This document shows positions 1 to 64,000 of a DNA stretch of 64,000 bases, piece after piece. This stretch comes from an uncultured Gemmatimonadales bacterium (GTDB lineage Bacteria; Actinomycetota; Acidimicrobiia; Spongiisociales; UBA5794): NCBI GenBank assembly GCA_964195945.1, contig CAXMRC010000135.1, positions 16,518 through 80,517 of the forward strand, given 5' to 3'. Below the pieces are notes generated by a model. That model was given only the letters and a program-made list of their open reading frames with translations. It made no database searches and was not told the origin of the DNA. Within the stretch, counting starts at the first letter, position 1. Every line of letters starts with the position of its first letter. A program made the translations under genes and the position numbers.

Positions 1-309
1 GGTGGGCCATACCCGAAGTACTCCTGGTACCAACGTCTTGCCGATTTTCGAGGCGGTCACTCCTGGACAGGAGTGGTGCGTTGTGAGGTATCGAGTGCTC
101 TTACCCTCGGCGAGGCGCAAGTCATAGCCAACCGAACCGCTGCGGTTCTGCCGCTCGTCGGATCTGAGCCACACATCGATCCTCGGGCGCCGCAGAATTT
201 GGTTCCGATCGCAGCTCTGGAGCGCGAGTTGCGAAGACGGTTGGGTGACCCGGCTTTCGTCTACCGTGCGCTACGGTCCGCCGTAGCCGCAGCAGCCGTG
301 GAGGCATGA
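1..309 (+). CDS. 3' end of an upstream gene, truncated by the window edge. Possibly a NurA-like nuclease partner of the downstream HerA-like ATPase.
   Basis: Frame 1 is open from nt 1 to the TGA at 307-309. The listed 73-309 ORF is only the part after an internal Met. The stop lies 1 nt before the ATG of the next gene, so the two are coupled. The C-terminal text (..GGPYPKYSWYQRLADF..) weakly resembles the conserved C-terminal motif of NurA-type nucleases. This is inference only. Confidence 0.4.
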   Translation, partial: GGPYPKYSWYQRLADFRGGHSWTGVVRCEVSSALTLGEAQVIANRTAAVLPLVGSEPHIDPRAPQNLVPIAALERELRRRLGDPAFVYRALRSAVAAAAVEA

Positions 310-310
310 C

Positions 311-2071
311 ATGACCGACAATCGATTCGAGGCTTCCGCTGTCGGCGAATCCGGCGATAACGGAGTAGGGAGGGTTCTCGGAACCGAGCACACTTCGACT
401 CGTGAATTCCGTGTCGTCATCGATGAGTCCGAATACTTGCAACTCGATGATTTGGTCGTCGTCCGCACCCAGGTACCGAAGAAGGGTGAGGTCCGAACCT
501 ACGGCATCGTCACCGAAGTCGCCGCCATCTACGAGGGCGCTAGCTATGAGAGCGATACCCACCGCATCGCCGTTGACGGAACGCTTCCAGGGGCCAAGGT
601 TCGATCAGCCGAGATTGCCATCACCAGGGTTGATCCGGAATTGTGGGTCTCACCAGATCCGGGTGGAAAGGTCGAGCGAGCCCGCGGCATCGAGCGGGAC
701 AAAGCGCTCTATGTCGATGAGATGGGTCGTCCGCTTCCCATCGGTCTCGGGCGAGACGGCGAGCCGGTATATGTGGACCTGGACTTCTTCGATGGTCGCA
801 AAGGTGGCCACATGTCGATCTCAGGCATTAGCGGGGTAGCCACCAAGACATCGTTCGCCCTGTTTTTCCTGCGACTGCTCGCAGCCCGCCCCGACGTTCT
901 CGGCGACGGTGCGGCCAATCTGCGCATTCTCGTCTTCAACGTCAAAGGCGAGGATCTACTTTGGCTCGACAAGAACAATCGGTACTTCGATCAGGCCGCC
1001 GCAGACTCATGGCAGCGTCTTGGAGTCGAACCTGGCCCTTTCGCTTCGGTCTCATTCTGGGCACCGCCGCGGCCGCAGAGCGGAGACGTCGTCATTCCCG
1101 ACACCGGAGGAAGACAGGAGGGCGTTGCCGCCTTTACGTGGACGCCGCGTGAATTCATCGAAGACGGATTGCTGCGGTTCCTATTCACCGATGCGACTGA
1201 CAGCCGCAACCAGATCCCTTTCATCGAAGAACGAGTTAGAGCCCAATTGCGACGATTCGCAGTCGATGTGGAGGGCCGCCCCGGTGCGGTGGTACTACGT
1301 GACCCCATCGAGGGCCACGCTCCTGGCAGTCGGGTCACGCCGAATCCTGGCGAGCGGATCATCAGCGATCTGAAGACTCTGGTCCTGGCGGTCGAAGAAT
1401 TTGTTGACCCCGAGGACGGCGAACCAGACCAGAAGTGGACGGGGAGAGTGCAAGCGGGCACCGTGTCTGCTTTCGTGAGACGACTGCACTCTGCGTCGCA
1501 TCGGCTCGGACATCTCGTGCGGGCAGGTGAGAGCCGCCAGATCGACCGGCGTGCCGCACAGGTCACCGTTGTTGCTATTCAGTCGTTGCACGACCTCGGC
1601 CAGCGTTTCGTAGTGGGCGCCCTGCTAGCAGAGACCTTCGCCGAGAAGGAACACACCGGGCAGCGGTTGCCTTTGTCGGTGATCGTCCTCGACGAATTGA
1701 ACAAGTACGCACCGCGCGAGGGCAACAGCCCTCTCAAGGAAATGCTCATCGACATCGCACAGAGAGGCCGATCGCTCGGGGTGCTGTTGGTCGGCGCACA
1801 GCAGACAGCCTCCCGGGTCGCCTCGGAGGTTATGGAGAATGCCGCGATCCGTGTTGCGGGTCGGCTCGACGCCGCCGAAGCAGAACGCTCAGAGTACGGG
1901 TGGATGCTGCCTTCGACACGGGCACGGGCGCGTCTCCTCAAACCGGGAACGATGGTGCTTAGCCAGCCCGCTCTTCCTGTGCCGCTGGTGGTGGAATTCC
2001 CGTTCCCTCCATGGGCCACCCGTAAGGAAGAAGTCGACACCACCGATACAGATCCCTTCTCCGGCCTGTGA
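311..2071 (+). CDS. HerA-like / DUF87 HAS-barrel ATPase (FtsK-HerA superfamily)
   Basis: The N-terminal segment EFRVVIDESEYLQLDDLVVVRTQ is HAS-barrel-like. There is a degenerate P-loop GISGVATKTS and a Walker-B-like VIVLDELNKYAP, followed by ...IAQRGRSLGVLLVGAQQ. The gene sits directly upstream of sbcDC and overlaps it (GTGA). Confidence 0.65.
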   Translation: MTDNRFEASAVGESGDNGVGRVLGTEHTSTREFRVVIDESEYLQLDDLVVVRTQVPKKGEVRTYGIVTEVAAIYEGASYESDTHRIAVDGTLPGAKVRSAEIAITRVDPELWVSPDPGGKVERARGIERDKALYVDEMGRPLPIGLGRDGEPVYVDLDFFDGRKGGHMSISGISGVATKTSFALFFLRLLAARPDVLGDGAANLRILVFNVKGEDLLWLDKNNRYFDQAAADSWQRLGVEPGPFASVSFWAPPRPQSGDVVIPDTGGRQEGVAAFTWTPREFIEDGLLRFLFTDATDSRNQIPFIEERVRAQLRRFAVDVEGRPGAVVLRDPIEGHAPGSRVTPNPGERIISDLKTLVLAVEEFVDPEDGEPDQKWTGRVQAGTVSAFVRRLHSASHRLGHLVRAGESRQIDRRAAQVTVVAIQSLHDLGQRFVVGALLAETFAEKEHTGQRLPLSVIVLDELNKYAPREGNSPLKEMLIDIAQRGRSLGVLLVGAQQTASRVASEVMENAAIRVAGRLDAAEAERSEYGWMLPSTRARARLLKPGTMVLSQPALPVPLVVEFPFPPWATRKEEVDTTDTDPFSGL

Positions 2072-3237
2072 GAGCCCTGCACACGTCGGATTGGCACGTC
2101 GGGAAACGGATCGGCCGTTACGACCGTGCGGAGGAGTACCGCGCTGTCATCAACGAAGTTGCGAACATCGCCGATGCCGAAGAGGTTGACATCGTCCTCC
2201 ACTCGGGGGATCTGTTTGACCGCCCGGTGCCGCCGATCGAAGCCATGGACATTGCTTTCTCAGGGCTGCTTCGGCTGACCGATTCAGGTAGGCGCCCCGT
2301 TGTCGTTATCGCGGGCAATCACGATTCTGGCGGATTCTTTGAGGCTTTGGCCCCGTTCCTGCGGAACCAAAATGTCCATCTCGTGGGTGAAATCAAGCGG
2401 CCAGACGATGGCGGAGTCCTCGACATTGCAACACCTGCGGGTCGCGCCGTGGTGAGCTGCTTCCCGTTTCTCCGTGAGGGGCGCGCTTTCCATGTTTGGG
2501 ATGCAGTCGAGGAGCACTACAAGCAATACGCTGACCGGTTGCGAGCCATCGCGGAGGCATACTCGACATATGCAGGGGAGCTTGCCGGCAACGATGCGGT
2601 GCAGTTCTTGGTCGCTCACTTCTTGGTCGGAGGTGCCAAGGTCCATGGGCATGGCGCTCCGCGCGGCGAACGTGCCCTCCATATGGGAGAGGCCTATGCC
2701 GCAACCAGCGAAGCGATTCCACCCGGCCCACAGTATGTCGCTCTTGGCCATATCCACGCTCCGCAGCCTGTCCCTGGAGCCAAAGTGCCTGCCGAATACG
2801 CCGGGTCACTCTTGGAGCTTGACTTCGGAGAGGCCGGCGAGAAGAAACGGGTCGTGGTCGTTGATGTCGAGCCGGGTAGTCCTGCTTCGATTCGGTCGAT
2901 TCCGCTGGCCGGCGGGAGGCGTTTGGTGAGGGCCAAAGGAGATTGGCAGCAACTGTTGGTTCGCGACGACGTTCGCGACAGCTACCTGGACCTAACGGTT
3001 GACACAGCAGGGCCCGATCCAGGTCTTGTTGATCGGGCTCGCGACGAATTCGACTTCTTGGTTCATGTGCGAGCCGAGTATCCAAGGGCAGAGACCGATA
3101 CTGCAGCCCGATCCGGAAAGACACTAGATGAACTGTACGGGATCTACTACCAGGAGTTAGAGGGTGTGCCGGCACCGCCTGAGTTGCTGGCGGCGTTCCG
3201 TGAGGTGATGGAGGAGGCTGGATATGCGTCCCCTTGA
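2068..3237 (+). CDS. sbcD: DNA repair exonuclease SbcD (Mre11 family metallophosphoesterase)
   Basis: Calcineurin-like phosphoesterase motifs are present: DWHVG, HSGDLFD, IAGNHD and a GHIH-type motif. The GTG start overlaps the upstream stop, and the gene ends with an ATGA overlap into sbcC. Confidence 0.85.
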   Translation: MRALHTSDWHVGKRIGRYDRAEEYRAVINEVANIADAEEVDIVLHSGDLFDRPVPPIEAMDIAFSGLLRLTDSGRRPVVVIAGNHDSGGFFEALAPFLRNQNVHLVGEIKRPDDGGVLDIATPAGRAVVSCFPFLREGRAFHVWDAVEEHYKQYADRLRAIAEAYSTYAGELAGNDAVQFLVAHFLVGGAKVHGHGAPRGERALHMGEAYAATSEAIPPGPQYVALGHIHAPQPVPGAKVPAEYAGSLLELDFGEAGEKKRVVVVDVEPGSPASIRSIPLAGGRRLVRAKGDWQQLLVRDDVRDSYLDLTVDTAGPDPGLVDRARDEFDFLVHVRAEYPRAETDTAARSGKTLDELYGIYYQELEGVPAPPELLAAFREVMEEAGYASP

Positions 3238-5728
3238 GCTAAAGCTGCGTAACTTTCGGTCCTACGCGGGCGAGCACTCGTTTAGTTTTCGGGATCGGAC
3301 CCTGGTGGGCATTGTCGGTCCCATTGGCAGCGGCAAATCGTCAATACTGGACGGGATCGCGTTTGCGTTGTATGGAAGAACTCCGACTATTGGATCGGCC
3401 ACAAAGACCCTGATCAATCAACGGGCCGCAGACATGAGTGTCGTGCTGCGTTTTGTCGTTGAAGACGAGATCTGGGAGGCCGCTCGCTCGGTCCGCGTCA
3501 AGGGGCAGAGCAAGCACGCCCTGTACCGGTACGAAGAAGATTCACCTGATGCCGAACCCATCGAAAAGCTGACAATGGAGGGCGAAGTCAGTGAACGAAT
3601 TGTTGAGCTGCTCGGGCTCGACTTTTCTGCATTCGAAAGGTCGGTCTTGCTGGCGCAAGGGCGGTTCGCCGAGTTCTTGCGGGCACGGCCGTCCGATCGC
3701 GACAAGGTGCTCAAAGGTGTATTCGGTCACGATCGGGTTGACCGGATGAAGAGCATCGCTAAAGAGCGCAAGGATGGCGCGACGCACGCCCTCGACAAGC
3801 TGGTGATTCGACTTGAGAAGGTTGACGAAGTCAAGCAACGTGTCACGGAGAGCCAACAACAACTCCACCAGACTCAGATCCGCATCAAGCAGCTCGACAA
3901 GGCAGCACCAGACCTGGCCCGGTTCGAAGAAGCACAGCAGACCGCTGCCGAGACCGTTCGCAAAGCACAAGAGCGTCTCCAGGCACTCGAGGAGCATGCC
4001 AGCAAGCTCCCGGATCAGAAGGTCACCCGGCGTTCGCTCGCCGACGCCGCTGCCGCGGAGCAGCGAAGGATCGATCTCGGTAAGGCTTTGGACGAGTCAC
4101 AGAACGTTGTGCAGACTGCGGAAAAGGAGCTCAGGGAGGCCAATGACGCTGAGGAGCCCGAGACGATTGCCGGTGCGGTGCGTCTGTTGGCAGCGGCGGA
4201 CCCGCAACTCAAGGCAGTAGTCGATGCTGACCGTCGTATTGCTATGGAGGCGGAGCGTCTTGCTGCCGCCCAGGGAGCAGTCGCCACAGTGGCAAGCCGA
4301 CTGGGCGAAGCGGAACAGGTCAAGGACAAATCCTTGGGACGCGCCGTAGAAGCGGCGATGATCCTCGATGAAGCGGAACGAGCGCTAGAGAGCGCCAGGC
4401 ATGCCGACATGGCCGCGACCCTACGCGCCGAACTCGTCGTCGGTGTTGAGTGTCCGGTGTGCCAACAGCCGATCGTTGACCTCCCGCACGCAGCTGGAGA
4501 AACTCATCTCACAGAACTCGATCGGGTGCTCGAGAGTGCCCGGCGTACGAAGAAAGAAGTTGACGACTCCCGCACCGAGGCGCTGACCACTCTGGAGCGC
4601 ACCAAGGAGCAACTCGAAGCAGCCAAGGAGAGCGTCGCAGCTGCCGAGAATCAGCTGGCGGGGTTACGCGAAGATTCGATCCGAGCTCGCGGTGATCTCG
4701 AAGAGACGACTCTGGTGCTGGAGAAAATCCTTGGCACCGGCGACCCGGAGGAGCATCTGGAAAGCCGTCGCAAAGCCTACGAGTCGCTTGTCATCGATCG
4801 GGACGAGGCGCAGCGCAGAACTGATCAGGTTCGTGGCGAGCATGATCAGTCGATTCGAGATGAACAGTACGCAAGGAAGGCGCTTCAGGACCTTGGTTTG
4901 AGATTGGCTGAGTTGGCGACGCGACTCGACTTCCCGCTCGAAATTGGAGAGGATCCAGATGCGTTGGGCTCTGCGTTCGATGAACTCAGAGATCGCTGGC
5001 AACAAGCCACCACAGAGCTGGGAAGTGAGCGCGCCACGGCAGAAGCAGCGCAAATCGAAACTGAATCTGCTCGCCGCAAGCTGCTGGCCGGACTTGCAAT
5101 AGAAGACGGTTTTGAAGTGGATCGTGCGGTGCTGGCTGACCGATCCCGCAGGTTGGGTGAGGAGATAGCCACGGGTGGCGAGGAGCTGCAGAAGGCCCGC
5201 GAACTGTTCGAGGAGCGAGGCAAGCTCGAGGACGCGATCGAGTTGTACGGTCGGATCAACACCGACCTTACCGATTCTCGCTTCGTTCGATTCCTGCTTG
5301 ACGATGAGCGGGCGAGGCTCGCGGAGCTGGGTAGCGAACATTTTCAGCAGCTCTCCGCCGGTAGGTATCGTTTTGCGGACGACAAGTTTGCGATTGTTGA
5401 CCTGACGGCAGCTGACGTGGTCCGTCGTGCCGATAGCCTCTCCGGCGGCGAAACGTTTCTTGCATCGCTCGGTCTTGCGCTCGCCCTCGCCGAGATGGTT
5501 GCCGGAACCGGCGGCAGACTTGACGCGTTCTTCTTGGACGAGGGATTCGGCACTCTTGATCCGGAACACCTCGATCTGGCGATGGAGGGCATTGAACAGC
5601 TGGTAGCCGATCAGTCGAACCGGCTTGTGGTAGTTGTAAGCCATGTTCCGGAGATGAGGATGCGTCTCGAAGATCTGATCGAATTGGAGCGCAACCCGCT
5701 GACCGGCGACACAAAGGTGATTGCGTAG
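3224..5728 (+). CDS. sbcC: DNA repair ATPase SbcC (Rad50 family, SMC-like)
   Basis: An N-terminal Walker A GPIGSGKSSILD is followed by a long coiled coil. A CPVCQQ zinc hook sits mid-protein. The C-terminus carries an ABC signature LSGGETF and a Walker B FFLDEGFGTLD. Confidence 0.85.
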   Translation: MRPLELKLRNFRSYAGEHSFSFRDRTLVGIVGPIGSGKSSILDGIAFALYGRTPTIGSATKTLINQRAADMSVVLRFVVEDEIWEAARSVRVKGQSKHALYRYEEDSPDAEPIEKLTMEGEVSERIVELLGLDFSAFERSVLLAQGRFAEFLRARPSDRDKVLKGVFGHDRVDRMKSIAKERKDGATHALDKLVIRLEKVDEVKQRVTESQQQLHQTQIRIKQLDKAAPDLARFEEAQQTAAETVRKAQERLQALEEHASKLPDQKVTRRSLADAAAAEQRRIDLGKALDESQNVVQTAEKELREANDAEEPETIAGAVRLLAAADPQLKAVVDADRRIAMEAERLAAAQGAVATVASRLGEAEQVKDKSLGRAVEAAMILDEAERALESARHADMAATLRAELVVGVECPVCQQPIVDLPHAAGETHLTELDRVLESARRTKKEVDDSRTEALTTLERTKEQLEAAKESVAAAENQLAGLREDSIRARGDLEETTLVLEKILGTGDPEEHLESRRKAYESLVIDRDEAQRRTDQVRGEHDQSIRDEQYARKALQDLGLRLAELATRLDFPLEIGEDPDALGSAFDELRDRWQQATTELGSERATAEAAQIETESARRKLLAGLAIEDGFEVDRAVLADRSRRLGEEIATGGEELQKARELFEERGKLEDAIELYGRINTDLTDSRFVRFLLDDERARLAELGSEHFQQLSAGRYRFADDKFAIVDLTAADVVRRADSLSGGETFLASLGLALALAEMVAGTGGRLDAFFLDEGFGTLDPEHLDLAMEGIEQLVADQSNRLVVVVSHVPEMRMRLEDLIELERNPLTGDTKVIA

Positions 5729-5812
5729 GCTGTCTCCGGGCCGGTGCTCACCCGTCGATCGACCCGAGTCGCTCGGGCGAAACCGCTCCGGATCGCACCG
5801 AAAACACCTAAT

Positions 5813-7261
5813 ATGCCGTCGATGCAACGGCGCGACCTCCCAATAATCATCCAGGGCGGCATGGGAGTGGCAGTCTCCGACTGGCGGCTGGCACGTGCTG
5901 TGTCTTGTCTTGGGCAGTTTGGTGTTGTGTCGGGAACCGCCCTTGACGTTGTCCTAGTGCGTCGTCTCCAGGCGGGTGATATCGGCGGCCACATACGCAG
6001 GGCGGCCTCCCACTTCCCGATCCCGGGAGTGATGAAGAGGGTATTCGATAGGTATTTCGTCGCCGGCGGGCGACAGCTCAGGGAGCGTTTCAAGAGCCAT
6101 CCGATGGGTAGGCTCAAGCCATCACGGAACCTCCTTGATCTGCTGGTGCTCTCCAATTTCGTTGAGGTGTTTCTCGCCAAGGAGGGACACGATGGCCTGG
6201 TCGGCATCAATCTGCTGACCAAGGTGCAAGCACCGACTATTCCCTCCCTCTACGGTGCGATGCTGGCCGGTGTGGACGCGGTTTTAATGGGTGCGGGGAT
6301 CCCCAAGGATATCCCCGGTGTCATTGACAAGCTGGCTGCCGGTGAGTCTGCCGAGCTAAAGCTCGACGTCAAGGGAGCCCCGACCGACAAGCCCTTCTGG
6401 TTGCGGTTCGATCCCGCCGAATACTGCGGTGGGGAACCAATGCGACCCAAGCGGCCGAAATTTTTCCCGATCATCTCATCCGCCGTCTTGGCAACGATGC
6501 TGAGTAAAAAGGCGAGCGGGCGTGTCGATGGGTTCATTGTGGAGGGCCCTACGGCCGGGGGACACAACGCTCCGCCCCGTGGCAAGCTCAAACTGACGGG
6601 GGGCGGCGAGCCGTTGTACGGAGACCGCGATGTGGCGGACCTCGAGGCGATTGCTGCAGTTGGTTTGCCTTTTTGGGTGGCTGGCTCGTATGCCGAACCC
6701 GAGCGAGTGGTCGAGGCGCTAGCCGCTGGCGCGGCGGGAGTCCAGGTTGGCACTGCTTTTGCCTATTCCGAGGAATCCGGGTTCTCCGCTGAGATCAAAG
6801 CCGAGGTGCTGGAGAGAAGCCGCACCGGCAACGTAGAGGTGTTCACGGATCCGCTGGCCTCGCCAACCGGTTTCCCTTTCAAGGTCGTTCCGGTGGCCGA
6901 CACCATGTCCGACACCGCGGTCTATGAGAAGCGGACCCGTGTTTGTGATCTTGGGTATCTGAGGACGCCATACCGAATCGATGACGACACAATCGGCTGG
7001 CGGTGCGCTTCGGAGCCGGTGAAGGATTTCGAGCGCAAGGGTGGCGATGTCGAAGACACGGTGGGTCGTAAGTGTGTGTGTAACGCGCTGATGGCGAGCA
7101 TTGACCTCGGCCAGACCCAGAAGAGTGGTGAGCCGGAGTTGCCTCTGGTCACCTCAGGTGATGACGTATCGCGTGTTGCCCGCTTTCTCAAGCCGGGCGC
7201 CGACACGTATTCCGCTGCCGACGTGATCGACTACCTCCTGCGGGATGTTGTTGCCGGCTAG
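5813..7261 (+). CDS. Nitronate monooxygenase / NMO-family FMN-dependent oxidoreductase (2-nitropropane dioxygenase-like)
   Basis: PIIIQGGMGVAVS..LARAVSCLGQFGVVSG is an FMN-binding NMO signature, and later FIVEGPTAGGHNAP fits the same family. The ORF runs from 5744, but the likely start is the internal Met near 5813. Confidence 0.55.
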   Translation: MPSMQRRDLPIIIQGGMGVAVSDWRLARAVSCLGQFGVVSGTALDVVLVRRLQAGDIGGHIRRAASHFPIPGVMKRVFDRYFVAGGRQLRERFKSHPMGRLKPSRNLLDLLVLSNFVEVFLAKEGHDGLVGINLLTKVQAPTIPSLYGAMLAGVDAVLMGAGIPKDIPGVIDKLAAGESAELKLDVKGAPTDKPFWLRFDPAEYCGGEPMRPKRPKFFPIISSAVLATMLSKKASGRVDGFIVEGPTAGGHNAPPRGKLKLTGGGEPLYGDRDVADLEAIAAVGLPFWVAGSYAEPERVVEALAAGAAGVQVGTAFAYSEESGFSAEIKAEVLERSRTGNVEVFTDPLASPTGFPFKVVPVADTMSDTAVYEKRTRVCDLGYLRTPYRIDDDTIGWRCASEPVKDFERKGGDVEDTVGRKCVCNALMASIDLGQTQKSGEPELPLVTSGDDVSRVARFLKPGADTYSAADVIDYLLRDVVAG

Positions 7262-7290
7262 GTCTCTGCCATCCACCTAGAGTCGCGGTT

Positions 7291-8421
7291 GTGGGACCCC
7301 TAAAAGGCATACGTATCGTCGAACTCGCCGGTCTGGGACCAGGACCGTTCTGTGCGATGCTACTTGCCGATCTTGGTGCCGAAGTTATACGTGTCGACCG
7401 CCCCGGAGAATCCAACTTCCATGGTCTAGACCGAGTCATGTGTCGGAACCGGCGGTCGCTTGGTCTGGATCTGAAGCACCCCGCTGCTTGCGATGTTCTG
7501 CTCGATCTCATCGACACCGCTGACGTGGTTATCGAGGGTCTACGTCCCGGGGTTGCTGAACGACTTGGATTTGGCCCCGAGGTGTGCTCGGGACGTAACG
7601 AGAGGCTTGTATACGGACGAGTAACCGGCTGGGGCCAGGATGGACCCCTCCGGGATCGGGCCGGTCACGACATCAACTACATCGCACTCTCCGGTGCTCT
7701 TGACGCCATTGGACCGGCCGGTGCAAATCCTGTCCCACCCTTGAACCTGGTTGGCGACTTTGGCGGCGGCGCCCTGTACCTCGCGATGGGGATCCTGGCT
7801 GCGTTGGTCGAACGCGCAACTTCGGGGAAGGGGCAAGTCATTGATGCGGCGATGGTTGACGGGGCCGCGTCTCTGATGACGATGTTTTATGAGTTCAAGT
7901 CGATGGGGATGTGGGAAGGGGAGCGAGGCGGCAACCTTCTCGACGGGGGCGTACCGTTCTACGGCACGTACGAAACCGCCGACGGTGGGTCCATGGCGGT
8001 TGGGCCATTGGAGCCGAAGTTCTATGCGGATCTTCTTGGTCGGCTTGGCATGGATGACGTCGACCCAGCGTCACAATACGACCCCTCATCTTGGCCCGTC
8101 CTGCGGGCGAGGCTTGAAGCGGTGTTCCTTACGAAAACGCGGGCAGAATGGTCCGACATCTTCGACAATAGTGATGCTTGTGTGTGGCCCGTCCTGTCGA
8201 TGGCGGAGGCTCCGACCCACCCGCACAACATCGACCGAGAGACATTCGTCGCGATCGACGGTGTGGTCCAGCCTGCGCCGGCACCCCGCTTTTCTCGAAC
8301 TATCCCTGGCCGTCCGTCGTCACCGCCGAACCCCGGTCAGGACACCTCAACCATCCTCAGCGAATTGGGTATTGGTACGGAGCGACTCGCCGACCTTCGT
8401 TCATCCGGTGTGGTGTTTTAA
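7291..8421 (+). CDS. mcr: Alpha-methylacyl-CoA racemase (CoA-transferase family III, CaiB/BaiF)
   Basis: The N-terminus MGPLKGIRIVELAGLGPGPFCAMLLADLGAEVIRVDRP closely matches mycobacterial Mcr. The length is ~376 aa. Confidence 0.8.
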   Translation: MGPLKGIRIVELAGLGPGPFCAMLLADLGAEVIRVDRPGESNFHGLDRVMCRNRRSLGLDLKHPAACDVLLDLIDTADVVIEGLRPGVAERLGFGPEVCSGRNERLVYGRVTGWGQDGPLRDRAGHDINYIALSGALDAIGPAGANPVPPLNLVGDFGGGALYLAMGILAALVERATSGKGQVIDAAMVDGAASLMTMFYEFKSMGMWEGERGGNLLDGGVPFYGTYETADGGSMAVGPLEPKFYADLLGRLGMDDVDPASQYDPSSWPVLRARLEAVFLTKTRAEWSDIFDNSDACVWPVLSMAEAPTHPHNIDRETFVAIDGVVQPAPAPRFSRTIPGRPSSPPNPGQDTSTILSELGIGTERLADLRSSGVVF

Positions 8422-8516
8422 AGCGACGGTGAGCCGCCGTTGCGGAGTCGTGCGGCAGCACAGACCTCGATTCGGGGTATGCAGGTATCGGTAGCATGGA
8501 CAACAAGGAGGCGACT

Positions 8517-9914
8517 ATGCCAGGCACGTTGATCAAGGGCGGGACAGTCATCACCGCGACAGAAACCATGCGGTGCGACGTGCTCATTGATGGCGAGAAG
8601 ATTGTTGCTCTACTCAACGACGCAGCCCCACAACCGACTGTTGACTTTGTGATCGATGCGACCGACCGGCTCGTGTTCCCCGGCTCGGTCGATGCCCACA
8701 CTCACATGGAGATTCCCTTTGGTGCAGCGACGTCGAAGGATACCTTTAAGACCGGCACCCAGGCGGCCGCCTGGGGTGGTACGACCACCATCATCGACTT
8801 CCCGATCCAAATGAAGGGCGACTCGCTGCTGGGGAGTTTCGAAGACACGATGGCGAAGGCTTCGGGTAACTCTGCTATTGACTTTGGTTTCCATCAGATT
8901 GTTGGCGACGTCAACCAGCAGTCACTAGCTGAGCTCGACCTTATTTTCAAAGAAGGCATCACCTCGTACAAACTCTTCACCGCATATCCGGGTGTCTACT
9001 ACTCAACAGACGCTGAGGTGGCCCGAGTCATGCAGTGGGCCTCCGGGAACGGCTCGACAGTGCTGATGCACGCCGAGAACGGTTCTGCGATCGACCTGCT
9101 GCGAGAGCAAGCGATAGCGCGCGGCGACACCTCTCCACTTGCTCATGCCGCGACCCGCCCCGCGGCACTTGAGGGCGAGGCCGCACACCGCGTAATCCTC
9201 CTAGCTGAGATGACAGGAGCTCCGGTATACATCGTTCACATCAGCGCCCGGCAGGTTGTCGAAGAGATTGCAGCCGCCCGCAGCCGCGGAACCAACGCAT
9301 TCGGGGAGACCTGTCCGCAATATCTGTTCTTGGAACTGTCGATGCTTGACCAAGGCTTTGAAGGGGCCAAGTTCGTCTGCTCTCCACCCCTGCGCGACCC
9401 TGCCGAGGGTCACCAGGAGGCCTTGTGGCACGGGCTCGCCAACGGCGCTCTTCAGGTCATCGCAACCGACCACTGTCCCTTCGATTTCGAGGGACAGAAG
9501 ACGCTCGGCAGGGACGACTTCACCAAGATCCCCAACGGGCTACCGGTTGTTGAACATCGCTTCCCACTGATGCTTCATGCGGCGCTTGCGGAGAAGCGGT
9601 TTTCGCTGAATCGTATGGTCGAAGTCAGCTCCACTGCTCCGGCCAAGATGTTTGGGCTCTATCCGCAGAAGGGAACTATCGCGGTCGGGTCCGATGCCGA
9701 CATCGTCATCGTTGATCCCGGGGCGAGTGATGTGCTTTCTGTGGAAACGCACCATATGAACGTTGACTACTCATGTTTCGAAGGCATGGAATTGACCGGC
9801 AAAGTTAAGACTGTGTTGTCAAGAGGGACCGTGGTCATCGCCGATGGCCAGTTCAAGGGGAGCAAGAGTCACGGTCGGTACCTTCGGCGTGGTGTCAACC
9901 AATTGCTCTTTTGA
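8517..9914 (+). CDS. Dihydropyrimidinase / D-hydantoinase (cyclic amidohydrolase)
   Basis: KGGTVIT, a metal-binding DAHTHME and KLFTAYPG are present. An AAGGAGG sits 6 nt upstream of the ATG at 8517. The ORF track starts at 8496. Confidence 0.8.
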   Translation: MPGTLIKGGTVITATETMRCDVLIDGEKIVALLNDAAPQPTVDFVIDATDRLVFPGSVDAHTHMEIPFGAATSKDTFKTGTQAAAWGGTTTIIDFPIQMKGDSLLGSFEDTMAKASGNSAIDFGFHQIVGDVNQQSLAELDLIFKEGITSYKLFTAYPGVYYSTDAEVARVMQWASGNGSTVLMHAENGSAIDLLREQAIARGDTSPLAHAATRPAALEGEAAHRVILLAEMTGAPVYIVHISARQVVEEIAAARSRGTNAFGETCPQYLFLELSMLDQGFEGAKFVCSPPLRDPAEGHQEALWHGLANGALQVIATDHCPFDFEGQKTLGRDDFTKIPNGLPVVEHRFPLMLHAALAEKRFSLNRMVEVSSTAPAKMFGLYPQKGTIAVGSDADIVIVDPGASDVLSVETHHMNVDYSCFEGMELTGKVKTVLSRGTVVIADGQFKGSKSHGRYLRRGVNQLLF

Positions 9915-9984
9915 AATCCGTGTTGAATATCAATTTGTCGTGCACCGATTCAAGTATGGGACCCACTTTGGTCGATAGCAGAGG

Positions 9985-10191
9985 GTGAGAGCCGACGAAG
10001 CAGACGAGAGGTTCAGGCTGGTGCTCAAGATCCGTGACAGCGTTAACGCCGGGACCTATCAAATAGCCACGGAAGATGTTGCTGATGCCATCATCGCAGG
10101 CCCGTTTATGCTCTCGATGTCGAGCCAGTTGTCGTTAGGTGATCGAATCGTTCGCCTTGCTGAGGCGCCCAAGCAAGACGACCGCGCCTAG
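9985..10191 (+). CDS. Small ORF with a FlgM-like anti-sigma C-terminal motif (speculative)
   Basis: ..VNAGTYQIATEDVADAIIAG.. resembles the FlgM C-terminal helix (I..G.Y.VD...IA..L). It overlaps the 3' end of the convergent DUF368 gene by ~57 nt. The coding evidence is weak. Confidence 0.2.
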   Translation: MRADEADERFRLVLKIRDSVNAGTYQIATEDVADAIIAGPFMLSMSSQLSLGDRIVRLAEAPKQDDRA

Positions 10192-11034
10192 GGCAACTAC
10201 GGCCAGTCCCAAAACACCCGGAAGATTCGATTCTGGGGCTCCAAGCGCCGTGCTGTCGAGTCCGGCCGGCCACGGCCACAAGACTCGTACCGATCCGGCC
10301 ATGAGGCCGATCAGTGTCGCCATAACCAGGTCGTGGTGATGCTCGAGAGACCAGCTGAGGATCTGTGAGAAAAGTGCAAGCCCGATGGTCATGCCGATGA
10401 CCAGGACCAGCAGGGTCAGGAAATCTCTGTCGTTGACTGCCTCAAGCACCGGGCCGTACATGCCCAGGATCACAAGCAGGAATGAGCCGCTCACGCCGGG
10501 AAGGATCATGGCGCAGATGGCGACGGCGCCTGCTCCAAAGAACGCCCACAACGCGGGATCGGCTAGTTGACTGACGGTCTCATCTGAAGTGCCCTCACGC
10601 AGACCAAGTGCGACAAACACCGCTAATGCAACACCGATGAGGATCGCGACGTTGGTGGTTGACCAGTTCTTGACGAGTCGCCAGGCTATGACCACAGAGC
10701 CAGCAATGAGACCCACGAAAAGTCCGGCCATCTCCTCGGGATGGTCATGAAGAAGATTCTCAATGATCTTGGCGAGAGATACGACGGCGAGCAGGATGCC
10801 GCCGAGCAGCGGAATCAGGAATCCCCACTCCACCGCGGTGAGCCAGCGCTTTGCTTCTGACCAGTCGCCCTTAGCCATATGCCCCAATGCGGAACTGCCG
10901 GCTCGGATCGACTTGACCAGCCTCTCGTATATGCCGAGCACGAGGGCGACTGTGCCCCCAGATACGCCGGGCACAACGTCTGCGGCTCCCATCAGGAAGC
11001 CGCGCAGAACTGTTAGGGGAGTTTGGTGGATCAC
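10135..11034 (-). CDS. DUF368-family polytopic membrane protein
   Basis: It has an internal duplication with PGVSGGTVALVLGIY and PGVSGSFLLVILGMY motifs. It is hydrophobic throughout. Confidence 0.55.
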   Translation of the reverse strand: MIHQTPLTVLRGFLMGAADVVPGVSGGTVALVLGIYERLVKSIRAGSSALGHMAKGDWSEAKRWLTAVEWGFLIPLLGGILLAVVSLAKIIENLLHDHPEEMAGLFVGLIAGSVVIAWRLVKNWSTTNVAILIGVALAVFVALGLREGTSDETVSQLADPALWAFFGAGAVAICAMILPGVSGSFLLVILGMYGPVLEAVNDRDFLTLLVLVIGMTIGLALFSQILSWSLEHHHDLVMATLIGLMAGSVRVLWPWPAGLDSTALGAPESNLPGVLGLAVVALGAVVLLGRLSKANDSIT

Positions 11035-11076
11035 GACCGGGATTGTAGGTCCAGTTTGAGGAATCCAGGCGTCAAC

Positions 11077-11106
11077 TCAGGGCCCCGGTGCGACCGGGGC
11101 CCTGAG
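11077..11106. terminator. Perfect 14-bp stem hairpin (ctcagggccccggt gcg accggggccctgag) downstream of the minus-strand lipoprotein gene
   Basis: The inverted repeat is seen directly. It lies in the 80-nt gap after the lipoprotein gene and upstream of the DUF368 gene start. No clear U-tract. Confidence 0.4.
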
Positions 11107-11115
11107 AATCGTTCC

Positions 11116-11850
11116 CTACGAAGTCGTGATGGTCACGGCAACCGTTCCGTTGTAGCCGCTCACTGCTGCGATCGGGGCGCCTTGGGTATCTCCGGTGTTT
11201 GGTCCTGATTGGCGAGGCGCCTGGTTGTCGCCAGCTCCAGGGGTCTCGTCGACCTCGGTTCCCGCATCCCAGAGACCGATCATTTCGCTGATATCGCCAT
11301 CTAGGGGTTTGTCATCGTTGAACAAGGCGATACCGCTCGATGCGGTTGCAAAGAACCAGTCGTTGGACTGGACGAACATGGTCGCAAATGACAGATAGTC
11401 ACCGGGGAGGGCTTCGAACGTGAACGAGTAGCTGGATCCAGGCAACGCGGGCCCTGCTTCGCTTCCACCGTCAGGGTTGGCGAATGCCCCCGAGGCGGAG
11501 ACTGTCGAAAGAGCATCCAGCGATGCGACTAGGGCGCTCGGGTCGCCGTCCTCGGCAAGCGCCTCAAGGCCTTCACCACGGTCAACAGTTCCGTCGGCAT
11601 ATAGGGTTTCCATCGAGGTATGCACGATGAATGCTCCAGGAGCAAGGGGAGTCTCTAGCGCGGAACTCGCGGACGTGTTGGTGACGGTCACCGTAAACGT
11701 CGTCGTCATCTCTTCGTCGGTCATTTCCTCGTCTGACGTGGCGGCAGCGGTTTCTGGAGCCGCCGAGGCGGCATCGCCCTCATCTGTTCCGCCACATGCG
11801 GCGAGTACAAGGGTGAGGGCCATGGCGATCGATAGGTTTCTTATGAGCAT
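11116..11850 (-). CDS. Secreted lipoprotein of unknown function, possibly spondin-N-like
   Basis: The signal peptide plus lipobox MLIRNLSIAMALTLVLAACGG is followed by a low-complexity acidic/Thr linker. The ORF extends to 11937, but the signal-peptide Met at 11850 is the likely start. Confidence 0.55.
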   Translation of the reverse strand: MLIRNLSIAMALTLVLAACGGTDEGDAASAAPETAAATSDEEMTDEEMTTTFTVTVTNTSASSALETPLAPGAFIVHTSMETLYADGTVDRGEGLEALAEDGDPSALVASLDALSTVSASGAFANPDGGSEAGPALPGSSYSFTFEALPGDYLSFATMFVQSNDWFFATASSGIALFNDDKPLDGDISEMIGLWDAGTEVDETPGAGDNQAPRQSGPNTGDTQGAPIAAVSGYNGTVAVTITTS

Positions 11851-11971
11851 TGCATCTCCGGGATTGGGTAAGCGGAATGATCGACCCTCGATCTTGCGGA
11901 ACCCTTGCCAACAGATTGCCGAACCATGAACTCTCACGGGTAATATTGGGCGACATCAAGCGGAGGCGTGG

Positions 11972-12991
11972 ATGAAGCCAAAGATCATCTTGCATGATCA
12001 TCTCGATGGCGGCGTCCGGCCAGGGACTGTGGTCGATCTGGCGCATACCGCGGGAGTGGATCTCCCCACATCGGACCCTGAGGAGCTCGGCCACTGGTTC
12101 ACGATCGTTCCCGGGATGGCGTTCGAAGAAGCCTGGCAGCGTTTCCGCGTTGCTATTGCAGTGCTGCAGACACCGGAAGCTCTACACAGGGTCGCCTATG
12201 AGGCAGTTGCAGACCTTGCGGGTGATGGGGTGGTCTACGCGGAATTGCGCTTCGCTCCGCTGAGTCATCTTGCCGACGGTCTATCTCCGGATGACGTGCT
12301 GGAAGCCGTGACGTCAGGTTTGGCTGAGGGGGAGCGGGCCACAGGTTGCGTCGCTCGCACCATTGTGTGTGGTCTCCGTGAGAATGATCCAGCGCAGTCC
12401 GTCGCTGCTGCTGAGTTGGCGGTGGCGTGGAAGGACAGGGGAGTTGTTGGTTTCGACCTGGCAGGAAACGAGTTCGCCTTCGCCGCGGGGACTCACAAGG
12501 CAGCCTTTGCGGTGGCTCGATTGGGCGGCATAGGGGTTACTGTCCATGCGGGCGAGATGGCTGGACCCGAAAGCATTATCGACAGCCTGATGGCTGCCGG
12601 GCCAACACGGATCGGTCATGGACTGCACCTGATTGTCGACTGTGCAGTTGCGCACGGCAGCATTGTTTCTATGGGTCCCATTGCCCGCCAGGTCCACGAA
12701 GCGGGGATGATGCTCGAGGTGTGCGTCACGTCCAACAGTTGTTTGGGGACGCCGGTGGCGGAGCATCCGGTACGGATGTACTACGACGCCGGATTTGCCG
12801 TTTCAGTGAATCCGGATGATCGGGCGATCACCACCACAACCGTTGCCAACGAGTACGGCTTGTGGCGGGGTGTGCACGGATTCACCGATGCTGAATTCCG
12901 CGAGGTCAACCTCCAGGCTGTAGACGCGGCTTTCTGTGACGAAGAAACCAGGCGAAAACTGAGGGAGTTGGTTGTTGGCGGCTGGAGTTAG
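11972..12991 (+). CDS. add: Adenosine deaminase
   Basis: KIILHDHLDGG is the metal-binding N-terminal motif. The length and overall pattern fit ADA. Confidence 0.85.
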   Translation: MKPKIILHDHLDGGVRPGTVVDLAHTAGVDLPTSDPEELGHWFTIVPGMAFEEAWQRFRVAIAVLQTPEALHRVAYEAVADLAGDGVVYAELRFAPLSHLADGLSPDDVLEAVTSGLAEGERATGCVARTIVCGLRENDPAQSVAAAELAVAWKDRGVVGFDLAGNEFAFAAGTHKAAFAVARLGGIGVTVHAGEMAGPESIIDSLMAAGPTRIGHGLHLIVDCAVAHGSIVSMGPIARQVHEAGMMLEVCVTSNSCLGTPVAEHPVRMYYDAGFAVSVNPDDRAITTTTVANEYGLWRGVHGFTDAEFREVNLQAVDAAFCDEETRRKLRELVVGGWS

Positions 12992-12997
12992 TGGTCA

Positions 12998-14176
12998 TTA
13001 GCCGGGCAGGCTGAATTCAACGGCTCCTCCGGGGCCGGGTTCTGCGTGGATCGATCCGCCAAGCGCGGTTACGAAGCGGTGAGCGATCGCCAGACCGAGA
13101 CCGGTTCCGCTGCCATCCCGGGTCCTCGCCGCGTCAGCTCGGGTGAAGCTCTCGAAGGCACGAGCAACAAACTCCGGGGGGAAGCCGGCTCCGTCATCGG
13201 TGACTCGCACGATGAGGTCAGGTGAGGTCACCACCGAGACAGTCACGCTGCTCTCTGAGTGACGGATTGCGTTGTCGATCAGATTCCGCATGACGCGGCC
13301 GAGAGCTTCCGGTGCGGTGTTGGTCGTGATCGACCCCGGCGCTTGCAGCTCGACGCTGACGCCGAGGCGATGCGCGGTCGGCCGCAGCACTTCGATCGCT
13401 TCGTCGGCGATCTCGGTCACGTCTACCGGCTGTAGGTGCAGTTCGACCGCTCCCGCCTCGAGCCGGGCGAGTAGGAAGACATCATCGACGAGACGGTGGA
13501 GGGCACCGATGTCTCGCTCCATCGAACTGAGATAGCGAATGGGGTCGGGGGCAACACCATCTTGTAGCGCTTCGACTGCGGCTTGTAGTGATCCGAGCGG
13601 GCTGCGCAGGTCATGGCCAACTGCAGCAAGAAACTCGCGGCGAGCTTCGTTATCAGCCTCTCGTCTTTGGTCGGCGAGGCGCAGCTCGCCGGCCATCGCG
13701 TCAAAGGCCTCCGCCAAGGCTCCCACCTCGTCGGCTCGTTCGACATTGGTGGTGGCGGTGAAATCGCCGCCAGCAACCTGCTGGGCCGTGGTCGCAATGC
13801 GACGCAAATCAGAGGCAATGGGGCGAGAAACCGCAAAAGCAAACCCGAATGAGGCGACGAGGCCGAAGCCGAGGACAACAAGAAGGAGCTGCAGATCATG
13901 AGAAGAGAAAAACATCTCCTGAGCCGCGGCGACTGCGGTTCCAGCAACGATGAGAAACGAGGTCATGCCTACGGCGATGATGGTGAATCGAATCGAGCGT
14001 GCCCTGGTGGACCACTTCGGCAACAGGAATACGGCGAGAGCGGCGACTCCCATGAGGACTATGAAGATGGCACCCAGTCGGTTGCGTTCCGCAGGCGACG
14101 GGTTCATGGTCACCTCGAAGAGACCGAGAGCAATGACCACGGCTGCGGGAAGCCAGAGGAATGCCTTGAGTTTCAC
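12998..14176 (-). CDS. Sensor histidine kinase (TM-HAMP-HisKA-HATPase)
   Basis: The H-box is LAAVGHDLRSPL, the N-box is NLIDNAIRHS and the G-box is GTGLGLAIA. There are two N-terminal TM segments. The GTG start at 14176 overlaps the response-regulator stop (GTGA). Confidence 0.8.
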   Translation of the reverse strand: MKLKAFLWLPAAVVIALGLFEVTMNPSPAERNRLGAIFIVLMGVAALAVFLLPKWSTRARSIRFTIIAVGMTSFLIVAGTAVAAAQEMFFSSHDLQLLLVVLGFGLVASFGFAFAVSRPIASDLRRIATTAQQVAGGDFTATTNVERADEVGALAEAFDAMAGELRLADQRREADNEARREFLAAVGHDLRSPLGSLQAAVEALQDGVAPDPIRYLSSMERDIGALHRLVDDVFLLARLEAGAVELHLQPVDVTEIADEAIEVLRPTAHRLGVSVELQAPGSITTNTAPEALGRVMRNLIDNAIRHSESSVTVSVVTSPDLIVRVTDDGAGFPPEFVARAFESFTRADAARTRDGSGTGLGLAIAHRFVTALGGSIHAEPGPGGAVEFSLPG

Positions 14177-14880
14177 GTCTCGAACCGATACCCGACGCCC
14201 CAAACCGTGGTGATCCACCTTGGGTTCTCCGGATCTTTCTCGAGCTTGCGACGGAGCCGTCGCACATGAACGGTCACAGTCGAGGGGTCCTGCCAGTCAG
14301 CCGATGAATCCCACACTTGTTCCAGCAGCTGGCTACGCGAGAACACTTGGCGCGGCGACTTGGCAAGGAATGCGAGGAGCTCGAATTCCTTTGGTGTCAT
14401 CTCGACGGCAACACCGGCGAGAGTCACCTCACGGGCCTGCTCGTCGACCACCAGATCATCGAATTCGAGTACTTCTGTTGTCTTGGGTGCGGGATTCGAA
14501 CGGCGGAGCACGGAGCGGACTCTGGCAACAAGCTCTCGTGGCGAGAAAGGCTTCGCGACATAGTCGTCAGCGCCGAGTTCGAGGCCGAGGACCCGATCCG
14601 TTTCGTCGGTTCGGGCTGTGAGCAGGATCACCGGGATGTTTCCGGTGCGTCGCAACTCGGTCAGGACGGAGAATCCGTCCACCTCGGGAAGCATTACGTC
14701 AAGGACTACCAGGTCGGGTGGAGATTCTTGGATATGTTTGAGGGCGGCTCCGCCTGTGCTCGCTTCGTCAACCCGGAAGCCTTCCCTTTCGAGATACGCC
14801 ACCACGACCTCGCGAACCATTGGCTCGTCGTCGACTACGAGAATCTGCTCGGGCTCTGTTGAAGTCATCGGAAGGATCAT
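14173..14880 (-). CDS. OmpR-family response regulator (receiver + winged helix)
   Basis: The receiver domain carries ILVVDDEP..LVVLDVMLP, and there is a C-terminal winged-helix trans_reg_C. The ORF runs to 14934, and I place the start at an internal Met. Confidence 0.8.
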   Translation of the reverse strand: MILPMTSTEPEQILVVDDEPMVREVVVAYLEREGFRVDEASTGGAALKHIQESPPDLVVLDVMLPEVDGFSVLTELRRTGNIPVILLTARTDETDRVLGLELGADDYVAKPFSPRELVARVRSVLRRSNPAPKTTEVLEFDDLVVDEQAREVTLAGVAVEMTPKEFELLAFLAKSPRQVFSRSQLLEQVWDSSADWQDPSTVTVHVRRLRRKLEKDPENPRWITTVWGVGYRFET

Positions 14881-14939
14881 ATGACGTGGAACCGAAACGT
14901 CCACCGTTTCCTTTCCAGTTCCCCAATTGTTCACAATCG

Positions 14940-15033
14940 GAGATGTCGCGGCCGGTTGGTTCCGTGGGGGATATGGCTAACTACTTAATACCACAGTAAG
15001 TAGTCATAGCAATACGACGTGCATTCGACCATA
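14940..15033. promoter_or_regulatory. AT-rich island with an 8-bp-stem hairpin (aactactta..taagtagt) between the divergent response-regulator and zinc-ribbon genes
   Basis: Local AT content is far above the window average. The inverted repeat is ACTACTTA-N10-TAAGTAGT. An AAAGGAGG SD follows. Confidence 0.35.
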
Positions 15034-15813
15034 ATGGCCGAAAGGAGGAATGTGCAGAACGATCTATCTGGCGAACAATGCGTCATTTGTGGCGCCGGTG
15101 CTGCGGTGCGTGTTGCCGGAACCAGTTTCTGTGCGTCCTGTGGGCTGCACCAGTACTCGAGTGGCGGTCTTGCGCCGGGTGCCGTCTCTTTGCCTGGCCC
15201 CCGATCGCACCGCGCCGCCATAGTCGGGATTTTCTCTTCCGGGTTTCTTCTCAAGATGCTGATGGGCGCAGTTGCGCTGGCCACGGTTGGTGGGGTGACG
15301 GCATCACTCCAGAGCGATCCTGTCGCGGCATCGTCGAGTCCGCCGCCTGCGGCGGCAACGGTCGTTCCAAATCTGGTGCCAAGCACCATTGCCGCGGTAG
15401 TGCCAATAGATTCTGATACCGAGGTACCTGACGCGGTGGTGGATCCGACCCGCGGTTCCGATCAGGTCGCGGCGGCCCACGAGTACGTCGCCGCGGTCCA
15501 GGCTTGGGCCGACTGTGTTTCCGAGGCTGCTTCAACCCACTCTCGCGGAACCTTCGATCCAGTTGCGGTATGCGAGAAACCTTCAACGCCAGCCGACTTC
15601 GATATCCCTGGTCATGATGAGGATGGTCCGGGTGCGTCTGAGGATGCTCCTGGTCATGATGAGGATCGTCCGGGTGCGTCTGAGGATGCTCCTGGTCATG
15701 ATGAGGATGGTCCGGGTGCGTCTGAGGATGCTCCTGGTCATGATGAGGATGACGGCGATACCGATGACGGTGATGCCGAGTCTTCCACAGACGACAAGGA
15801 CAAGGACAAGTAG
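15034..15813 (+). CDS. Zinc-ribbon membrane protein with an acidic tandem-repeat C-terminus
   Basis: The N-terminus has CVICG..(16)..CASCG, then one TM helix. The C-terminus carries 3.7 copies of a 14-aa repeat, PGHDEDGPGASEDA (a 42-bp DNA repeat at 15607-15760), and ends in a D/K-rich tail. The start could be ATG 15034 or GTG 15052 (after the AAAGGAGG). Confidence 0.5.
   Translation: MAERRNVQNDLSGEQCVICGAGAAVRVAGTSFCASCGLHQYSSGGLAPGAVSLPGPRSHRAAIVGIFSSGFLLKMLMGAVALATVGGVTASLQSDPVAASSSPPPAAATVVPNLVPSTIAAVVPIDSDTEVPDAVVDPTRGSDQVAAAHEYVAAVQAWADCVSEAASTHSRGTFDPVAVCEKPSTPADFDIPGHDEDGPGASEDAPGHDEDRPGASEDAPGHDEDGPGASEDAPGHDEDDGDTDDGDAESSTDDKDKDK
15607..15760 (+). repeat. 42-bp perfect tandem repeat, x3.7, inside the CDS
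   Basis: cctggtcatgatgaggatggtccgggtgcgtctgaggatgct recurs at 15607, 15649, 15691 and 15733. Confidence 0.9.
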
Positions 15814-15865
15814 CCGGTTCCGCAATGCGACGGGTTACCCGCTTCTCTAGCTACGCTCCGCCTCC

Positions 15866-16681
15866 ATGTGCGCCAAGAGTCGATGGTCAAATGATGATGT
15901 GCTTGCTACCGATGCGGCCAAGCGTGCGCACCCGAAGCTTCCTGTCACGCCAGGTCTCGAGCTGACCCATCGCCCATCAAGAGTCTCAGGAACAGTGACT
16001 GCCTTTACTGAGGGGCAGCGGATCGTGCTCTGCGACCAAGACGGCAAACTCCATGAATTCAAGCCCCACAAAGGTGTGCTTCTTCATCACGGCAAACCGG
16101 TCGAGTTGGTCGCTGGTGAGTGGAAGAGTGACTCCGACCTCCAACTCACCGCCTCTGGCTCAATCGTCACTGGGCCGGTCCGGGCGCAAACCGCCCAGGC
16201 CAACCGGATCTGGGTCGAAGGCATCCACGATGCAGAGTTGATCGAGAAGATTTGGGGCGATGATCTTCGCATCGAAGGCATCGTCGTCGAACCGCTCCAT
16301 GGCGCCGACGACCTTGTCGACCGAGTCGCCGAATTCCACCCCGGTGCGAAACGGAGGCTCGGAGTGCTGCTCGACCACCTGATTGCGGGCTCGAAGGAAT
16401 CCAGAATCGCCGCCGGCGTCACGGATGCCAATGTCTTGATCTGCGGTCACCCATACGTCGATATCTGGCAAGCCGTGAAACCCGAGAGTTTCGGAATCCG
16501 GGCATGGCCAGAAGTGCCCGTGGGACAACCGTGGAAGGAAGGGATCATCGCTGCGCTCGGACAACAGGACGATCCCGGCCGATTCTGGCAATCGGTTCTC
16601 GCCAGGGTGTCCTCGTACAAGGATGTTGAGACGCCGCTCGTCAACTCCGTCGAGCAACTGATCGACTTCGTCACGACATAG
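15866..16681 (+). CDS. Conserved hypothetical protein
   Basis: A 271-aa ORF with good coding statistics in the correct GC frame. I recognise no motif. Confidence 0.5.
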
Positions 16682-16733
16682 CTCAAGGTCTGGCGATCGC
16701 GGCGCCGGGCCAATCTCGCTACATTTCACGGCT

Positions 16734-17189
16734 ATGAGAGCAGTTGTACAAAGGGTTGCCCGAGCATCGGTGACCGTAGAAAATGAGGTCGTTGGGGAGA
16801 TCGGTGCGGGGCTTCTGGTTCTGTTGGGTGTCGGCCATGGTGACGGCACTGCCGATGCGGAAGCCCTTGTTGACAAGCTGCTGGGACTACGCATCTTCCC
16901 CGACACCGAGAAGCGAATGAATCTCTCCGTTGTCGATATCGGTGGAGAGATGCTGGTGGTGAGCCAGTTCACGCTTCTTGCGGATATTCGTAAAGGACGA
17001 CGCCCGTCCTTTACGGGTGCGGCTGATCCCAAGATTGCATCTGCCGTAGTTGAAGAAGTCGTCGAATTGGTGCGTGCCCATGGATTAGCGGTGGCCACCG
17101 GCGAGTTCGGGGCGATGATGGATGTTGAGCTTCTCAACGCAGGTCCGGTGACGATCGTCGTCGATGTCGTCGATGGACGGGTTCAGTGA
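16734..17189 (+). CDS. dtd: D-aminoacyl-tRNA deacylase
   Basis: [10 protein letters not shown] is the characteristic N-terminus, and the SQFTL motif is present. 151 aa. Confidence 0.85.
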
Positions 17190-20100
17190 GCGGTGTGGGC
17201 CTTGCCTGCGTCACAGAATCTGAGGAAATCACAGTGCCGGCAGGCGTCTGATGGGGACTGGGGGTACTCGGGACCCGCAGCCGCATTGATCAACTCTTCT
17301 AGATGCTGTCGCGCTTGTTCCAGCCAGTCCTGGTCGATGTCGACTTTGACTTCTTCGAGGGTTCCCGCACCGAGATACGCAAACGTGACTGACATCGTCT
17401 CTGGCGGTTCAGCGGCCAACGCTCCGTCGGCAGCAGCAATGGCGTATGCCTCCAATTGCACCATGGCTGCAGGATTGTTTCGATTGCGACCAGATTTGAA
17501 GTCGACGATTTCCCATGCCCCTGGTGTCGATTCATACACGGCATCGATCCGGCCCCTCACTCGTCCGGAGGGGAGACTGATGTCGATAGGTGCCTCGACA
17601 TATCTCGGCTTCATTTCGGCGAACCGCGAATCGAGGTACACGTCGTAAGGATCGGGACCGCCGCTCACGGGTGCGTCGGATTCAGTCACGTCGTACAGAT
17701 CTTCTGCGAGTTCTTCAAGCGGCATCTCGCCGCGGCCGTGGAGCTCGATGAGGCGATGCACTTTGACACCGCGGCGCATCGCGGGAGCCTGCCGACGGGG
17801 AAGCCGCTCTACTTCTGACCAGTAGAACCGCTGCGGGCAACCTGCCATTGTCACCAAACCGGTAACCGAAGTATCAACTCCGTGGGTGGTTTCCTCTTGT
17901 ATCGGAGAGGCCGGGAGATCATCAAGGATTATGCGCATCTGGTCCACGGCCGCATCGTACGGTTCGTCGGCTCCCGCTACGAGTCCTCGGGGCCAGTCGG
18001 TGTTGGCGAGGGTGTCGCGGAGCGCCTGTCGCCATCCATCGGGAAAGAGCGGGTCGGGTGCGCCGACGCTCGAGACAATCGACAGCGAGATCGGTCGTTC
18101 CCCCGGTTCCGTGACGCGGTGATTGATTTCGACGCCATCGGCGCTGGCAGCCGCGACCAATACCGGACTTGGTGGGCGAGGCTTCGTGGCCCCTCCGTGC
18201 CAATGTGCCCCCGTCAGGTACAACCGAGTCTTGGCTCTCGTGATGCCAACATATGCGGTGCGCCACTCCTGGCGGTCCCTGACCTGGCGAAGAGCTTCCT
18301 TGCGGTCATCCTCATCAAGGCCAAGTGGCACCGGGGCTTCGAGGCGCAGTTCATATGGGACAAACCGTGCCAATCGGATTGGGTCATCCATGGCTCCACC
18401 CCTGACAGGGAAGACACCCTCGGTGAGCGCGGGGAGAAAGACCGTTTCCCACTCGAGTCCCTTGGCGCGGTGAATCGTGAGTAGCACCACCGCGTCCTCG
18501 GTGCCAACATTGGCGGTGTCGAGTTCCGTTGCCGATCTGTCGTTGGCGATCAGATCGAGGTACGCAAGAAAGGCCTGCAGGGTTGGCCTGCCCCGCAGCG
18601 GGCTCCACTCTTCGGCGAGGTCGAGGAAGCGATAAAGGTTGACGCGCGCTGTGAGAGCCGGTGCGGGGCTTCTGGCCTCGACCTCGCTCCAGATTCCGGT
18701 CTCATCAAGGATGTGCCGACACAAATCAACAAGCGAAGTCCCTTGGGCGAGTTCGAGGAATCGACGGTAGAGCATCCTGAACGACAACAGCCGGGTGCGT
18801 GCCGTAGGGGTGATGTCTTCGATCTCTTCGAGCTGATCGATTGCCTCGACAAGAGGCCAACCCAGATCGGGGTCGTCTCCGAGTTGCGCTCGGTTGGGCC
18901 GAATCCAACGGCTCAATGCCGCGATGTCACGCAGCCCCAAGCGATAGCCGGGACCCAGCAGCAGTCGGGCCAGGGCAACAGAGTCGCCGGGCCGTTCGAT
19001 GGTACGGAGCCAGGCGTGCAGATCGGCAACGTCAGGAAGGTCGAGCAGCCCGCCAAGCGACCCGACTTCGACCGGCACGTCGAGTGCTTGGAGCGCATCC
19101 CGGATCAAGGCCATGTCCTTGTTCTTGCGGAAGATGACTGCCATGTCACGCCAGCGAACGTTTTCCTCGTCGTTGAGCCGCACGATTTCTTCTGCGATCC
19201 ACTCTGCCTCATCGACGGCGGTACGAAAGTATTCCGCTGCAACAAAACCGGGAGGTGTGTCAGCGACAGGTTGGAGCGTTGCGAATGGCTCATCTTTGTA
19301 CAGGACACTGCGCACTTCATGGGCGACGTCCAGGATGGACGAACCCGAACGGCGGTTCTCCGTTAGCGGCAATGTCTGCGCCGCTGATCCATCTGCCGCA
19401 GGGAAGTGGACGGGAAAGTTGTCAAAGTTCTCCGTAGATGCGCCACGCCATTCATAGATGGTCTGGTCGGCATCGCCGACTGCCGTTACCGGGAAGCCAT
19501 CGGCAAAGACCGCTCGGAGCAACTCGCGTTGCGCCGGGTCGGTGTCCTGGTATTCGTCGAGCAGCGCAACTGAATACCGATCTCTGATGCGGTTCGCAAT
19601 CTCGGCGTGACCGGTCAACAGCTGGTGAGTGAGCAAGATGAGGTCACCGTAATCAAGAACCCCCAGATCTCGCTTGTGCTGCTCATATCGTCGAACGATC
19701 TGTGCGATTTCGGAACGAGCCGCGGAGATATCATCGTCTGGCGCGACGGCAAGCAGGTCGTTCGCCGAGCGAAGATTACGGGCTAGCTGTGACCCCAGGT
19801 CAGCTGCCTCATCGACCCGCGACGGCACCCAGGTCAGATCGAGATGTTGATACTCTCCCGCGGCGATGGATTCGTGGATGAGTTGTCGCACATAGCCGGG
19901 ACCAACGACGTCGGTATCTCGCTCCACGCCAACTATTGCGCCAAACTCCTGGAGGATGCCATATGCAAAACCGTGGTAAGTGGTGACTTCGACCTCACGT
20001 CCCTCGGCGGCGAGATCCGGAAGCGTGTCGCGCAGCCGCCCTGCCAGCTCCTCGGCCGCCTTGTTGGTGAACGTGATGCCGATGGCCCGCTCCGGGCTCA

Positions 20101-20236
20101 GACCACCCGTAACAAGATGAGCCAGGCGGTGGACGATGGTTGTGGTTTTGCCGGTCCCCGCTCCGGCGATGACGCGAAGGGGGAGGAGAGGATATTCGAT
20201 GATTGCTCTCTGCTCAGGTGTTGGAACGAAGTTCAT
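17183..20236 (-). CDS. adnB: AdnB-like UvrD-family helicase with a C-terminal RecB-type nuclease and Fe-S cysteines
   Basis: Walker A is [10 protein letters not shown], and the UvrD motifs [14 protein letters not shown] and HRAKGLEW follow. The C-terminus has a PD-(D/E)XK region plus [10 protein letters not shown]. The ATG at 20236 overlaps the upstream stop (ATGA). Confidence 0.75.
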
Positions 20237-23200
20237 ACGAACTCTGGACCTCCATCGGCCCACGCGGGGCATAAGGAACGTAGACCGCATCGATCACAGT
20301 GCGGACCGGGATTTGGTGACCAGTCCTCGTTTTGGATTCCAATGGCGATCGCGGTGAGGCGTGCTTCGACCTCGTCAAGTCCTTCCATCTTGAACTTGCG
20401 GACTGCGACCTTCTTGTTCGACGCCATCGGGTACCACAGTTCGGCCCCGACGACCGCGCCCAGCGCACCGATTTCCTCGTCACGCTGTGCGGCGAGTGCG
20501 TAGAACCCCAGCTGCAGCGACTCGCTGGCCTCGGCAACGGTGACCGGGCTTCTGCTTGTCTTGTAGTCGACCACGGTTACACCGGCGGGGGACACATCGA
20601 TCCTGTCGGCTCGTCCTGTCCACCTGACACCGGCTATCACCGTGTCGAGCCTTTGCTCCAAAACCGCGGCAGTTCGCTGCGGGGCCGGCCAGTTCTGGTA
20701 GAGCTTGGCCAAGCCAGCGTGAGCGCGCTGCACCCACGAGTTCGAGAAGGGGGGACCCTCAAAGTCGTATGGATCGAACCTGTCGTTTAGCTCTTGGAGC
20801 GCCTCCTCCAGAGTGCTGTGAGGCCGGCCGTCGGCGACGGCACGTTTTTCGGCTGCTTCCAGCACGTCGTGGATCAGCGTCCCAAACGTTGCGTGGATGG
20901 AGCTGTCCGATCCCACCTTGAGACGCCGTTCAAGTGCATAGCGACGGGGGCAGATTTCGTAGCCCTGCGCTTGCGAGGGAGACAGAACCGGATCGGCACC
21001 GACGAGGAGGTCGTTCGGTCCGCGGGCGGGGACACCGCTGAAAAGCTGCGGTGAGCGTAGATCCCAGGTTGGGCCGTCGGCGAGGGTTGTCAGTGCTGCA
21101 AGACGTGAGGGCGATGGTGCTGCCACGTCTGTCAAACAGCGTCGTAGTGCAGATTCGGCTTCGCTGGGGGTGACCGGTAGACGAGAAGATTCCTGGGGTG
21201 TGGTGTCAGGGGAAACGCATATCTCGATGCGGCCGGCTGGTCGGCCCGGATCTTGGTTGATGGTGGCGGCGATCTTGGTGAAGAACCTGCTCGGTCTTCC
21301 CGGCCCGTCGTCGAGGCCCCGCTCGGTTGCCGTCCACACGACCCGGCGTCGCGCCCGCGTCATTGCCGTGTAGGCGAGACGGCTCTCTTCCTGAAGACGG
21401 AAGGCGCGGTACTCGGCGGTGTCAGTCGGCACGTGAGGGAGAAGGTGCCTGACTCCGAGGAGAGAGTCGCGAGACCGGAGATCTGGGAAGACACCATCGA
21501 CGGCATCGGCGATGAAGACGACATCGAGCTCAAGCCCTTTCGCTTGGTGCAGGGTCGTCAAGGTAAGGCGATCACCGTCGGGTCGGCGGTAGCTGAGCAG
21601 CGGCTGTGCTTCGAAGTCTTCGCTTTCAGCCAAACCGCGGTAGTCGAGCAGCGTCCCTTTTGGATTTCTTTCTTCCCATCGATTGAGCACCTGCGCTAAC
21701 GACCGCCATGCCGCCCGCTCTTCGGCCGCGGTCGGGTCATTGACCATCTCTTCGATTCCAGGCAGCTCGCTCCATACACGCCACAAACCTTGCACCGCAG
21801 GAACCTGATTGGCCCAGCTGGCGTCTGCGATGAGGTTGGCCAGCGGAGCCCAATCTGGGAGGGTGGCCCTGATCGCGGGGGCCCAGGCGCCGGTTGATCT
21901 TGCGGTTCTTTCCAGTGCTCGGTACGCCCCAATGGTCAACCCGACGCGGGATCCGAGCAACACCCTCCGCAAGGATTGATTTGCTGCGATTGGTCCGTCA
22001 CACGCGGTAGCAGCTACGGCGAGGTCGAGTAGAAAGCGAACCGCGGGCTGGTCGGTGAGCCTGCTGCCGGGTAGTTCGTGGGGCACATGACGTCTCTCCA
22101 GTGCCCGTGACATGTCAGCCAGGAAGCGACGTTTGCTGCGAACGAAGACTCCGATGTTGCTGTACGGGATTCTCTCCGTCAGGTGGAGGCGCTGTGCCTC
22201 GGATGCGATCCATTCTGCTTCTTCTACCTGTTGGTCAAACAGATACGCCTCGACAGCACCGCGACCTGCGGCAGGGACTACGGCTCCTGTCGCCCCTGGG
22301 AGGTCTCCGGTGGTTACGTGTACGGCCGCGTTGAGGATGGTCTCTGGCGTACGGAAGGAGGTCGTCAGCAGAATGCGTGTTGCCATCTCATCCGAGGCCC
22401 CAAAATCGCTCTCGAACGCAGCGACATTTTCGACGGTGGCGCCGCGGAAGCTGTATATCGACTGGTAGGGATCGGCGGCAGCTGCGATATGCCGTCCGCG
22501 ATGCTGTAGAGCTTGTAGCAGTCGAACCTGGGCTGTAGTGGTGTCCTGGTACTCATCAACCAGGACATAGCCAGGGGAGTCGACCGTTGCGAGATCGCCG
22601 GACTCCAGCAAAGTGACCGCGGTAGCGATCAGGGTTCCGTAGTCGATGCGGTCGGTCCCGCGTAGCTCGTTGGTGTACGTCTCGAGGAATTGAGGGAGGC
22701 CTTTCCAATCATCCCGCTGCATCGTGGCGAGGGAGGTCGGTGTGTGCATCTGCTCGGCGGCGCGCAGTATGAAGTCGGTCACTTCCTTTGCAAATGTCTG
22801 AGTGCCAAGAAGCTGCGAAAACGCCTGTGACCACGACCCGGGGTTCTCCGCGAGGAGAAGACGATGTACAAGTGCAACTTGTTCCGGACCAGTCAGGATC
22901 TGAGGGTTGACGGTCCAACCCGCCTGCTCGGCATGGTTCTCGACGAGCCGTGCGGCATATGAGTGAAAAGTTGCGACATCGAGTTCCCCGATGGTCGCGG
23001 GTATGCCGGCGCGGATTCGTTCTCGAACCTCTGCCACACCACGGCGGGAGAAGCCGAGGATCGTAATAGCCTCGGGGCGAACTTCCTTTGCGGTAAGCAA
23101 GTGGATAGCCCGACGCACCAGAAACTCGGTCTTGCCGGTTCCCGGCCCCCCGACAACTATCTGTGGTCCGTCAGTTAGGGCGACCGCGTCGGCCCATCCG

Positions 23201-23247
23201 TCCGGTTCGACAGCGATGATCGGCGCGTCTTGGGACCATTGGCTCAC
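20233..23247 (-). CDS. adnA: AdnA-like UvrD-family helicase-nuclease subunit
   Basis: The N-terminus has VVGGPGTGKTEFL, and DEYQDT, IYSFRGA and HQAKGLE follow. The C-terminal nuclease region ends in HCDRCGLRSLC. The start overlaps the stop of the upstream nuclease gene. Confidence 0.75.
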   Translation of the reverse strand: MSQWSQDAPIIAVEPDGWADAVALTDGPQIVVGGPGTGKTEFLVRRAIHLLTAKEVRPEAITILGFSRRGVAEVRERIRAGIPATIGELDVATFHSYAARLVENHAEQAGWTVNPQILTGPEQVALVHRLLLAENPGSWSQAFSQLLGTQTFAKEVTDFILRAAEQMHTPTSLATMQRDDWKGLPQFLETYTNELRGTDRIDYGTLIATAVTLLESGDLATVDSPGYVLVDEYQDTTTAQVRLLQALQHRGRHIAAAADPYQSIYSFRGATVENVAAFESDFGASDEMATRILLTTSFRTPETILNAAVHVTTGDLPGATGAVVPAAGRGAVEAYLFDQQVEEAEWIASEAQRLHLTERIPYSNIGVFVRSKRRFLADMSRALERRHVPHELPGSRLTDQPAVRFLLDLAVAATACDGPIAANQSLRRVLLGSRVGLTIGAYRALERTARSTGAWAPAIRATLPDWAPLANLIADASWANQVPAVQGLWRVWSELPGIEEMVNDPTAAEERAAWRSLAQVLNRWEERNPKGTLLDYRGLAESEDFEAQPLLSYRRPDGDRLTLTTLHQAKGLELDVVFIADAVDGVFPDLRSRDSLLGVRHLLPHVPTDTAEYRAFRLQEESRLAYTAMTRARRRVVWTATERGLDDGPGRPSRFFTKIAATINQDPGRPAGRIEICVSPDTTPQESSRLPVTPSEAESALRRCLTDVAAPSPSRLAALTTLADGPTWDLRSPQLFSGVPARGPNDLLVGADPVLSPSQAQGYEICPRRYALERRLKVGSDSSIHATFGTLIHDVLEAAEKRAVADGRPHSTLEEALQELNDRFDPYDFEGPPFSNSWVQRAHAGLAKLYQNWPAPQRTAAVLEQRLDTVIAGVRWTGRADRIDVSPAGVTVVDYKTSRSPVTVAEASESLQLGFYALAAQRDEEIGALGAVVGAELWYPMASNKKVAVRKFKMEGLDEVEARLTAIAIGIQNEDWSPNPGPHCDRCGLRSLCPAWADGGPEFV

Positions 23248-24086
23248 GACGCGGCGACTGCGGCGTTCGCCTCATCGGCAAATGCAGGGCAGCGATCTTG
23301 GAACTGGCACCAACCACACAGCTTGCCTGGTCGGGGAGGGAAATCGTTTTTGACGATTGCCCGATTGATCGCAGACCACAATGCCTCTAACTTTCGCTGT
23401 GTTGCGTCCAGTTGGAGGTCGTTCACCGGTATCTCGTAGACGGTTGGCCCGTTGAGGTACATCAGCTTCAGGCGGACTGGAGTTCGTCCGATCCGCTTCC
23501 TGATCAATAACGCATAGATTTTTAGGGCAAAGAACGCCGGGATTGCATACTGCTCGGGAGGAGCTTTACCGGTCTTGTAATCAGTGATCACAACACCGTC
23601 CGGTTCCTCTTCCATACGGTCCAGGATCCCTCGAATCGTCATATCTCCGAGATCCTCGGTCATGTCCAGCTCGCGGTCGAGTGGCTCGAGTTGGGTCGGA
23701 TCCTCTACCAAGAAATAATTGGCGAGAACACCGAGACTTTCGATGCCCCAGGCCCGCTCATCTTCAGTGTTGTCAAAGAGGTCGGGGAACTCTTCGTCGC
23801 GGAGCTCCACCCACGCCTTGCGGAACAACCCGTAAAGGGTTTCGGGTGTTCGTTCTTTGGCGGCTAGGTCAAATAGCCATTGCAGTGCTAGATGAGCTGT
23901 TGTCCCGCGTGCCTGATAGACCGTTGGCGGAACTTCGATCTTGTCGATCGCCTTGAATTTGAAAAGCTGTGGGCAGACTTTGAAGTCGCCGGCGCGGCTT
24001 GGCGATAGCGTCTCCAAGGAGGTCGGCGGAGACATCTCCGGCTTCGGTCGAGGTGTCTTCTGCGGGGTTTTGTCAGGAGTTGTCAT
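23244..24086 (-). CDS. Cas4-like / RecB-family PD-(D/E)XK nuclease with a 4-Cys Fe-S cluster
   Basis: An N-terminal Cys (FKVCPQLF) pairs with a C-terminal CGWCQFQDRC, giving the C..CxxCx5C pattern. A DYK(TG) motif is present. GGAGA sits 5 nt before the ATG at 24086. The ORF track extends to 24344. Confidence 0.65.
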   Translation of the reverse strand: MTTPDKTPQKTPRPKPEMSPPTSLETLSPSRAGDFKVCPQLFKFKAIDKIEVPPTVYQARGTTAHLALQWLFDLAAKERTPETLYGLFRKAWVELRDEEFPDLFDNTEDERAWGIESLGVLANYFLVEDPTQLEPLDRELDMTEDLGDMTIRGILDRMEEEPDGVVITDYKTGKAPPEQYAIPAFFALKIYALLIRKRIGRTPVRLKLMYLNGPTVYEIPVNDLQLDATQRKLEALWSAINRAIVKNDFPPRPGKLCGWCQFQDRCPAFADEANAAVAAS

Positions 24087-24239
24087 CGTTTCTCCGACTA
24101 TACGCCGGCCCACCGACATAAACCACATCGATGTAGTTATCCACAGCCGGACGCGTCGATGGAGCAGCGGCAACAGCCGATGGTGATGCATCGCGAAACA
24201 ATTTCGTAGCACGCGAAAACTATAATGCGATCTGGTTTG

Positions 24240-24975
24240 ACTGCCCGCTGCGGTCGGCTTTACGTTATGGGTCCTTGAGGGCTCCACCCATGGAGGAGCG
24301 GAATTCGGAAGGACGGGACCAGGGAAACCGGACCCGACCGGCACCGGATTCTATGACCAGGGCGCTTGCGTCCACGGTCACCCGGAATGGATACATTCCG
24401 TCTCGGCGGCGCTTCGGCAAAGCCGGGAAACCCGCCGCAGGGACTTCGGTCTCAGTGGCACGTCGGACAGGCTTCGGCCTCAAAGACAGCCTGCGGGACT
24501 TCGGTCCGGCAGATGCTGCGGCTTCGGCCACAGCAAAACTGGGTGAGCTTCGGCTCGACCAGCGTTCTCCGAGTGAGGCGCATCGCCCACCGGGTGCGGG
24601 CTTCGGCCCAAGCCAGGTAGACGGTTGCCGCACCCGCAGGACCGATAAGACTTCTGGTCTTATCAACACACCGGTGCGATCGGTGGTCACGAGGGTTTCC
24701 TCGATTGAGAGCTTCGGCTCTGAACTGAGAGTCGTCAGGCTTAGGTCTGGTGGCAAGCCAGCGGGATCAAAAGGTCACACGGGTTGCCCCGAGCGAGGGC
24801 TTCGGCACTCGCAAGGAGCGGCACGGCTGGCTCGTGGCAGGACTTCGGTCCTGAACCGAGCGAGACGAGCAGCGACTGGAAGGGCCCGACCCCTCGGGGT
24901 AGGTGCCCGACCGAAAGCAAAGAATCCCCGAGAGGGTGGCGGTTTCGGCCAAAACTCCCTCGGGGTTTTCTTTGT
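24240..24975 (+). ncRNA. Candidate large structured RNA: an array of ~11 cUUCGg tetraloop hairpins ending in a terminator-like hairpin plus U-tract
   Basis: No convincing ORF covers the region. Perfect small palindromes recur at 24411, 24442, 24470, 24495, 24520, 24545, 24598, 24708, 24797 and 24840. Each carries a UUCG loop on the plus strand only. Nested junctions occur, for example CGGCGG..GCUUCGGC..CGGGAAACCCG..CCGCCG. The last hairpin (24918-24962) is followed by uuuucuuuguu. Confidence 0.35.
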
Positions 24976-24981
24976 TCGTGT

Positions 24982-25590
24982 TCAGCCGCAACCAGTGGCG
25001 AGCTCGATAAGGGTTACGGTGTCGGATTCCTCACGCCCACTGAGCAGCCCACGAATCTCAGTCCCGGCAATGCGGAACGACCACACATCCAGCTCCGTGT
25101 TGCCATCGACAGTCAAATCCGACCCGTAAGCGTCGGTGAGATCGCTGACGGTGCTTCCCAACCCCACACCAGCCGCGGTTGTCAATCTGAGGCCGCGGGG
25201 GTCAAATCCGCCCACGTTTTCGGAGTAGTCGTAGCCGTAGGAATAGGAGTAGAACCAGCCCCCAAGACGGTTCGCACCATCTCTGATGAAAATCGTCAAC
25301 AGGCTTCCCCACCCAATCGCCCGCATTTCGGAGCCGGGGCATGATCCGTAGATATTTGGCTCCGAGACAATCCAGTCGGAATCGTGATCGGGCTCACCGA
25401 AGAGGGCCGAGATCTCGGCGATCACGGTCTCCGGGGGCACCCCAAGCAGCACATCGCCGAGTCCATCATCCTCCAATACCAACTCCGCCAGCGGAGCGGT
25501 GTCGGACCCTTCCGGGCCGGGCTCGGTCACGGCGCACCCGGACGCCAGCAAGACCACGAACGCCAGGACAAGATGAGAGGTTGATCGCAT
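24982..25590 (-). CDS. Lipoprotein of unknown function
   Basis: Signal peptide plus lipobox MRSTSHLVLAFVVLLASGCAV. The ORF extends to 25839, and I take the signal-peptide Met at 25590 as the start. Confidence 0.5.
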   Translation of the reverse strand: MRSTSHLVLAFVVLLASGCAVTEPGPEGSDTAPLAELVLEDDGLGDVLLGVPPETVIAEISALFGEPDHDSDWIVSEPNIYGSCPGSEMRAIGWGSLLTIFIRDGANRLGGWFYSYSYGYDYSENVGGFDPRGLRLTTAAGVGLGSTVSDLTDAYGSDLTVDGNTELDVWSFRIAGTEIRGLLSGREESDTVTLIELATGCG

Positions 25591-25620
25591 AGGGAACCAA
25601 ACCCTAGAGCCAAACACCGC

Positions 25621-27414
25621 ATGGTCCAACGCGATAAGCTCCGTGCGGCTGGAGGAGAGCCGATGGATGACGATACAGGCAGCATGACTGACGGTTCGGG
25701 GCCCCGGGTCACGCGCGAGCTCGACCTCGTCGGTCGGCGGCGTGAGTTTCGGATCGCTGGTGTCACCGTTGCCGGTCGACGGCGACGCCCATCGGGAGAA
25801 GCTGCACCACTGCCACGGGAATTGCGGACAGCGGGTCATCTCTGGTTGCTATCCGGGCTTCTCATGGTCGCTGTCTGGATATCTCTCTTTTTGGTTCCGG
25901 CTTCAACAGACTGGTGGAGCGTCCAGGATCACAAAGCCTTGGCCTGGTTTGTCGACCTACGTTCGGACAGCCTCACCTCCGTTGCCAAAGCCTTCAACGC
26001 ACTGACCTCTGACATGTTTATCCGGGTGCTGCGGGTCGGGACTCTGCTCTCGCTGGTGTTTATCAAGAGATGGCGTCATTTCTTTGCGGTGCTGTTGGCA
26101 ATTCTGATCGTGCAGGGCACAGGCGAGGCCCTCCAGGGCATGGTCGGACGTCCCCGTCCGCTGGTTCCGATCCTTGCCGACTGGCGCGGTGCCTCCCACC
26201 CATCGCTCCCGGTGGCAGCGTTGGCGGTCACCTTTGGCGTTATGGCCTATGCGCTTCTTCCCAGCAGTAGGTGGAGACGAGGGATACTTGTTGGCTCGGG
26301 GGCGCTCATGGTCGTGGTGGCGTTTGCCAGGGTATATCTCGGGGTTGACCACCCATCCGATGCTTGGGTATCGCTGCTGTTTGCTCCCGCGGTGGCGGTC
26401 GTGGTGTTTCGGCTGTTCGCCCCGGAGGCTGCATTCCCGGTGTCATGGAAGCGTGGCGTCACTGCTCACCTCGACGTGTCGGGGCGCCGCGGTGTTGCTA
26501 TCCGTAACGCGGTGCGAGATCAGCTGGGTATCGAACTGGTCTCCATCGAGCCATTCGGGCAGGAAGGATCCGGCGGCTCGACACCCCTACGACTCGAAAT
26601 GGCCCCTGACCGAGCTCACGGTGAGAACTATCTATTCGCAAAGCTCTACAGCCAGACCCACCTGAGGTCGGATCGTTGGTACAAGGTGGGGAGGACAATC
26701 CTCTATGGAGCGCTCGAAGATGAGCTGCGCTTCACCTCGGTGCGCCGCTTGGTCGAGTACGAGGACTATATCCAGCGGGTGATGCGGGACTGCGGCATCC
26801 CGGCCGCGGAGCCGTTCGGAATCGTCGAGATAACCCCTGACAGGGAATATCTGATGGTGAGTCAATTCCTTTTCGAATCAGAGGAGTTGACGGATGCCGA
26901 AGTCGATGTCGATCTTGTCGACGACGCCCTCGGTGTTATTCGCCAGATGTGGGATGCCGGACTGGCCCACCGCGACATCAAACCTGCGAACGTGATGGTT
27001 AGGAACAATCAGGTCGTGCTTATCGACGTTGCGTTCGGAACGGTTCGCCCCAGCCCATGGCGACAAGCTGTGGATCTAGCCAACATGATGGTGATCCTGG
27101 CGTTGCGAACCGACGCGGAGCTCGTATACCAGCGGGCGCTACTGCAGTTCGATTCGCATGACATCGCCGAGGCATTCGCCGCAACACGGAGCGTTACGTT
27201 GCCGTCACAATCGCGTAGCTCGCTCGCTCTGTTGAAGCGTGAGGAAGGGATCGACATCGTCAAGGAATTCCGTCGCTTGGCGCCGGCAGCAGAGCCGATT
27301 TCGATACAGCGGTGGAGCACCCGGCGTATTGGCCTGACCGTCGGTGCTGCCTTCCTCGCAGTCCTGTTGCTCAGCATCATCGTGTCCGAGATCTCCGGAG
27401 GGGGCATGTTGTGA
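25621..27414 (+). CDS. Membrane protein fusing a PAP2 lipid phosphatase to a Hanks-type Ser/Thr-kinase-like domain
   Basis: The PAP2 motifs are VGRPRP, SHPS and ARVYLGVDHPSD. The kinase-like part has a G-loop FGQEGSGGS, a beta3 Lys in LFAKLY, an alphaC Glu, a catalytic loop LAHRDIKPANVMV and IDVAFG about 19 residues on. A C-terminal TM helix closes the protein. Confidence 0.6.
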   Translation: MVQRDKLRAAGGEPMDDDTGSMTDGSGPRVTRELDLVGRRREFRIAGVTVAGRRRRPSGEAAPLPRELRTAGHLWLLSGLLMVAVWISLFLVPASTDWWSVQDHKALAWFVDLRSDSLTSVAKAFNALTSDMFIRVLRVGTLLSLVFIKRWRHFFAVLLAILIVQGTGEALQGMVGRPRPLVPILADWRGASHPSLPVAALAVTFGVMAYALLPSSRWRRGILVGSGALMVVVAFARVYLGVDHPSDAWVSLLFAPAVAVVVFRLFAPEAAFPVSWKRGVTAHLDVSGRRGVAIRNAVRDQLGIELVSIEPFGQEGSGGSTPLRLEMAPDRAHGENYLFAKLYSQTHLRSDRWYKVGRTILYGALEDELRFTSVRRLVEYEDYIQRVMRDCGIPAAEPFGIVEITPDREYLMVSQFLFESEELTDAEVDVDLVDDALGVIRQMWDAGLAHRDIKPANVMVRNNQVVLIDVAFGTVRPSPWRQAVDLANMMVILALRTDAELVYQRALLQFDSHDIAEAFAATRSVTLPSQSRSSLALLKREEGIDIVKEFRRLAPAAEPISIQRWSTRRIGLTVGAAFLAVLLLSIIVSEISGGGML

Positions 27415-28274
27415 GCAAACGTCTCGTCCTTGTTGTAACGGCCATTGCTCTTGTCACAGCTGGTTGTGGGAGGCTCGGCCTCGGATTGCCCGCGTGTGAC
27501 ACGGGCACAAGTAGCCCAACGGGCGCTTCGGTGTTGACACTGCAGGCAGTACCGCGTGCCGACTACGCACCATGTCTCAATTCGCTGAAATTGGGCTGGG
27601 ATCACGTTGAGTTTGAGGTGCAAAGTGATCTGATGTCACTCGAGTTCGGGAGGCAGCGCGAACTCGAGTTCCAACCATTTCTCGAGGTACGTCTTACGCC
27701 TTCGTGCGATGTCGGTGATGCGGTCGAGGTGCCAAGCGGGATGGACGACATCGATCGGTTTGATGACATCACGCAGGTGACGGACGAGATTCGAGTGACG
27801 ATTGTTCCCGACGGAGAGCGGCCCCGTATCTTTGCCAACGGCCTCGCCGGTGATCTGGCCGGGGTGCGCATTGAGGATCGGCCGGTGGTTTTTGCGGTCG
27901 ACGAAGACATCGATTTCTCCGTTCGTTCTCGAGTCAACAAGGCGCTGTTTAGTGATCAATACGTGTGGATCGTCAATGATCTTGATATCGACGAAGGCAC
28001 GCTCGAGGTGCGCAGCACCCCTGATGGAGAGGGAGCGAGAGGTCTTGAGGTGGACGAGGCACTCCACCGTATCGAGGAGATGACTCCTGAGGTCAGCTAC
28101 CGAGGACAGTGGTACTTCGTATTCAACGGAGGATGCATCACGTACGACTTTGACGCCAAGGGAGCCGTCGCCACCACCATCGAACAGGACGCCGTTGAAG
28201 CGATTGGGTTCTATCCCAACAATGAACTCCGCGAAGCGGGCCGGCGGGCCGGCTACGAGATCATTGGTGAATAG
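27411..28274 (+). CDS. Lipoprotein of unknown function, translationally coupled to the PAP2-kinase gene
   Basis: The GTG start overlaps the upstream stop (GTGA). The signal peptide plus lipobox is VSKRLVLVVTAIALVTAGCG. Confidence 0.6.
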   Translation: MSKRLVLVVTAIALVTAGCGRLGLGLPACDTGTSSPTGASVLTLQAVPRADYAPCLNSLKLGWDHVEFEVQSDLMSLEFGRQRELEFQPFLEVRLTPSCDVGDAVEVPSGMDDIDRFDDITQVTDEIRVTIVPDGERPRIFANGLAGDLAGVRIEDRPVVFAVDEDIDFSVRSRVNKALFSDQYVWIVNDLDIDEGTLEVRSTPDGEGARGLEVDEALHRIEEMTPEVSYRGQWYFVFNGGCITYDFDAKGAVATTIEQDAVEAIGFYPNNELREAGRRAGYEIIGE

Positions 28275-28280
28275 ATCATC

Positions 28281-28979
28281 ATGACAAGTCCGGTCGAGCC
28301 CGAAAGTGCCGAGCACCACGGTATTGAACACCTGATTCTTGACGACCATCAGTGGGCGGAACGGATCGCGATTTTGCTGTGGGCGATTGCGGGGCTTTCC
28401 TTTGTTGCGATGGCGATTCCGGCAACCCGGGACATTCTCGATTCCTTCGATCTGTGGTTCAACGAACTGACCTATCCGATCAAGTGGGCCCCGTTGACAG
28501 ATCTGTCACACCTGATGGCCTTCCTCGGAAGCGCATGGTTTGTGTGGCCGTTTCGCCTGGTCGTGGGTTCGGTGCTGTATGTCAAGAAGCGTTGGCTCGC
28601 CCTGGCAGGGTGGGTGCTGCCGATTGTCATGTCTGAGCCATTGATCGGGTCGTTGAAGGCGGCTTACGACCGGCCCCGTCCGGTGGAAAGCCTGGTTGAC
28701 GTAGCTTCCGGTGCGTTCCCATCGGGGCATGCGGTCGCGGGTGCTGTCATTGCCATATCTTTGGTCATCGTGTTGGTTCCCCCTGGAGTCGCCCGACGGA
28801 ACCTCGAGATGGCTGCGGCCGGGTTCGCCGTGCTTATGGCGGGGTCGCGGCTGTATCTCGGCGCCCACTGGCTTACCGACGTTTTTGGAGGCGTTGCCCT
28901 TGGCGCGGCGTGTGCCATCGGCGGTGCGGCGATAGCACAGCGCTGGTACCGCCGACGGACCAGCACAGCCGGCTTCTAG
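28281..28979 (+). CDS. PAP2-family phosphatase (phosphatidic acid phosphatase type 2)
   Basis: The motifs are YDRPRP, PSGHA and GSRLYLGAHWLTD. It is hydrophobic with multiple TM segments. Confidence 0.7.
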   Translation: MTSPVEPESAEHHGIEHLILDDHQWAERIAILLWAIAGLSFVAMAIPATRDILDSFDLWFNELTYPIKWAPLTDLSHLMAFLGSAWFVWPFRLVVGSVLYVKKRWLALAGWVLPIVMSEPLIGSLKAAYDRPRPVESLVDVASGAFPSGHAVAGAVIAISLVIVLVPPGVARRNLEMAAAGFAVLMAGSRLYLGAHWLTDVFGGVALGAACAIGGAAIAQRWYRRRTSTAGF

Positions 28980-30202
28980 GATTGTGCGGTCACATAGGCG
29001 TCACCGGCTAATGCGGTCCGCTCCGATTCTGACATTCGCCACGTTTGGTTCCGCTGCCACAGCACATAGGAAGCTGCGCCAAGCGGAATTGGTAGAACAT
29101 ACGTTATAGCGCGGAAGACGAGGATCGCAGCAACCACCTCGGTCTTGGTGACCACGTCTAGTCCGATCGTTAGCGCCGCAACGTAGCCCAACTCGACGAC
29201 TCCGACACCACCCGGTGTCACCGGGAGGGCAGAAATCAATCTGACAAATGCGAACGCGGCCAGCACCTGAATCCAAGAGAGCTCTTCCTGGCTTACGCCG
29301 GTATGACGCAGGGTGATCAGTAGCACGGCATAGAGGGACAGGTGGCTGAGCATGGTGGCCAACGTCAGTTGTAGCCAGCGGTGCTGCAGAAGCCCGATCG
29401 TATCGCTGCGGAATCCGGCAGCCCGCTCACCCCAACTGCTGACAGGGCCTTTGCGCAAGATGCGGAGCAACTTTGACACCAGTCGTTCCAAAGCAGTACC
29501 GACGGATCGAGCAAGCCGATCGCTACCGAGAATCATCCAGAGACCTGTTACTGCGCCGCCTAAGGCCGCAAGCCCTATTGCCGAGGCCGTGATCCAAGCA
29601 TTCGAGACTTCGCTTTCAATGGCAAGCAGGCCAAGTGCGAGGATCGGCATGCCCATCTTGACGAAGTTGTTCCAGATCCCGGTCACCACGGCAGAGCGGG
29701 TTATGGCCGGCACAGAGAAGCCCCAAGAAGTCAGCATTGCGAGCGTGACGCCGACACCGATCGCCCCACCGCCGGGAAGAGTATTGGAGACGGCTGTGGA
29801 CGACTGATTGACCACAGTGGCTTCTCGCAAGCGAAGCCCGGGAAGCGCAGCAACGAGGACGAACCAGTAGGTAGCGAGATTCCAGAGCGCAACAATGCCC
29901 AACGAGATCGACTCCAGCCAGGTAAGTGACCGGACTGTTCCCCACACCTCGGTGTAATCAGCGATCCGGGGCATCACGCCAGCAAAGATGGCGACGACGA
30001 CGACTATCGAGATGACGGACTGGACAATTCGTCGTGTCTTTGGGGGCGGAGTTGTCCCGGATTGGTCTATGGACTTGGCCGCTTTGTCGCTCACTGTTTG
30101 GACCTCGTTAGTCGCCGTACGCGACACTACACGTTGGCCTCGTCTGCCCGGGCTGCGAGCCATAAACGGGTCGCGAAACAAAACAAAAAGGCGCGAAATC
30201 AA
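28976..30202 (-). CDS. Flippase-like integral membrane protein (lysylphosphatidylglycerol-synthase TM-region / UPF0104-like)
   Basis: About 8 TM helices with a GGGA(I)G(V)G segment, recognised by architecture. Its stop overlaps the PAP2 gene's stop region (convergent). Confidence 0.5.
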   Translation of the reverse strand: MISRLFVLFRDPFMARSPGRRGQRVVSRTATNEVQTVSDKAAKSIDQSGTTPPPKTRRIVQSVISIVVVVAIFAGVMPRIADYTEVWGTVRSLTWLESISLGIVALWNLATYWFVLVAALPGLRLREATVVNQSSTAVSNTLPGGGAIGVGVTLAMLTSWGFSVPAITRSAVVTGIWNNFVKMGMPILALGLLAIESEVSNAWITASAIGLAALGGAVTGLWMILGSDRLARSVGTALERLVSKLLRILRKGPVSSWGERAAGFRSDTIGLLQHRWLQLTLATMLSHLSLYAVLLITLRHTGVSQEELSWIQVLAAFAFVRLISALPVTPGGVGVVELGYVAALTIGLDVVTKTEVVAAILVFRAITYVLPIPLGAASYVLWQRNQTWRMSESERTALAGDAYVTAQS

Positions 30203-30255
30203 GTAACCAGTTTTGCTTGACCAAAGTGATTAGTGCGTCCTATGTTGTTCTCAGT

Positions 30256-30530
30256 CGTTGAGGCGGGAAACCGCAGCAGCGGCGCCGGGGCCCCGCAAGG
30301 GGTCACGGAGATCCGGAAGGGACGTCGACCCGCAAGGGAAGGTGGCCACCCGTAAGGGAAGTCCGGGGACGAGCCCCAGTGGTTCGACCCCACGGGCCCA
30401 GAAAGATCGGCCGGTTGAGACCTCGGTTTCAGCAGGTATCTCAGTTGAGCCGAAAGGCACCGACTGAGAAGGAAAACCCCGAGAGGGTGGAAGCTTCGGC
30501 GGAAACTCCCTCGGGGTTTCTCCGCGTCTC
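30256..30530 (+). ncRNA. Candidate structured RNA rich in GNRA tetraloop hairpins, sharing its 3' hairpin module with the 24240-24975 element
   Basis: The plus-strand hairpins are CCCCgcaaGGGG, CCCgcaaGGG, CCCguaaGGG and GCCgaaaGGC (inside CTCAGT..ACTGAG). A T-loop-like GTGGttcgaccCCAC is also present. The 3' module 30469-30527 is ~85% identical to 24918-24972. Confidence 0.3.
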
Positions 30531-30653
30531 AAGTACCTTCGCATCGTTCTTGCGGATAGTTGAGCGCTAGTGGTGTGTCCGCAAGTTCGCAGAGACCCGA
30601 GCACCAACCCAGAGGATCGCCAGTCCCTGAGTGAGACGGCGTATGATTGGGCC

Positions 30654-31286
30654 ATGGCATTTCCAGAGAACATCCTCACCGACGACGAGTCCATCATCCG
30701 ACAATTCCGACCCCACTGGAGGATGCTTGCCATCCCCGTGCTGTGGGTCATCGCCGCCATTGTGGCGATCGTTGTGGTTTTCCAAGTTATCGACGCCGAG
30801 GGTTGGGTAGCGATAGCCCTCGTCGCTCTGATCTTGCTTGCGTTGATCCCACTAGGTGTGAACCCGTTCATCAAGTGGTTCTTTACTTCCTATGTGCTGA
30901 CGAGCGAGCGTCTCATTACCCGTACCGGGATGATCGCTCGCAGCGGGATCGAACTCCCGCTGCAGAACATCAACAATGTGCTGTTCAACCAAAGCATCAT
31001 CGAACGGTTCCTCAAGTCAGGGGATTTACTGATCGAGTCGGCAGGGGAGAGCGGACAGAGCGAGTTCACGAACATTCCGAATCCCGAAGAGTTCCAATCC
31101 TTGCTGTATCGGACCCGTGAAGATCAGAGCCGCAACACCGCGGCTGAGGAGTCAGCGATCGCGGCCGAGATCACTCGGGACCCGACGGAACAACTCGAAA
31201 GAGCGGCGAAGCTTCGCCAAGAGGGTGTGCTTTCGGATACGGAGTTCGAGGATATGAAGCGCAAGATCCTCGGAGATGCCGAGTAG
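30654..31286 (+). CDS. bPH_2 (YdbS/YdbT-like bacterial PH domain) membrane protein with a C-terminal SHOCT domain
   Basis: A two-TM hairpin is followed by a PH-like region and a C-terminal LRQEGVLSDTEFEDMKRKIL. The ORF opens at 30570, and the likely start is the internal Met at 30654. Confidence 0.5.
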   Translation: MAFPENILTDDESIIRQFRPHWRMLAIPVLWVIAAIVAIVVVFQVIDAEGWVAIALVALILLALIPLGVNPFIKWFFTSYVLTSERLITRTGMIARSGIELPLQNINNVLFNQSIIERFLKSGDLLIESAGESGQSEFTNIPNPEEFQSLLYRTREDQSRNTAAEESAIAAEITRDPTEQLERAAKLRQEGVLSDTEFEDMKRKILGDAE

Positions 31287-31360
31287 CTCCGACCCCCATT
31301 TCACAGAACGCCCTGTTCGGATGTCCCTTCTGTCTGTACATTGTGCAGTAAGGAGGACGT

Positions 31361-31825
31361 ATGTCTGCTGAAAAGCTTCGGGAATACCTCCTGACCAACG
31401 GTGTGCCATACGAGGTGCATGAGCACCCGCTCGCGTTCACGACCTCTCGGGTCGCTGAAGTCGAGCATGTCCCTGGTAAGGAGATCGCCAAACCGGTCAT
31501 TCTCATGGCCGACGATCACTTTGTGATGGCGGTAGTCCCCGGCCACAAGCATGTAGATCTCGCCAAGGCCAAAGCCCTCTTTGGCTGTAGCGAGCTGCGT
31601 CTTGCGGAAGAATCGGAATTCGCGGCGGCGTTCGGAGATTGCGAACGTGGCGCCGAACCACCACTAGGGCACCTGTACGGCATGGCGACGATCGTCGATC
31701 TGCGTTTGGACTCACCACGGGTGACATTCCGCGGTGGCAGCCACACACAGACCATCACGATGGGTCTGGAAGATTACCGAGCAGCGGCTCACGCCACTGT
31801 CGGTGATGTCGCCGCCGGACGCTGA
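31361..31825 (+). CDS. YbaK/ProX-type aminoacyl-tRNA deacylase-domain protein
   Basis: 154 aa with a YbaK-like fold pattern. AAGGAGG sits 6 nt upstream of the ATG. Confidence 0.55.
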   Translation: MSAEKLREYLLTNGVPYEVHEHPLAFTTSRVAEVEHVPGKEIAKPVILMADDHFVMAVVPGHKHVDLAKAKALFGCSELRLAEESEFAAAFGDCERGAEPPLGHLYGMATIVDLRLDSPRVTFRGGSHTQTITMGLEDYRAAAHATVGDVAAGR

Positions 31826-31869
31826 CCAATCAGCGAGTCGGTATGGCGAAGGGGGATTAATTTGGCGCG

Positions 31870-33057
31870 TCAGTCGAATCGTTTGAACTTGGCGACGCAC
31901 TCGATGTGGAAGGTCTGCGGAAACATGTCGACCGGGGTGACCCACTCCAATTCGTAGCCAAGCTCATCGAGGATCGCAGAATCACGAGCGAGGCTTGCCG
32001 GATCACACGAGACATACACCACGGTGCGAGGCTGGGCGGCAGTTATAGCGTCTACGCCATCGGCGCCAAGACCTTTCCTGGGCGGATCCGCAATCACGAC
32101 ATCCCAGTACTCGTCGATTCCCTCGACGGCGTCCTCCATCGACGAGCGAAGGATTCGGTAGTCGCCGATCCCGGCGCGATTTAGGTTCGATTGCAGGTCC
32201 TCGGCCGCGGTCTTGTCCCGCTCGATGCCAATGACCCTTCCCGCATCCTGTCCGACCGTGGCTGCGAACAGCCCTCCGCCGGCATAGGCATCGAGCAGGG
32301 TGTCGGTGCCTGTAACCCCAGCAGCCTCTTTGACGAGACGGACCAATTGTTCCGCACCGGCCGTGTTGTTCTGAAAAAACGCCCGACCCGTGATCCGGAA
32401 GGGGACACCCGCCACGGTTTCGTCCAGCACTAACTCTCCATGAACGGCACGAAGCTCGTCATCCTCGACGACGGCGACGGAGCAGCCCCACGAGGATGCT
32501 TGCAGCGGGACATCTCCCTCGATGATGATCAGGACATCGCCCGTGGTCGTCGAGGTGCGCATAGTGAAACCGATGACGCCTGAGAGGTCACCAAGGTCAA
32601 CGAGGAGAGACGCCAGATTGGGATGGAGGATCTGACACTCCGAAAGCGGAACGAGATTGCGTGACTTGCGCTGATGCAGCGCTGGTCGGCCGTCGTGAAC
32701 TCGAAAATCCATACGGTTCCGGTATTGGAAAGGTGGGCCTACGGCCACGGTTTCGCGCACCGGTGGGTCCGGATGCCGCCCCAGATGAGACATCTGGCCG
32801 GTGACGATAGCTCTCTTCCACTCGAGCTGGGCCGCGTAATCACCGTGCTGCCATTGACAACCTCCGCAAGCGCCAAAGTGTTGGCACAGGGGCTCGACCC
32901 GCTCTGGTGCTGGCTCAATCACCGATGTCAGCTGGACCTTTCCCCACGACCGCTTGTCCACCTCGACCTGGCCGGTGACCAGTTCTCCTGGCAGAGCTCC
33001 ATCGATGAAATAGGCCTTGCCATCCAGCCTGGCAACCGCCGAGCCGCCATGGGCCAT
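31870..33057 (-). CDS. rlmD: 23S rRNA (uracil-5)-methyltransferase RlmD/RumA family (TRAM + Fe-S + class I MTase)
   Basis: The N-terminal TRAM region is followed by a cysteine cluster CQHFGACGGCQWQH. The SAM-MTase domain has a DAYAGGG motif and a C-terminal ECVAKF-type end. Confidence 0.8.
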   Translation of the reverse strand: MAHGGSAVARLDGKAYFIDGALPGELVTGQVEVDKRSWGKVQLTSVIEPAPERVEPLCQHFGACGGCQWQHGDYAAQLEWKRAIVTGQMSHLGRHPDPPVRETVAVGPPFQYRNRMDFRVHDGRPALHQRKSRNLVPLSECQILHPNLASLLVDLGDLSGVIGFTMRTSTTTGDVLIIIEGDVPLQASSWGCSVAVVEDDELRAVHGELVLDETVAGVPFRITGRAFFQNNTAGAEQLVRLVKEAAGVTGTDTLLDAYAGGGLFAATVGQDAGRVIGIERDKTAAEDLQSNLNRAGIGDYRILRSSMEDAVEGIDEYWDVVIADPPRKGLGADGVDAITAAQPRTVVYVSCDPASLARDSAILDELGYELEWVTPVDMFPQTFHIECVAKFKRFD

Positions 33058-33177
33058 ATCGTTGGTTCTGAATTGTAAATCTTCGATCGCGATCTCCTTG
33101 CGTCGCGTGGTGCAGCCACGGTGTCTAGCGCATCCGCTCGCCAGCTTTATCAGTTGCGGAGACTACTCTCCCCGCAT

Positions 33178-33534
33178 ATGCTTGCATTTCACCAGAGTTG
33201 GTTGTGGGTCGCCATATCGACCACCGGAGTTGTCGGTCTGTGGGGCCTGGTTCTAGGTCTCGCCAAGCGACCCGCACCACGGGTCTTCCTCAACGCCCGC
33301 TGGGTGGCGTTCGGTGCAATGGCAATCCAGGTGGGAGCTGGGTTAATTCTCTACGGCAGTGGATCACGCCCCGGCAACGACTTTCACGTTTTCTACGGCA
33401 TTGTCATCGTGTTCACATTTTCCTTCGCATATGTTTACCGCGCCCAGCTAGGGCGACGTCCAGAGCTCGGCTACGGGCTTCTTCTGCTGTTCATCATGGG
33501 TCTTGGCCTGCGGGCGTGGTCGAACGTCGCCTGA
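33178..33534 (+). CDS. Small integral membrane protein
   Basis: 3-4 TM helices. The ORF opens at 33121. No motif recognised. Confidence 0.35.
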   Translation: MLAFHQSWLWVAISTTGVVGLWGLVLGLAKRPAPRVFLNARWVAFGAMAIQVGAGLILYGSGSRPGNDFHVFYGIVIVFTFSFAYVYRAQLGRRPELGYGLLLLFIMGLGLRAWSNVA

Positions 33535-33626
33535 GGGATCTGATGGTCGAACGAATCGCGATCGGCGACCCTTGTCCTAGTCCACATGGGTACGATGCTC
33601 GCTCAACCACATCGCCAGGAGGGCCA

Positions 33627-34412
33627 ATGCTGCTCGAAGGAAAGAGGATTGTCGTCACCGGTGTGCTCACCGACGACTCCATCGCATTCCATGTGGCCCG
33701 CGTAGCCCAGGAACAAGGTGCCGAAGTAGTTCTCACTGGTTTCGGTCGGGCGCTCCGTCTCACCCAAAGGGCAGCAAAACGTTTGCCGGTGGCGCCCGAC
33801 GTCCTCGAACTCGATATCGGCAGCGATGAGGACATGGCTGCACTGGTCGCAAATCTCGATGAGCGTTGGGGGGCCGTCGACGGTGCGGTTCACGCCATCG
33901 CATATGCGCCCCATGATGCGCTAGGGGGCAACTTCCTCAACACCCCTGCCGAGAGCGCTTCGACAGCGTTTCTGACGTCGGCCTTTTCCTACAAGACGCT
34001 CGCAGCAGGTCTGCTGCCCTTGATGAAGAAGGCAGGCGGCGGATCTCTGGTCGCGCTTGACTTCGACAATACCCAGGCATGGCCGTTGTACGACTGGATG
34101 GGAGTCGCCAAAGCTGCATTGCAGGCGGTCACTCGCTATCTGGCGCGTGACCTTGGTGCCGACGATATCCGCGCCAACGCCGTAGCCGCCGGCCCGCTGG
34201 GAACGGTGGCCGCCAAATCTATCCCGCACTTCGAACTGTTTGAAAGAGAGTGGGCGGTCCGTGCTCCGCTGGGGTGGGATGTCCATGATGCGACACCTGT
34301 TGCAGAGATGGTCGCCGTGTTGTTATCAGACTGGTCAAGAATGACGACCGGTGAAGTCATTCACGTGGACGGCGGGTTTCACGCAATTGCGGCGGGTGCG
34401 GAACCTTCGTAG
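33627..34412 (+). CDS. inhA: Enoyl-ACP reductase, NADH-dependent (InhA/FabI)
   Basis: MLLEGKRIVVTGV..DSIAFHVARVAQEQGAEVVLTGF is near-collinear with M. tuberculosis InhA. AGGAGGG lies 4 nt upstream of the ATG at 33627. The longer 33198 ORF is a run-in. Confidence 0.85.
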   Translation: MLLEGKRIVVTGVLTDDSIAFHVARVAQEQGAEVVLTGFGRALRLTQRAAKRLPVAPDVLELDIGSDEDMAALVANLDERWGAVDGAVHAIAYAPHDALGGNFLNTPAESASTAFLTSAFSYKTLAAGLLPLMKKAGGGSLVALDFDNTQAWPLYDWMGVAKAALQAVTRYLARDLGADDIRANAVAAGPLGTVAAKSIPHFELFEREWAVRAPLGWDVHDATPVAEMVAVLLSDWSRMTTGEVIHVDGGFHAIAAGAEPS

Positions 34413-36172
34413 CGAACCCTGGCGACCTTTGGCAGAGACACGGTAAACGTCGCCCCACCGCCCGCGGTTGGCTGGAACCACACTCTGCCTCCGATGACCT
34501 CAGATAGGCCACGGACGATCGACAGACCGAGGCCGGTCCCGCCAGCAGATCTCGTGTAGTGCGGTGCGAGTTGGGTGAAGCGATCAAAGATGTGATCGTG
34601 GAGTTCGTAGGGGATCCCCTCGCCATGATCGATGACCGAAAGCCATACTTCGTTTCCGTTGAGCATGCCGACGATGTCGATCGGGCTTCCCGGTGCGTAC
34701 TTCAGAGCATTGCCAACGAGGTTCACCAGGATCCGGTGCAGATGATCGGGGTCCGTTTCTACTGAGTCGACACCCGGCCCGGTCTGTACGTAAGTGACCT
34801 CGGCCGCATCGGGAATATGGGCAACGGTGTCCTCGATGAAATCCTGGAGATGGATCAACTCGGGTCGGACCGGCAAGGCCTGGTTATCGAGTCGGGAAAC
34901 GACGAGCAAGTCCTCAATCAGAGAACGGAGACGATTTGCTTGCCGGCTTGCTGTATCGACCAACTGTTGTGCGCTGGGGTCGGGATGGACTAGCTGTGGT
35001 CGCTGCAGCGTGCTCAAAGAACCGATGATTGCGGTCAGAGGGGTGCGCAGCTCGTGGCTAACGACGCTGACGAAGTCGGTCTTTAGCTGGGCGAGTTCCA
35101 TCGCCTTCTGGCTGTTCTCCTGCGCCTCTTCGTACCTGGCGAGCTGATTGAGCACCAGCGCCGAAGGGCCGGCAAGCGACTCGAGCAAGGCCAGATCATT
35201 GATGGTGAAATGGCTGTCACGCTTCTCTGCGGTGATCAACACACCGATCGGCCGATTCTCGATGCGGAGCGGGACCGCGGCGAGCTCGTGGCTTCCGAGT
35301 TCAAGGAGGAAGGCATCCGCCTCTTCGGCTTGTTCTTCGAGGTTGTTGAAGACGGCAGGCTCCCCGCTTGTGAAGACCTGTTGAGCGATGCTTGGCTCTG
35401 ACAGCGGCAGTAAGTAGCCCTCTGCCCGTAAGGTTTGGCCTGCAACCCAGATCGGTGACATGACTTCGAGCGCTTCTTCGTCACGGCGATACAGCAACAC
35501 CACTCCGATGCGAGCTTCGAGTGCGTTGGCCAACCGGCCTACGAGTTCTGGGAGGACCTCTGACAGATTGCTGCCAACTCCGATAGTCCGTGAGACGTCG
35601 TAGAGGCGTTGCAACTCTTGTTCCTTGTCGGTGAGGAAGCGCTCTCGCTCTTCAAAAGTGTGGACCCGCCTCGCAGCTACCTCGACGTGACGATGAAGAT
35701 TTCCTGCACCTACCGCGACCAGGGTTGCGGTTATCGCAAAGGCGGCGGTCCGCCAGGCGCCGACATTGGCGGGTAGCTCTGTTTCGTTTGTGATGTAGGT
35801 GAACGCCCCTACCGCGGCTACCGCGATTCCTGCCACGTATATGCCACGCAAGGAGATAACGGCGGGAAGGATGATCATGCCGAGGAGGGCGATGGCGACG
35901 ACCGCGCCGTCGCTGGTCGAGCCAAGGATGATCACAGCCATTATGCCGAGTGTCGCCCAGAACAGAATCACAAGGTCTGCAACGATTGACCGCAAGACCC
36001 GGCCCCAAGGGACCACTGTGAGTAGCACCAGAGCTAGACCAAAGAACGGGACGCTGTCCGTCCAGAACGATTTGCCAGCCTCGTTGCGCGCAACTACAAC
36101 GACAACGAAGGCAACCCACGACATCAGTACAGCGATATACACCGCACGGATGCGATGTCGAATTGGTGGCAT
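34379..36172 (-). CDS. GAF-domain sensor histidine kinase with a multi-TM N-terminal domain
   Basis: About 7 TM helices precede a GAF domain. The H-box is VSHELRTPL and HATPase motifs such as GTGLGLSIVRG follow. No response regulator is adjacent. Confidence 0.75.
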   Translation of the reverse strand: MPPIRHRIRAVYIAVLMSWVAFVVVVVARNEAGKSFWTDSVPFFGLALVLLTVVPWGRVLRSIVADLVILFWATLGIMAVIILGSTSDGAVVAIALLGMIILPAVISLRGIYVAGIAVAAVGAFTYITNETELPANVGAWRTAAFAITATLVAVGAGNLHRHVEVAARRVHTFEERERFLTDKEQELQRLYDVSRTIGVGSNLSEVLPELVGRLANALEARIGVVLLYRRDEEALEVMSPIWVAGQTLRAEGYLLPLSEPSIAQQVFTSGEPAVFNNLEEQAEEADAFLLELGSHELAAVPLRIENRPIGVLITAEKRDSHFTINDLALLESLAGPSALVLNQLARYEEAQENSQKAMELAQLKTDFVSVVSHELRTPLTAIIGSLSTLQRPQLVHPDPSAQQLVDTASRQANRLRSLIEDLLVVSRLDNQALPVRPELIHLQDFIEDTVAHIPDAAEVTYVQTGPGVDSVETDPDHLHRILVNLVGNALKYAPGSPIDIVGMLNGNEVWLSVIDHGEGIPYELHDHIFDRFTQLAPHYTRSAGGTGLGLSIVRGLSEVIGGRVWFQPTAGGGATFTVSLPKVARVRYEGSAPAAIA

Positions 36173-36239
36173 TTCAGTCGTCAAATGAGCTTTTCCCAGA
36201 TATATGTACGTTGCCCGTTCGCCACGGTAACCTCTCCAC

Positions 36240-37250
36240 ATGGCTCGCGTGCTTTTACTGTTCGGCGGAAGGTCGGCGGAACATGAGGTTTCATGTTCGT
36301 CGGCCGTAGCTGTGCTGCAAGCGCTTCGTGACGCTGGGCACCAGGTTATCTCGGTAGGGATCGATCGTTCGGGATCCTGGTTCCTCGCCGATGACAGCCG
36401 CAGTCCGATGGTCGCGGCGGGTCGATCGGTGTCTTTTCGAGTGCCAGAGGGCCGATTGATCGCGGGTGGTGACGAAATCCTCTTTGATGTCGCCTTTCCG
36501 GTTCTTCACGGACCGTATGGTGAGGACGGTTCCATTCAAGGCGCATTCGAGATGGCGAGCACTCCTTATGTTGGATGCGGTGTTACGGCTTCCGCTCTGG
36601 CCATGGAGAAGGACTTCGCCAAGCAGGTATTCAGCCAGCAACGGATCCCGACCGCACGATGGGTTGCTATTCATGCCGACGATTTCGTCAATCCGACTTC
36701 CGTGGTGGAGTTGGTTGTCCGTCGCCTCGGTTTGCCGGTATTCGTGAAGCCGGCTGAGCTGGGATCATCAGTTGGCGTTTCCAAGGCATCAACCGATGGT
36801 GAACTCAAGGATGCTATCGGCGACGCTCTCAGCTACGGGGAAAAGGTGATTGTCGAAGAGTTCGTTGATGGTCGCGAGATCGAAGTTGCCGTCCTCGGAG
36901 GCCGCGCCTCGGTCCCCGGTGAGATCGTAATCGAGACAGACTGGTACGACTACGAATCGAAGTACAACGATGAGGCAAGCCAGTTTGTTGCTCCGGCTCG
37001 GCTCACGCCACCGCAATCGACCGTCGTGAGAGACCTAGCCGAACGTGCCTTCTTTGCGTTGGGATGCAAAGGACTGGCGCGAGTCGATTTCTTTTTCGAA
37101 GAGCGTGGGCGCGGTTTTGTCATCAACGAAATCAACACGATGCCGGGTTTCACGCCTATTTCCGGGTTCCCGACGATGTGGCAGGCAAGCGGCATGACCT
37201 ATGGCGAACTTTGCGATGAGCTGGTCCAGATTGCGTTGCGCGGTGAATAG
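36240..37250 (+). CDS. ddl: D-alanine--D-alanine ligase
   Basis: The N-terminus is LLFGGRSAEHEVSCSSA. An ATP-grasp domain carries the EINTMPGFT motif. Confidence 0.85.
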   Translation: MARVLLLFGGRSAEHEVSCSSAVAVLQALRDAGHQVISVGIDRSGSWFLADDSRSPMVAAGRSVSFRVPEGRLIAGGDEILFDVAFPVLHGPYGEDGSIQGAFEMASTPYVGCGVTASALAMEKDFAKQVFSQQRIPTARWVAIHADDFVNPTSVVELVVRRLGLPVFVKPAELGSSVGVSKASTDGELKDAIGDALSYGEKVIVEEFVDGREIEVAVLGGRASVPGEIVIETDWYDYESKYNDEASQFVAPARLTPPQSTVVRDLAERAFFALGCKGLARVDFFFEERGRGFVINEINTMPGFTPISGFPTMWQASGMTYGELCDELVQIALRGE

Positions 37251-37260
37251 AGCCGGCTGA

Positions 37261-37283
37261 CCCTCAATCCAGGGGATTGAGGG
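37261..37283. terminator. Bidirectional hairpin between the convergent ddl and Lrp-C-like genes
   Basis: CCCTCAATCC-agg-GGATTGAGGG is a perfect 10-bp stem. Confidence 0.5.
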
Positions 37284-37307
37284 GATATGTCTCTGTAGCG
37301 GGTAGAG

Positions 37308-37541
37308 CTAGAGCCGTACCACCGGACAGGTCAGCGTGCGGGTGATCCCTTCAACAGCCTGGATCCGGGCAACGACAAGTTTGCCCAACGAATCAACATC
37401 TTCGGCCTGAGTGTGGACCACCGCGTCATAGGGACCAGTGACGGCTTCGCTCGATATCACACCAGGAATCTCTCCAATTCGTGTTGCGACGTCAGCAGCT
37501 TTGCCGACCTCGGTCTGAATCAGGACGTAAGCCTCAACCAT
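37308..37541 (-). CDS. Stand-alone Lrp/AsnC ligand-binding (RAM) domain protein
   Basis: 77 aa with VLIQTE..IPGV..TGPYD..V..GI..T.T, the AsnC_trans_reg C-terminal domain pattern. Confidence 0.6.
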   Translation of the reverse strand: MVEAYVLIQTEVGKAADVATRIGEIPGVISSEAVTGPYDAVVHTQAEDVDSLGKLVVARIQAVEGITRTLTCPVVRL

Positions 37542-37604
37542 GGGAACTCCTCATACGGTTTCACCTACGGTTGATGATACCCAGGAAGTTTGGTAGAAGT
37601 CGTT

Positions 37605-37817
37605 CTACTTGCCGTCGGCGCCGAAACGAATGTTGCTGGCGACGAGACTGCCATTGTCGTCGACGCCATCGAAGACAATCCGTTGCCCCTGGCGGAGCAT
37701 ACGGAACAAAGACCCCTCGAGGGAGCCGGGGCGAAGGTCGACCTCGGCGCCATCGCCATCGCGTCGAATGACGCCGATGCCGGTGGCTGGGTCGTATACC
37801 TTGACGACACCTTGCAT
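37605..37817 (-). CDS. Small cold-shock-domain-like protein (divergent)
   Basis: MQGVVKVYDPATGIGVI..DGDGAEVDL....L.GQRIVFD is spaced like a CspA beta-barrel. AAAGG lies ~8 nt before the ATG. It sits immediately downstream of rpmB. Confidence 0.35.
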   Translation of the reverse strand: MQGVVKVYDPATGIGVIRRDGDGAEVDLRPGSLEGSLFRMLRQGQRIVFDGVDDNGSLVASNIRFGADGK

Positions 37818-37819
37818 GG

Positions 37820-38008
37820 CTAGGCCTTTTCGACCTTGCCGGCTTTGATGCAAGATGTACACACACGGATGCGCTTGCTGTTGTTGCCGTGACGAACGCG
37901 AACACGCTGAATGTTTGGCAGCCAGCGACGGCTGGAGCGCTTGTGCGAGAAACTGACCTGTTTGCCGAACCACGGCTCTTTGCCGCAGACCTCGCAACGA
38001 TATGACAT
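37820..38008 (-). CDS. rpmB: 50S ribosomal protein L28 (zinc-ribbon C+ form)
   Basis: [25 protein letters not shown]......[14 protein letters not shown] is L28. AGGAGG lies 9 nt upstream. The longer ORF is a run-in. Confidence 0.7.
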
Positions 38009-38152
38009 GTCGGGAAAACCTCCTGAGGCGGCCGGGGAGTGTACCAGCGTTTGGCCCCACGCCGGAATGCTGCTGCCAAATCGGGGCGCAACAAACAGAC
38101 CTCGGGGTTGAGATGCTCGGTAACAATACCAAATGCTGATACTTTCTGGGTC

Positions 38153-40333
38153 ATGACAGGCCGTTCTCTCGCTTTTCTTGCAAGCGTCTCCACCGATCTG
38201 GTGAAGGGGATCGGTCCGCGCCGGGTGAAAAAGCTCGACGATGCAGGCATTGGCTCTGTTGCGGACCTGCTGCTTCATGTCCCGCGGCGCTACCTAGATC
38301 GGTCGCAGCTATTTGATCTCTCCGATGTGCCACTCAACGAAGAGGTCACTGTCGGCGGCACTGTGCTCAGCGTGCGGAAGCGGCGTATCTCCAAGAACCG
38401 AACGATGATCGATGCCCAGATCACCGACGGCACCAACGTGATCACCGGGATCTGGTTCAACCCATATCTGAAGATTGCAGAGGGCGCTGAAGTCGCGCTG
38501 TCAGGAAAAGTCGAGAGATTCCGGGGTCGGCTTCAAATGAAGAGCCCTGACATGGATCGGCTTGACGCTGAGGACTCGCTGATAACCGGACGTGTTGTTC
38601 CCATCCATCCAGCCGCAGGGGGGCTGACCTCCTCGCAGATGAGGACCTCGATCAGCAACGCCTTGCAGCGGTCCCGCCCGGTGACCGAAGTCCTCCCGAC
38701 AGTCATGTGTGCCCGCCTTGGCCTGATGAACCGCGACGAGGCGCTGTCATCGATCCACTTCCCCGAGACACGCGAAGAGACCGAAACAGCCCGCCGTCGA
38801 CTTGTGTTCGATGAACTCTTTCGTCTCGAAATTGCGCTGGCGCTACGTAAGAGAAAGCAGATCGACGATGTGACCGGTGTCGAGCACGATGCGGGTGGAA
38901 AGATGGTCGGGGCGTTTGTGGACGCTCTCCCGTATTCCCTGACCGGTGCCCAGACTCGATCGATCAATGAGATCCAGAGCGATATGTCGTCACCGCATCC
39001 GATGCACCGGCTGCTGCAGGGCGAGGTTGGTTCTGGGAAGACCGTCGTCGCTATTGCCGGTCTGTTGACTGGTGTGCAGAGCGGATATCAAGGAGCGGTG
39101 ATGGCGCCAACCGAGGTGCTTGCTGAGCAGCACTACCTCGGGATTCGTGATCTTCTAAAGGAAGCTGCGCTGGGTGCACCCGAAAGAGATCCGGTCGGTG
39201 ATGCGGGTACGGGGAGTCTTTTTGCACCCGATGCCGACCACAGTGCCAGCGTCAAGATGGCGTTGTTGACTTCCAACAATGCCGAGGTCAACTTCCTGCC
39301 TGCAGGTTCGGCCAAGCGGGCGGATGTCATCGCCTGGATTGCTGCAGGTGATGTAGACCTGGTCGTCGGAACCCACTCCCTCATCCAAGAAGGTCTCACC
39401 TTCGCCAGGTTGGGCGTCGCCGTTGTCGATGAACAGCATCGCTTCGGTGTGTATCAGAGGATTCAGCTTCGCGACAAAGCCAAGGACTATGACCCCGATC
39501 TGTTGATCATGACTGCCACTCCCATCCCGCGAACTCTGGCGATGACGTTGTACGGAGACCTCGACGTTTCGGTACTTGACGAGATGCCGCCGGGCCGGAT
39601 TCCGGTGCGGACGATTCACAAGCCAAAACAAGCTTTGGCGTTGAATGACGTCTACGACCTGGTGCGATCCGAAACCGCGTCCGGGCGTCAGGTATTTGTC
39701 GTGTGCCCGCTGGTCGAAGACAGCGACAATTTAGAGGCGGCATCGGCGACCGCAGAATTCGAGCGGCTGCAGGACCTATTCCCCCATCTCAACCTTGGCC
39801 TCATCCACGGTCAGCTTCGGCCAGCGGACAAGGATGGAGTCATGCATCGTTTCCGCGCCAGGGAGATAGATGTTCTGGTGGCGACGACAGTCATCGAAGT
39901 CGGTATCGACATCCCCAATGCGACTGTGATGATTATTGAAGACGCCGACCGCTTCGGACTCAGCCAGTTACACCAGTTGCGAGGTCGGGTCGGTCGAGGT
40001 GAACACGCATCTACCTGTGTGCTTATCGCAGATCCGACTACCGCTGAAGGAGAGGAGCGGATCGCCGCGATGGTCGCGACGAACGATGGTTTTCGTCTCG
40101 CCGAGGAGGATCTGCGGATCAGGGGACAGGGAACGGTGTTCGGTGCCAAACAAGCCGGGACCAAAGATCTGAAGATGGCCGACATCTTGCGCGATGCCAA
40201 GCTTCTCATCAAGGCGCGTGACGAGGCGTTCGCTCTTGTTGCCGGCGACCCCAATCTCGATGATCATCCCCTCATCAAAGATGAGGTGATCGCGCTGCTT
40301 GGTGAAGATGTTGAATGGTTGTTCCGGTCATGA
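38153..40333 (+). CDS. recG: ATP-dependent DNA helicase RecG
   Basis: A wedge domain precedes Walker A GEVGSGKT and a DEQHRFG motif. The length is ~727 aa from the ATG at 38153. Confidence 0.9.
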
Positions 40334-40872
40334 GGATCATTTCTGGTATCGCCCGCAGTCGTCGTCTGGTCGCTCCTCCAGGACAGACGACTCGTCCCAT
40401 GACCGACCGCGTGCGTGAGTCGTTGTTCTCGTCGATCGCCGTTTGGATCTCCGGTGCTGTGGTCTTTGATCTCTACGCCGGCACCGGATCGATGGGTCTG
40501 GAGGCTCTGAGTCGGGGGGCGTCCGATGTAACGTTCGTCGAGCGCGATCGGAATGCCCTCACCGCGCTGCAAACGAATATGGAAACGGTTGGCCTCGGTG
40601 GTCGGGTCGTGACGGGTGATGTCGACCGATTTCTGGAGAGAGCGACGGGGCCGGTTGACGTGGCATTCGTTGACCCCCCGTATGCGGTAGCGCTACCGTC
40701 GCTTGTGGAGACGATGACAAAACTGTCTCCGTTGTTGGCGCATGACGGAATAGCGATCGTGCACAGGCGTTCTGGGGAGGAGCCGCCAGCCTCGATTGCC
40801 GTTCTTGTTCTTGTAGACGAGCGGAAATACGGAAGCGCCGTTCTGTGGCGTTACGCAAAGGAGCAAACGTGA
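40330..40872 (+). CDS. rsmD: 16S rRNA (guanine966-N2)-methyltransferase RsmD
   Basis: MRIISG..R.L..P.G..TRP..D..RE.LF and DLYAGTG are present. It overlaps the recG stop (ATGA). Confidence 0.8.
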   Translation: MRIISGIARSRRLVAPPGQTTRPMTDRVRESLFSSIAVWISGAVVFDLYAGTGSMGLEALSRGASDVTFVERDRNALTALQTNMETVGLGGRVVTGDVDRFLERATGPVDVAFVDPPYAVALPSLVETMTKLSPLLAHDGIAIVHRRSGEEPPASIAVLVLVDERKYGSAVLWRYAKEQT

Positions 40873-41348
40873 TAGCGGCGTTGGTACCGGGGAGCTTCGA
40901 TCCCCCGACAAACGGCCATCTCGACGTCATCGAGCGATGTGCCGGTCTGTTCGATACTGTTCTCGTTGCGGTGATTCGCAACCCGAAGAAAGCTCCGATG
41001 TTTACGAGCGAGGAGCGGATCGAAATGCTGACCGCATGCACCTCGGAATGGAAGAACGTCGAGATCGGCAGCTTCTCCGGCCTGCTTGTTGACTACGCCG
41101 AGCAGGAGAACATCGACGTTATCGTCAAAGGTCTTCGGGCCATGACAGACTTCGACTACGAGTTCCAAATGTCGCAGATGAACAGGCACTTGTCGGGGAT
41201 TGTGACACTTTTTGTCGCAACCAAGGCAGAATACGGGTACTTGTCGTCGTCGCTGGTGAAACAGGTTGCGGGACTTGGCGGTGCCATTGACAAGCTCGTA
41301 CCGTCGCTGGTCGCCGCAGCAATAGAAGAACGGGTCTCGCATGACTGA
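40869..41348 (+). CDS. coaD: Phosphopantetheine adenylyltransferase
   Basis: PGSFDPPTNGH is the nucleotidyltransferase motif. The GTG start follows AAGGAG and overlaps the rsmD stop (GTGA). Confidence 0.85.
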   Translation: MIAALVPGSFDPPTNGHLDVIERCAGLFDTVLVAVIRNPKKAPMFTSEERIEMLTACTSEWKNVEIGSFSGLLVDYAEQENIDVIVKGLRAMTDFDYEFQMSQMNRHLSGIVTLFVATKAEYGYLSSSLVKQVAGLGGAIDKLVPSLVAAAIEERVSHD

Positions 41349-41922
41349 CCATTCACAACAGGATCCACCCCCGATTCCCGGCCATGTGCTTGATCTTGTA
41401 GAGCAAACACAAGCCGACAGCCGAGCCGCCCTCGACCAGCTGATCCTCGAGGTCGAGGCTGCCAAAAATGTCCCCCTCTCTAACAGCGTGATGCTGCCGC
41501 GTGAAGAATTCATCGAGAGGATGCGGTCGATTCGCTCCACAGTCGATCGCTTGCTCGGCGAAGCGGTTGACGGGCTGCCCGAAGAGCTGCGAGCTGCACG
41601 GTGGATGGTGCGGGAGCGTGAGGCGTATATCGCACGAACCAATGAAAGCGCACGTGACATGTTGGTGAAGGCCAAGGAGCGGAGTGAGGAACTGGTCTCG
41701 GAGAGCTATATCGTCAGCGAGGCCGTTGCCGAAGCCAACACTCTCGTACGCCATTCGGAGAAGGAAGCGGAGCGGATCCGTCTCGAGGCGGAGGACGGTG
41801 CAGAACGTTCGTTGTCCGAGGCTGAAGCGGTACTTGGCGAGCTGCTGCGATACGTACACGAGTCTCGCGCTGCCCTTCACGAGCCGCTGCCGCCTGCCGA
41901 CGACGTCCCGATCTCTCGGTAA
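41341..41922 (+). CDS. Hypothetical coiled-coil protein
   Basis: 193 aa, Glu/Ala/Arg-rich, predicted helical. No motif recognised. It is in an operon with coaD and yceD. Confidence 0.4.
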   Translation: MTDHSQQDPPPIPGHVLDLVEQTQADSRAALDQLILEVEAAKNVPLSNSVMLPREEFIERMRSIRSTVDRLLGEAVDGLPEELRAARWMVREREAYIARTNESARDMLVKAKERSEELVSESYIVSEAVAEANTLVRHSEKEAERIRLEAEDGAERSLSEAEAVLGELLRYVHESRAALHEPLPPADDVPISR

Positions 41923-41931
41923 CCTGCCGGT

Positions 41932-42435
41932 ATGAACAGTCCTTTTGCTTTCCATGTCGAGGATCTGCGCTCCGGCAGAAGCGAACCGCGCGACATCACG
42001 GCTGAAGTGTCAGTCGATTGGCAGCTCGAGCTCTCCCAGGTGCTCCCGGAACCTCCGCTTCGGATCTCGTTCCAGATGTCAGCGATCGGGGGAGGCATCG
42101 CGATTCTTGGTGATATCGAGGCGACCATCACACATCGATGCCATCGCTGTCTCAAAGAATGGGACGAGCTTGTCGTTCGAAATGTCGCTCAGATGATCAC
42201 GACCGATGGTGACGAGGACGACGACTACCGGCTGGAAGATGAGACTTACGACTTCGAAGTGATGGTTCGTGATGAGCTAATGCTGGGCCTTCCGATGGCC
42301 CCATTGTGCACTCCCGATTGCGAGGGACTTGTTGCGGAGGCCGGAACCGGCTTGAATACAGACCTCTCCGAAGACGAGGCCAACGAAAGTTCGCCCTTTT
42401 CGGTTCTCAAAGATCTGTTGGATACAGGGGAATAG
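41932..42435 (+). CDS. yceD: YceD/DUF177 protein (large-subunit ribosome-associated; partners rpmF)
   Basis: It has the conserved CHRCLKEW and C..C pair and sits immediately upstream of rpmF, as is usual. Confidence 0.7.
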   Translation: MNSPFAFHVEDLRSGRSEPRDITAEVSVDWQLELSQVLPEPPLRISFQMSAIGGGIAILGDIEATITHRCHRCLKEWDELVVRNVAQMITTDGDEDDDYRLEDETYDFEVMVRDELMLGLPMAPLCTPDCEGLVAEAGTGLNTDLSEDEANESSPFSVLKDLLDTGE

Positions 42436-42464
42436 CCCCTGCCGAACACAGGGGAATAGTCCCC
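42425..42464 (+). repeat. Two tandem GGGG-AATAG-CCCC hairpins (caggggaatag[c/t]cccc x2) spanning the yceD stop, upstream of rpmF
   Basis: The direct repeat of a 15-16-nt palindromic unit is seen directly. Confidence 0.6.
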
Positions 42465-42478
42465 AAGAAGAGGCTCCC

Positions 42479-42655
42479 ATGGCGGTCCCAAAGAAGAAGA
42501 TGTCGCGCTCCCGGACCAGGCGGCGCAAGGCTGGTTGGAAGGTCAGTGCACCAGCAACAGTCGCTTGTCAGCGCTGTGGCGAGCAACACCTCCCGCACCG
42601 CCTTTGCACCAACTGCGGTACATACGACGGGCGCGAAGTCGTCGACGTAAGCTAG
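42479..42655 (+). CDS. rpmF: 50S ribosomal protein L32
   Basis: MAVPKKKMSRSRTRRRKAGWK...CQRCGEQHLPHRLCTNCGTY. It is 58 aa, below the ORF-track cutoff, so I translated it by hand. Confidence 0.8.
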   Translation: MAVPKKKMSRSRTRRRKAGWKVSAPATVACQRCGEQHLPHRLCTNCGTYDGREVVDVS

Positions 42656-42658
42656 CGA

Positions 42659-43642
42659 ATGTCCACCATTGCCATTGATGCCATGGGCGGCGACAACGCT
42701 CCTACGGCGATCGTGCATGGTGCCATCGACGCATCTCGCCGTGGCCACCACGTTGTATTGGTTGGCGATCAAGCGCGTATCCAACCGATCCTCGCTGCTG
42801 AAGGTGTTGACCTCCCGATAGTCCACGCTTCTGAGACCATTGGCATGTCGGATGATCCGACGACGGCCATTCGGGAAAAGCGTGATGCATCCATCTCGGT
42901 TGCCGCACGGCTGGTGAAGTCCGGTGACGTCGATGGATTGATTTCAGCAGGTTCGACCGGTGCCGCGATGGCGGCCGCGGTATTCATGATTGGGCGTCTC
43001 CCCGGTGTATCTCGTCCTGCGATCGCCTCCTATTTTCCCTCAGGATCTGTCGTCCTCGACATGGGGGCAAATCTTTCGTGCCGTCCTACTGATCTCGCCC
43101 AATTTGCAGTGATGGGTGCCGCTCTGGCGAGGGCTCACTACGGCGTCGAGAAACCGACCGTTGGGTTGCTGAACATCGGCGGCGAGGCAGGGAAGGGACG
43201 CTCTTTGGAACGAGAGGCGTACAAGCTTCTCGAAGCGCTTCCGCACGTCGATTTTGTGGGAAATGTCGAAGGAACTGATCTTGCCCTAGCCAGGTCTAAC
43301 GTCATTGTTTGCGACGGCTATTCCGGCAATATCCTCATAAAGACGGCAGAGGGCGCCGCCAAGATGGTGTTTGGCTTCATGATGGAGGCCGTTGCAGCTC
43401 CGGAGTACGCTGAGGCACTGCAAACCCTTGCCCCGGCCGTTGCCGAGCTTTCTGAGAGGCTCAACCCCGAGCGACACGGTGGCGCGCATCTGCTCGGTGT
43501 CAATGGAGTCGTGGTGCTTACCCATGGTTCTTCGGAGCGACTTTCGATTTCAACTGCTGTTGATACCGCCGTCGAGGCCGTTGATGGCCGTGTCCCCGAA
43601 ATGATCGCCGCAGGTCTCGCCGAGAGCGCAGGTGTGTTGTGA
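42659..43642 (+). CDS. plsX: Phosphate acyltransferase PlsX
   Basis: IAIDAMGGDNAP is the N-terminal signature. Confidence 0.85.
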   Translation: MSTIAIDAMGGDNAPTAIVHGAIDASRRGHHVVLVGDQARIQPILAAEGVDLPIVHASETIGMSDDPTTAIREKRDASISVAARLVKSGDVDGLISAGSTGAAMAAAVFMIGRLPGVSRPAIASYFPSGSVVLDMGANLSCRPTDLAQFAVMGAALARAHYGVEKPTVGLLNIGGEAGKGRSLEREAYKLLEALPHVDFVGNVEGTDLALARSNVIVCDGYSGNILIKTAEGAAKMVFGFMMEAVAAPEYAEALQTLAPAVAELSERLNPERHGGAHLLGVNGVVVLTHGSSERLSISTAVDTAVEAVDGRVPEMIAAGLAESAGVL

Positions 43643-44313
43643 GTTCAGGCGTTGGAGCGGCTCTCGGCTACGACTTCAAATCGGCAGAACTGGCGGATCT
43701 TGCACTCACCCATCGGTCGTATGCAGCGGAGCACAATCTCAATGTTTCCTACGAACGCCTCGAGTTTCTTGGCGACGCGGTTCTGCAACTGGCGGTCACC
43801 CGTCACTTGTATGACACCTATGAGCACCTTGCCGAGGGCGAACTGGCAAAGGTGCGTGCCGCAGTAGTGAACCAAAAAGCGCTCGCCACGGTTGCGCGGC
43901 AACTGGGTATCGGCGATCACGTTTTGCTGGGAGAGGGCGAAGAGCGGTCAGGGGGTCGAGATAAGGATTCGATACTTGCCGACGTGGTCGAGGCTTTGTT
44001 GGGGGCAATCTATCTGGACGGCGGCTATGAGCCGGCATCTGATCTTGTTCTGAAGCTATTGGTTCCGCTCATGGGCGAGCGAGCAGTGTCCCCCGGCAAA
44101 CTCGACTTCAAGACCCGTTTGCAAGAGGTTTTGGCGCAGCGCGGGCTTCTGCCCGGCTATGTCATAAGTGAATCGGGCCCGGACCACGCCAAGGTCTTCA
44201 CTGCAGAGTTGTGGGTCGATGGCGAACTTGTTGGCACGGGGAATGGCAGCTCCAAGAAGCGGGCTGAGCAGTCGGCGGCGCACAGTGCAGCTTCCACCCT
44301 CTTCGACGCCTAG
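43639..44313 (+). CDS. rnc: Ribonuclease III
   Basis: ERLEFLGDAVL is the RNase III signature. A C-terminal dsRBD follows. Confidence 0.85.
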   Translation: MSSGVGAALGYDFKSAELADLALTHRSYAAEHNLNVSYERLEFLGDAVLQLAVTRHLYDTYEHLAEGELAKVRAAVVNQKALATVARQLGIGDHVLLGEGEERSGGRDKDSILADVVEALLGAIYLDGGYEPASDLVLKLLVPLMGERAVSPGKLDFKTRLQEVLAQRGLLPGYVISESGPDHAKVFTAELWVDGELVGTGNGSSKKRAEQSAAHSAASTLFDA

Positions 44314-44315
44314 CT

Positions 44316-45146
44316 GTGCCCGAGCTTCCCGAGGTCGAGACAACGCGGCGTAGCCTAGAACCAGTGCTTGCCGCCGCGGTGATCGCTGAGGTTGTAGTTG
44401 CCAGACCACGAATGTTGCGACGGCAAGCCAATCCGACGGACTTTGCGAGAAGATTGGTCGGGCAGCCGATCATTTCCGTCGGCAGACACGGCAAGTTTCT
44501 GATGACAACTCTTGCAAACGACATCATCTGGGTGACCCACCTTGGCATGTCGGGACGGATCAGTCTTGTGCCAACGGAAGACTCCATCGTCGCTCACTCC
44601 AATGTGATTGTGTCGCTGGACTCGGGCGTCGACTTCCGATTGGTCGATCCGCGGACGTTTGGCTTCGTTGCTGCCCTCACCAGCGATGAGCTGGCGGCAT
44701 CGTCCCTGGGGAGGCTTGGTCGCGATGCACTCAACGATCTGCCGACGACCAGGCAATTGATGGGGCTCCTTGCGGCGAGACAGGCGCCAATGAAGGCGCT
44801 GCTACTCGACCAGAGCATCGTTGCAGGCATCGGCAACATCTATGCCGACGAATCGCTGCACCGCGCCGCGATCTCGCCGCTACGTGCTGGTGGCTCGCTT
44901 TCCCAAAACGAAGTGGCAGCCCTACGCCAAGCGATTAGGGCCACGTTGCAGCACGCTCTCAAGTGGGGGGGAACCTCCCTCGATGACCTCGCCTACCTAC
45001 TTCCGGACGGCCGAACGGGCGACTACACCAGACGGCTGCGCGCCTACGGGCGTGCGGGGAAGCACTGTCGGCGGTGCGGCGGCGAGATGGTGAAGAACGT
45101 CATTCGTGGTCGCAGCTCTACCTGGTGTCCCGGCTGCCAGCAGTAG
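44316..45146 (+). CDS. mutM: Formamidopyrimidine-DNA glycosylase
   Basis: The N-terminus MPELPEVE is followed by a C-terminal zinc finger CRRCG..(16)..CPGCQ. Confidence 0.85.
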   Translation: MPELPEVETTRRSLEPVLAAAVIAEVVVARPRMLRRQANPTDFARRLVGQPIISVGRHGKFLMTTLANDIIWVTHLGMSGRISLVPTEDSIVAHSNVIVSLDSGVDFRLVDPRTFGFVAALTSDELAASSLGRLGRDALNDLPTTRQLMGLLAARQAPMKALLLDQSIVAGIGNIYADESLHRAAISPLRAGGSLSQNEVAALRQAIRATLQHALKWGGTSLDDLAYLLPDGRTGDYTRRLRAYGRAGKHCRRCGGEMVKNVIRGRSSTWCPGCQQ

Positions 45147-45189
45147 CGTCGCCCTTCTCAACAGCGATGAAGATTCGTATCCTGGAGTC

Positions 45190-46353
45190 ATGACAACTGT
45201 CTACCAGCACGCCGCGGTTGCCGACGGTGCCAGCCCTGACCTTCTGCTCGACCAATCGGTATTGGTCTCCAACAACCAGATTGTTTGGATGGGAAACGAC
45301 GACGCTATCCCCGAGGGAAGCAGCGACGCCTACGTCGTCGATGCGGGTGGGGCCACAATCGTCCCCGGAATGGTTGATGCGCACAGCCACACGGTGCTGC
45401 CGGGTGGCTCACACTGGATCAAACGAATTGATGACTCCACTGAAGATTTGTTGGCCGTTGCGGAGGAAAATGGTGAGATCGCACATCGTGCCGGGACCCG
45501 CTGGTTTCGCGATGTCGGGTCGCCACCGCGCGACGGCAAAGCATTGGCGCTTCGGGTTCGGGATTCCTGGGAAGGCCGCCACGATCGACCGTATGTCAGA
45601 GCGGCCGGAGCGTGGATATCGAAGTCGGGCGTGCTCCCGTCAACGATTGACGTCGAAGCCAATGACGCCGATGAACTGGTGGCCGCTGTTAAGCAGCAAC
45701 TCGACGACGGAGCCGACCTCATCAAACTGTATCTCGATGGTCCGGATCCAGACACCGCACCGTGGACCGTCAACGAAGTAGCGCGGGCAGTGGCCGCGGC
45801 ACAAGCCCAACACGTAACCGTGACCGCGCATGCGACTCGGCTTTCCGGTGCTCGTGCTGGTGTGCTTGGCGGCGTTGATTGCATTGAGCACGGGAGTCAG
45901 TTGGATGCGGAACTCGCCGGCGAGATGGCCACCAGGGGCACATTCTTGGTGCCGACTCTCGGAGTCCTTGCGTCGTGGGAGACGTTTGCCGCAACCACCA
46001 CTCTCGATCGGTTTACCGGTTCCGAAGGTAAAGCGGCATTGGCTCTTCGCAAGGAAATCGCTTTCGAAAGCGTCAACCACGCCAGACGGGCCGGCGTTCG
46101 CATCGCCGCAGGCACTGACTTTGGCGGAGGGTCGCTGCGCGCAAATCAGATGGCATGGGAGGTCGAGTGTCTTGTGGCGGCCGGGCTGGAGCCCTGGCAG
46201 GCTCTTGGTGCCGCGACTTGGATGGGTGGTGAGCTTCTCCGCGAACCGAGCGCAGGGAAGCTGAGTGTTGGCGGCCGCGCCGACTTCTTCCTCATACATG
46301 GCAACCCCCTCGATGACCCGTCTGCTCTGTGGCGGGTGTGGAAAGTCGGGTAG
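45190..46353 (+). CDS. Amidohydrolase-family metal-dependent hydrolase
   Basis: PGMVDAHSH is the metal-binding motif. GGAG lies 3 nt before the ATG at 45190. Confidence 0.6.
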   Translation: MTTVYQHAAVADGASPDLLLDQSVLVSNNQIVWMGNDDAIPEGSSDAYVVDAGGATIVPGMVDAHSHTVLPGGSHWIKRIDDSTEDLLAVAEENGEIAHRAGTRWFRDVGSPPRDGKALALRVRDSWEGRHDRPYVRAAGAWISKSGVLPSTIDVEANDADELVAAVKQQLDDGADLIKLYLDGPDPDTAPWTVNEVARAVAAAQAQHVTVTAHATRLSGARAGVLGGVDCIEHGSQLDAELAGEMATRGTFLVPTLGVLASWETFAATTTLDRFTGSEGKAALALRKEIAFESVNHARRAGVRIAAGTDFGGGSLRANQMAWEVECLVAAGLEPWQALGAATWMGGELLREPSAGKLSVGGRADFFLIHGNPLDDPSALWRVWKVG

Positions 46354-46380
46354 CCGAACGGCTCGCGGAACCTTTTGGAA

Positions 46381-46394
46381 TCACATTGATGTGA
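46381..46394. promoter_or_regulatory. Perfect 14-bp palindrome TCACATTGATGTGA ~25 nt upstream of the smc GTG start
   Basis: Seen directly. It lies in a short AT-richer leader. Confidence 0.3.
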
Positions 46395-46418
46395 TTTGGT
46401 TGGTAAACTCACGAAACC

Positions 46419-49400
46419 GTGTTTCTCAAGACCCTATCTCTCGTCGGATTCAAGTCATTTGCGGATCGAACGCGTCTCGATTTCGAAGCGGGTGTCAACG
46501 TAGTTGTTGGCCCGAATGGCTCCGGCAAATCAAACCTTCTCGATGCGCTCGCCTGGGTGATGGGTACCCAGGCAACCAGGGCGTTGCGAACCGAGAAGAT
46601 GGAAGACGTGATCTTTGCCGGGACAGCAACACGTCCTGCGCTCGGCCGCGCCGAGGTGACAGTCACCTTCGATAACTCTGACGAGTTTCTTCCCATTGGG
46701 CTTGCTGAAGTACGAATGACCCGCCGTCTCTTCCGAGATGGCAGCTCTGAATACGAACTCAACGGGGCACCTTGTCGTCTCATGGATCTGCATGAACTGC
46801 TTTCTGACGGTGGCGTCGGTCGCAGCCAGCACGTGCTTGTCGGGCAAGGTCAGATTGGCTCCATCCTCAACGCACGACCCAACGAACATCGTGCGGTTAT
46901 CGAGGAAGCGGCTGGTGTTACTAAGCACAAGAATCGCCGCGATCGGTCCGTGCGCAGGCTGGAACAGACCGAGATCGACTTGTCGAGGCTCAACGACATT
47001 CTCGACCAACAGCGGTCCCGGCTTCGCCCCCTAAAACGTCAGGCAAATGCTGCAGCGAAACACGGTTCGGTCAGAGACGAGATCAAAGCCCTGCAACTGT
47101 GGCTGGGGGGAGAGAAGCTTCGTCGGCTCCGGGAACGTAACGAAAAGGCATCCACGGAGCATCTAGCGCTTTCGACCCGTGTCACCAATGATGGCGGCGA
47201 GTTGGCGGCGCTCAATCTTGAGCTCGGAGCACTGCGTGGCGAAGCAAGCGAAGTTGGCACCGCCCTTGAGCGTGACACCTCGGCAGCGGCTCGTCTCGAG
47301 ACAGTTGCCGAGCGCTTCCAGCGTATCGGGCTCGTCGCCAGGGAACGCCGGTTTTCGTTGGAGAGCAGGCAGCGCGGCGCTGGGGAACGGCGCGCCGACC
47401 TCGAGTTGGAACTTGATCAGCTGAACCTGGACATTGCCGCGGCGCGGGCAGCCGAGGGATCAGCCACGGAACTCACCGATCGCCGCGAAACGGTGCTGAG
47501 ACAGCTTGAAGACGAGGAACGATCTCTCGCCGAGCAGACCCAGCTTCCCGCTGAAGGCGTTGTTGCAAACCTCCGCGGTGATTTGCGTTCACTGGAAAAC
47601 GCAGCGGAACGTGACACCAAAGAATCTGAGGCGCTTACCCGGAGACGGGAACTAATCGAGGTTCGCTTTGTCGAAGAAGAGGGCGACGCGGCTACGTTGA
47701 TCGAAGCCATCCAGGACACCGACGCCGCAGTGACCGGGGCCCAACCTGCGTATACGGCCGCGGGCGACTCCGCCGCGGCTGCTCGGGAGCAGTCAGACAT
47801 TGCCGACGTCGACAAACGAGACAAACAGATCGCTCTGGCCGGTGCGCAGGCCCGTATCGAGGCTCTGGAGACGGCACTTGCCGGTTTGGTGGATCCCGTC
47901 GCGATGGAGCGCGCCGGGACGGCAGACGGTGTCGTCGGTGCTCTTGTCGCTCGCTTGGATGTTCCGGCCGACATGGCCGTCGCCGTCGATGGTGCGCTTG
48001 GTGAGTGGCGTGGTGCGTTTGTGGTCTCAGATCGGACGGCGCTACAGCGCGTTATAACTGGGCTGAAGTCAGATGGTCTTGGCGGCGTCGGTTTTGTGGC
48101 CGTTGATGCAGCCGGGGTCGCACTGGCGAGGTCTGTTGCAGATGAGTGGGGGGTTGATGCCCTCGTCGACAGGCTCGGTGCAAACGCAGATCAAGGATTA
48201 GCTGTCAGCCTGCTCGGCGACGTAGTGGTCGCTGAAGGGTGGTCTTCTGCATGGGGAATCGTGTCACGACATCCCGAGGTGAGAGCCGTCACGCCCGAAG
48301 GCGACGTGATCACCGCCGCCGGCATGAGGTTGGCCCAGCCGGACGGTGCCGGCCCGGCCGCGCTCGAGGCCGCCGGCGTCGCCCTGGAGAGAGCCGAGAT
48401 CGACCTAGCTCGAGCCGACGCTCGCCACCTCACCATCGAACGCGAGTTCACCGCGCTTCGTGAGCAGGAACGCTCCGCCCTCGAAGCACTGGAAACCCTC
48501 GAAGCTCGTCTTGCCGGGCATACCGAGGCTCTTGCGCTCAACGAACGTGCCCGTGCGGTCAGCCGCGAAGAGTTAGAGCGGATCGATGCGCGGGCCGCGG
48601 GGATTGCTGCCGCGGTGACCGGACGCCAGGAACGTCTCGGGGAGCTACGGAGCCGCATCGAACAGTTCGAGGGCGAGGAGAAATCCCGGCAGGAGGCATG
48701 GGAAGCCTTAAACCGGCGTCGTGACGAAGTCGCCCGGCGTCGTGACGAGGCCAGAAGATTGCGCGAAGAAGTTGCCGCTGATCTCGCCAGCGCCGCTGAA
48801 CGGCGTCGCATTCTTGAAAACCGTCTCGAGACAGCCACAGCCGAACTGGTAGCTGTTGATGACAGTCCGGTTGACCCGACAACCATCGATCGACTCTCCC
48901 GAATAGAGGATGACGCCAAGCGTGCGCTCTCGGTCGTCCGTAGCCACATTCAGGCGCTCCGGGAACGGCAGCTTGCTCTGCGTGGCGAGATGGGGGAGGC
49001 CGACGAACGTCTCGCCGACGCTTATGAGCGACAAAAGGAGCTAGAGACAGACATCTCTCTGGCAAAGGAAAGAGTATCAGCGCTTGCCATCGAACTGGCT
49101 GAAATCGCGGTTCGTGACGAATCAGTTGCCGAGGGGTTGCGTCGGGATGCCGACGTGTCCGAAGAAGTTGCGTTGGCTGCCCCGCAGCCCGAGCTCGAAG
49201 AGGATTCGAATCCGGAAGAGCGTCTCGCCTCGCTTGAAGCGCAACTGCGCCGGATGGGTCCGATCAACCCGCTCGCCGCCCAGGAGTACGAGGAGCTGGC
49301 CGCTGGTGTTGATCTTCTCGAAGCGCAACTAGCTGACCTCGAAGATTCACGGGCGGAACTGCGCAAGGTCATCAAAGCTCTCGACGCCGAGATGGCCACG

Positions 49401-49859
49401 TTGTTTCACCAGGCGTTCGAAGAGATTTCGGCGTACTACGAAGAGAATTTCGACCTGGTGTTCCCTGGAGGCAAGGGTGGCTTGTCTCTGACCGAGCCGG
49501 ACAGCCTGCTGGAGACGGGCGTCGATATCGAGGCGCAGCCGCATGGCAAGAAGGTTGGCAAACTGAGCCTGCTATCCGGCGGCGAAAAATCGCTGGCGGC
49601 TCTGGCCTTCCTGTTTGCGGTCTTCCGTGCCAGACCGTCCCCGTTCTATGTCCTCGATGAGGTCGAGGCGGCCCTCGACGACGCCAATCTTCGTCGGTTC
49701 TTGCGTCTGGTCGACACGCTCCGTGAGAGCGCCCAGGTCATCATCATCACCCATCAGCAGCAGACCATGCAGGCTGCAGACATTCTGTACGGGGTGACGA
49801 TGGAGCCGGGGGAGTCGTCGCTAGTGATCGCAAAACGGATTCACGAACACGCCATTTGA
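46419..49859 (+). CDS. smc: Chromosome partition protein SMC
   Basis: GTG start. The N-terminus is LKTLSLVGFKSF..GPNGSGKSN. A long coiled coil and a hinge follow. The C-terminus has LSGGEKSL and Walker B YVLDEVEAALD. Confidence 0.9.
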   Translation: MFLKTLSLVGFKSFADRTRLDFEAGVNVVVGPNGSGKSNLLDALAWVMGTQATRALRTEKMEDVIFAGTATRPALGRAEVTVTFDNSDEFLPIGLAEVRMTRRLFRDGSSEYELNGAPCRLMDLHELLSDGGVGRSQHVLVGQGQIGSILNARPNEHRAVIEEAAGVTKHKNRRDRSVRRLEQTEIDLSRLNDILDQQRSRLRPLKRQANAAAKHGSVRDEIKALQLWLGGEKLRRLRERNEKASTEHLALSTRVTNDGGELAALNLELGALRGEASEVGTALERDTSAAARLETVAERFQRIGLVARERRFSLESRQRGAGERRADLELELDQLNLDIAAARAAEGSATELTDRRETVLRQLEDEERSLAEQTQLPAEGVVANLRGDLRSLENAAERDTKESEALTRRRELIEVRFVEEEGDAATLIEAIQDTDAAVTGAQPAYTAAGDSAAAAREQSDIADVDKRDKQIALAGAQARIEALETALAGLVDPVAMERAGTADGVVGALVARLDVPADMAVAVDGALGEWRGAFVVSDRTALQRVITGLKSDGLGGVGFVAVDAAGVALARSVADEWGVDALVDRLGANADQGLAVSLLGDVVVAEGWSSAWGIVSRHPEVRAVTPEGDVITAAGMRLAQPDGAGPAALEAAGVALERAEIDLARADARHLTIEREFTALREQERSALEALETLEARLAGHTEALALNERARAVSREELERIDARAAGIAAAVTGRQERLGELRSRIEQFEGEEKSRQEAWEALNRRRDEVARRRDEARRLREEVAADLASAAERRRILENRLETATAELVAVDDSPVDPTTIDRLSRIEDDAKRALSVVRSHIQALRERQLALRGEMGEADERLADAYERQKELETDISLAKERVSALAIELAEIAVRDESVAEGLRRDADVSEEVALAAPQPELEEDSNPEERLASLEAQLRRMGPINPLAAQEYEELAAGVDLLEAQLADLEDSRAELRKVIKALDAEMATLFHQAFEEISAYYEENFDLVFPGGKGGLSLTEPDSLLETGVDIEAQPHGKKVGKLSLLSGGEKSLAALAFLFAVFRARPSPFYVLDEVEAALDDANLRRFLRLVDTLRESAQVIIITHQQQTMQAADILYGVTMEPGESSLVIAKRIHEHAI

Positions 49860-49932
49860 CTCGATCCTGGCTGAAGGCCAGGCGCTGATGTTCTGTGTAG
49901 CGGAACTCGATCCTGGCTGAAGGCCAGGCGCT
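49860..49932 (+). repeat. Tandem duplication (period 46 nt) of a 27-nt hairpin unit, ctcgatCCTGGCtgaagGCCAGGcgct, immediately after smc
   Basis: The two copies at 49860-49886 and 49906-49932 are identical. Each holds a 6-bp inverted repeat. Confidence 0.7.
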
Positions 49933-49968
49933 AACCTGCCGCTGGTTCTGCCGCCCGGAGGTCAATCA

Positions 49969-50964
49969 ATGGAATTCGTGTATATCGCCGTTGCGCTCGT
50001 CGTTATAGGGCTCATCGTGTTGTGGCTCGTCCGGTCCCGCGCCGTGAGTACGCCATCCACTCCCACTGTGCAACCTGCTGTCCGTGGTCTCCGCGATCGT
50101 CTCGCAAAAACACGGGGGGCCCTGTCTGATCGCCTCAGTGGCGTGCTCTCTCGGGACCAGTTGGATGATGAGTTCTGGGCGGATGTCGAGGACTCGCTGG
50201 TGGCTGCCGATCTGGGTGTAGCTGCAGCAAGCACAGTCGTGGCCGCGGTCAGGAAGAGAAGTATTGACGACGCGGCGGCGGTTCGTGGCTTGCTCGCTAC
50301 GGAACTCGTTTCGCTACTCGGTTCGCGGGATCGCAGTCTGACGAGGACCACGACCCCGTCCGTTGTCCTCGTGGTAGGCGTCAACGGGAGCGGTAAGACC
50401 ACCACTATCGCCAAGCTCGCCGATCAGCTCAATACCGCGGAGACTCCTGTTCTCTTGGGGGCGGCTGACACGTTCCGTGCGGCGGCCGCCGATCAGCTCA
50501 AAACCTGGGCCACCAGGATCGGCGTCGACATCGTTACCGGGCAAAGTGGAGCCGACCCAGCATCTGTGGCATATGACTCGTACCACGCCGCCACGGCGCG
50601 CGGAGCAGCCATCGTTCTCGTAGATACAGCGGGGCGTCTCCACTCGAAGTCGAACCTGATGGACGAACTTGGCAAGGTTGCCAGGGTATTGCGCAGGGAA
50701 GCGGGGGACATCGATGAGGTTCTGTTGGTCCTTGACGGCACGACCGGTCAGAACGCCATCGGTCAGGCGCGGGCATTCACTGATGTAGTTGGGGTGACCG
50801 GGATCGTGCTCACCAAGCTTGACGGTACGGCCAGGGGCGGGGTCGCCGTCGCTGTCGAGCAGGATCTGGGCATCCCGGTGAAATACATCGGAGTCGGGGA
50901 AGGTGTCGAAGACCTGATACCGTTCGACCCGGAGGCCTTTGTCGACGCCCTCCTAGGAACATGA
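49969..50964 (+). CDS. ftsY: Signal recognition particle receptor FtsY
   Basis: GVNGSGKTTTIAKLA, DTAGRLH and the SRP54-type GTPase domain are present. Confidence 0.9.
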   Translation: MEFVYIAVALVVIGLIVLWLVRSRAVSTPSTPTVQPAVRGLRDRLAKTRGALSDRLSGVLSRDQLDDEFWADVEDSLVAADLGVAAASTVVAAVRKRSIDDAAAVRGLLATELVSLLGSRDRSLTRTTTPSVVLVVGVNGSGKTTTIAKLADQLNTAETPVLLGAADTFRAAAADQLKTWATRIGVDIVTGQSGADPASVAYDSYHAATARGAAIVLVDTAGRLHSKSNLMDELGKVARVLRREAGDIDEVLLVLDGTTGQNAIGQARAFTDVVGVTGIVLTKLDGTARGGVAVAVEQDLGIPVKYIGVGEGVEDLIPFDPEAFVDALLGT

Positions 50965-51350
50965 CTAAAGAGCTCTATGCGAAGGCCAGGCAGGCTGCGG
51001 CCAATGCTTATGCGCCGTATTCGAAGTTTCACGTTGGCGCTGTCGTCGTTGCTGATGATGGTCGGGTCTTCGAAGGATGCAATGTCGAGAATGCGGCATA
51101 TGGGTCTGGGATCTGCGCCGAAGGAAACGCCATCAGTTCCGCCGCCGCCGCTGGAGTTCGTAAAATCGACACCGTCGTGATTGCCTGCCTCGATGGCGGG
51201 GAGTGCTATCCGTGTGGGAATTGTCGCCAACTGATGCGGGAGTTCGCTGTTGACACCGTTGTTGTCCAGGACGGAGCCGGGTCGCTGCGGGTGCACCCAT
51301 TCGACGAGATCCTTCCCCACTCGTTTGGACCGGAGTCTTTGGGTCTTTGA
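50961..51350 (+). CDS. cdd: Cytidine deaminase
   Basis: CAEGNAI and PCGNCRQ are the zinc-binding motifs. Confidence 0.8.
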   Translation: MTKELYAKARQAAANAYAPYSKFHVGAVVVADDGRVFEGCNVENAAYGSGICAEGNAISSAAAAGVRKIDTVVIACLDGGECYPCGNCRQLMREFAVDTVVVQDGAGSLRVHPFDEILPHSFGPESLGL

Positions 51351-51400
51351 AGCTGACGAGAATGACTAAGTAGTACGTCGGTGCGGCCGATAGCCCCAGT

Positions 51401-51682
51401 ATGGGTAACAAAACCGGGCGCGAGTTCATCGAGGGGTGGCTGAGCCCTTGGACCCGCAATATGATGCTGGTTGTTGGATACGGACTTGTGGCATTTAGCT
51501 TGCTTACGATGTGGAGCGGACTCCACGCTAACGATGGCACCGCCATCGTTTCTGGCGTCGGCATCGGTTTCGTCGGCTGGCTTATCTCAACGCTGGTACC
51601 TGATCCCGTTCCCGCACCGCGTAAGTCGATGCGGCGTCGCGCCGCGATGCTTGCTCGTGTCGGCGGACACCAACTGCCGTAA
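51401..51682 (+). CDS. Small membrane protein
   Basis: 93 aa with two TM helices. No motif recognised. Confidence 0.3.
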   Translation: MGNKTGREFIEGWLSPWTRNMMLVVGYGLVAFSLLTMWSGLHANDGTAIVSGVGIGFVGWLISTLVPDPVPAPRKSMRRRAAMLARVGGHQLP

Positions 51683-51796
51683 CCGACCTCTTGGCTGCAA
51701 TGGTCGCGGGTCTATTGATGTCGTCCTCGGCCACCGTCTCTGAACTTGCGTACAGACCCGTGCTTTCGGCGCGAGAATACCCGCAAGAACCGAGGT

Positions 51797-52738
51797 CTAG
51801 CGGGCTTCGAGCGCTTCGATGAGTGCCGGCATCACCTTGTGGACGTCGCCAACGATTCCGAGGTCGGCGACTGAGAAGATCGGGGCCTCGGCGTCCTTGT
51901 TGATGGCGATGATGATCGATGAATCTTTCATGCCGACTAGGTGTTGCATTGCCCCGCTGATCCCACAAGCGATGTAGACGTCAGGTTTGACGGTCTTGCC
52001 CGTTTGTCCTACCTGGAGCGAATAGGGGACCCAGCCGGCGTCTACGACGGCGCGGGTCGCACCTACGGCGCCACCGAGAAGACCCGCGAGTCTGGTGACT
52101 GGTGCCCATTTCTCATCGGCTCCACCCATACCGCGACCGCCACCGATGACGATAGAGGCAGCTTCGAGGTCAGGGCCTTCGCTCTCCTCAACGTGACGTT
52201 CCAGGACGACAGCCGATCCGGCGTGTCCTACATCGGGGGTAGCAACGGTGGCTACCTCGGGAGGCCCGCCGTCTCCCGGCTCTGCGGGGAAGGCCTTGGG
52301 CCTGGTCACAACGATTACAGATCCTGTCGCTGCCGTGACCACTTTGGTTGTCCCACCAAGGATCTCGTTGGTGACGGTCACCTGATCGCCGGCAGGCTCT
52401 ACGTCGATAGCATTGGACAGCACCGGGATGCCGCGGCGGGCGCTAAGGCGTCCCGCAACATCTCGTTCGGTACTGCCTGTCCCGAACAACACAAGATCGG
52501 ATGTCGCGACGAGCTCAGCAAGAGCTGCTGCCGCGAGCGGAGCGGACAGTGCATCGGCGACATCGAGCTGGTGGATCTTGGAGGCGCCATGTACGCCGAG
52601 AGCGGCAAAGGCAGCGTCACTGCCTGCACCGACGTAGAACACCTCGACCTCTCCCCAGGCTCGCGCCTTGGTGAGCAGCTCCAGGGAGGATGCGCTCGGT
52701 GCGCCGTCGACTTCTTCGCAAAAAACCCAGGTAGTCAT
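51797..52738 (-). CDS. etfA: Electron transfer flavoprotein alpha subunit
   Basis: The C-terminal FAD-binding motif is ..[20 protein letters not shown]. Confidence 0.85.
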
Positions 52739-52739
52739 C

Positions 52740-53504
52740 TCAAATCACCTTCGCTTCTTGGAGCTTCTCGATGATCTTGATATAGCCCTCACCCTCGTCC
52801 TCGATGATCTCTCCCGCCTGTCGACCCGCGATCGGCTCAACTGACTGAATGACCTGCTGCGCTTCCGGCGTAATCCCGAGTTCGGCGCATGTCTTGGTCT
52901 CGACCGGCTTCTTCTTCGCCTGCATGATCCCCTTGAAATTGGGATAGCGAGGTTCGGCAACACCCGACGTCACCGTCAGCAGTGCCGGCAGCGGTGCCTC
53001 CACGACGTTGTAGCCGTCCCGGGTCTGGCGCTCGATGCGGATCTTGTCTCCGTCCTTTTCGACTTTGCGAGCGAAACTGAGGCTCGGAACTTCGAGCAGT
53101 TCGGCGAGCTGCTGGGGCATCACGCCCGCATAGCCGTCGGTTGACTCGGTGCCAGCAATGACGAGGTCGAAGCCGTCCTCTTTGAGGGCAGCCGCCAGCG
53201 CTCGTGCGGTCGTCAGAGCATCTGCACCACGCAACATCTCATCGTCGATAATGATGGCCCTATCGGCACCCATGGCAAGTGCCTGGCGAATGCCCTGCAG
53301 GGTGCCAGATGGCGACATCGATACCAGCGTCACCGTGGCTTGCTCACCGATGTCTTCGGCGAGCTGGAGCCCAACCTCCACGCCGTACCTGTCAGTGTCA
53401 TCGAGCACCTGGTCATTGGGTCGGACGACGAAATTCGTCACAGGATCCAGTTCATAGGGCGCTGCCGGATCGGGTATCTGCTTTACGCAGACTGCAATCT
53501 TCAT
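52740..53504 (-). CDS. etfB: Electron transfer flavoprotein beta subunit
   Basis: MKIAVCVKQIPD is the N-terminus. The ORF extends to 53522. Confidence 0.85.
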   Translation of the reverse strand: MKIAVCVKQIPDPAAPYELDPVTNFVVRPNDQVLDDTDRYGVEVGLQLAEDIGEQATVTLVSMSPSGTLQGIRQALAMGADRAIIIDDEMLRGADALTTARALAAALKEDGFDLVIAGTESTDGYAGVMPQQLAELLEVPSLSFARKVEKDGDKIRIERQTRDGYNVVEAPLPALLTVTSGVAEPRYPNFKGIMQAKKKPVETKTCAELGITPEAQQVIQSVEPIAGRQAGEIIEDEGEGYIKIIEKLQEAKVI

Positions 53505-53562
53505 GTTCTGGCTTCTCCTCAACCGCAGTTATCGCCGATATTAGTTCAGTTGGACATCGGAG

Positions 53563-54408
53563 CTATTGCGGATCTGAGACCAGTCGCGGTAGGAGCTCGT
53601 TGATCAGATGGGTGAACTTGGATTTCGCCAATTCGGCGGCTTCCTGAACCTCTTCATGGGTGACCGGTTCGTTAGAGGCGCCGGCGGCGAGATTGGTGAC
53701 TAGCGAAATAGCACCGACCCGGCGACCCATGTGCGCAAGCGCAACTGCCTCCGGCACCGTTGACATGCCGACGAGGTCTCCACCGATACGGCGCACCATT
53801 TCAATCTCTGCTGGTGTCTCGTATGACGGCCCAGTGAACCAGGCGTATACGCCCTCTTTGTAGGAAACATCGGCGACATCGAAGGCCGCCTTCATTTCGT
53901 GACGAAGCGCCCCGCTGTAGGCGTCGCTCACATCAGGGAATCGGGTACCGAGACGCTTGTCGTTTGCCCCGATCAACGGGTTTTGCCCCGTCAGGTTGAT
54001 GTGGTCACTTACGGCGACAAGATCGCCAACGGAGAGTCCCCGACTCACGCCACCGCACGCATTGGTGAGCAGAACCGTATGACATCCGGCCAGGGCAGCA
54101 GCTCTGACACCAAAGACAACATCGAACAAATCCCAGCCCTCGTAAAAATGCACTCGACCAGAAAAGATCAGCGCACCTTTGCCATCAACGTCGATTGAGT
54201 ACAACGTCCCCGAATGTCCTTCGACCTTCGGTGTCGGGAAATGCGGGATCGTGGCGTACGGAATAGCGACTGCATTCGGTAACGCTGCCGCGTAGTCGCC
54301 TAGCCCTGATCCAAGTACTAATGCTGCCGCATGCTCTTTGCGCCCCGATAGGTCGGCAATAGCTGCGGCTGCTTCCTGAAGCCGTTCATAGCCCACGTAA
54401 GCCTCCAT
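53563..54408 (-). CDS. Purine nucleoside phosphorylase (family 2)
   Basis: FTGPSYETPAEI..GMSTVPE is the PNP signature. Confidence 0.8.
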   Translation of the reverse strand: MEAYVGYERLQEAAAAIADLSGRKEHAAALVLGSGLGDYAAALPNAVAIPYATIPHFPTPKVEGHSGTLYSIDVDGKGALIFSGRVHFYEGWDLFDVVFGVRAAALAGCHTVLLTNACGGVSRGLSVGDLVAVSDHINLTGQNPLIGANDKRLGTRFPDVSDAYSGALRHEMKAAFDVADVSYKEGVYAWFTGPSYETPAEIEMVRRIGGDLVGMSTVPEAVALAHMGRRVGAISLVTNLAAGASNEPVTHEEVQEAAELAKSKFTHLINELLPRLVSDPQ

Positions 54409-54467
54409 GCTTGGCCCTCACACGTGAGCAAGGATAGCCCGTCAGACGGAGGGCACCGGTGGGTGGG

Positions 54468-55778
54468 TCAGCCGATGCGGCCGATAACCAGTTCTGGTTT
54501 ATCTACCGATTCGCCGATATCCCAGGCCCTTTCGAGAAGCGGCCTGGCGGCTTCGAATCGCGCTTGGTCCCCGTATGCAATGACGGCGAGCGGCTGACCC
54601 TTGTCGACTTTGTCGCCGATCTTGGCGAGCACAGAAATGCTCACGCCAGGATCGACCATGTCCTCTTTGCGTTCTCTGCCCGCACCCAGCCGGACACCGG
54701 CGACACCGATGTCACGGGCATCACACTTGGTGACATAACCGGATTCGGGAGCCGTCAGCTCGTAACGCAACGGAGCAACCGGGAGCAGGCCGCGGTCGTC
54801 GGCGACTGCGGGGTTGCCGTCCTGAGCGACGATTACTTCCTGGAACTTCTCCATAGCGGCACCCGATTCGACGGCCTTCTTGAGACGAGCCAATGCGCGG
54901 TCCCGATCGGGGTCAACTCCTCCGAGTACCAGCATGTCGGCGCCAAGACTGTAGGTGAGATCCACCACGTCAGCCGGGCCGCCGCCGGAGAGGACATCAA
55001 GCGACTCGGCGATCTCGTTGGCGTTGCCGACCTCGACGCCGAGCGGCTGGTCCATACCTGTAAGTGTGGCAACAACCTTGGTCCCGTGTGATGCGCCGAT
55101 GCCGACCATGGTCTCAGCGAGCAACCGGGCGTCGGCTTCGTTCTTCATGAACGCACCCGAACCGGTCTTGACGTCGAGCACGAGTCCATCGATGCCCTCA
55201 GCGAGTTTCTTCGACATGATTGACGAAGAGATCAGCGGAAGTGAAGGAACCGTGCCGGTGCTGTCTCGTAGCGCATAAATACGGCGATCCGCAGGTGCCA
55301 TTGTCTCTGACTGCCCGCCGAGGACCAGTCCGAGACGTTCCACGATGTCAACGAACTCTTTCTTGTCGAGACGAGTACGAAATCCGGGGATCGACTCAAG
55401 CTTGTCCAATGTTCCGCCTGTATGACCAAGACCACGACCCGACATCATCGGTACGGCGACGCCACACGCCGCGACCATCGGAGCAAGGGGGATACTGATT
55501 TTGTCGCCGACACCGCCCGTGGAATGCTTGTCGATCTTTGACGATGGTATGTGGCTGAGGTCGAGAACTTCGCCGGATCTGAGCATCGCTTCTGTCCAGG
55601 GGCCGAGCTCTTCGGCGCTAAATCCTCGGATAAATATCGCCATCAACAGCGACGACATCTGATAATCGGGGAGCCGGTCCGCGGTGTACTCGGAGATTAT
55701 CCACTGCAGCTCGTCCGGCAACAGTGTCCCGTTGTCCCGCTTGCGCTCGATCAGGTCAGTTATTGAGTGATGCTTCAT
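54468..55778 (-). CDS. deoA: Thymidine / pyrimidine-nucleoside phosphorylase
   Basis: HSTGGVGDKISIPLAP is the glycosyltransferase family-3 motif. The ORF extends to 55859, and I take the internal Met at 55778 as the start. Confidence 0.85.
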   Translation of the reverse strand: MKHHSITDLIERKRDNGTLLPDELQWIISEYTADRLPDYQMSSLLMAIFIRGFSAEELGPWTEAMLRSGEVLDLSHIPSSKIDKHSTGGVGDKISIPLAPMVAACGVAVPMMSGRGLGHTGGTLDKLESIPGFRTRLDKKEFVDIVERLGLVLGGQSETMAPADRRIYALRDSTGTVPSLPLISSSIMSKKLAEGIDGLVLDVKTGSGAFMKNEADARLLAETMVGIGASHGTKVVATLTGMDQPLGVEVGNANEIAESLDVLSGGGPADVVDLTYSLGADMLVLGGVDPDRDRALARLKKAVESGAAMEKFQEVIVAQDGNPAVADDRGLLPVAPLRYELTAPESGYVTKCDARDIGVAGVRLGAGRERKEDMVDPGVSISVLAKIGDKVDKGQPLAVIAYGDQARFEAARPLLERAWDIGESVDKPELVIGRIG

Positions 55779-55833
55779 TCCCCAATTATTGCCGACCGAA
55801 CGCAATCCGAAGAGTCCCAAATGTTGGCAAACG

Positions 55834-56115
55834 TCACTTATTGAGCGTGACCTTGCCATTTACCACTTTGACGCCTTCGGAGCGGAGCCGTTGCGCCTGC
55901 TCAGCCTCGCTGCGTGGGGCCAATCGACCGGCCGCATTTACCACCCGCCACCAAGGGAGCCCTGGGACGGTTCGGAGCAGATTACCGACGGCTCGGGCGG
56001 CTCCTGGATAGCCGGCTTCCGTGGCCACCTCGCCGTATGCGATGACATCACCCGGCTCGAGAGCCTCGAGAATGTGGATGACAGCTTCGGTGAAATCGTC
56101 GCCGCTGTCGCTCAT
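55834..56115 (-). CDS. Alkyltransferase-like (ATL) protein: an MGMT DNA-binding domain that lacks the acceptor cysteine
   Basis: VIAYGEVA...RAVG...PWWRVV has Trp where MGMT has the PCHRV Cys. 93 aa. Confidence 0.6.
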   Translation of the reverse strand: MSDSGDDFTEAVIHILEALEPGDVIAYGEVATEAGYPGAARAVGNLLRTVPGLPWWRVVNAAGRLAPRSEAEQAQRLRSEGVKVVNGKVTLNK

Positions 56116-56867
56116 GTCGCCTCCAGCACCAGCACCTGTGGATGCAGGCCCTCTTCGTCGTCCCCATGGCGGAATTCGCAGGCGAGCTTTTTGAAACCCG
56201 GCGTCGGCAACGCTGCGAAGTCTTCGTCAGAGTAGAACGCAAAGAATCGCGGCGGGTCTGTCCACTCGTCCTCAAGCGTCCCCTCGTAGTTCATACCTCC
56301 GTACACAACGATGACAGCGATGCCGCCTGCTCGGAGTGAACGTCGTACCACCTGGAGCACTCCCTGGAAGAGGTCCTTCTTCACGTGGAGAATCGAATTC
56401 ATGGCGAACACACCGTCGAACTCGCCAACATGGAAGTCAGGGTTGGTGAAGTCACCGACTCTGGCATCGATGCCACGCCCAACCGCTAGATCCACGTTTG
56501 CTGGAGACAGATCCATTGCGGTGACGGCGAAGCCTTGGGCGGCTACGTATACGGCTCCCTGTCCTGGACCAGCTCCCAGCTCGAGAACTGACGCTCCGGG
56601 CCTGAGCCGACCCAGGAAGTCGTCAATAATCTCAGCCCGCCATCCGTCGAATACGTTGTTGTCGCGGCGCGGCGCATCGAAGTCGTATGCATCGCGGAGG
56701 GTGCTGCTGTGCTCGTTCGTGTCGATGGTCTGTTCCGGAAAATCGTGGCTAAAGGGGTGGACGGTCGATGGTCCCGAACAACCTATCGCCCATATCGCCG
56801 AGTCCGGGAACGATGTAGTAGATGTCGTTGAGGCCCTCGTCTGCGGCCGCGGCGACGATGCGAACAT
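56112..56867 (-). CDS. Class I SAM-dependent methyltransferase
   Basis: VLELGAGPGQG..AMDLS is motif I/II. There is no in-frame ATG, GTG or TTG between the upp stop at 56749 and the SAM motif. The only start (56867 or 56897) overlaps upp by ~120-150 nt. Confidence 0.5.
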   Translation of the reverse strand: MFASSPRPQTRASTTSTTSFPDSAIWAIGCSGPSTVHPFSHDFPEQTIDTNEHSSTLRDAYDFDAPRRDNNVFDGWRAEIIDDFLGRLRPGASVLELGAGPGQGAVYVAAQGFAVTAMDLSPANVDLAVGRGIDARVGDFTNPDFHVGEFDGVFAMNSILHVKKDLFQGVLQVVRRSLRAGGIAVIVVYGGMNYEGTLEDEWTDPPRFFAFYSDEDFAALPTPGFKKLACEFRHGDDEEGLHPQVLVLEAT

Positions 56868-57387
56868 CCGGATGGTCCTCGTACATGCGGGCAACACCTT
56901 CGGGCGCAGTCACCACGCACAACGCAGTTATGTCGGTGGCACCGGCTTCCTTTGCCTTGTCGACCGCCCACGACAGCGAGCCGCCGGTGGCGAGCATCGG
57001 TTCGAGGATGAGAACGGATGCGCCGTCAACTTGGGGAAGATTGACGTAGTACTCGACAGGTTCCGCGGTTTCTTCGTCTCGTTGCAGACCAGCGAAACCG
57101 ACCTTGACGTTTGGCATCAGATCAACAACAGCGTCAAGCATGCCGAGACCGGCTCGCAGCACGGCAACGGCGACAACATCTGCGAGCACATGGCCGGTGG
57201 TGTCGCCCATGGGAGTGGTAACCGTCGCCTGGTGCGTCGGGACCTCTTTAGTGGCCTCCATCACAAGCACATTCGTGAGCCGGCGTGCTGCTGCCCGAAA
57301 GGTGTCGTTGCCGGTATTGACGTCACGAAGGGTGGTCAGATAATGCCGGGCGAGCGGGTGGTCGACAACTGTCAGGTTCATTCTCAT
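56749..57387 (-). CDS. upp: Uracil phosphoribosyltransferase
   Basis: MRMNLTVVDHPLARHYLTTLRD.. The PRPP-binding motif and length (212 aa) fit Upp. Confidence 0.85.
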   Translation of the reverse strand: MRMNLTVVDHPLARHYLTTLRDVNTGNDTFRAAARRLTNVLVMEATKEVPTHQATVTTPMGDTTGHVLADVVAVAVLRAGLGMLDAVVDLMPNVKVGFAGLQRDEETAEPVEYYVNLPQVDGASVLILEPMLATGGSLSWAVDKAKEAGATDITALCVVTAPEGVARMYEDHPDVRIVAAAADEGLNDIYYIVPGLGDMGDRLFGTIDRPPL

Positions 57388-57454
57388 TCCTCCAGCGCAA
57401 GGATCGGTTTTCCGCAGAGTAGTGGCCTGGCTTGCGGTGAGGTTTGAGTTTGGC

Positions 57455-58822
57455 TTTGCCTAACTCGGGCGAGGTGTATTGCTCCTGGTCGTACTGGTTC
57501 GCCCTGGGATTCTTGGAGACTCTCGAGTGTGGAAAGATGAGAGTTATGGCACGAGAGATTACGTCGGGAAAACCGACCACACGGCGGTATTCGAATGAGG
57601 AGAAGGATCGGGCGGTTCGTCTGGTTTTCCAGCTTCGTGAGGAGTTGGGGATGTCGCAGGGGACGGTGGTTCGGGTTGCTGACCAGTTGGGTTACGGCAC
57701 CGAGTCGGTGCGCCGGTGGGTAGCCCAAGCCGAGATTGATGCCGGGGGTGTTGCGGGTATCTCGACTGCGGAGCGGGCCAAGATATAAAAGCTTGAGCAG
57801 GAAAACCGGGAGCTACGATGAGCCAACGAAATCTTGAAGCGGGCTTCGGCTTTCTTTGCGGCGGAGCTCGACCGCCCACAGAAGTAATGGTGCAGTTCAT
57901 TGACGAGAATCGTGACGACTTTGGGGTCGAGCCTATCTGTGCGACGTTGCAGGTGGCCCCATCGACATATTACGAAAACAAGTCTCGGATACCATCGGCT
58001 CGTGCGATCCGCGATGCGGTGATGATGCCGATCCTGTTGGCCCTGTTTCAGGCGAACTACTCGGTCTATGGGGTCCGGAAACTGTGGAAGGCAGCGTTAC
58101 GTGACGGTCACACGATTGGCCGTGACCAGGTGGCTCGTCTGATGAAGGCTCTTGATATTGAGGGAGTTTCACGTCGTCGACGGGTTCGCACGACCCGCCC
58201 CGACGACAAAGCCGTCCGGCCCCAAGATCTTGTCGAGCGGGACTTCACTGCCGATCAGCCGAACCAGCTGTGGGTGACGGACCTAACGTTTGTTCCGACC
58301 TGGCAAGGTGTTGGGTATGTGTGTTTCATCATCGATGCGTTCTCCCGCCAGATCGTCGGGTGGCGGGTTGCTTCCAATATGAGAACCCAGATGGTCCTCG
58401 ACGCCTTAGAGATGGCCCGCTTTTCTAGAGGCACCCGCCTCGAAGGTCTTGTGGCTCATTCCGATGCCGGGTCGCAATACACATCGATCCGATACGGGGA
58501 ACGCCTCGACGAGATCGGAGCAATACCATCGATCGGATCGGTCGGTGATTCGTTCGATAATGCACTTGCGGAGTCGGTTAACAGTCTCTACAAAGCCGAG
58601 CTGATCTACGGACCAGATCAGGGACCGTGGCGCAGCATCGAGGACGTCGAACTGGCTACTTTGGGTTGGATCCACTGGTACAACACCAAGCGGATCCACA
58701 GCTATCTCAACGACGTTCCACCGGCCGAATTCGAGGACACCTACCATGCCCAACAACGGGCAAGACAGTTGATTGGAAACCAATAGAACGAGCCTCCAAC
58801 AAACCCAGTACGCACCATACGG
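57455..58822 (+). mobile_element. IS3-family insertion sequence (orfA 57537-57788, orfB 57818-58786)
   Basis: orfA is an HTH transposase N-terminus (..AVRLVFQLREELGMSQGTVVRVADQLGYG..). orfB carries an rve DDE integrase core (WVTDLTF..IDAFSR.., HSDAGSQYTS, DSFDNALAES). The imperfect terminal inverted repeats are GGTCGTACTGGTT and AACCCAGTACGCACC. The element lies between upp and ffh. Confidence 0.75.
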
Positions 58823-59007
58823 TGGCCTGTGGCGAGGTTTGAGTTTGGCTTTGCCTAACTCAGCCAACTGCCAGCCTGCCGCTTTGCGGCCTGCAGACGT
58901 GTTGATCGGGCAGTGAGCTGCAGTTCGTAATGTGCCGCTTGCGGCACACGCGAACTGTAGGCGTGACGGGTCGCTGCGCGACCCGTCACGCCTACACTCC
59001 GGCGGAC

Positions 59008-60345
59008 ATGTTTGACACCATTAGCGATCGATTCGGCGACGTCTTCGCCACACTCCGCGGCAAGGGCCGTCTCTCTGAGGCGGACGTGGATAGCGCCCTG
59101 CGCGAAGTCCGTCTTGCGCTACTCGAGGCTGACGTCAACGTCGTGGTCGTGAAGTCCTTTCTCACCCGCGTCAAAGAACGGGCCATGGGACAGGATGTTG
59201 CCAAGAGTCTGACCCCCGGTCAGCAAGTCATCAAGATCGTGCACGAAGAACTCATCAACACGCTTGGCGAAGAAGCCCCGTTGGTGCGCCCTGCGGCTCC
59301 ACCATTGGTAATCCTGGTCGCCGGTTTGCAAGGCTCGGGTAAAACGACTTCCGCAGCCAAACTGGCAAAACTCTTGAAACGCAAGGGGAAGCGCCCGCTT
59401 CTTGTGGCTGCCGACCTGCAGCGCCCGGCTGCGATCGACCAACTGGAGACCTTGGGGAAACAGGTCGGTGTCCCTGTCTACGTTGACAGGAAGGCCAAAG
59501 CCCCTCGACTGGCCAAGGCTGCTCTGAAACACGCCCGGCAGGAGGGGTTCAACGTCGTCATCATTGATACGGCCGGACGGTTGCAAGTCGATGACGAGTT
59601 GATGAAGGAACTCGCCGCGGTCCGCAAGGCTGCTGAACCCGATGAGACCCTGCTGGTCGTCGATGCCATGACCGGCCAGGAAGCGGTCAACGTGGCCAAG
59701 GGCTTCCTCGACTACACAGAGCTAACGGGTCTCGTGATGACCAAGCTCGATGGCGATGCCCGCGGTGGTGCCGCCATTTCCGCCAGGGAGGTCACCGGGT
59801 GTCCGATCAAATTCGTCGGTCTTGGAGAAGGCCTCGATGATCTCGATGTCTTTTATCCAGAGCGGATGGCATCACGAATTCTCGGCATGGGTGACGTACT
59901 CACCCTTATCGAAAAGGCTGAGGGAGCCTACGACGAAGAGCAGGCGGCGGTGGCTGCAGAGAAACTCCGTACCGCCAGCTTTGACCTCGAAGACTTCCTC
60001 GAGCAGTTCCAACAGCTAAGAAAAATGGGTCCGCTGCAAAACTTGGTTAGTATGCTGCCCGGCGCCGGACAGGCGCTTCGTGACGTTGAGGTGAATGAGA
60101 AAGACCTGAACCGTGTCGAGGCCATCATCAGGTCGATGACTCCCACGGAGCGTCACAACCCGAAATCCATCAACGGAAGTCGGAAGCGGCGTATCGCGGC
60201 CGGGTCGGGAACACGGCCGCAGGACGTCAATGCCGTCCTCAAACAGTTCTCGGAAGCACAAAAGATGATGAAAATGATTGCCGGAGGAAAGAGCCCGATA
60301 CCGGGGCTCAATCTTCCGGGACTAGGTCGAAGCAAGAAGAGGTGA
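59008..60345 (+). CDS. ffh: Signal recognition particle protein Ffh
   Basis: The N-terminus MFDTISDRF is followed by the GTPase motif [15 protein letters not shown] and a Met-rich C-terminal M-domain. The ORF track opens at 58930 across the upstream hairpins. Confidence 0.9.
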
Positions 60346-60350
60346 AGTAG

Positions 60351-60827
60351 ATGTCGGTCAAGATCCGCCTGACGCGGATGGGCAAGAAGAAACAACCGTC
60401 TTATCGCGTCGTAGTGGTGGACTCGCGCAAGCAGCGCGACGGGGCCTATCTCGAGCAAATCGGTCGTTATGACCCGCGTGCCGAGCCCTCGCTCGTCGAA
60501 ATCGACAATGAGCGAGCCCTCGACTGGTTGCAGAAGGGCGCCCAGCCCACCGAACGAGCCAAAAAGCTCCTGGAGATCTCCGGGGCATGGACGCGTTTTG
60601 CCGTCGACCGCGGTGAGATTCACACCGTCGGTGCATCGAAAGCAGAACCGGCGCCGGCACCAGAGCCAGAGCCCGTGGCAGTCGTAGAGCCAGAGCCCGT
60701 GGCAGTCGTAGAGCCAGAGCCAGAGCCCGTGGCAGTCGTAGAGCCAGAGCCAGAGCCCGTGCCAGCCGCAACAGAGGTCGAAGAAGAGCCTACGGACGAC
60801 GCCAGCGCTGAAAAGGTGGACGAATAG
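60351..60827 (+). CDS. rpsP: 30S ribosomal protein S16 with a C-terminal repetitive extension
   Basis: MSVKIRLTRMGKKKQPSYRVVVVDSRKQRDG is S16. The tail (EPEPVAVV)x4 is encoded by 24-27-bp tandem DNA repeats at about 60655-60765. Confidence 0.85.
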   Translation: MSVKIRLTRMGKKKQPSYRVVVVDSRKQRDGAYLEQIGRYDPRAEPSLVEIDNERALDWLQKGAQPTERAKKLLEISGAWTRFAVDRGEIHTVGASKAEPAPAPEPEPVAVVEPEPVAVVEPEPEPVAVVEPEPEPVPAATEVEEEPTDDASAEKVDE

Positions 60828-61078
60828 TGGAACAGGGCGAAATTGTCGAAAAAGTTGTTCGCTACGTAACCGAGCAGATCGTTGACGACGCCTCCAGCGT
60901 CGAGGTCGAGGTTCTGAACGACGGCCAGGATTCGGTCGTCGCTGAGGTACGTACCGCAAAAAAGGACATGGGCCGCGTCATCGGACGCCGAGGACGAGTT
61001 GCCCGTGCCATCCGTTCGGTTGCCCGAGCAGCCGGCGACGAAGAAGGACTCGACGTTCAGGTTGAGTTCCTCGACTAA
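60827..61078 (+). CDS. KH-domain RNA-binding protein (YlqC-like)
   Basis: ..VIGRRGRVARAIRSVARAA.. contains the KH GXXG loop. It holds the conserved position between rpsP and rimM. The GTG start overlaps the S16 stop. Confidence 0.7.
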   Translation: MEQGEIVEKVVRYVTEQIVDDASSVEVEVLNDGQDSVVAEVRTAKKDMGRVIGRRGRVARAIRSVARAAGDEEGLDVQVEFLD

Positions 61079-61598
61079 CCCCCAGTCCGGATCGTCAGTT
61101 GAGTCAATCAAGATTGGCTATGTTCGGCGCGCCCACGGCATCAAGGGCGCTGTTGTGATCAGGACATTGACCGACGCCCTGGATCGGTTTGCCGTCGGCA
61201 GTGTCCTCACCACGGACCGGGCCGACCGGCCAACGGTCACCATCGAGGCCATGCAGCCGCACAAGGATGGCTTGCTGGTCGCCTTGGAAGGCATCAACGA
61301 CCGCAACGACGCTGAGCAATTGCGTGGAACATCGTTCGTTATTGACGCAGCGCAGCGACGTGATCTCGGCGGCGACGAGTTTTGGCCTGACCAATTGATC
61401 GGGCTTCGTGTCGTGGCTGCAAATGGAGCTGAGCTCGGGACCGTGGTCGACATCGTCACGGGATCCGCTCAGGATCGTCTTCAAGTGCAAGGTGTCGATG
61501 GTTTGTTCGAGGTCCCATTTGTTGCCGCTCTCGTGACGGGTGTCGATGTGGAGGGCGGTGTCGTCATCGTCGACTTGCCAGTGGGAATGGCCATCTAG
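60999..61598 (+). CDS. rimM: Ribosome maturation factor RimM (start uncertain)
   Basis: ..IKIGYVRRAHGIKGAVVIRTLTD.. is the RimM N-terminal beta-barrel, and a PRC barrel follows. The only ATG (60999) overlaps the KH gene by 80 nt. In-frame GTG 61005 and TTG 61020/61062 are alternatives. Confidence 0.65.
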   Translation: MPVPSVRLPEQPATKKDSTFRLSSSTNPQSGSSVESIKIGYVRRAHGIKGAVVIRTLTDALDRFAVGSVLTTDRADRPTVTIEAMQPHKDGLLVALEGINDRNDAEQLRGTSFVIDAAQRRDLGGDEFWPDQLIGLRVVAANGAELGTVVDIVTGSAQDRLQVQGVDGLFEVPFVAALVTGVDVEGGVVIVDLPVGMAI

Positions 61599-62524
61599 GT
61601 CTCCGGCGGTGAAACGGTCTCAGGGACGCTGGTGTCGATTGGCACCCACACTCCCTCGAGATCCCCGTTTCGGGGCGACTCAGATCCAACGAACAGTTGC
61701 AGGCTCCGATGCGGCGGATCAACGAATGTGATTGTGAATTCTCCCCACATTTCGGCCCAGTCAGAGGCAATCGTCGACTGCTCGACTAGCGCCGTTGTCT
61801 CGCGGTCGTCGTAGAGGCGAGCGACCACATACGCCTCGAAAGACCGGGTGTATCCCGAAACAACGATGGGGGTCTCCGCCGGTCCCGGTGCCGGGGCGAG
61901 CACGACCACCGTCCCTGCACGCACGGCTCCAATGACAGGAGCTGCCTCGGGGTCGGGTCGGAGATCGATCACAATCCGGCTCGGTGCATCGACCGCAAAG
62001 GCCCGAAGAGCAACCGCGGCACCGGGTGTCACATGAATGTCGATTGCCAGACTCCCGCTTTCTGTTCGCACGACATACACACGGTTGACGAGGTCGCCAT
62101 CAACGAGCGAGTCGGCGACTGCGGTCCTAGCGATCGCGGTTGGCAGGTTCACCCGAACTATGCCGAGGGTCTCGTTGTACTCCACCCCGACAGGCCCCAG
62201 AGCGCCTGCGGGGGCTCCGTCGACGGTGAGTAGATCCACTGCGACGCGTTCGCAGCCAGGATGACCCGCCCAGCGGATCCCCGAAATCTGCGTCGCATCG
62301 CCGCTGGCGCCACCGAACGCTGAAATGACGCCTGCGCTCGCAAAGGGCCGATCGCCGGCCAGACACGGTGAGTCGTCTTGGAGCGGTGGCTCGGCTGAGG
62401 CGGTGGTTATTGCCGCGGGCGTCTCCGGCGGGGTACTCGTGGTTGTCGTTGACGTCCCGATGTCCAGCGAAGTACATCCGACGGCGACGATGGCGAACAT
62501 GGCGATAAGTAGAACCCGGCGCAT
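61595..62524 (-). CDS. Lipoprotein with GerMN/Gmad2-like beta-sandwich domains
   Basis: Signal peptide plus lipobox MRRVLLIAMFAIVAVGCTS, then a Thr/Pro linker. The domain call is a tentative pattern match. The ORF extends to 62704. Confidence 0.45.
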   Translation of the reverse strand: MRRVLLIAMFAIVAVGCTSLDIGTSTTTTSTPPETPAAITTASAEPPLQDDSPCLAGDRPFASAGVISAFGGASGDATQISGIRWAGHPGCERVAVDLLTVDGAPAGALGPVGVEYNETLGIVRVNLPTAIARTAVADSLVDGDLVNRVYVVRTESGSLAIDIHVTPGAAVALRAFAVDAPSRIVIDLRPDPEAAPVIGAVRAGTVVVLAPAPGPAETPIVVSGYTRSFEAYVVARLYDDRETTALVEQSTIASDWAEMWGEFTITFVDPPHRSLQLFVGSESPRNGDLEGVWVPIDTSVPETVSPPET

Positions 62525-62613
62525 AACAAGCGAGCTTACCGATTGTTGCCATCCGCTTGACAATTGGACGATATTCATCAAATATACGAATAACTTCGTC
62601 CATTTGAGTAACT

Positions 62614-63978
62614 GTGACCGATCAACAATCCGACGAGCAGCAGAGTATGAGAACCTTTGTCGCCGTATGGGCAGGCCAATTCGTATCTCTGGTCGGCACC
62701 TCACTCACCGGATTCGCTCTGTCTATCTGGGTCTATCAAGAGACAGGATCGGTAACCAAGCTCTCGTTCGTCCTGCTTGCTTCCCAGGCGCCGCAGATTC
62801 TGTTCACTCCGATCGCAGGTGCGCTTGTGGACAGGTGGGATCGGCGGTGGGCGATGATCCTCGCCGACACCGGAGCAGGGATCGGGACACTGGCGATCGC
62901 CCTTCTGCTGTTTACAGACAACCTGGAGATATGGCATCTGTATGTCGCTCTCGGTTTCTCAGGCATATTCCAGTCGTTCCAATGGCCCGCCTACTCGGCG
63001 GCGACCACGCTGCTCGTTTCCAAGGAGCAATACGGGCGCGCCGCGGGAATGGTGCAAATGGCCGAGGCCGTCGGCCAAGTGATCGCACCTGCCGTCGCTG
63101 GAGCGTTGCTGGTCTTTGGTGGCCTCGAGACGGTGATCTTTATCGACGTTGTGAGTTTTCTCGCCGCGGTGGCGACGCTTCTGGTCGTGCGATTCCCCCA
63201 GCCTGAGAAGTCGGAGGCCGGGGCGGCTGCGAAAGGGTCGTTGCTCAGCGAAGCTCGCTTTGGATGGACATACATCAAGCAACGACACGGCCTCCTAGCG
63301 CTCCTTGTCTACTTCTCGAGTGTGAATCTGATCTTCGGATTCTTCGGCGTCCTCGTCTTTCCGCTGATCTTGGGATTTGCGGATGAAGTCGCCATGGGCA
63401 ACACGTTTACGGCTGCCGGCGTCGGCATGGTGATCGGCAGTCTCGTTATGAGCACTTGGGGCGGTCCGAAACGACGTGTGTACGGCGTGCTCGGAGGCGA
63501 CGTGGTGCTCGGCATAGCCCTAATCCTGTTCGGCATCCGACCCTCCCTTGTGCCCGTGGTGATCGGCGGGGTCATTGGCTTTTTTGTGATCCCGATTGCT
63601 AACGGATCAAGCCAGGCGCTGTGGCAAGCAAAAGTCGAACCTGACATCCAAGGCCGTGTCTTTGCGGTCCGGCGGGTTCTCGCTCAGATTGCGGGACCGG
63701 TGGCCATGCTTATGGCGGGGCCGCTTGCAGATCGAGTGTTTGAGCCTCTGTTGCAGGAGGATGGGGCGCTCGCCGACACTGTCGGTTCGGTCATCGGAGT
63801 AGGCCCCGGCAGGGGAATCGCCTTTTTGTTCATCATTCTGGGAGGCCTATCCATCGTGTTCACGCTTATTGCGTTCATGTATCCGCGGCTGCGGAACCTC
63901 GAAGACGAGATTCCCGACTACGACGAGGTCGGAGCTTCTGTTCCTTCGACCATCCTGGAACCGTCTCAGCAGCTGTAG
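62614..63978 (+). CDS. MFS transporter
   Basis: 12 predicted TM helices. The motif-A-like GALVDRWDRR sits between TM2 and TM3. Confidence 0.75.
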   Translation: MTDQQSDEQQSMRTFVAVWAGQFVSLVGTSLTGFALSIWVYQETGSVTKLSFVLLASQAPQILFTPIAGALVDRWDRRWAMILADTGAGIGTLAIALLLFTDNLEIWHLYVALGFSGIFQSFQWPAYSAATTLLVSKEQYGRAAGMVQMAEAVGQVIAPAVAGALLVFGGLETVIFIDVVSFLAAVATLLVVRFPQPEKSEAGAAAKGSLLSEARFGWTYIKQRHGLLALLVYFSSVNLIFGFFGVLVFPLILGFADEVAMGNTFTAAGVGMVIGSLVMSTWGGPKRRVYGVLGGDVVLGIALILFGIRPSLVPVVIGGVIGFFVIPIANGSSQALWQAKVEPDIQGRVFAVRRVLAQIAGPVAMLMAGPLADRVFEPLLQEDGALADTVGSVIGVGPGRGIAFLFIILGGLSIVFTLIAFMYPRLRNLEDEIPDYDEVGASVPSTILEPSQQL

Positions 63979-64000
63979 GTGCGGTGATACCGTTACGGCA

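Follow-up and report, generated by a model that had tools for sequence, protein, structure and literature searches.

A nurA-herA-sbcD-sbcC operon in an Acidimicrobiia bacterium and its predicted role in DNA double-strand-end processing

Positions 1..5728 of the window (the whole 64,000-nucleotide stretch of DNA that we analysed) contain nurA-herA-sbcD-sbcC, a chromosomal operon of four plus-strand DNA-end-processing genes from an Acidimicrobiia bacterium (Actinomycetota). Judged by analogy with characterised relatives, the processing of double-strand-break ends is its most likely function, and we put the probability that the operon encodes a two-module machine acting on DNA double-strand ends at roughly three in four. 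Two entries in the existing annotation of the window are corrected as a result: the "ATP-binding protein" is HerA, and the "hypothetical protein" is NurA.

The gene junctions were read directly. The nurA stop codon (TGA, 307..309) lies a single nucleotide before the herA ATG at 311, as had been described previously; the herA stop and the sbcD start, a GTG codon, overlap by 4 nt (GTGA); and sbcC, which begins with ATG, overlaps the end of sbcD by 14 nt (3224..3237). The first-pass annotation had proposed four co-directional ORFs chained by 1-4-nt overlaps, a description that holds for their number and direction but not for the longer sbcD/sbcC junction. Shine-Dalgarno-like sequences on the plus strand precede both the herA ATG (GGAGG, 299..303) and the sbcC ATG (GGAGGAGG, 3210..3217, within the end of sbcD), and the start/stop overlaps point to translational coupling across the operon. 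Because each of the four ORFs has strong homologues, we consider them real genes and not chance reading frames. The antisense ORFs (191-387 aa) returned no family matches when searched, and are shadows typical of DNA with 60% G+C. In a close relative (L001), nurA is preceded by a divergent MFS transporter gene, which makes nurA the first gene of the operon.

The herA gene (311..2071, plus strand) encodes a 586-aa predicted hexameric dsDNA translocase of the bacterial clade of the FtsK-HerA superfamily. Its product matched HerA of Deinococcus radiodurans (DrHerA; PDB 7F6D chain B) over nearly the full length of both proteins (query 15-577, chain 11-603; E 3.6e-122, or 5.2e-141 by profile search), bearing out its earlier identification and making it a full-length orthologue; its reading as a TraD or FtsK fragment was rejected. 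The P-loop and Walker B motifs that had been assigned to it also align with those of DrHerA. The Walker A motif is a deviant GISGVATKT (nt 824-853), whose K179/T180 correspond to DrHerA K175/T176, and the Walker B motif, VLDE, places D461/E462 opposite D487/E488. D215, the catalytic acidic residue following strand beta2 (nt 938-955), aligns with D220, and the DNA-translocation arginines R469 (encoded with the Walker B motif at nt 1685-1723) and R526 (nt 1874-1897) align with R495 and R552. All DrHerA residues whose importance has been shown by mutation are kept, and the Walker A Lys/Thr, the Walker B Asp-Glu and the catalytic acid are invariant in 22 diverse family members. By analogy, the protein presumably forms a hexameric ring that translocates dsDNA at the expense of ATP and is stimulated by NurA.

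Pfam models were less informative for this protein. The HAS-barrel-like N-terminus noted in the first-pass annotation is backed by the full-length DrHerA alignment, but the Pfam HAS-barrel model (PF09378) reached only E 0.2 (12.2 bits against a cutoff of 25.2), and DUF87 (PF01935), the profile that had been put forward as a check on the protein, gave no match at E ≤ 10. As precomputed Pfam domains are absent from the whole bacterial HerA clade, we attribute this failure to the coverage of the models and not to the protein.

The truncated gene upstream of herA, previously suggested to be its nuclease partner, encodes, judged by its matches, NurA, a nuclease with an RNase-H-like fold, and the possibility that it was an unrelated housekeeping gene was rejected. 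The window holds its C-terminal 102 codons and stop (1..309, plus strand, frame 1), the gene start lying off-window, and this fragment matched residues 267-364 of the 369 in DrNurA (7f6d_H; E 6.7e-12). The L001 orthologue is intact (333 aa), 86% identical over the fragment, and matched both DrNurA (E 1.4e-25) and Thermotoga maritima NurA (TmNurA; 1ZUP chain A, E 7e-11); the Pfam NurA model (PF09376) gave E 0.023, below its cutoff. The N-terminal two-thirds of the gene, with three of the four active-site residues, is outside the window, so that one residue is readable here: E74 (nt 220-222, within AALERE), which aligns with Glu280, the fourth active-site residue of TmNurA. In the L001 protein, D74, E167, D184 and E305 align with all four (D49, E140, D157 and E280).

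The two downstream genes are assigned by family models together with motifs, in agreement with their earlier identification as SbcD and SbcC in the same operon. The sbcD gene (2068..3237, plus strand) encodes a 389-aa predicted Mre11-type, Mn-dependent nuclease that scored 152.8 bits on TIGR00619 sbcd (cutoff 77.65) and E 1e-15 on Pfam Metallophos, and has all five phosphoesterase motifs: DWH, GDLFD, GNHD, AH and GHIH (aa 7-12, 47-51, 83-86, 182-185 and 227-230, respectively). The sbcC gene (3224..5728, plus strand) encodes an 834-aa predicted Rad50-type, SMC-like ATPase with a short coiled coil. TIGR00618 is its best-scoring family despite a score of 218.3 bits against that model's curated full-length cutoff of 478.5; the coiled coil has diverged, and the protein falls short of E. 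coli-type SbcC by about 200 aa. It exceeded the Pfam cutoffs for AAA_23, SMC_N and SbcC_Walker_B, and carries the head motifs Walker A (GPIGSGKSS), Q-loop, signature (LSGGE), Walker B (FFLDE) and H-loop, as well as a mid-protein CPVC zinc hook (aa 410-413, nt 4451-4462).

Taken by clade, these proteins contradict the description of the operon as "archaeal-style". HerA and NurA fall within the bacterial clade of D. radiodurans and Thermotoga, and no archaeal HerA structure was matched by HerA at E ≤ 1, even with a profile. Both downstream proteins scored far better on bacterial than on archaeal models: E 1.4e-44 against 2.8e-15 (Mre11) for SbcD, and 1.7e-64 (TIGR00618) against 9.1e-25 (Rad50) for SbcC.

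Nor is the arrangement as rare as had been implied. Synteny, which had been suggested as a check, is kept in all 80 of the fetched species-level Acidimicrobiia genomes as far as their flanks extend, with HerA 75-95% identical among them. NurA lies upstream of herA, adjacent as in the window, at 78 of the 80 loci, the remaining two beginning at herA; SbcD is downstream at 80 of 80, and SbcC follows SbcD at each of the 74 that extend far enough, whereas the next gene after sbcC (NMO-like) is common to the closest relatives only. The four-gene cluster was also found in Cyanobacteriota, Chloroflexota, Acidobacteriota, Thermoleophilia and Actinomycetes, and across at least five phyla linkage of the four genes is the usual condition in this HerA family. 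The operon is thus an ordinary member of a known, little-studied cluster type. We considered whether nurA-herA and sbcD-sbcC might be independent pairs that merely sit side by side. The pairs can exist apart, since sbcDC is missing beside nurA-herA in Deinococcus maricopensis and on one other contig; however, the 4-nt herA/sbcD overlap, the linkage at every Acidimicrobiia locus and in at least four other phyla, and its survival in Streptomyces and Nonomuraea, where nurA has moved to the far end (herA-sbcD-sbcC-nurA), all oppose incidental adjacency, and we regard that explanation as effectively refuted by the conservation data.

In the end-processing role that we favour, SbcCD, a complex of the Mre11-Rad50 type, would recognise DNA ends and open or clean those that are blocked or form hairpins. 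The HerA hexamer would then use ATP to draw the end of the duplex through the pore at its centre and pass the DNA to a NurA dimer docked on the HAS-barrel face, which would cut the strands and yield resected ends for RecA, the whole operating alongside AdnAB. All four products probably come from a single transcript in fixed proportion and share their substrates, and from the gene linkage we infer that HerA-NurA may contact SbcCD physically. Biochemical work on the orthologues favours this reading: the D. radiodurans NurA-HerA complex carries out ATP-dependent resection of DNA ends in vitro (PMC9960219), and in archaea HerA-NurA works together with Mre11-Rad50, HerA binding Mre11 (PMC2288612, PMC4663267), in a four-protein system needed for both resection and viability (PMC4351679).

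A simple pro-repair role is not established for bacteria, because the D. radiodurans nurA-herA double knockout, in an organism whose sbcCD is unlinked, shows, instead of greater sensitivity, a roughly 10-fold gain in resistance to UV and mitomycin C (PMC9960219). This gain of resistance might mean that NurA-HerA restrains or edits recombination, or serves chromosome segregation or DNA transfer, in place of promoting repair, in which case its linkage to sbcDC would reflect a joint task of removing aberrant DNA structures as DNA is replicated. E. coli SbcCD works chiefly on hairpins and palindromes at forks and antagonises some recombination routes (PMC1193525), and Thermus HerA-family paralogues are reported to be involved in DNA donation (PMC5365140). 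AdnAB, a helicase-nuclease encoded in the same window 11.5 kb from the operon, could cover canonical resection; its presence also means that the cell need not rely on NurA-HerA alone for resection. We nevertheless think such a role unlikely, as the D. radiodurans complex behaves in vitro as a genuine end-resection enzyme, the archaeal system is required for resection, and the locus holds no pointers to segregation or transfer.

A role in anti-phage or anti-plasmid defence, modelled on the SIR2-HerA and DUF4297-HerA systems, was also weighed; here the HerA-family ATPase would activate NurA, itself helped by SbcCD, against foreign linear DNA. The cassette is present in all six matches from a plasmid collection, of which one is a conjugative and one a mobilizable plasmid, and on those of Streptomyces and Chlorohelix it adjoins CapP-like ImmA/IrrE peptidases, with a Wadjet type II system beside it on the former and a TIR protein and a kinase on the latter. 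HerA gave weak PADLOC matches (HerA, 3.5e-6; mad8, 6.3e-7), but these are confined to some 100 residues of the ATPase core (417-520 for the HerA model), and the matches of SbcC, such as LmuB, represent generic SMC-head similarity; no defence model was strongly matched. Defence HerA proteins (PDB 8XAU and others) share with ours the FtsK-HerA ATPase core and a neighbouring effector enzyme under the control of the HerA ring, yet the similarity is marginal (E 0.005 over about 120 residues), and the partner here is NurA, neither a SIR2 nor a DUF4297 protein being present. The Acidimicrobiia operon is chromosomal, conserved, fixed in order, linked to SbcCD and flanked in the window by metabolic genes, which fits vertical housekeeping inheritance and not a patchy defence island, and a search of 2.9 million viral contigs returned a single weak relative. 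We therefore judge defence to be a quite improbable function for this operon.

In D. radiodurans, NurA-HerA is separated from SbcCD and the knockouts behave oddly; this locus and its many relatives show that in a wide range of bacteria the two are tightly coupled in one operon. We suggest, tentatively and at less than even odds, that the four-gene cassette is the default bacterial configuration, forming one integrated end-processing machine and possibly also a horizontally mobile module. On this view plasmid-borne copies, under CapP/IrrE-like DNA-damage-responsive control and near defence genes, may guard or police DNA during genetic conflict. If this suggestion is right, the puzzling Deinococcus/Thermus phenotypes would stem from the study of an atypical, uncoupled version. 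The integrated cassette may be the bacterial counterpart of archaeal Mre11-Rad50-HerA-NurA, in contrast to the isolated Deinococcus/Thermus nurA-herA pair, and organisms with the full cassette, among them cultured Solirubrobacter, Streptomyces or cyanobacteria, would make better models in which to ask whether a two-step resection pathway of archaeal or eukaryote-like type runs in bacteria alongside AdnAB, AddAB or RecBCD.

Among comparable systems, D. radiodurans NurA-HerA (DR_0836/DR_0837; PDB 7F6D, 7WRW; PMC9960219) has orthologous proteins, abutting genes in the order nurA then herA, and, in common with the window, the deviant Walker A motif, the Walker B motif and the arginines that contact DNA. 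The Deinococcus pair stands alone, with no sbcDC downstream in D. maricopensis, whereas sbcD overlaps the herA stop in the window; a link between SbcCD and HerA-NurA in Deinococcus has been stated to be unknown (PMC4663267). For Oceanithermus profundus, Blesa et al. (2017) described sbcD-sbcC downstream of herA, as nurA-hepA(herA)-sbcD-sbcC, and read the architecture as resembling the archaeal break-repair system (PMC5448004); by that description it has the same four genes with bacterial SbcD/SbcC, although O. profundus belongs to the Deinococcota and its cluster was mentioned in passing and never characterised. The archaeal herA-mre11-rad50-nurA operon of Sulfolobus and Pyrococcus likewise unites four functional components, a HerA hexameric motor and NurA dimer nuclease beside an Mre11/Rad50-type complex, but differs in gene order, nurA being first in the window, where the proteins are bacterial in type and the host, not a thermophilic archaeon, also has AdnAB. 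Finally, the implied rarity of sbcDC beside a resection module is countered by Bacillus subtilis, whose putative addB-addA-sbcD-sbcC operon (PMC1533848) also places a long-range resection helicase-nuclease directly upstream of sbcD-sbcC; that module is AddAB, a UvrD-type helicase with a PD-(D/E)XK nuclease, whereas the one in the window pairs a predicted ring translocase with an RNase-H-fold nuclease.

Direct reading of the junctions and the ORF list confirmed the four co-directional plus-strand genes that the first-pass annotation had placed at the start of the window. A C-terminal fragment of nurA (102 codons), open from the left edge to a TGA at 307..309, precedes herA (311..2071, 586 codons), whose ATG lies one base past the nurA stop and is served by a Shine-Dalgarno-like GGAGG at 299..303. 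The GTG start of sbcD (2068..3237, 389 codons) overlaps the herA stop as GTGA, and sbcC (3224..5728, 834 codons) begins with an ATG preceded by GGAGGAGG at 3210..3217, both motifs having been read directly on the plus strand. Thus, the 1-4-nt spacing previously claimed for these junctions holds for the first two, but not for the third, where sbcD and sbcC overlap by 14 nt. The region is of uniform composition (G+C ~60%), and a repeat scan of 1..6000 returned only short, chance-level matches. Antisense ORFs of 191-387 aa within the operon matched no family and were rejected as genes; they are shadow ORFs of the kind usual in coding DNA of high G+C.

The 586-aa protein is a HerA, because its residues 15-577 align in a PDB sequence search with chain B of 7F6D (E 3.6e-122), the cryo-EM complex of Deinococcus radiodurans HerA and NurA (PMC9960219). 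The residues characterized in the D. radiodurans protein are all kept: K175/T176 of Walker A correspond to K179/T180 in the window, the catalytic acidic residue D220 to D215, D487/E488 of Walker B to D461/E462, and the DNA-contacting arginines R495 and R552 to R469 and R526. Further, K179, T180, D215, D461, and E462 are invariant across 22 aligned family representatives, which share 33-54% identity with the window protein. A TraD, FtsK, or type VII secretion ATPase was considered and rejected, as the sole matches were to EssC/EccC at E 0.001-0.01, for models whose curated cutoffs exceed 500 bits. Pfam gave no DUF87 match for this protein and a HAS-barrel hit at E 0.2, and Pfam and NCBIfam together yielded nothing useful for either HerA or the NurA fragment. 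Current profile libraries systematically miss this bacterial HerA family. Thousands of database proteins in this HerA clade carry no precomputed Pfam domain and are mostly annotated “ATP-binding protein” or “hypothetical”, and the linked NurA genes also score under the Pfam NurA cutoff. The main value of the locus lies in its correct annotation.

The truncated upstream gene, suspected earlier to encode a nuclease partner, encodes NurA: the fragment matches residues 267-364 (of 369) of 7F6D chain H (E 6.7e-12), and its orthologue in the closest genome found (locus L001) is an intact ORF of 333 codons. The full-length orthologue matches NurA of D. radiodurans (1.4e-25) and of Thermotoga maritima (1ZUP, 7e-11), and its D74, E167, D184, and E305 align to the four active-site residues of the latter (named in PMC3300031). 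Of these four, a single one falls within the window, the last; it corresponds to E74 of the fragment and is conserved. SbcD scores above the curated TIGR00619 cutoff, with all five phosphoesterase motifs found. SbcC combines a complete ABC-type head and a CPVC zinc hook at its center with a coiled coil that is rather short; its best model is bacterial sbcC, yet it falls under the full-length cutoff of that model.

The HerA proteins closest to that of the window, with identities of up to 94%, are encoded by Acidimicrobiia metagenome-assembled genomes. A HerA scan of one genome per species identified 261 relatives, the best 80 of which are all of the Acidimicrobiia type (75-95% identity), and these 80 loci were compared with the four window proteins by tblastn. 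NurA lies directly upstream of HerA in 78 of the 80, the other two loci starting at herA; SbcD is directly downstream of HerA in 80/80, and SbcC comes next in all 74 loci that reach far enough. The gene order is therefore kept across the class as far as the records extend, and these data exclude a chance adjacency of the four genes. In the close relative L001, a divergent MFS transporter lies upstream of nurA, which indicates that nurA is the first gene of the operon. At the other end, three plus-strand metabolic genes follow sbcC across 5744..9914: an NMO-family oxidoreductase (Pfam NMO, 2.3e-15) and, judged by eye, a protein whose N-terminus resembles CoA-transferase family III (7291..8421) and a hydantoinase/dihydropyrimidinase-like amidohydrolase (8496..9914). 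The NMO-like gene, syntenic in the closest relatives only, does not belong to the unit. A scan for terminators and promoters between 5728 and the next gene returned nothing convincing.

The same genes are linked in other phyla. A tblastn search of the plasmid collection with HerA returned six records linking it to SbcD and SbcC, one of them (Nostoc) ending after nurA-herA. The cyanobacteria Sphaerospermopsis and Aulosira and the chloroflexote Ca. Chlorohelix have the order nurA-herA-sbcD-sbcC, while two Actinomycetota, Nonomuraea gerenzanensis (L081 7001..13480) and a Streptomyces plasmid (L082 6932..14501), have herA-sbcD-sbcC-nurA; nurA comes first in every other bacterial example. A profile search followed by genomic context look-ups added chromosomal cassettes in Dehalococcoidia (n = 2), Vicinamibacteria (Acidobacteriota), Solirubrobacter (Thermoleophilia), and one 3.4-Mb contig, and nurA-herA alone in Deinococcus maricopensis and one other contig. 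The HerA family comprises 371 clusters (50% clustering, E<=1e-30). A phage origin was rejected, as a single weak relative of 25% identity turned up in the viral contigs.

The neighborhoods of two plasmid cassettes are defense-like, and they provide the sole hint that the cassette might serve as a defense system. Genes for ImmA/IrrE metallopeptidases resembling CapP (PADLOC) lie directly beside the cassette on the plasmids of Streptomyces sp. BB1-1-1 (L082 4659..6367, E 2.6e-21) and Ca. Chlorohelix (L085 4502..5838, E 5.8e-20). The former also carries a Wadjet type II system (L082 1..4436; JetA2 at E 3.6e-162 and JetB2 at E 1.1e-104, with a JetC-like gene matching TIGR02680), and the latter a TIR-domain protein with a Ser/Thr kinase resembling PD-T4-6 (L085 1..2591). 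For the window locus, however, such a role is of low probability: its conservation is vertical and class-wide, the partner of its HerA is NurA, its flanks are metabolic, and PADLOC matches are weak and partial. The peptidase genes suggest that the mobile copies are under DNA-damage-responsive control of the CapH/CapP or DdrO/IrrE kind; no ImmA/IrrE-type gene was found upstream of nurA in L001. In both of these unrelated plasmids, a small unannotated protein accompanies the CapP-like gene.

While the anatomy of this locus could be read directly, we infer its mechanism. SbcCD, like its counterparts in other bacteria and like Mre11-Rad50 in archaea, would act first, recognizing ends that are blocked or form hairpins and opening them. 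By analogy with the D. radiodurans complex (PMC9960219), the HerA hexamer would then thread the duplex end through its pore and drive that end into a dimer of NurA attached at the HAS-barrel face, resulting in ATP-dependent resection. Operonic coupling and conserved linkage argue that both modules act on the same substrates, and direct contact between them, as in Sulfolobus Mre11-HerA, is plausible. Loss of nurA-herA in D. radiodurans raised, rather than lowered, resistance to UV and mitomycin C (PMC9960219). An anti-recombination or structure-removal role of the cassette is a less probable alternative.

On the minus strand, the window also encodes an AdnB-like protein (17183..20290, 1035 aa; Mycobacterium smegmatis AdnB 6ppu_B, E 6e-93) and an AdnA-like protein (20233..23247, 1004 aa; AdnA 7sjr_A, E 2e-35), each with UvrD helicase and PD-(D/E)XK nuclease domains, followed by a stand-alone PD-(D/E)XK protein (23244..24344, 366 aa). 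This AdnAB-type pair constitutes a second long-range end-resection machine in the genome, 11.5 kb from nurA-herA-sbcDC, so that NurA-HerA is at most a parallel pathway. Together with AdnAB and nurA-herA-sbcDC, a RecG helicase (38039..40333, plus strand; wedge and helicase domains) and an SMC protein of full length that includes a hinge (46419..49859, plus strand) make the 64-kb window notably rich in DNA-repair and chromosome-maintenance genes. The ALIL pseudoknot is a programmed-frameshift element of IS3-family transposases; a match to it (Rfam RF01497, 57848..57961, plus strand, 89 bits, E 1.9e-21) at the start of ORF 57818..58786 indicates that an IS3-type insertion sequence is probably present there.

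Because all four proteins are of bacterial type, the label “archaeal-style” given to this operon is an analogy only. The archaeal herA-mre11-rad50-nurA operon shares its order with the Nonomuraea and Streptomyces copies. The claim that bacterial sbcDC normally stands alone proved too strong, because in Bacillus subtilis addB-addA are followed by sbcD-sbcC in a putative operon (PMC1533848). The four-gene arrangement occurs widely and has been reported before, but is of a poorly studied kind. Blesa et al. (2017, PMC5448004) placed sbcD and sbcC of Oceanithermus profundus downstream of hepA (herA). Work on bacterial NurA-HerA has been done chiefly in D. radiodurans (PMC8708640), where the connection of SbcCD to HerA-NurA was still unknown according to Cheng et al. 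(2015, PMC4663267). The locus also points to bacteria that carry the cassette as more suitable models of bacterial NurA-HerA, compared with either Deinococcus or Thermus.

Follow-up and report, generated by a model that had tools for sequence, protein, structure and literature searches.

The AdnA-AdnB heterodimer is the double-strand-break helicase-nuclease of Actinobacteria, with members in M. smegmatis (MSMEG_1941/1943) and M. tuberculosis (Rv3202c/Rv3201c). In AdnA, single-stranded DNA passes through a channel. M. smegmatis remains able to recombine with AdnAB that is nuclease-dead, and that work explicitly left room for a backup nuclease. AdnAB is included in the list of the PafBC regulon, and adnA is strictly PafBC-dependent. 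The consensus of the PafBC/RecA-NDp promoter is tGTCgg(N10)tA(N3)T (PMC8635444). In M. tuberculosis such a box lies 7 nt upstream of both Rv3202c-Rv3201c and Rv2119, each of which has been flagged as a PafBC candidate. Rv2119 is annotated as a RecB-like exonuclease, and mitomycin C induces it without RecA, as observed in a recA mutant.

The locus described here lies in a 64 kb stretch of DNA from an Acidimicrobiia bacterium (the window), in which an initial annotation had placed a Cas4-like nuclease gene upstream of an AdnAB-type pair. All three minus-strand open reading frames were found at the coordinates given there, together with several upstream elements:

24192..24218, minus strand: direct-repeat pair TTTCGCG-N13-TTTCGCG (the window has 2 copies where 0.02 would be expected)
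24121..24145, minus strand: upstream element abutting the TGTC box, TGTGGATAA (DnaA-box-like) followed by AACTACA-N4-TGTGGTT
24097..24118, minus strand: predicted PafBC/RecA-NDp-type promoter box, TGTCGGTG-GGCCGGCG-TATAGT (motif match and conservation)
23244..24086, minus strand: stand-alone Fe-S PD-(D/E)XK nuclease of the Rv2119 family (280 aa, ATG start; PF12705)
23244..23247, minus strand: GTGA overlap of nuclease stop and adnA start (read from the sequence)
20233..23247, minus strand: AdnA-like subunit (1004 aa; Pfam and AdnA chain matches)
20233..20236, minus strand: ATGA overlap of adnA stop and adnB start (read from the sequence)
17183..20236, minus strand: AdnB-like subunit (1017 aa from the ATG at 20236; match to 6ppu_B)

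Both junctions had been reported as ATGA. This holds at 20233-20236, where the ATG of adnB overlaps the TGA of adnA, but at 23244-23247 the sequence is GTGA, in which the GTG that opens adnA overlaps the TGA of the nuclease gene. On reading the sequence, no in-frame ATG was available as a start for the AdnA-like gene and no Shine-Dalgarno sequence was evident upstream of its GTG; the GTGA junction provides translational coupling of the nuclease gene to adnA. A longer reading frame of 366 aa is available for the nuclease gene, but the 280-aa start is favoured because homologues share the same start point and because the longer frame contains the conserved promoter box.

The two large genes encode, as judged from their sequences, an AdnA/AdnB-type pair. 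UvrD-helicase, UvrD_C and C-terminal PDDEXK_1 domains were found in both proteins by Pfam search. The AdnA-like protein has a UvrD-type SF1 motor (Walker A GPGTGKT, DEYQD) and a C-terminal RecB-type nuclease with DYK and C...CxxCx5C motifs, and it matches the AdnA chains 7sjr_A and 6ppj_A in two stretches corresponding to motor and nuclease. The AdnB-like protein consists of a UvrD-type lead motor with a C-terminal RecB-type nuclease (DFK, C...CxxCx5C) and matches M. smegmatis AdnB (6ppu_B) with an E-value of 9e-93 and 315 bits. The initial annotation of two UvrD-like motors, each ending in a RecB-type nuclease with its own cysteines and arranged in the AdnAB layout, is thus borne out, with the same gene order and 4-nt overlap as Rv3202c/Rv3201c. 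The nuclease sites of both subunits are intact.

The product of the first gene is a Cas4/AddB-fold iron-sulfur PD-(D/E)XK nuclease. It matches PF12705 at 1.4e-29 in a Pfam domain search, and its AlphaFold2 model (pLDDT 93.4) has as best structural matches ACE1 (9iab) and the AdnA nuclease domain (6ppr_A, 7sjr_A). The catalytic residues are D156 and D169-Y-K171 and the cluster ligands are C38...C257xxC260x5C266; all four cysteines and D156, D169 and K171 are invariant among 40 diverse homologues. The N-terminal tail of about 25 aa, which is rich in Pro and Lys, is disordered. The protein is homologous end to end with the nuclease domain of the AdnA of the window (25% identity over 249 aa), whereas AdnB gives only a short C-terminal match. 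In alignment, D169 falls on AdnB D1014. The earlier description as a Cas4-like Fe-S nuclease is therefore sound as regards the fold, the PD-(D/E)XK site and the cysteine pattern, which are real and family-wide, but the protein falls below the cut-offs for the Cas4 family. The PF01930 (Cas4) profile gave no match, and TIGR00372 gave weak similarity across the C-terminal half at 35.9 bits against a cut-off of 65, so assignment to the Cas4 family proper was rejected. A suggested role as a non-catalytic end-recognition factor is unlikely, since the D-DxK catalytic residues are invariant.

This nuclease is not an orphan novelty: with 5418 clusters at 50% identity, the actinobacterial family to which it and Rv2119 belong is very large. 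A Mycobacterium homologue adjoining trmI and mpa has the window nuclease as its best match, at 185 bits compared with 64 bits for AdnA, and the two proteins are reciprocal best hits with about 39% identity. Rv2119 has this same neighbourhood, and the sequence comparison identifies the window nuclease as its orthologue. The initial annotation had considered the nuclease to lie outside the described AdnAB system. In our literature search no paper was found that counts a gene of this kind among the components of AdnAB.

What is new here is a predicted PafBC/RecA-NDp box at the head of the nuclease operon. The box has the form TGTCGGTG-N8-TATAGT, with TATAGT ending 10 nt before the nuclease ATG, and the mRNA of the operon is predicted to be near-leaderless. 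TGTCRGTG-N8-TANNNT has one exact match in the 64 kb, which is this box; the looser TGTC-N12-TANNNT also has a single match in the window, where shuffled sequences give about 3.2. Of 41 Acidimicrobiia loci, 39 have the box ahead of the nuclease gene, the start codon following the -10 element after 6-10 nt, and exact boxes stand before the nuclease gene in 22 of 42 other actinobacterial loci (Streptomyces, Aeromicrobium, Streptosporangiaceae). Among 26 loci in which a gap parts adnA from the nuclease gene, 19 have a separate TGTC box for adnA.

Two further elements lie upstream. The AACTACA-N4-TGTGGTT sequence abutting the TGTC box is an imperfect palindrome, and about 15 Acidimicrobiia loci share the arrangement AACTACA-N4-TGT(GGTT/CAC); the element may extend the activator site. 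The TTTCGCG pair, 74 nt upstream of the TGTC box in the window, is present in 39 Acidimicrobiia loci, where it lies on the strand of the nuclease gene 11-75 nt upstream of that box. The pair may serve as the site of a second regulator, although whether it belongs to the nuclease operon is uncertain. Further upstream, on the plus strand, the previously noted hairpin array was found at 24412-24853 with 10 CTTCGG sites, 6 of them with perfect stems of at least 4 bp; a single further hairpin of this kind is present in the 64 kb.

The linkage of the nuclease gene to adnAB is specific to the Acidimicrobiia lineage. Of 38 Acidimicrobiia species loci, 33 have the nuclease gene upstream of adnAB and in the same orientation, with gaps from 6 bp to 4.6 kb, while no orthologue was found within 10 kb of adnAB in 42 loci from other Actinomycetota (Streptomyces, Mycobacterium, Aeromicrobium and others). 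The proposed synteny of nuclease, adnA and adnB consequently holds within one class and was not seen in the 42 loci beyond it. Absence of the nuclease gene beside adnAB in all relatives, which would have made it a recent local insertion, is thus neither borne out nor wholly dismissed, the gene being unlinked in those 42 loci but linked in most Acidimicrobiia loci. Within Acidimicrobiia the syntenic block is bPH - nuclease - (gdh/DUF488) - adnA - adnB - dtd, in which unrelated neighbours, dtd among them, keep their positions to the same degree. Adjacency may therefore be merely inherited and by itself is weak evidence of shared function. In most lineages the nuclease gene and adnA are parted by unrelated genes, namely gdh (on the opposite strand), DUF488 and a CAP-domain gene, which occupy gaps of 0.25-4.6 kb in 26 of the 33 linked loci, so that co-transcription of the two genes is not required.

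These data may indicate that the nuclease is an independent repair enzyme, tied to adnAB by no more than a common regulator and an inherited place on the chromosome. It would then be a general damage-induced single-strand or flap nuclease, acting for example on gaps, flaps or blocked ends, and the single operon would have arisen in one Acidimicrobiia lineage when the intergenic spacer between two neighbouring PafBC-regulated units was lost. The unrelated genes within the synteny, the gaps with adnA usually under its own TGTC box, and the unlinked orthologues elsewhere, including that beside trmI and mpa in Mycobacterium, all favour this explanation. Tight adjacency (less than 120 bp or overlapping) is, however, seen at 82-89% identity in the closest relatives as well as at 58-62% among the most distant of those with linkage, which suggests an old or recurrent arrangement, and an AdnA-type module needs a helicase to supply single-stranded DNA. 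We regard independence as a tentative alternative, possible but the less probable account.

At the other extreme the nuclease could be a stable third subunit ('AdnABC') docked on the heterodimer, adding a third cutting site or replacing one. The coupling of all three cistrons and the first position of the nuclease gene would be consistent with this, as would its slower evolution: it is better conserved than the motors (73% against 48-49% in locus L008 and 62% against 44% in L031). M. smegmatis AdnAB is nevertheless active and complete without it, the cryo-EM structures 6ppj, 6ppr, 6ppu and 7sjr comprise only chains A and B, and most Actinomycetota do not have the genes linked. No helicase fusion was present in the 10 longest of the 150 best family representatives, where LAGLIDADG was the only extra domain. 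A third subunit is accordingly improbable. Even less credible, and already disfavoured, is an anti-phage or anti-plasmid defence module made up of a Cas4-like nuclease and UvrD/GajB-like helicases. PADLOC returned superfamily-level matches to Cas4, DruK and GajB models, ACE1, nearest among solved structures, acts as an accessory in defence, and similar exonucleases occur in phage families (phrog_69). The PADLOC matches are partial and generic, though, no GajA, Cas1/Cas2 or Argonaute gene adjoins the trio, and the best matches of the large proteins are bona fide AdnA and AdnB. The conserved housekeeping block, inherited vertically across a class, and a DNA-damage promoter conserved from Acidimicrobiia to Mycobacterium also argue against defence.

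Our preferred explanation, to which we assign a probability of about 0.55, is a damage-induced, near-leaderless operon in which the nuclease processes 5' single strands unwound by AdnAB; induction in the window organism, the polarity of the nuclease and any cooperation with AdnAB are what we infer. A WYL-type activator would switch on the PafBC/RecA-NDp-type promoter when single-stranded DNA accumulates after damage. The three cistrons of the near-leaderless mRNA would be read in series through the GTGA and ATGA overlaps, so that nuclease, AdnA and AdnB are made together. In the heterodimer formed by the second and third gene products the AdnB motor would lead on the 3' strand, with the AdnA nuclease cutting the 5' strand and the AdnB nuclease the 3' strand. 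The first gene encodes an AdnA-type nuclease module that has the four-cysteine iron-sulfur cluster but no motor, and by analogy with the AdnA nuclease and ACE1 structures this is expected to cut a free single strand drawn through a narrow channel and to be unable to act on duplex by itself. It is most likely an auxiliary single-strand (5'-end) nuclease, which would trim or degrade strands unwound by AdnAB or another damage-induced helicase, or clean blocked ends. In favour of this reading are the regulation and linkage described above, the stronger conservation of the nuclease than of the motors, and the recombination still seen in M. smegmatis with nuclease-dead AdnAB, for which a backup nuclease is conceivable. 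Against cooperation stand the syntenic block, the inserted genes, the unlinked orthologues and the lack of helicase fusions among the representatives named above; moreover, the intact sites of AdnA and AdnB leave nothing obviously needing complementation. The small nuclease is a testable candidate helper nuclease for break repair.

Compared with known systems, the locus resembles mycobacterial adnAB in having adnA followed by adnB with a 4-nt overlap, in the motor, nuclease and four-cysteine cluster of each subunit and in the PafBC-type promoter ahead of the operon. It differs in that three cistrons lie under the predicted box with the extra stand-alone nuclease first, whereas the mycobacterial box immediately precedes adnA and the nuclease orthologue maps to another place; the proteins show modest identity to their mycobacterial counterparts. 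Rv2119 (COG2887/PF12705) is alike in length (278 aa from gene coordinates, 280 aa here), in the invariant D/DxK and four-cysteine residues of its family and in the short distance of a few nucleotides between promoter box and start codon, but lies beside trmI and the gene for the Pup-proteasome ATPase, about 1.2 Mb from adnAB, whereas the window gene is coupled translationally to adnA. ACE1, the best structural match (Foldseek E 6e-11, TM 0.66), likewise stands alone: its roughly 270 aa contain a D-DxK site and a 1+3 cysteine Fe4S4 'iron staple' but lack a helicase domain. Its cutting is limited to single-stranded DNA that has been threaded through a channel, and a partner system is needed to supply this DNA. 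ACE1 has, however, just 15-17% identity to the window nuclease and is a cyanobacterial protein encoded with a long-A pAgo, serving defence against invading DNA and not a chromosomal damage regulon. CRISPR-associated Cas4 (PF01930, TIGR00372) shares the PD-(D/E)XK fold and the C...CxxCx5C cluster motif, but the window nuclease is without CRISPR or cas context, and a phylogenomic study of Cas4 set PF12705 aside as not CRISPR-associated. The fold and the iron-sulfur 'staple' are also those of the AddB/AddA nuclease domains of AddAB and of the Dna2 nuclease domain; these act on single strands made by the motors to which they are fused, whereas the nuclease module of the window is free-standing.

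Three minus-strand open reading frames make up the unit considered here, and all of them were found exactly where the initial annotation had placed them:

24086..23244, minus strand: nuclease gene (gene 1), 280 aa
23247..20233, minus strand: adnA-like gene (gene 2), 1004 aa
20236..17183, minus strand: adnB-like gene (gene 3), 1017 aa

The annotation had read ATGA at both junctions. This is correct for the second (20233-20236), whereas the first (23244-23247) is GTGA because the start codon of gene 2 is GTG; stop and start codons are coupled at each. The order of genes 2 and 3 and their 4-nt overlap are identical to those of Rv3202c/Rv3201c, the adnAB pair of M. tuberculosis. For gene 1 the 280-aa start, rather than that of a longer ORF, is judged from the sequence to be the correct one, since homologues start there and a conserved promoter immediately precedes it. 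A sequence scan within the three-gene unit found no sigma-70-like promoter and no convincing terminator, and a single promoter box upstream of gene 1 (the TGTC box) is predicted to serve all three genes in the window. That the genes form an operon and have the identities described below is held with high confidence. At the far end adnB (17183-20236, minus strand) converges on dtd, a D-Tyr-tRNA deacylase gene (16734-17189, plus strand); they share 7 nt at their 3' ends, the window shows no terminator between the two genes, and the convergence is kept in 22 related loci.

Both ORF2 and ORF3 (genes 2 and 3) show an N-terminal UvrD-helicase domain, UvrD_C and a C-terminal PDDEXK_1 domain in Pfam. 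ORF3 matches AdnB (6ppu_B) at E 9e-93, and ORF2 matches the AdnA chains 7sjr_A and 6ppj_A (~1e-35) in two stretches that correspond to the motor and the nuclease; for the ORF2 motor alone PcrA and UvrD score slightly above the AdnA chains. In the translations Walker A and DEYQD are present in both motors, and D-DxK and four iron-sulfur cysteines are intact in both subunits (GRADRID, VDYK and C...CDRCGLRSLC in the AdnA-like protein; GRIDAV, VDFK and C... plus a three-cysteine cluster in the AdnB-like protein). The earlier assignment to an AdnA/AdnB-type pair is therefore upheld by domains, motifs, AdnA/AdnB matches and the Rv3202c/Rv3201c gene order alike.

The product of gene 1 had been described as a Cas4-like nuclease lying ahead of two UvrD motors. 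Profile searches recovered the UvrD domains and a PF12705 (PDDEXK_1) nuclease but missed the Cas4 families. PF12705 is the sole Pfam match of gene 1 (104.3 bits, above the cut-off of 22, with all 247 positions of the profile aligned), and the protein carries the D-DxK triad and the 1+3 cysteine pattern of a member. There was no match to PF01930 at E up to 0.01, TIGR00372, whose cut-off is 65 bits, reached 35.9, and context does not favour Cas4 either, with no cas1/cas2 or CRISPR association and the same housekeeping setting in homologous loci. The neighbours in the window are adnA, a PAP2/kinase-like gene, dtd, a DUF3097 gene and a two-component system. An AlphaFold2 model of gene 1 is confident (pLDDT 93.4), and the nearest solved structures found by Foldseek are ACE1 and the AdnA nuclease domain of M. 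smegmatis (E 1e-9 to 6e-11, TM ~0.65). ACE1 is an Argonaute-associated Cas4-family enzyme whose buried active site can be reached only by threading a single strand (PMC12094033). Gene 1 also aligns with the nuclease domain of the window's own AdnA (25% identity over 249 residues, E 1e-16), and with only a short C-terminal piece of the window's AdnB. The structure matches and the AdnA-domain alignment therefore identify gene 1 as a free-standing AdnA-type nuclease module.

Across 40 aligned homologues, with identity down to 31%, residues C38, H65, E128, E139, D156, D169, K171, Y191, C257, C260 and C266 are invariant, a sign of selection on the D-DxK site as well as on the 1+3 cysteine iron-sulfur site. 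In AdnB the position aligned to D169 is D1014, the residue mutated in the nuclease-dead form. The initial annotation had also offered a role as an end-recognition factor; a purely structural role of this kind is unlikely because the catalytic residues are invariant.

The family of gene 1, named 'putative RecB family exonuclease' in databases, is very large (5418 clusters at 50% identity, E up to 1e-3), and its nearest relatives, one protein 100% identical and many at 70-90%, are labelled Acidimicrobiia. The window itself comes from a metagenome-assembled genome of this class. A Rosetta-stone search with Pfam of the ten longest among the 150 best family representatives found no fusions to helicase or repair domains, only inteins and one tandem-repeat protein. 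In members P0172 and P0229, and probably also P0217, P0218, P0235 and P0236 (540-740 aa), the nuclease domain is split just after DYK (~residue 171). The insert in members of the P0172/P0229 type carries a LAGLIDADG domain and is for this reason probably an intein at the catalytic site; inteins at catalytic sites are typical of conserved DNA-metabolism proteins.

A mycobacterial counterpart is provided by locus L072 (Mycobacterium sp.), where the homologue is flanked by trmI (TrmI/GCD14) and the proteasomal ATPase gene mpa, a neighbourhood that we take, from the H37Rv map, to be the Rv2115c-Rv2119 region of M. tuberculosis. Against the window's proteins this homologue finds the nuclease as its best match (185 bits, with AdnA at 64 bits), and similarity between gene 1 and the mycobacterial protein beside trmI/mpa is reciprocally best, placing gene 1 in the Rv2119 orthologous group. 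Rv2119 has been listed as 'RecB family exonuclease 3' (PMC2587704). Mitomycin C was shown to induce it in a mutant lacking recA, and the supplement of the same study marks it as 'PafBC_candidate', its start lying 7 nt beyond a TGTC box (PMC8151990). No functional study of Rv2119 was found in the open-access literature.

Conservation of the gene order was surveyed with one genome per GTDB species and an alignment anchored on the motif [TV]DYKTGKA, the best 80 loci being kept. These comprise 38 Acidimicrobiia-type loci, at 57% identity or more, and 42 others at 45% or less, which include Streptomyces, Mycobacterium, Aeromicrobium and two 'Acidimicrobiales' bins. In 33 of the 38, adnA-adnB lies downstream on the same strand; one of the remaining five has adnAB 6 kb off on the other strand and four are on contigs that end too early to judge. 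Among the 42 loci at 45% identity or less, adnAB was never found within 10 kb of the orthologue, so that nuclease-adnA-adnB synteny holds in the Acidimicrobiia-type loci but not in the others. Longest-ORF calls beside the Streptomyces orthologues were spurious in high-GC DNA and had no Pfam matches. How far adnA lies from the nuclease gene varies:

Nuclease-adnA gap in the 33 linked loci
under 120 bp: 7/33
0.25-0.73 kb: 9/33
0.9-2.2 kb: 15/33
over 4 kb: 2/33

Tightly coupled genes occur at both ends of the identity range, among close relatives at 82-89% and in the farthest of the linked loci at 58-62%. Elsewhere the genes are separated by a glutamate dehydrogenase gene on the opposite strand (as in L009, L011, L024, L029 and L036), a DUF488 gene on the same strand (L003, L007, L008, L010 and L015), or both, and the unit may include DUF488 as well in the lineages that carry it. 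In 19 of the 26 separated loci adnA has a TGTC box of its own. Sequence conservation is higher in the nuclease than in the motors (73% against 48-49% in L008, 62% against 44% in L031). Synteny across Acidimicrobiia extends over the entire block, with the bPH/SHOCT gene at one end and dtd at the other, and conserved adjacency alone is for that reason not evidence of selection for linkage. This bears on a serious alternative, which we consider possible, that the protein is an independent repair nuclease having only its regulator and an inherited neighbourhood in common with adnAB.

Regulation of the unit is suggested by the following element:

24118..24097, minus strand: TGTC box, TGTCGGTG-GGCCGGCG-TATAGT, directly upstream of the nuclease ATG

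The PafBC/RecA-NDp consensus is tGTCgg(N10)tA(N3)T (PMC8635444). The box is a perfect match to this consensus and the sole exact match in the 64 kb; the looser pattern TGTC-N12-TANNNT also matches once in the window, at the same box, against ~3 matches in shuffles. Its -10-like hexamer ends 10 nt ahead of the nuclease ATG. A TGTC(A/G)N-N10-TA(T/C)NNT box precedes the orthologous gene in 39 of 41 Acidimicrobiia loci, with the start codon usually 6-10 nt beyond it, and exact boxes lie upstream of the orthologue in 22 of the 42 other loci (Streptomyces, Aeromicrobium, Streptosporangiaceae and others). Mycobacterial adnA is a textbook PafBC-dependent gene (PMC8682763), AdnAB is listed in the PafBC regulon in the literature, and M. 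tuberculosis adnAB is flagged as a PafBC candidate. From the boxes and these listings it follows that the nuclease and adnAB, the two parts of the operon in the window, both fall within one predicted damage regulon phylum-wide, and induction of the operon by damage is likely. No Pup-proteasome or pafBC genes were seen among the window ORFs scanned. A LexA/SOS promoter was considered and rejected: CGAAATTGTTTCG, upstream of the operon, resembles a Cheo box but has a spacing of N5 rather than N6, and CGAA-N6-TTCG is absent upstream of the nuclease gene in the window, with stray far-upstream matches in 3 of 83 loci. The window holds a second DNA-end-processing nuclease system ~11 kb from adnAB, comprising an SbcD-like gene (2068-3237, plus strand, Metallophos, 389 aa) and an SbcC-like gene (3224-5728, plus strand, AAA_23/SMC_N/SbcC_Walker_B, 834 aa), with a 586-aa ORF (311-2071) that has no Pfam match upstream of the former; the window scan found no TGTC box ahead of this pair.

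Further elements lie upstream of the box:

24121-24145, minus strand: TGTGGATAA, overlapping an imperfect palindrome, AACTACA-N4-TGTGGTT, that directly adjoins the TGTC box
24192-24218 and 30172-30198, minus strand: direct-repeat pair TTTCGCG-N13-TTTCGCG, two in the window against 0.02 expected
24412-24853, plus strand: hairpin array

TGTGGATAA matches the consensus of the E. coli-type DnaA box, TTATCCACA, without a mismatch. The AACTACA-N4-TGT element recurs in ~15 related loci and could extend the activator site or serve a second regulator. The TTTCGCG pair looks like a putative regulator site. It is present in 39 Acidimicrobiia loci, always on the nuclease-gene strand, with one pair 11-75 nt ahead of the nuclease TGTC box and a second 0.3-3 kb further upstream, beside a divergent bPH_2/SHOCT gene or ahead of an LPG_synthase_TM gene; in the compact loci L017, L025, L027, L034 and L065 the two pairs flank the hairpin-rich intergenic region. 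A metagenome scan for TTTCGCG-N13/14-TTTCGCG gave 120 matches, mostly chance, in unrelated taxa of GC 28-73%. At the LPG_synthase_TM gene of the window (28976-30100, minus strand) the second pair is followed by TGTCGCGTACGGCGACTAACGA, one mismatch from TGTC-N12-TANNNT (A for the final T), ~10 nt before the GTG start (region 30100-30200), and the same architecture of repeat pair and box may drive this membrane-protein gene. The hairpin array, which the initial annotation had noted upstream of the operon on the opposite strand, is real: it comprises 10 CTTCGG sites forming C(UUCG)G-type hairpins, six with perfect 4-6 bp stems, spaced ~25-110 nt apart, and the entire 64 kb has just one more hairpin of this kind. 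Many Acidimicrobiia loci have an excess of the complement, CCGAAG, within the 1 kb that precedes the nuclease gene (8 copies in L003, 9 in L004, 8 in L017, 7 in L034, 7 in L035 and 10 in L041), making the array a conserved neighbour of the gene. Rfam gave no match in the intergenic region upstream of the nuclease gene, the array included. Elsewhere in the window Rfam detects an ALIL pseudoknot (RF01497, 89 bits, 57848-57961, plus strand) at the start of a 322-aa ORF (57818-58786), which marks an insertion sequence there; the ALIL pseudoknot is the frameshift signal of IS3-family transposases.

AdnAB is the main end-processing machine for recombination in mycobacteria. For the operon the following sequence of events can be proposed. 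Single-stranded DNA arising from damage would lead a PafBC-type activator to switch on the TGTC box, and the nuclease, AdnA and AdnB would be made together from a near-leaderless mRNA. AdnAB would then unwind the break and the free nuclease, by analogy with the AdnA module and ACE1, might thread the unwound strand to its buried site, so as to trim or degrade it (most likely the 5' strand) or to clean blocked ends. We put the probability that the nuclease cooperates with AdnAB at roughly 0.4; that it is a stable third subunit of AdnAB is highly improbable. This chain would suit a gap left by earlier work: in M. smegmatis recombination continues when the two AdnAB nucleases are dead, the study concerned left room for a backup nuclease, and no mycobacterial 5'-3' single-strand DNA exonuclease has been identified (PMC5314763). 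The broader proposal, that Rv2119-family nucleases are dedicated AdnAB partners ('AdnC') throughout Actinomycetota, acting as the backup nuclease in M. smegmatis and degrading or trimming the 5' strand after unwinding by AdnB, is unlikely as it stands; if true, the Acidimicrobiia operon would be a genomic trace of the nuclease-AdnAB partnership. A role for the trio in defence against invaders is also unlikely, since the PADLOC matches are generic and partial, the genes belong to a housekeeping block passed on vertically and the promoter is of the damage-response type.

With cooperation as the preferred reading, the finding bears on the long-open question of mycobacterial end resection. Rv2119 relatives are Actinomycetota-wide and damage-induced with a PafBC promoter, and the operon fusion with adnAB in Acidimicrobiia, a sister class, yields a concrete and cheaply testable hypothesis. 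AdnAB, the PF12705 fold, the Rv2119 family and the PafBC box are already known. A single translationally coupled nuclease-adnAB operon and its class-wide linkage in Acidimicrobiia appear to be undescribed, no papers on either having been found in the open-access literature. In M. tuberculosis both Rv2119 and adnA are reported to have a leaderless architecture with the box 7 nt upstream, and the Acidimicrobiia loci are alike in this. The PafBC-type promoter with leaderless architecture is thereby extended to Acidimicrobiia, which suggests that the PafBC-type damage response is older than the split of the actinobacterial classes.

Follow-up and report, generated by a model that had tools for sequence, protein, structure and literature searches.

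The window analysed here is a 64-kb stretch of genome from an uncultured member of the Acidimicrobiia, and the analysis concerns an intergenic segment that the initial annotation had read as a candidate large structured RNA. The flanking genes are as described there, all on the minus strand: a nuclease-helicase operon on one side and a lipoprotein-like open reading frame, which has no Pfam match, on the other (Table 1). Both neighbours therefore lie on the strand opposite to the predicted RNA, which we call RNA-1, with the nuclease gene divergent from it and the downstream gene convergent; in view of this arrangement, a riboswitch or other cis-acting leader was rejected. RNA-1 had also been taken as antisense to both flanking genes. 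The opposite orientation stands, but with no overlap between RNA-1 and either coding sequence the term antisense does not apply.

A hidden protein gene was likewise rejected. Neither of the two long open reading frames of the region matches a Pfam family, and an exact protein look-up found no contig on record encoding the exact 285-aa frame. Compared with relatives, the translated plus-strand frame gave piecemeal matches with frame switching even in the closest genomes, and its identity was 30-40% where DNA identity is about 70%. Variable ungapped columns were spread evenly over the codon phases (90/124, 88/125 and 93/122), i.e., without codon periodicity. With relatives aligned, no reading frame is conserved, in agreement with the earlier statement that the segment holds no credible protein frame. 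An origin from a mobile element or phage was rejected as well: blastn against phage and plasmid collections gave no match for the RNA-1 region, and the 11 matches to its promoter pattern in viral contigs were all chance, none of them being accompanied by the terminator module or placed in the expected context.

Table 1. Genes and predicted RNA features at the RNA-1 and RNA-2 loci (positions in the window)
Feature	Position	Strand	Basis
UvrD-type helicase-nuclease gene	20233-23247	-	Pfam
PD-(D/E)XK nuclease gene	23244-24086	-	Pfam
Upstream box 1, CGCGAAA	24192-24198	+	Invariant in the 14-species alignment A1
Upstream box 2, CGCGAAA, extended CGCGAAAAc.aa.ca	24212-24218	+	Conserved in A1; fixed spacing
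Putative -35 element, TTGACT	24237-24242	+	TTGAC invariant in A1
Putative -10 element, TACGTT (TAnnTT)	24261-24266	+	18 nt after TTGACT; conserved in A1
RNA-1, predicted transcript of ~700 nt	24273-24975	+	Homologues, covariation, G-U/A-C strand test; ends predicted
Conserved 5' domain	24273-24399	+	55 invariant positions in alignment A2
Variable array, six cUUCGg-capped hairpins	24400-24563	+	Hairpin gain and loss between species
Conserved 3' core	24564-24919	+	Helices 12-29 with compensatory pairs; projection on the window
Sequence-conserved terminator module	24920-24975	+	Terminator-like prediction; covariation in helices 30-31; copy at 30477-30516 (RNA-2)
Lipoprotein-like open reading frame	ends 24982	-	No Pfam match
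RNA-2 gene, predicted RNA of ~275 nt	30172-30526	+	Dual-box promoter and terminator module as in RNA-1

Relatives of the locus were collected with the nuclease protein as query, which gave 40 loci from species-level genomes, with about 8 kb covered around each; all 40 are metagenome-assembled and belong to the Acidimicrobiia or Actinomycetota. By blastn, the intergenic region was found in syntenic position in 14 of the 40, and five of these 14 carry full-length RNA-1 homologues at 68-75% DNA identity. When metagenomes were added, RNA-1 homologues came to at least 20 loci of 661-864 nt, and the seven new metagenome loci, recovered regardless of gene context, all lie between nuclease and lipoprotein-like genes. 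The 14-way alignment of the locus from 14 Acidimicrobiia species (A1) divides into four zones: an upstream motif that does not vary, a 5' domain of high conservation, a middle stretch with hairpin turnover, and a conserved 3' core with the terminator. One hairpin kept by 13 relatives is missing from the RNA-1 of the window.

RNAalifold predicted 182 pairs on A1, 69 of them with compensatory change, and 95.8% of the 2424 cells of the consensus structure in this alignment are paired. The hairpins first described from the window alone are maintained in relatives: the predicted helices are kept in the 14 species, with 68 of 180 pairs compensatory. Column shuffles gave 35.1 ± 3.7 such pairs (none of 500 reached 68), while sliding the partners by 1-3 columns gave 17-24, a comparison in which the observed structure is favoured since it was derived from the same alignment. 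Despite this origin of the structure, the excess of compensatory pairs and of pair types is large. Within the helices, A1 contains 274 G-U cells compared to 29 A-C cells, which points to selection on a plus-strand RNA and not on DNA palindromes; this asymmetry and a conserved plus-strand promoter agree with the strand proposed initially. Folding energy by itself decides nothing, because shuffled sequence folds less well than either strand (z = -4.0 for the plus and -6.5 for the minus strand). The consensus structure holds about 31 helices, mostly local, and has no supported closing stem; a search for long-range helices or pseudoknots with covariation support in RNA-1 found none, as it was dominated by phylogenetic noise and its candidates (24322-24329 with 24694-24701, and 24273-24281 with 24957-24965) were invariant. 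Altogether, the locus is very probably a genuine gene for a structured plus-strand RNA, belonging to a new family from uncultured Acidimicrobiia.

In the modelled fold, RNA-1 is a succession of about 30 mostly local helices forming a 5' domain, a variable array, a 3' core and a terminator hairpin. The 5' domain comprises a UCCUU/GAGGA helix around GGGCUCCACCCAUG, a bulged helix with CGGAAGG, a GAAA-capped hairpin, GACCGGCACCG, a lineage-specific insert (24353-24383) and a GAUA-capped hairpin, with compensatory pairs present in helices 2-4. A covariance model of this domain (R1) scored 98-119 bits in 14 of 14 species and nowhere else, matching neither the unrelated RNAs that other lineages carry at this locus nor the sibling RNA-2 described below. 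R1 is thus limited to the subclade of the window, so that clusters are linked as homologues solely through their position, promoter, 5' end motif and terminator. Most hairpins of the array consist of an outer stem, a small internal loop, an inner stem and a UUCG loop, and those that can be aligned (helices 5-11) keep their pairing through compensatory change. In the 3' core, the invariant CACGAGGGUUUCCUCG and GGCAAGCCAGCG are surrounded by a multi-branch domain (24685-24767), and its hairpins include a long bulged one (24822-24869) and one formed by GGAAGGGCCCGACC...GGUGCCCGACC. Within RNA-1, conservation is lowest in the central UUCG hairpins and strong in the 5' domain and 3' core.

The terminal hairpin (24920-24972), followed by UUUUCUUUGUU, was scored as terminator-like, and its stem is conserved in 14 species, which bears out the intrinsic terminator proposed for this end. 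The module is laid out as AAGAAU, CCCCGAGAGGG, an apical UUCG hairpin, CUCCCUCGGGG and UUUUCUU, with a tail consensus of G-UUU-C-Y-C-G-C-G; its stem, supported in the 14 species, has conserved unpaired A/C and an invariant G-U. It is a GC-rich stem-loop directly before a U-tract and is thus a predicted Rho-independent terminator. Of the extent originally given to the RNA, 24240 to 24975, the end holds, whereas the start most likely lies near 24273, since the predicted promoter takes up 24192-24266; the transcript would begin 6-8 nt after the -10 element and end at the U-tract.

The TTGACT and TACGTT hexamers, 18 nt apart, would make a housekeeping-type promoter. A generic promoter scan missed it, presumably because TACGTT fits TATAAT at only 3 of 6 positions. 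Its geometry was assessed in 142 promoters of the cassettes described below, drawn from all fetched loci: the spacer between box 1 and box 2 is 13 nt in 122 of them, box 2 stands exactly 18 nt from TTGAC in 141, and TTGAC is present in 115, with a -10 element of the form TAnnTT. The full promoter pattern reads CGCGAAA-N13-CGCGAAA-N18-TTGAC-N18/19-TAnnTT. The dual CGCGAAA box occurs twice in the window compared to 0.01 expected, and it is present in 34 of the 40 fetched loci, often twice on the RNA strand. A possible third dual box, at 61834 (+), was rejected as chance. Literature searches on the CGCGAAA motif, on structured RNAs of Acidimicrobiia and on large UUCG-rich RNAs returned nothing relevant.

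CTTCGG, the DNA form of the capped loop, was counted 10 times on the plus strand and never on the minus strand within 24412-24848. Across the 64 kb of the window it occurs 68 times, counting both strands, from which about 0.2 would be expected per 437 nt on one strand, and no second cluster was found in the window. These ten copies and a uUUCGg in the terminal hairpin correspond to the roughly 11 cUUCGg hairpins, in plus-strand reading, that first drew attention to the segment. Projected onto the window, the consensus structure of RNA-1 has 20 hairpin loops, 11 of which are UUCG (ten closed by c-g and one, in the terminator, by u-g) and two GNRA (GAAA and GAUA); none of the 20 contains GGA. 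In each of the 14 aligned RNA-1 sequences UUCG far outnumbers any other tetraloop, with 3 to 13 UUCG loops per RNA. Repeat searches of the region found no tandem repeat at a score of 30 or above, and its direct repeats amount to nothing beyond a hairpin-level likeness of 12-15 nt at irregular spacing. A CRISPR array, which would show near-identical direct repeats of 24-48 nt alternating with unique spacers of similar length, was rejected on these grounds, as it had been from the outset. RNA-1 does contain one internal 37-nt duplication (24685-24721 and 24773-24809).

A sibling, RNA-2, lies 5 kb from RNA-1, upstream of a gene with bPH_2/SHOCT domains (Pfam). Covariation was seen in it as well, with 30 of 75 predicted pairs compensatory among 14 homologues. 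Scanning metagenomes with the terminator pattern yielded at least 120 loci, and the survey of such cassettes extended to roughly 160 related loci among the matches listed. Pairing promoters with terminators gave at least 127 cassettes of 91-856 nt, which fall into at least 35 sequence clusters; the RNA-1 of the window forms cluster 0, and nearly every other cluster among the matches listed sits at one of two positions. The RNA-1 position, divergent from the nuclease gene, carries bodies of about 140-830 nt in these other clusters (about 140-860 nt overall) that are unrelated between lineages, and the RNA-2 position is just upstream of the bPH gene. The two end elements go together: among the matches listed, a dual box lies no more than 1.1 kb upstream of 171 out of 190 terminator modules that could be decided, and a terminator module follows 184 out of 215 dual boxes that could be decided. 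Some lineages have three cassettes in tandem. Unrelated RNA-1 clusters share the 5' end motif YUCCCUCGA, and cUUCGg, cGCAAg, GGGAAAC and CGGAAGG are enriched words across the family.

As read from these sequences, the cassette marks two positionally conserved predicted RNA genes whose bodies, about 90-860 nt long, have diverged beyond recognition. The putative RNA bodies are fast evolving between lineages and strongly constrained within them, and they appear to grow by the addition of tetraloop-capped hairpins, as suggested by the variable zone of A1, by tandem duplications of 59-62 nt in one locus (L014) and by the 37-nt duplication in the window.

Known families were compared using Rfam 15 (4227 models; expected were 6S, Ms1, raiA, GOLLD, ROOL, OLE, HEARO, RNase P, tmRNA, SRP and riboswitches). 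The sole match at gathering thresholds in the whole window was ALIL (57848-57961). At E values up to 10, only three matches fell on 24000-25100, with 15-21 bits against thresholds of 41-70, and the RNA-2 region gave nothing credible. With no credible Rfam 15 match to RNA-1, the covariance models agree with the earlier failure to assign it to a known RNA family. The family is absent from Rfam 15, i.e., uncatalogued, and falls within the known kind of stand-alone regulatory or structured RNAs of bacteria.

The Gac/Rsm and Csr sponges (RsmX/Y/Z, CsrB/C) are multi-hairpin RNAs that stand alone and occur as several paralogues; their hairpin number and length vary between species, a strong terminator stands at the end, and a dedicated upstream activator site defines a regulon that is essentially these RNA genes only. 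RNA-1 and RNA-2 resemble them as paralogous loci with a shared upstream site, a variable number of hairpins and a terminator. An upstream site common to the paralogous RNA genes is found in the dual CGCGAAA boxes, which precede RNA-1, RNA-2 and the cassette RNAs of related loci at rigid spacing, and where we infer that an activator binds. By analogy, the design thus appears closest to the Gac/Rsm and Csr sponges, yet it fails on their defining GGA loops: unlike CsrB and RsmZ, RNA-1 has UUCG or GNRA loops instead. It also differs from them in having a direct repeat of CGCGAAA in place of the palindromic GacA box and a large conserved non-repetitive core, and CsrA is not known from Actinomycetota.

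The best explanation as a whole is that 24192-24975 (+) is a stand-alone gene for a structured noncoding RNA of about 700 nt, working as proposed here, and we consider this likely. The two CGCGAAA boxes would be the site for a dedicated activator whose targets are these RNA genes, as suggested by a direct repeat of fixed geometry upstream of a good housekeeping-type promoter. The conserved terminator stem may double as a protein handle, since the constraint on its sequence (unpaired A/C, invariant G-U) exceeds what termination itself needs. RNA-1, co-regulated with RNA-2, would serve as an abundant protein-binding scaffold or sponge, its capacity tuned by hairpin gain and loss, in keeping with a variable number of hairpins on a conserved frame. 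This last step, the scaffold or sponge mechanism, is offered tentatively. It is consistent with growth through hairpin insertion and tandem duplication, and with retention of the promoter, 5' end motif and terminator at a locus whose RNA bodies differ fully between lineages. However, no protein is needed to explain the enrichment of UUCG and GCAA loops, as no hairpin caps are more stable, and the conserved domains, invariant junction nucleotides and GAAA loop could instead reflect a compact tertiary fold with another job.

Among the alternatives, a trans-acting base-pairing RNA, in which conserved single-stranded stretches would pair with mRNAs and the hairpins merely stabilise the molecule, is unlikely. 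The short members of the cassette family, about 100 nt plus terminator, do look like small RNAs with a conserved unpaired segment such as GGGGGCCCGCUUUCCCGG, and YUCCCUCGA, the common 5' end of unrelated RNA-1 lineages, resembles an anti-Shine-Dalgarno sequence; in the RNA of the window, however, the UCCUU segment is paired inside helix 1, and 700 nt far exceeds what a seed requires.

A regulator that binds RNA polymerase in the manner of 6S or Ms1, with RNA-1, RNA-2 or both sequestering the enzyme in some growth state, seems improbable to us. The conserved neighbour of 6S is ygfA, whereas those of RNA-1 are the nuclease-helicase operon and the lipoprotein-like frame. Ms1 and 6S are abundant stand-alone RNAs in which structure and gene neighbourhood are conserved and sequence is not (PMC9130861, PMC4191392), and they are recognised by the former; RNA-1 and RNA-2 similarly keep position and promoter while their sequences diverge, and RNA-2, at about 275 nt, is of Ms1 size. 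Against this, RNA-1 is two to four times longer than these RNAs, RNA length at the locus varies about six-fold, and neither RNA has a credible Rfam match at E values up to 10. The HAD-IB hydrolase and oxidoreductase genes that form the Ms1 neighbourhood (PMC9130861) are absent from the RNA-1 locus, and the RNA-1 consensus, a chain of local hairpins with multi-branch domains, lacks the layout of a single rod that has an open-promoter-like bubble at its centre and is closed by a stem of the 5' and 3' ends. Identity of RNA-1 with Ms1 or 6S was rejected on synteny, structure and the Rfam result.

A compact "ornate" RNA whose intrinsic role is structural or catalytic, which may assemble with itself in the way of ROOL, GOLLD or OLE and has the UUCG hairpins as peripheral struts, appears no less doubtful. 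RNA-1 is of comparable size, about 700 nt, and shares with GOLLD, ROOL, OLE, HEARO and raiA the 500-800 nt class, a dense structure backed by covariation, many stable tetraloops and discovery by comparative genomics. Many unpaired nucleotides of its 5' and 3' domains are invariant, as is a GAAA tetraloop, two invariant 8-mers (GGGAAACC at 24322-24329 and GGUUUCCU at 24694-24701) are complementary, and the 5' end bears the near-palindrome CCUCGAGG, with CCUUAAGG in one species. Unlike those RNAs, RNA-1 matches none of their covariance models or any other in Rfam, its helices are mostly local with no long-range helix supported by covariation, and its body is conserved in one subclade only, though the locus is wider. 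In sister lineages the orthologous loci carry unrelated bodies down to about 140 nt, which would be unexpected for a tertiary machine. Finally, the reading that the region is REP/BIME-like, with extragenic palindromes arrayed at the DNA level, or is junk particular to this lineage between convergent and divergent genes, in either case with no RNA function, is effectively excluded, since the many short, clustered, GC-rich intergenic palindromes and the folding of the minus strand that speak for it are outweighed by a G-U to A-C asymmetry not expected of DNA palindromes, compensatory change that keeps pairs across species, a single-copy orthologous location framed by conserved promoter and terminator, and hairpins that, within 64 kb of genome, are neither copies of one unit nor clustered a second time.

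Returning to the scaffold or sponge, we regard it as possible, though speculative, that the cassette is a dedicated noncoding RNA system of the Acidimicrobiia, a small regulon of fast-evolving hairpin-array RNAs forming the output of a global regulatory pathway. The regulon would consist of RNA-1 next to the nuclease-helicase operon of DNA-damage type, RNA-2 next to the bPH gene and the tandem extras of some lineages. By analogy with Proteobacteria, an activator and an RNA-binding protein would take the roles of GacA and RsmA, and RNA-1, as the largest member, may also fold into a higher-order particle. The nuclease-helicase operon adjoining RNA-1 carries a PafBC-type DNA-damage promoter (RecA-NDp type), and the fixed position of RNA-1 beside it suggests a condition in which to seek expression of the RNA.

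To our knowledge, few bacterial structured RNAs above 500 nt are well supported, and each of those has so far opened a line of work. The rigid promoter motif would provide a handle for fishing out its transcription factor, the conserved terminator hairpin could serve to capture a binding protein, and RNA-2 together with the many natural length variants would amount to a ready-made deletion series. Acidimicrobiia are abundant in sediments, soils and sponges but have hardly any genetics, and as far as we know they lack the well-known Hfq and CsrA systems; the RNA family described here would offer a first view of RNA-based regulation in this class.

The window holds, besides RNA-1, the predicted structured RNA of ~700 nt, a sibling RNA gene called RNA-2, which shares with it the promoter and terminator elements listed in the table below. 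Compensatory changes were found in 30 of the 75 predicted pairs among RNA-2 homologues (n = 14), a comparison of RNA-2 with Rfam gave no match, and a bPH_2/SHOCT gene lies downstream (window 30654-31286).

Features of the window, with the basis of each assignment
Feature	Window position	Strand	Basis or context
RecA-independent DNA-damage promoter motif, exact match	24097-24118	-	TGTCGGTG-N8-TATAGT, matching the actinobacterial consensus
Invariant complementary stretches of RNA-1, unused by its nested consensus structure	24273-24281, 24322-24329, 24694-24701, 24957-24965	+	Sequence complementarity
285-aa ORF	24982-25839	-	Convergent with RNA-1
RNA-2, ~275 nt	30172-30526	+	Dual CGCGAAA-box promoter and terminator module, both as in RNA-1
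ALIL pseudoknot	57848-57961	+	Rfam match, 89 bits

In other lineages, entire cassettes of promoter, RNA and terminator were observed in tandem duplication (L160, 3900-5000, minus strand; L056, 900-1760, plus strand), with up to three in a row, including two near-identical RNAs of ~150 nt; because their -35 element is TTGCG, such cassettes are missed by the strict promoter pattern. At the related locus L014 (~3230-3560, minus strand), the RNA at the RNA-1 position includes a 59-62-nt UUCG hairpin pair that is present three times in tandem, with GGCAC as the separator.

The 3' core of RNA-1 contains an internal duplication of 37 nt (24685-24721 and 24773-24809, plus strand; 78% identical), in which each copy has GGUCAC at its start and a cUUCGg hairpin at its end. 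At 24869/24870, the RNA-1 of the window lacks a 9-pair hairpin with the consensus GGCGGAUGUCCUCACGGCCAUCUGC (columns 959-982 of the 14-species alignment A1), which is present in all 13 other species directly 3' of the invariant GACGAG. As judged by complementarity, GGGAAACC, comprising a GAAA loop and its flanks, could pair with GGUUUCCU, and the 5' end of RNA-1, CCUUGAGGG, could pair with CCCUCGGGG, the 3' arm of the terminator; covariation provides no test of either pairing since these stretches are invariant. The 5' motif CCUCGAGG is a palindrome, and its version in L002, from another genome, is CCUUAAGG.

The 285-aa ORF is probably over-extended, as a signal peptide starts at residue 84 and carries a lipobox (MRSTSHLVLAFVVLLASGC), making a lipoprotein of ~200 aa likely. 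The RNA-1 terminator hairpin has a T-rich run on the minus strand too, and it may also end transcription of this lipoprotein-like gene. ALIL is the frameshift signal of IS3-type transposases, and its match indicates an insertion sequence near the end of the window.

RecA-independent DNA-damage promoters of actinobacteria reportedly follow the consensus tTGTCRgtg-8nt-TAnnnT. The putative promoter ends 10 nt before the downstream ATG of the PD-(D/E)XK nuclease gene, and a similar motif was found at the equivalent position in ~14 of 40 related loci. Given this motif and the PafBC dependence of mycobacterial adnA (PMC8682763), the operon with which the RNA-1 gene is arranged head-to-head is probably induced by DNA damage.

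Follow-up and report, generated by a model that had tools for sequence, protein, structure and literature searches.

The redundant small RNA genes Qrr1-5, CsrB/CsrC, and RsmX/Y/Z share a common upstream activating site and a conserved block. This block consists of a single-stranded seed or of GGA motifs exposed in loops; the terminators of these RNAs are variable. In Hfq-dependent small RNAs, the 3' terminator hairpin together with the U tail constitutes a protein-binding module, of which Hfq reads the U tail. Actinobacteria are generally reported to be without Hfq. The "Tuberculosis Rho-independent terminator" (TRIT), which occurs in Mycobacterium only with 147 copies per genome, adjoins or overlaps the stop codons of protein-coding genes and is mostly bidirectional, and its authors proposed a factor binding to the double-stranded motif (Gardner et al., 2011; PMC3152330). 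6S RNA and the actinobacterial Ms1 are both abundant RNAs that bind RNA polymerase. Ms1, flanked by genes for a HAD-IB hydrolase and an oxidoreductase, is described in a paper that makes no mention of Acidimicrobiia (PMC9130861).

Here, we analysed a stretch of 64,000 nucleotides (the window), for which the original prediction had described one hairpin module shared at near-identity by two distant intergenic regions. We found the pattern CCCCGAGAGGGUGG-N12-AAACUCCCUCGGGG, equivalent to CCCCGAGAGGGTGG-N12-AAACTCCCTCGGGG, exactly at positions 24926-24965 and 30477-30516 of the plus strand, and no third match to CCCCGAGAGGGTGG-N12-AAACTCCCTCGGGG with up to three mismatches in the 64-kb window. 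The chance expectation for this pattern was 0 in 100 shuffles, which confirms the two near-identical copies. A covariance model of the hairpin (R1), run over all 64 kb with the filters off, identified the same sites as the sole two, scoring 70.9 bits at 24917-24976 and 82.5 bits at 30468-30528 on the plus strand. On the reverse strand, both sites scored 32-34 bits, and the runner-up match in the 64 kb reached 10.9 bits. The two copies, supported by the pattern, R1, and the predicted fold, are as follows:

24917-24976, plus strand: module copy 1 (core 24926-24965), the 3'-terminal hairpin of the predicted RNA-A with a UUUU tract
30468-30528, plus strand: module copy 2 (core 30477-30516), the 3'-terminal hairpin of the predicted RNA-B with a UUUCUC tail

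The predicted folding energies are -31.1 kcal/mol for copy 1 and -29.2 kcal/mol for copy 2. The convergent gene at 24982-25839 on the minus strand has its stop codon 10 nt away from copy 1. As for the identical arms that had been claimed, the 3' run indeed spans 17 nt (AAACUCCCUCGGGGUUU, the arm plus UUU) and the inner UUCGGC is common to both copies, but the identical 5' run covers 14 nt (CCCCGAGAGGGUGG) and not 21. The site of the first copy was likewise correct, although its sequence as written begins at 24919 instead of 24918. The register of the stem is unbroken, with an A·C mismatch instead of a bulge. Outside the module, pairwise alignment found little similarity between the two regions, save a short CCGAC..AGAAG stretch just 5' of the module. 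The inner hairpins differ between the two window copies: that of copy 1 (W1) resembles the hairpins of loci L004 and L042, and that of copy 2 (W2) those of L013 and L027. Gene conversion between the window copies could be dismissed, as the inner hairpin of each copy tracks its orthologues; the identical arms in both paralogues are therefore maintained by selection.

Both copies are located in long gene-free stretches, which are dense in short hairpins capped by cUUCGg or GNRA tetraloops on the plus strand only. On the plus strand, the 900 nt preceding copy 1 contain CTTCGG 11 times and CCGAAG not once. Folding z-scores against shuffled sequences are -5.5 for the stretch ending in copy 1 and -4.8 for that ending in copy 2. 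Based on the fold, orthologues, and covariation, we predict two structured non-coding RNAs (ncRNAs):

24270-24972, plus strand, predicted ends: RNA-A, a structured ncRNA of ~700 nt with many tetraloop hairpins
30253-30525, plus strand, predicted ends: RNA-B, a structured ncRNA of ~270 nt

Orthologues of RNA-A were detected by nhmmer in 10 loci and those of RNA-B in 10 loci (7 aligned and 3 by nhmmer), and the two often co-occur in one genome. The 3' 350 nt of RNA-A contain 91 predicted pairs, 22 of which show compensatory changes; 10 of the 94 predicted pairs show them in the consensus fold of RNA-B. A paralogy of RNA-A and RNA-B extending beyond the module was rejected: their alignment was unconvincing, and nhmmer profiles of the bodies recovered their own orthologues only. 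The commonest 7-mers in the bodies correspond to tetraloop hairpins (UUCG, GCAA, GAAA, and GAGA), which are almost missing from the opposite strand, and the RNA bodies look like stable scaffolds. A search of the whole window with Rfam 15 at the gathering threshold returned an ALIL pseudoknot at 57848-57961 as the sole match, and the best match in both intergenic regions at E-values up to 10 was no better than E = 0.58. The cassettes of 16 related loci gave no Rfam match at the gathering threshold. No tRNA or tmRNA was found in the window.

The two predicted RNA genes have a promoter in common, CGCGAAA-N13-CGCGAAA-N18-TTGAC(T/C)-N18-TA(C/T)GTT, which is present at two sites in the 64 kb and at no others. 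Neither the RNA genes nor their common promoter had been noted in the original prediction. The spacing of the boxes is 20 bp from start to start, and the -10 element has the general form TANNTT. The promoter elements are the following:

24192-24218, plus strand: RNA-A box pair CGCGAAA-N13-CGCGAAA, an exact match and one of two in the window
24237-24266, plus strand: RNA-A core promoter read from the sequence, -35 TTGACT at 24237-24242, 18-bp spacer, -10 TACGTT at 24261-24266
30172-30198, plus strand: RNA-B box pair CGCGAAA-N13-CGCGAAA, an exact match, present in all group B orthologues
30217-30246, plus strand: RNA-B core promoter from the promoter scan and the group B alignment, -35 TTGACC, 18-bp spacer, -10 TATGTT at 30241-30246

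The group A alignment shows conservation of the TACGTT element of RNA-A and of its spacing. Nine box-pair matches on the opposite strand were discarded as the same boxes read backwards, the TTCGCGAA core being palindromic. We also rejected a PadR-family gene as the box-binding regulator, with boxes upstream of it in the metagenome contig L147 only and no homologue in the window or the other loci.

Almost all cassettes, as we call the units of promoter, RNA body, and module, reside between a PD-(D/E)XK nuclease/helicase gene pair and a gene for a bPH_2 membrane protein. The ancestral order is an AdnB-like helicase-nuclease, a 280-residue PD-(D/E)XK nuclease, the RNA genes, bPH_2, ybaK, and trmA. 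The two conserved neighbours are annotated in the window as follows:

23244-24086, minus strand: 280-residue PD-(D/E)XK (Cas4/RecB-like) nuclease gene, the conserved upstream neighbour (Pfam PDDEXK_1, synteny)
30642-31286, plus strand, ATG at 30654: gene for a bPH_2 and SHOCT membrane protein, the conserved downstream neighbour (Pfam bPH_2 at 3e-17, synteny)

In the clade of the window, a block of ~5.5 kb parts RNA-A from RNA-B and encodes a 285-residue protein, a PAP2/kinase-like protein, a 320-residue protein, a PAP2 protein, and a protein with an LPG-synthase transmembrane domain; the 285- and 320-residue proteins have no NCBIfam or Pfam match. The cassettes stay beside the 280-residue nuclease gene even where this gene is inverted (L009, L014, L025, and L033). 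The in-frame starts and the ribosome-binding site place the true start of the nuclease gene at the ATG at 24086; the mechanical open reading frame 23244-24344 is thus over-extended across the RNA-A promoter. The frame 24275-25129 is a shadow frame, as is 30647-31120, which shadows the bPH_2/SHOCT gene at 30654-31286. The gene calls around the RNA-A promoter and RNA-B can be corrected accordingly, which is of practical use. The bPH_2 gene possesses its own -10 element, TATGAT at 30642-30647, and its mRNA is probably leaderless because this element lies only 6 nt before the ATG. A -10 element at 6-7 nt before the bPH_2 ATG is also found in L008, L014, and L025. RNA-A and its 9 orthologues are followed by a convergent gene, and the group C RNAs are found in another gene neighbourhood.

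We searched genomes, one per species, with the pattern CCCGAGAGGGTGG-N6-20-ACTCCCTCGGG. The scan yielded 42 loci, all from metagenome-assembled genomes labelled Acidimicrobiia, Actinomycetota, or, in a few cases, "Acidobacteriota" or "uncultured bacterium". Every genome match is of the Acidimicrobiia type, and the loci that were checked have one gene order; on these grounds, the organism of the window belongs to the Acidimicrobiia. The closest relative of the window in this set is JASJHC01, with protein identities of 84-88%. A relaxed search of the 42 loci and the window found 67 modules, all in one orientation, and the covariance model recovered 66 modules in the 42 loci. A dedicated promoter precedes 63 of the 67 hairpins in the genome loci. 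Conversely, a promoter weight matrix applied to both strands of 387 kb with a cut-off of 12 bits produced 63 matches, all on the module strand and each with a module 82-893 nt downstream, a one-to-one pairing of promoter and hairpin. Each locus carries 2-3 cassettes, all with the common box pair; in other lineages, two or three tandem RNAs with unrelated bodies and the same promoter and 3' module occupy this place, the next promoter starting ~40-100 nt past the preceding module. The hairpin pattern had 0 matches on viral contigs. Further copies thus exist at orthologous loci in many genomes, and the outcome that would have refuted the original prediction, a local duplication lacking such copies, did not occur. 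The proposal of a functional repeat under selection, as opposed to a product of chance, is supported.

The genome loci were gathered by the exact hairpin pattern, which inflates the apparent conservation there; a module-blind sample corrects for this. We collected this sample from metagenomes with the promoter alone (CGCGAAA-N13-CGCGAAA-N18-TTGAC), obtaining at least 120 loci and, among the matches listed, 130 promoter matches. These were distributed as follows, again among the matches listed:

109 promoter matches: module within 1.3 kb on the same strand, found by the sequence profile
2 promoter matches: module found by the covariance model alone
14 promoter matches: contig ending too early
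3 promoter matches: chance occurrence in unrelated DNA
2 promoter matches: upstream of a protein gene, one nrdJ-like and one PadR-family

The hairpin was accordingly present downstream of 111 of the 116 promoters with enough sequence, and 98 of 120 metagenome loci had the nuclease/helicase genes, bPH_2, or both as neighbours (both counts among the matches listed). The association of promoter, module, and gene neighbourhood is thus conserved throughout the class. The predicted RNAs fall into length classes of ~50, 95, 150, 240, 270-300, 330-460, and 540-860 nt, with bodies of ~0-860 nt. The 150-nt class represents a conserved RNA of four hairpins that recurs in several lineages; an Rfam search with one such RNA at E-values up to 10 returned nothing significant. 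At the other extreme, the mini cassettes of ~50 nt (L008, L020, and L024) consist of little beyond the hairpin itself. In the literature searched, we found nothing relevant on the box sequence and Acidimicrobiia non-coding RNAs, and no paper on Acidimicrobiia RNA biology.

The secondary structure of the module was assessed in 65 distinct copies, with 500 shuffles and slid registers as controls. We found 92% of the cells paired and compensatory changes in 7 of the 18 pairs, above every shuffled and slid control. Read from its base, the module opens with 3-7 flank pairs, in which an A/G-rich 5' flank is matched with the U tract. A stem of 12 positions follows (CCCCGAGAGGGU over ACUCCCUCGGGG), then a 3x3 loop of purines (GGA/GAA), and at the tip a helix of 3 bp with UUCG or GCAA as its cap. 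The inner hairpin is dispensable in L093. We counted the individual pairs in 97 unique promoter-anchored copies, among the matches listed, which were scored with a profile derived from the hairpin-selected genome set:

Pair 10-50: CG 86, UA 10
Pairs 11-13 with 47-49: CCC/GGG, invariant
Pair 14-46: GC 89, AU 4, UG 2, GU 1, CG 1
Pair 17-43: A·C 48, A-U 24, G-C 9, A·A 8
Pair 19-41: G·U 96, G-C 1
Pair 21-39: CG 53, UG 20, UA 18

The helix is real and acts as RNA from the plus strand, to judge from these pairing patterns, because the G·U and U·G wobbles make sense on that strand only. Both the retained G·U and the A·C weaken the stem, and one transition would repair either of them. The 5' arm (CGAGAGG) may resemble the sarcin-ricin loop, and the G·U/G-C pairs with the purine loop may resemble the S15 site of 16S rRNA; we attach no evidential weight to either resemblance. 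The loops are UUCG or GNRA tetraloops, which look inert and display no obvious protein-binding motif. UUU follows directly 3' of the stem in >90% of the 65 copies. The U tract is short, with 3-5 U that are often interrupted, and almost missing in the mini cassettes (GGGGUUCACUCGCG), so that some copies may not terminate transcription. A Y-C-GCGU motif is conserved 3' of the U tract, and in the short group C RNAs the tail after the U tract reads like a promoter box in reverse complement.

We consider it probable that the hairpins form the 3' ends of two independent and likely co-regulated ncRNA genes, serving as terminator and, putatively, as a recognition handle. Each cassette would begin with two TCGCGAAA boxes at approximately -75 and -55, presumably bound by one transcription factor, and continue with a sigma-70-type promoter, a variable body of short UUCG/GNRA-capped hairpins, and the conserved module. 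Transcription is expected to proceed from the box-controlled promoter, with the start of RNA-A near 24270, and the common boxes suggest a common regulation of the RNAs. During transcription, the module would fold into the stem of ~12 bp, the 3x3 purine loop, and the 3 bp with the tetraloop, and the stem would be lengthened at its base where the U-rich 3' tract pairs with the A/G-rich 5' flank. Once folded, the module could act as an intrinsic terminator that halts RNA polymerase, and afterwards remain on the RNA as its protected 3' end. It might also serve all cassettes as a common functional handle, most plausibly as a docking site for an RNA-binding protein specific to the lineage or for a factor of termination or processing.

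The terminator-like anatomy noted in the original prediction is evident, with both a stable GC-rich hairpin followed by UUU or a comparable U-rich tract and a position at the 3' end of a predicted transcription unit. The hairpins might accordingly be terminators and nothing else, inherited with the duplicated RNA genes, in which case descent and termination strength would account for their conservation and no partner would be required. Their canonical anatomy, in which U residues follow a GC-rich stem of about -30 kcal/mol, the constant position of the module at the end of a promoter-defined unit, the precedent of TRIT for sequence-conserved terminators in Actinobacteria (PMC3152330), and the dispensable inner hairpin of L093 all agree with this explanation. 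We regard it as rather unlikely, however, given that the stem-weakening G·U is kept in 96 of the 97 copies and the A·C in about half of them (among the matches listed), that the arms are identical even though the inner hairpins and bodies of the paralogues have fully diverged, that the mini cassettes keep the hairpin without a real U tract, and that the module is missing from the ends of protein genes in the window. The suggestion that the module terminates ordinary plus-strand transcripts or those of particular gene families was not supported, since each copy closes a predicted ncRNA with a dedicated promoter. The RNAs could also be long 5' leaders, with the terminator gating read-through into bPH_2 in the manner of a riboswitch or attenuator, because RNA-B and the last RNA of most loci lie upstream of bPH_2 in the same orientation. 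A cis-regulatory leader is very unlikely, as a conserved -10 element of its own stands 6-7 nt ahead of the bPH_2 ATG and RNA-A, like its orthologues, precedes a convergent gene; the group C RNAs have another gene neighbourhood, and every RNA in the tandem arrays has a separate promoter. Where a riboswitch or attenuator would combine a conserved sensor, a variable terminator, and a promoterless co-oriented gene, we found the reverse, a conserved "expression platform" behind a variable "aptamer".

It is more improbable still that the module represents a dispersed palindrome of the REP, MITE, or BOX type, or a double-stranded DNA site for recombination or protein binding, despite its near-palindromic sequence, its intergenic location, and the 25-36 bits scored by the reverse strand with the model. 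The 64 kb contain two copies, whose orientation relative to the promoter is fixed in 67 of 67 genome copies and in 111 of 111 metagenome copies among the matches listed. The copies occupy orthologous positions throughout the class, the pattern occurs on no viral contig, and the conserved G·U and U·G pairs are sensible in a plus-strand RNA only. Neither in the 64 kb nor in the 42 loci did we observe the many copies, both orientations, and independence from promoters that characterise REP, BIME, or MITE elements. The idea of a REP-like or mobile unit was therefore abandoned in view of the low copy number, the uniform orientation, the conserved neighbourhoods, and the absence from viral contigs.

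Returning to the terminated ncRNA genes as the preferred reading, we put forward tentatively that the hairpin is specifically recognised by a protein, or by a factor that acts in termination or processing. We infer this handle role because the sequence and the non-canonical pairs are conserved across paralogues and throughout the class far beyond the needs of termination, notably the fixed G·U, the A·C mismatch, and the invariant CCC/GGG, and because the mini cassettes retain the hairpin despite a poor U tract. The retained non-canonical pairs favour a putative binding of protein by the hairpin. Shared ancestry combined with selection for terminator efficiency could also produce the conservation of the stem without any partner.

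The family apparently comprises small RNA genes closed by an intrinsic terminator, distributed throughout the class, unusual for the conservation of both hairpin and promoter, and undescribed so far. A speculative extension, which we hold to be somewhat doubtful, is an undescribed RNA cassette system of Acidimicrobiia, in which the boxes and the hairpin bracket bodies of 0 to ~860 nt, with at least 2-3 cassettes per genome beside the nuclease/helicase locus, and the hairpin core titrates or recruits a lineage-specific factor, either as an analogue of 6S, Ms1, or Csr-type RNAs or as a new class. Acidimicrobiia abound in soils, sediments, and waters. If confirmed, the cassettes would constitute a class-wide family of ncRNA genes, recognisable by the paired promoter boxes and the 3' hairpin, with clear length classes including the four-hairpin RNA of ~150 nt and large RNAs of ~700 nt. 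The non-canonical pairs of the hairpin would then predict a specific partner and the promoter element a regulator, and the RNA cassettes would have a conserved link to a locus for DNA-end processing. The module would further be the second sequence-conserved terminator in Actinobacteria after TRIT, bearing on the frequency of factor-assisted intrinsic termination.

Among the known systems, 6S RNA and Ms1 resemble the cassette RNAs as abundant-looking, highly structured stand-alone RNAs, here in a phylum without a detected 6S RNA. An identity with either was ruled out by the multi-hairpin folds as opposed to a rod with a central bubble, by the nuclease/helicase and bPH_2 neighbours, and by the lack of an Rfam 6S match. 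The raiA motif has been reported in Acidimicrobiia, yet it had no Rfam match here and was likewise discarded. With Hfq-dependent small RNAs, the module would share a terminator that doubles as a protein platform, which is putative in our case; unlike in those RNAs, it is the stem whose sequence is conserved. TRIT, compared by its description, is the closest precedent: a terminator hairpin from Actinobacteria whose sequence and structure are both conserved. The high copy number at protein stop codons and the Mycobacterium host that define TRIT were not seen in the loci examined; the module differs from it by occurring twice in the 64 kb, in one orientation, solely behind a dedicated promoter at the ends of predicted ncRNAs, and, among the genome matches, in Acidimicrobiia only. 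The genetic arrangement comes near to that of the Qrr, Csr, and Rsm RNAs, as paralogous RNA genes have common regulator sites and one constant block with the rest diverged, and the upstream sites shared by paralogues in the Csr/Rsm systems were indeed found. We saw no (A)GGA loop motif or other CsrA-type motif in the cassette RNAs. This analogy suggests a similar logic, with dosage-dependent titration or a common partner of the RNAs. The difference from the Qrr, Csr, and Rsm RNAs lies in the constant block, which here is the terminator hairpin itself, with UUCG or GNRA loops.

In four of the related loci found by the hairpin pattern (L009, L014, L025 and L033), the 280-aa PD-(D/E)XK nuclease gene is co-oriented with the RNAs and separated from the helicase gene, and nonetheless lies directly 5' of the first cassette. 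Because the nuclease keeps its place upstream of the first cassette despite the strand change and the separation from the helicase, the arrangement hints at a functional link between nuclease and RNA rather than mere inherited gene order.

The true start of the nuclease gene in the window, on the minus strand, is the ATG at 24086, which is served by a GGAGAA ribosome-binding site. The mechanical ORF 23244-24344 (minus strand) is 86 codons too long at this start and overruns the promoter of RNA-A, one of the two predicted structured non-coding RNA genes. It is misleading as a gene call, as are two plus-strand ORFs listed here with a motif from the nuclease upstream region:

24275-25129, plus strand, mechanical ORF, one of the shadow frames that overlap the RNA genes
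30647-31120, plus strand, mechanical ORF of 157 aa, a shadow frame
24137-24145, DnaA-box-like TTATCCACA, between the nuclease start and the RNA-A boxes

Motifs resembling TTATCCACA, either TGTGGATAA or TGTGGACAA, occupy the equivalent position in L041, L007 and L023. The DnaA-box-like motif may belong to a promoter through which DnaA regulates the nuclease-helicase operon.

At the other end of the cassettes, the tails of the terminator-shaped hairpin module carry a GCG(U), conserved across the loci, 6-10 nt 3' of the stem, with the consensus GGGG-UUUCUC-GCGU (window example, 30517-30528). The motif occurs in 64 of 98 metagenome copies among the matches listed. The short group C RNAs have TTTTTCGCG as their tail, and its reverse complement is the promoter box CGCGAAAAA. 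The GCG(U) motif may act as a pause or termination signal, or it may be a second operator.

The module also closes three mini cassettes, in which the full box promoter is directly followed by the hairpin:

L008, 4088-4223
L020, 2063-2194
L024, 2761-2897

Their predicted RNAs are about 50 nt long. With so weak a U tract (GGGGUUCACUCGCG), transcription may continue past these copies into the cassette that follows. Among the matches listed, the only module-less matches to the promoter pattern in plausibly related DNA are L147 545-1149 and L084 9270-9700. One precedes a PadR-family regulator gene; the other precedes a class II ribonucleotide reductase-like gene (translation judged by eye), with NrdR-box-like repeats. 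The two could be protein-coding members of the cassette regulon, or chance matches.

A borderline Guanidine-II (mini-ykkC) riboswitch match in L039 (2308-2365, minus strand; 32.3 bits versus the Rfam gathering score of 32) is unrelated to the cassettes. The window holds further elements:

15607-15771 and 60636-60760, tandem repeats whose periods are multiples of three
49859-49886 and 49905-49932, direct repeat of two identical 28-nt copies 46 nt apart, each of which includes the small hairpin CCTGGCTGAAGGCCAGG
57848-57961, plus strand, ALIL pseudoknot (IS3-family frameshift element), 89.1 bits, E = 1.9e-21

The tandem repeats comprise six copies of 60 nt, spaced 21 nt apart, and units of 24/30 nt rich in GAGCCA, a sequence that would be translated as Glu-Pro. 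They probably code for repetitive, low-complexity stretches of protein. The ALIL pseudoknot is flanked on both sides by a 39-nt direct repeat (57428-57466 and 58823-58861, 92% identity), and the combination suggests an IS3-type insertion sequence.
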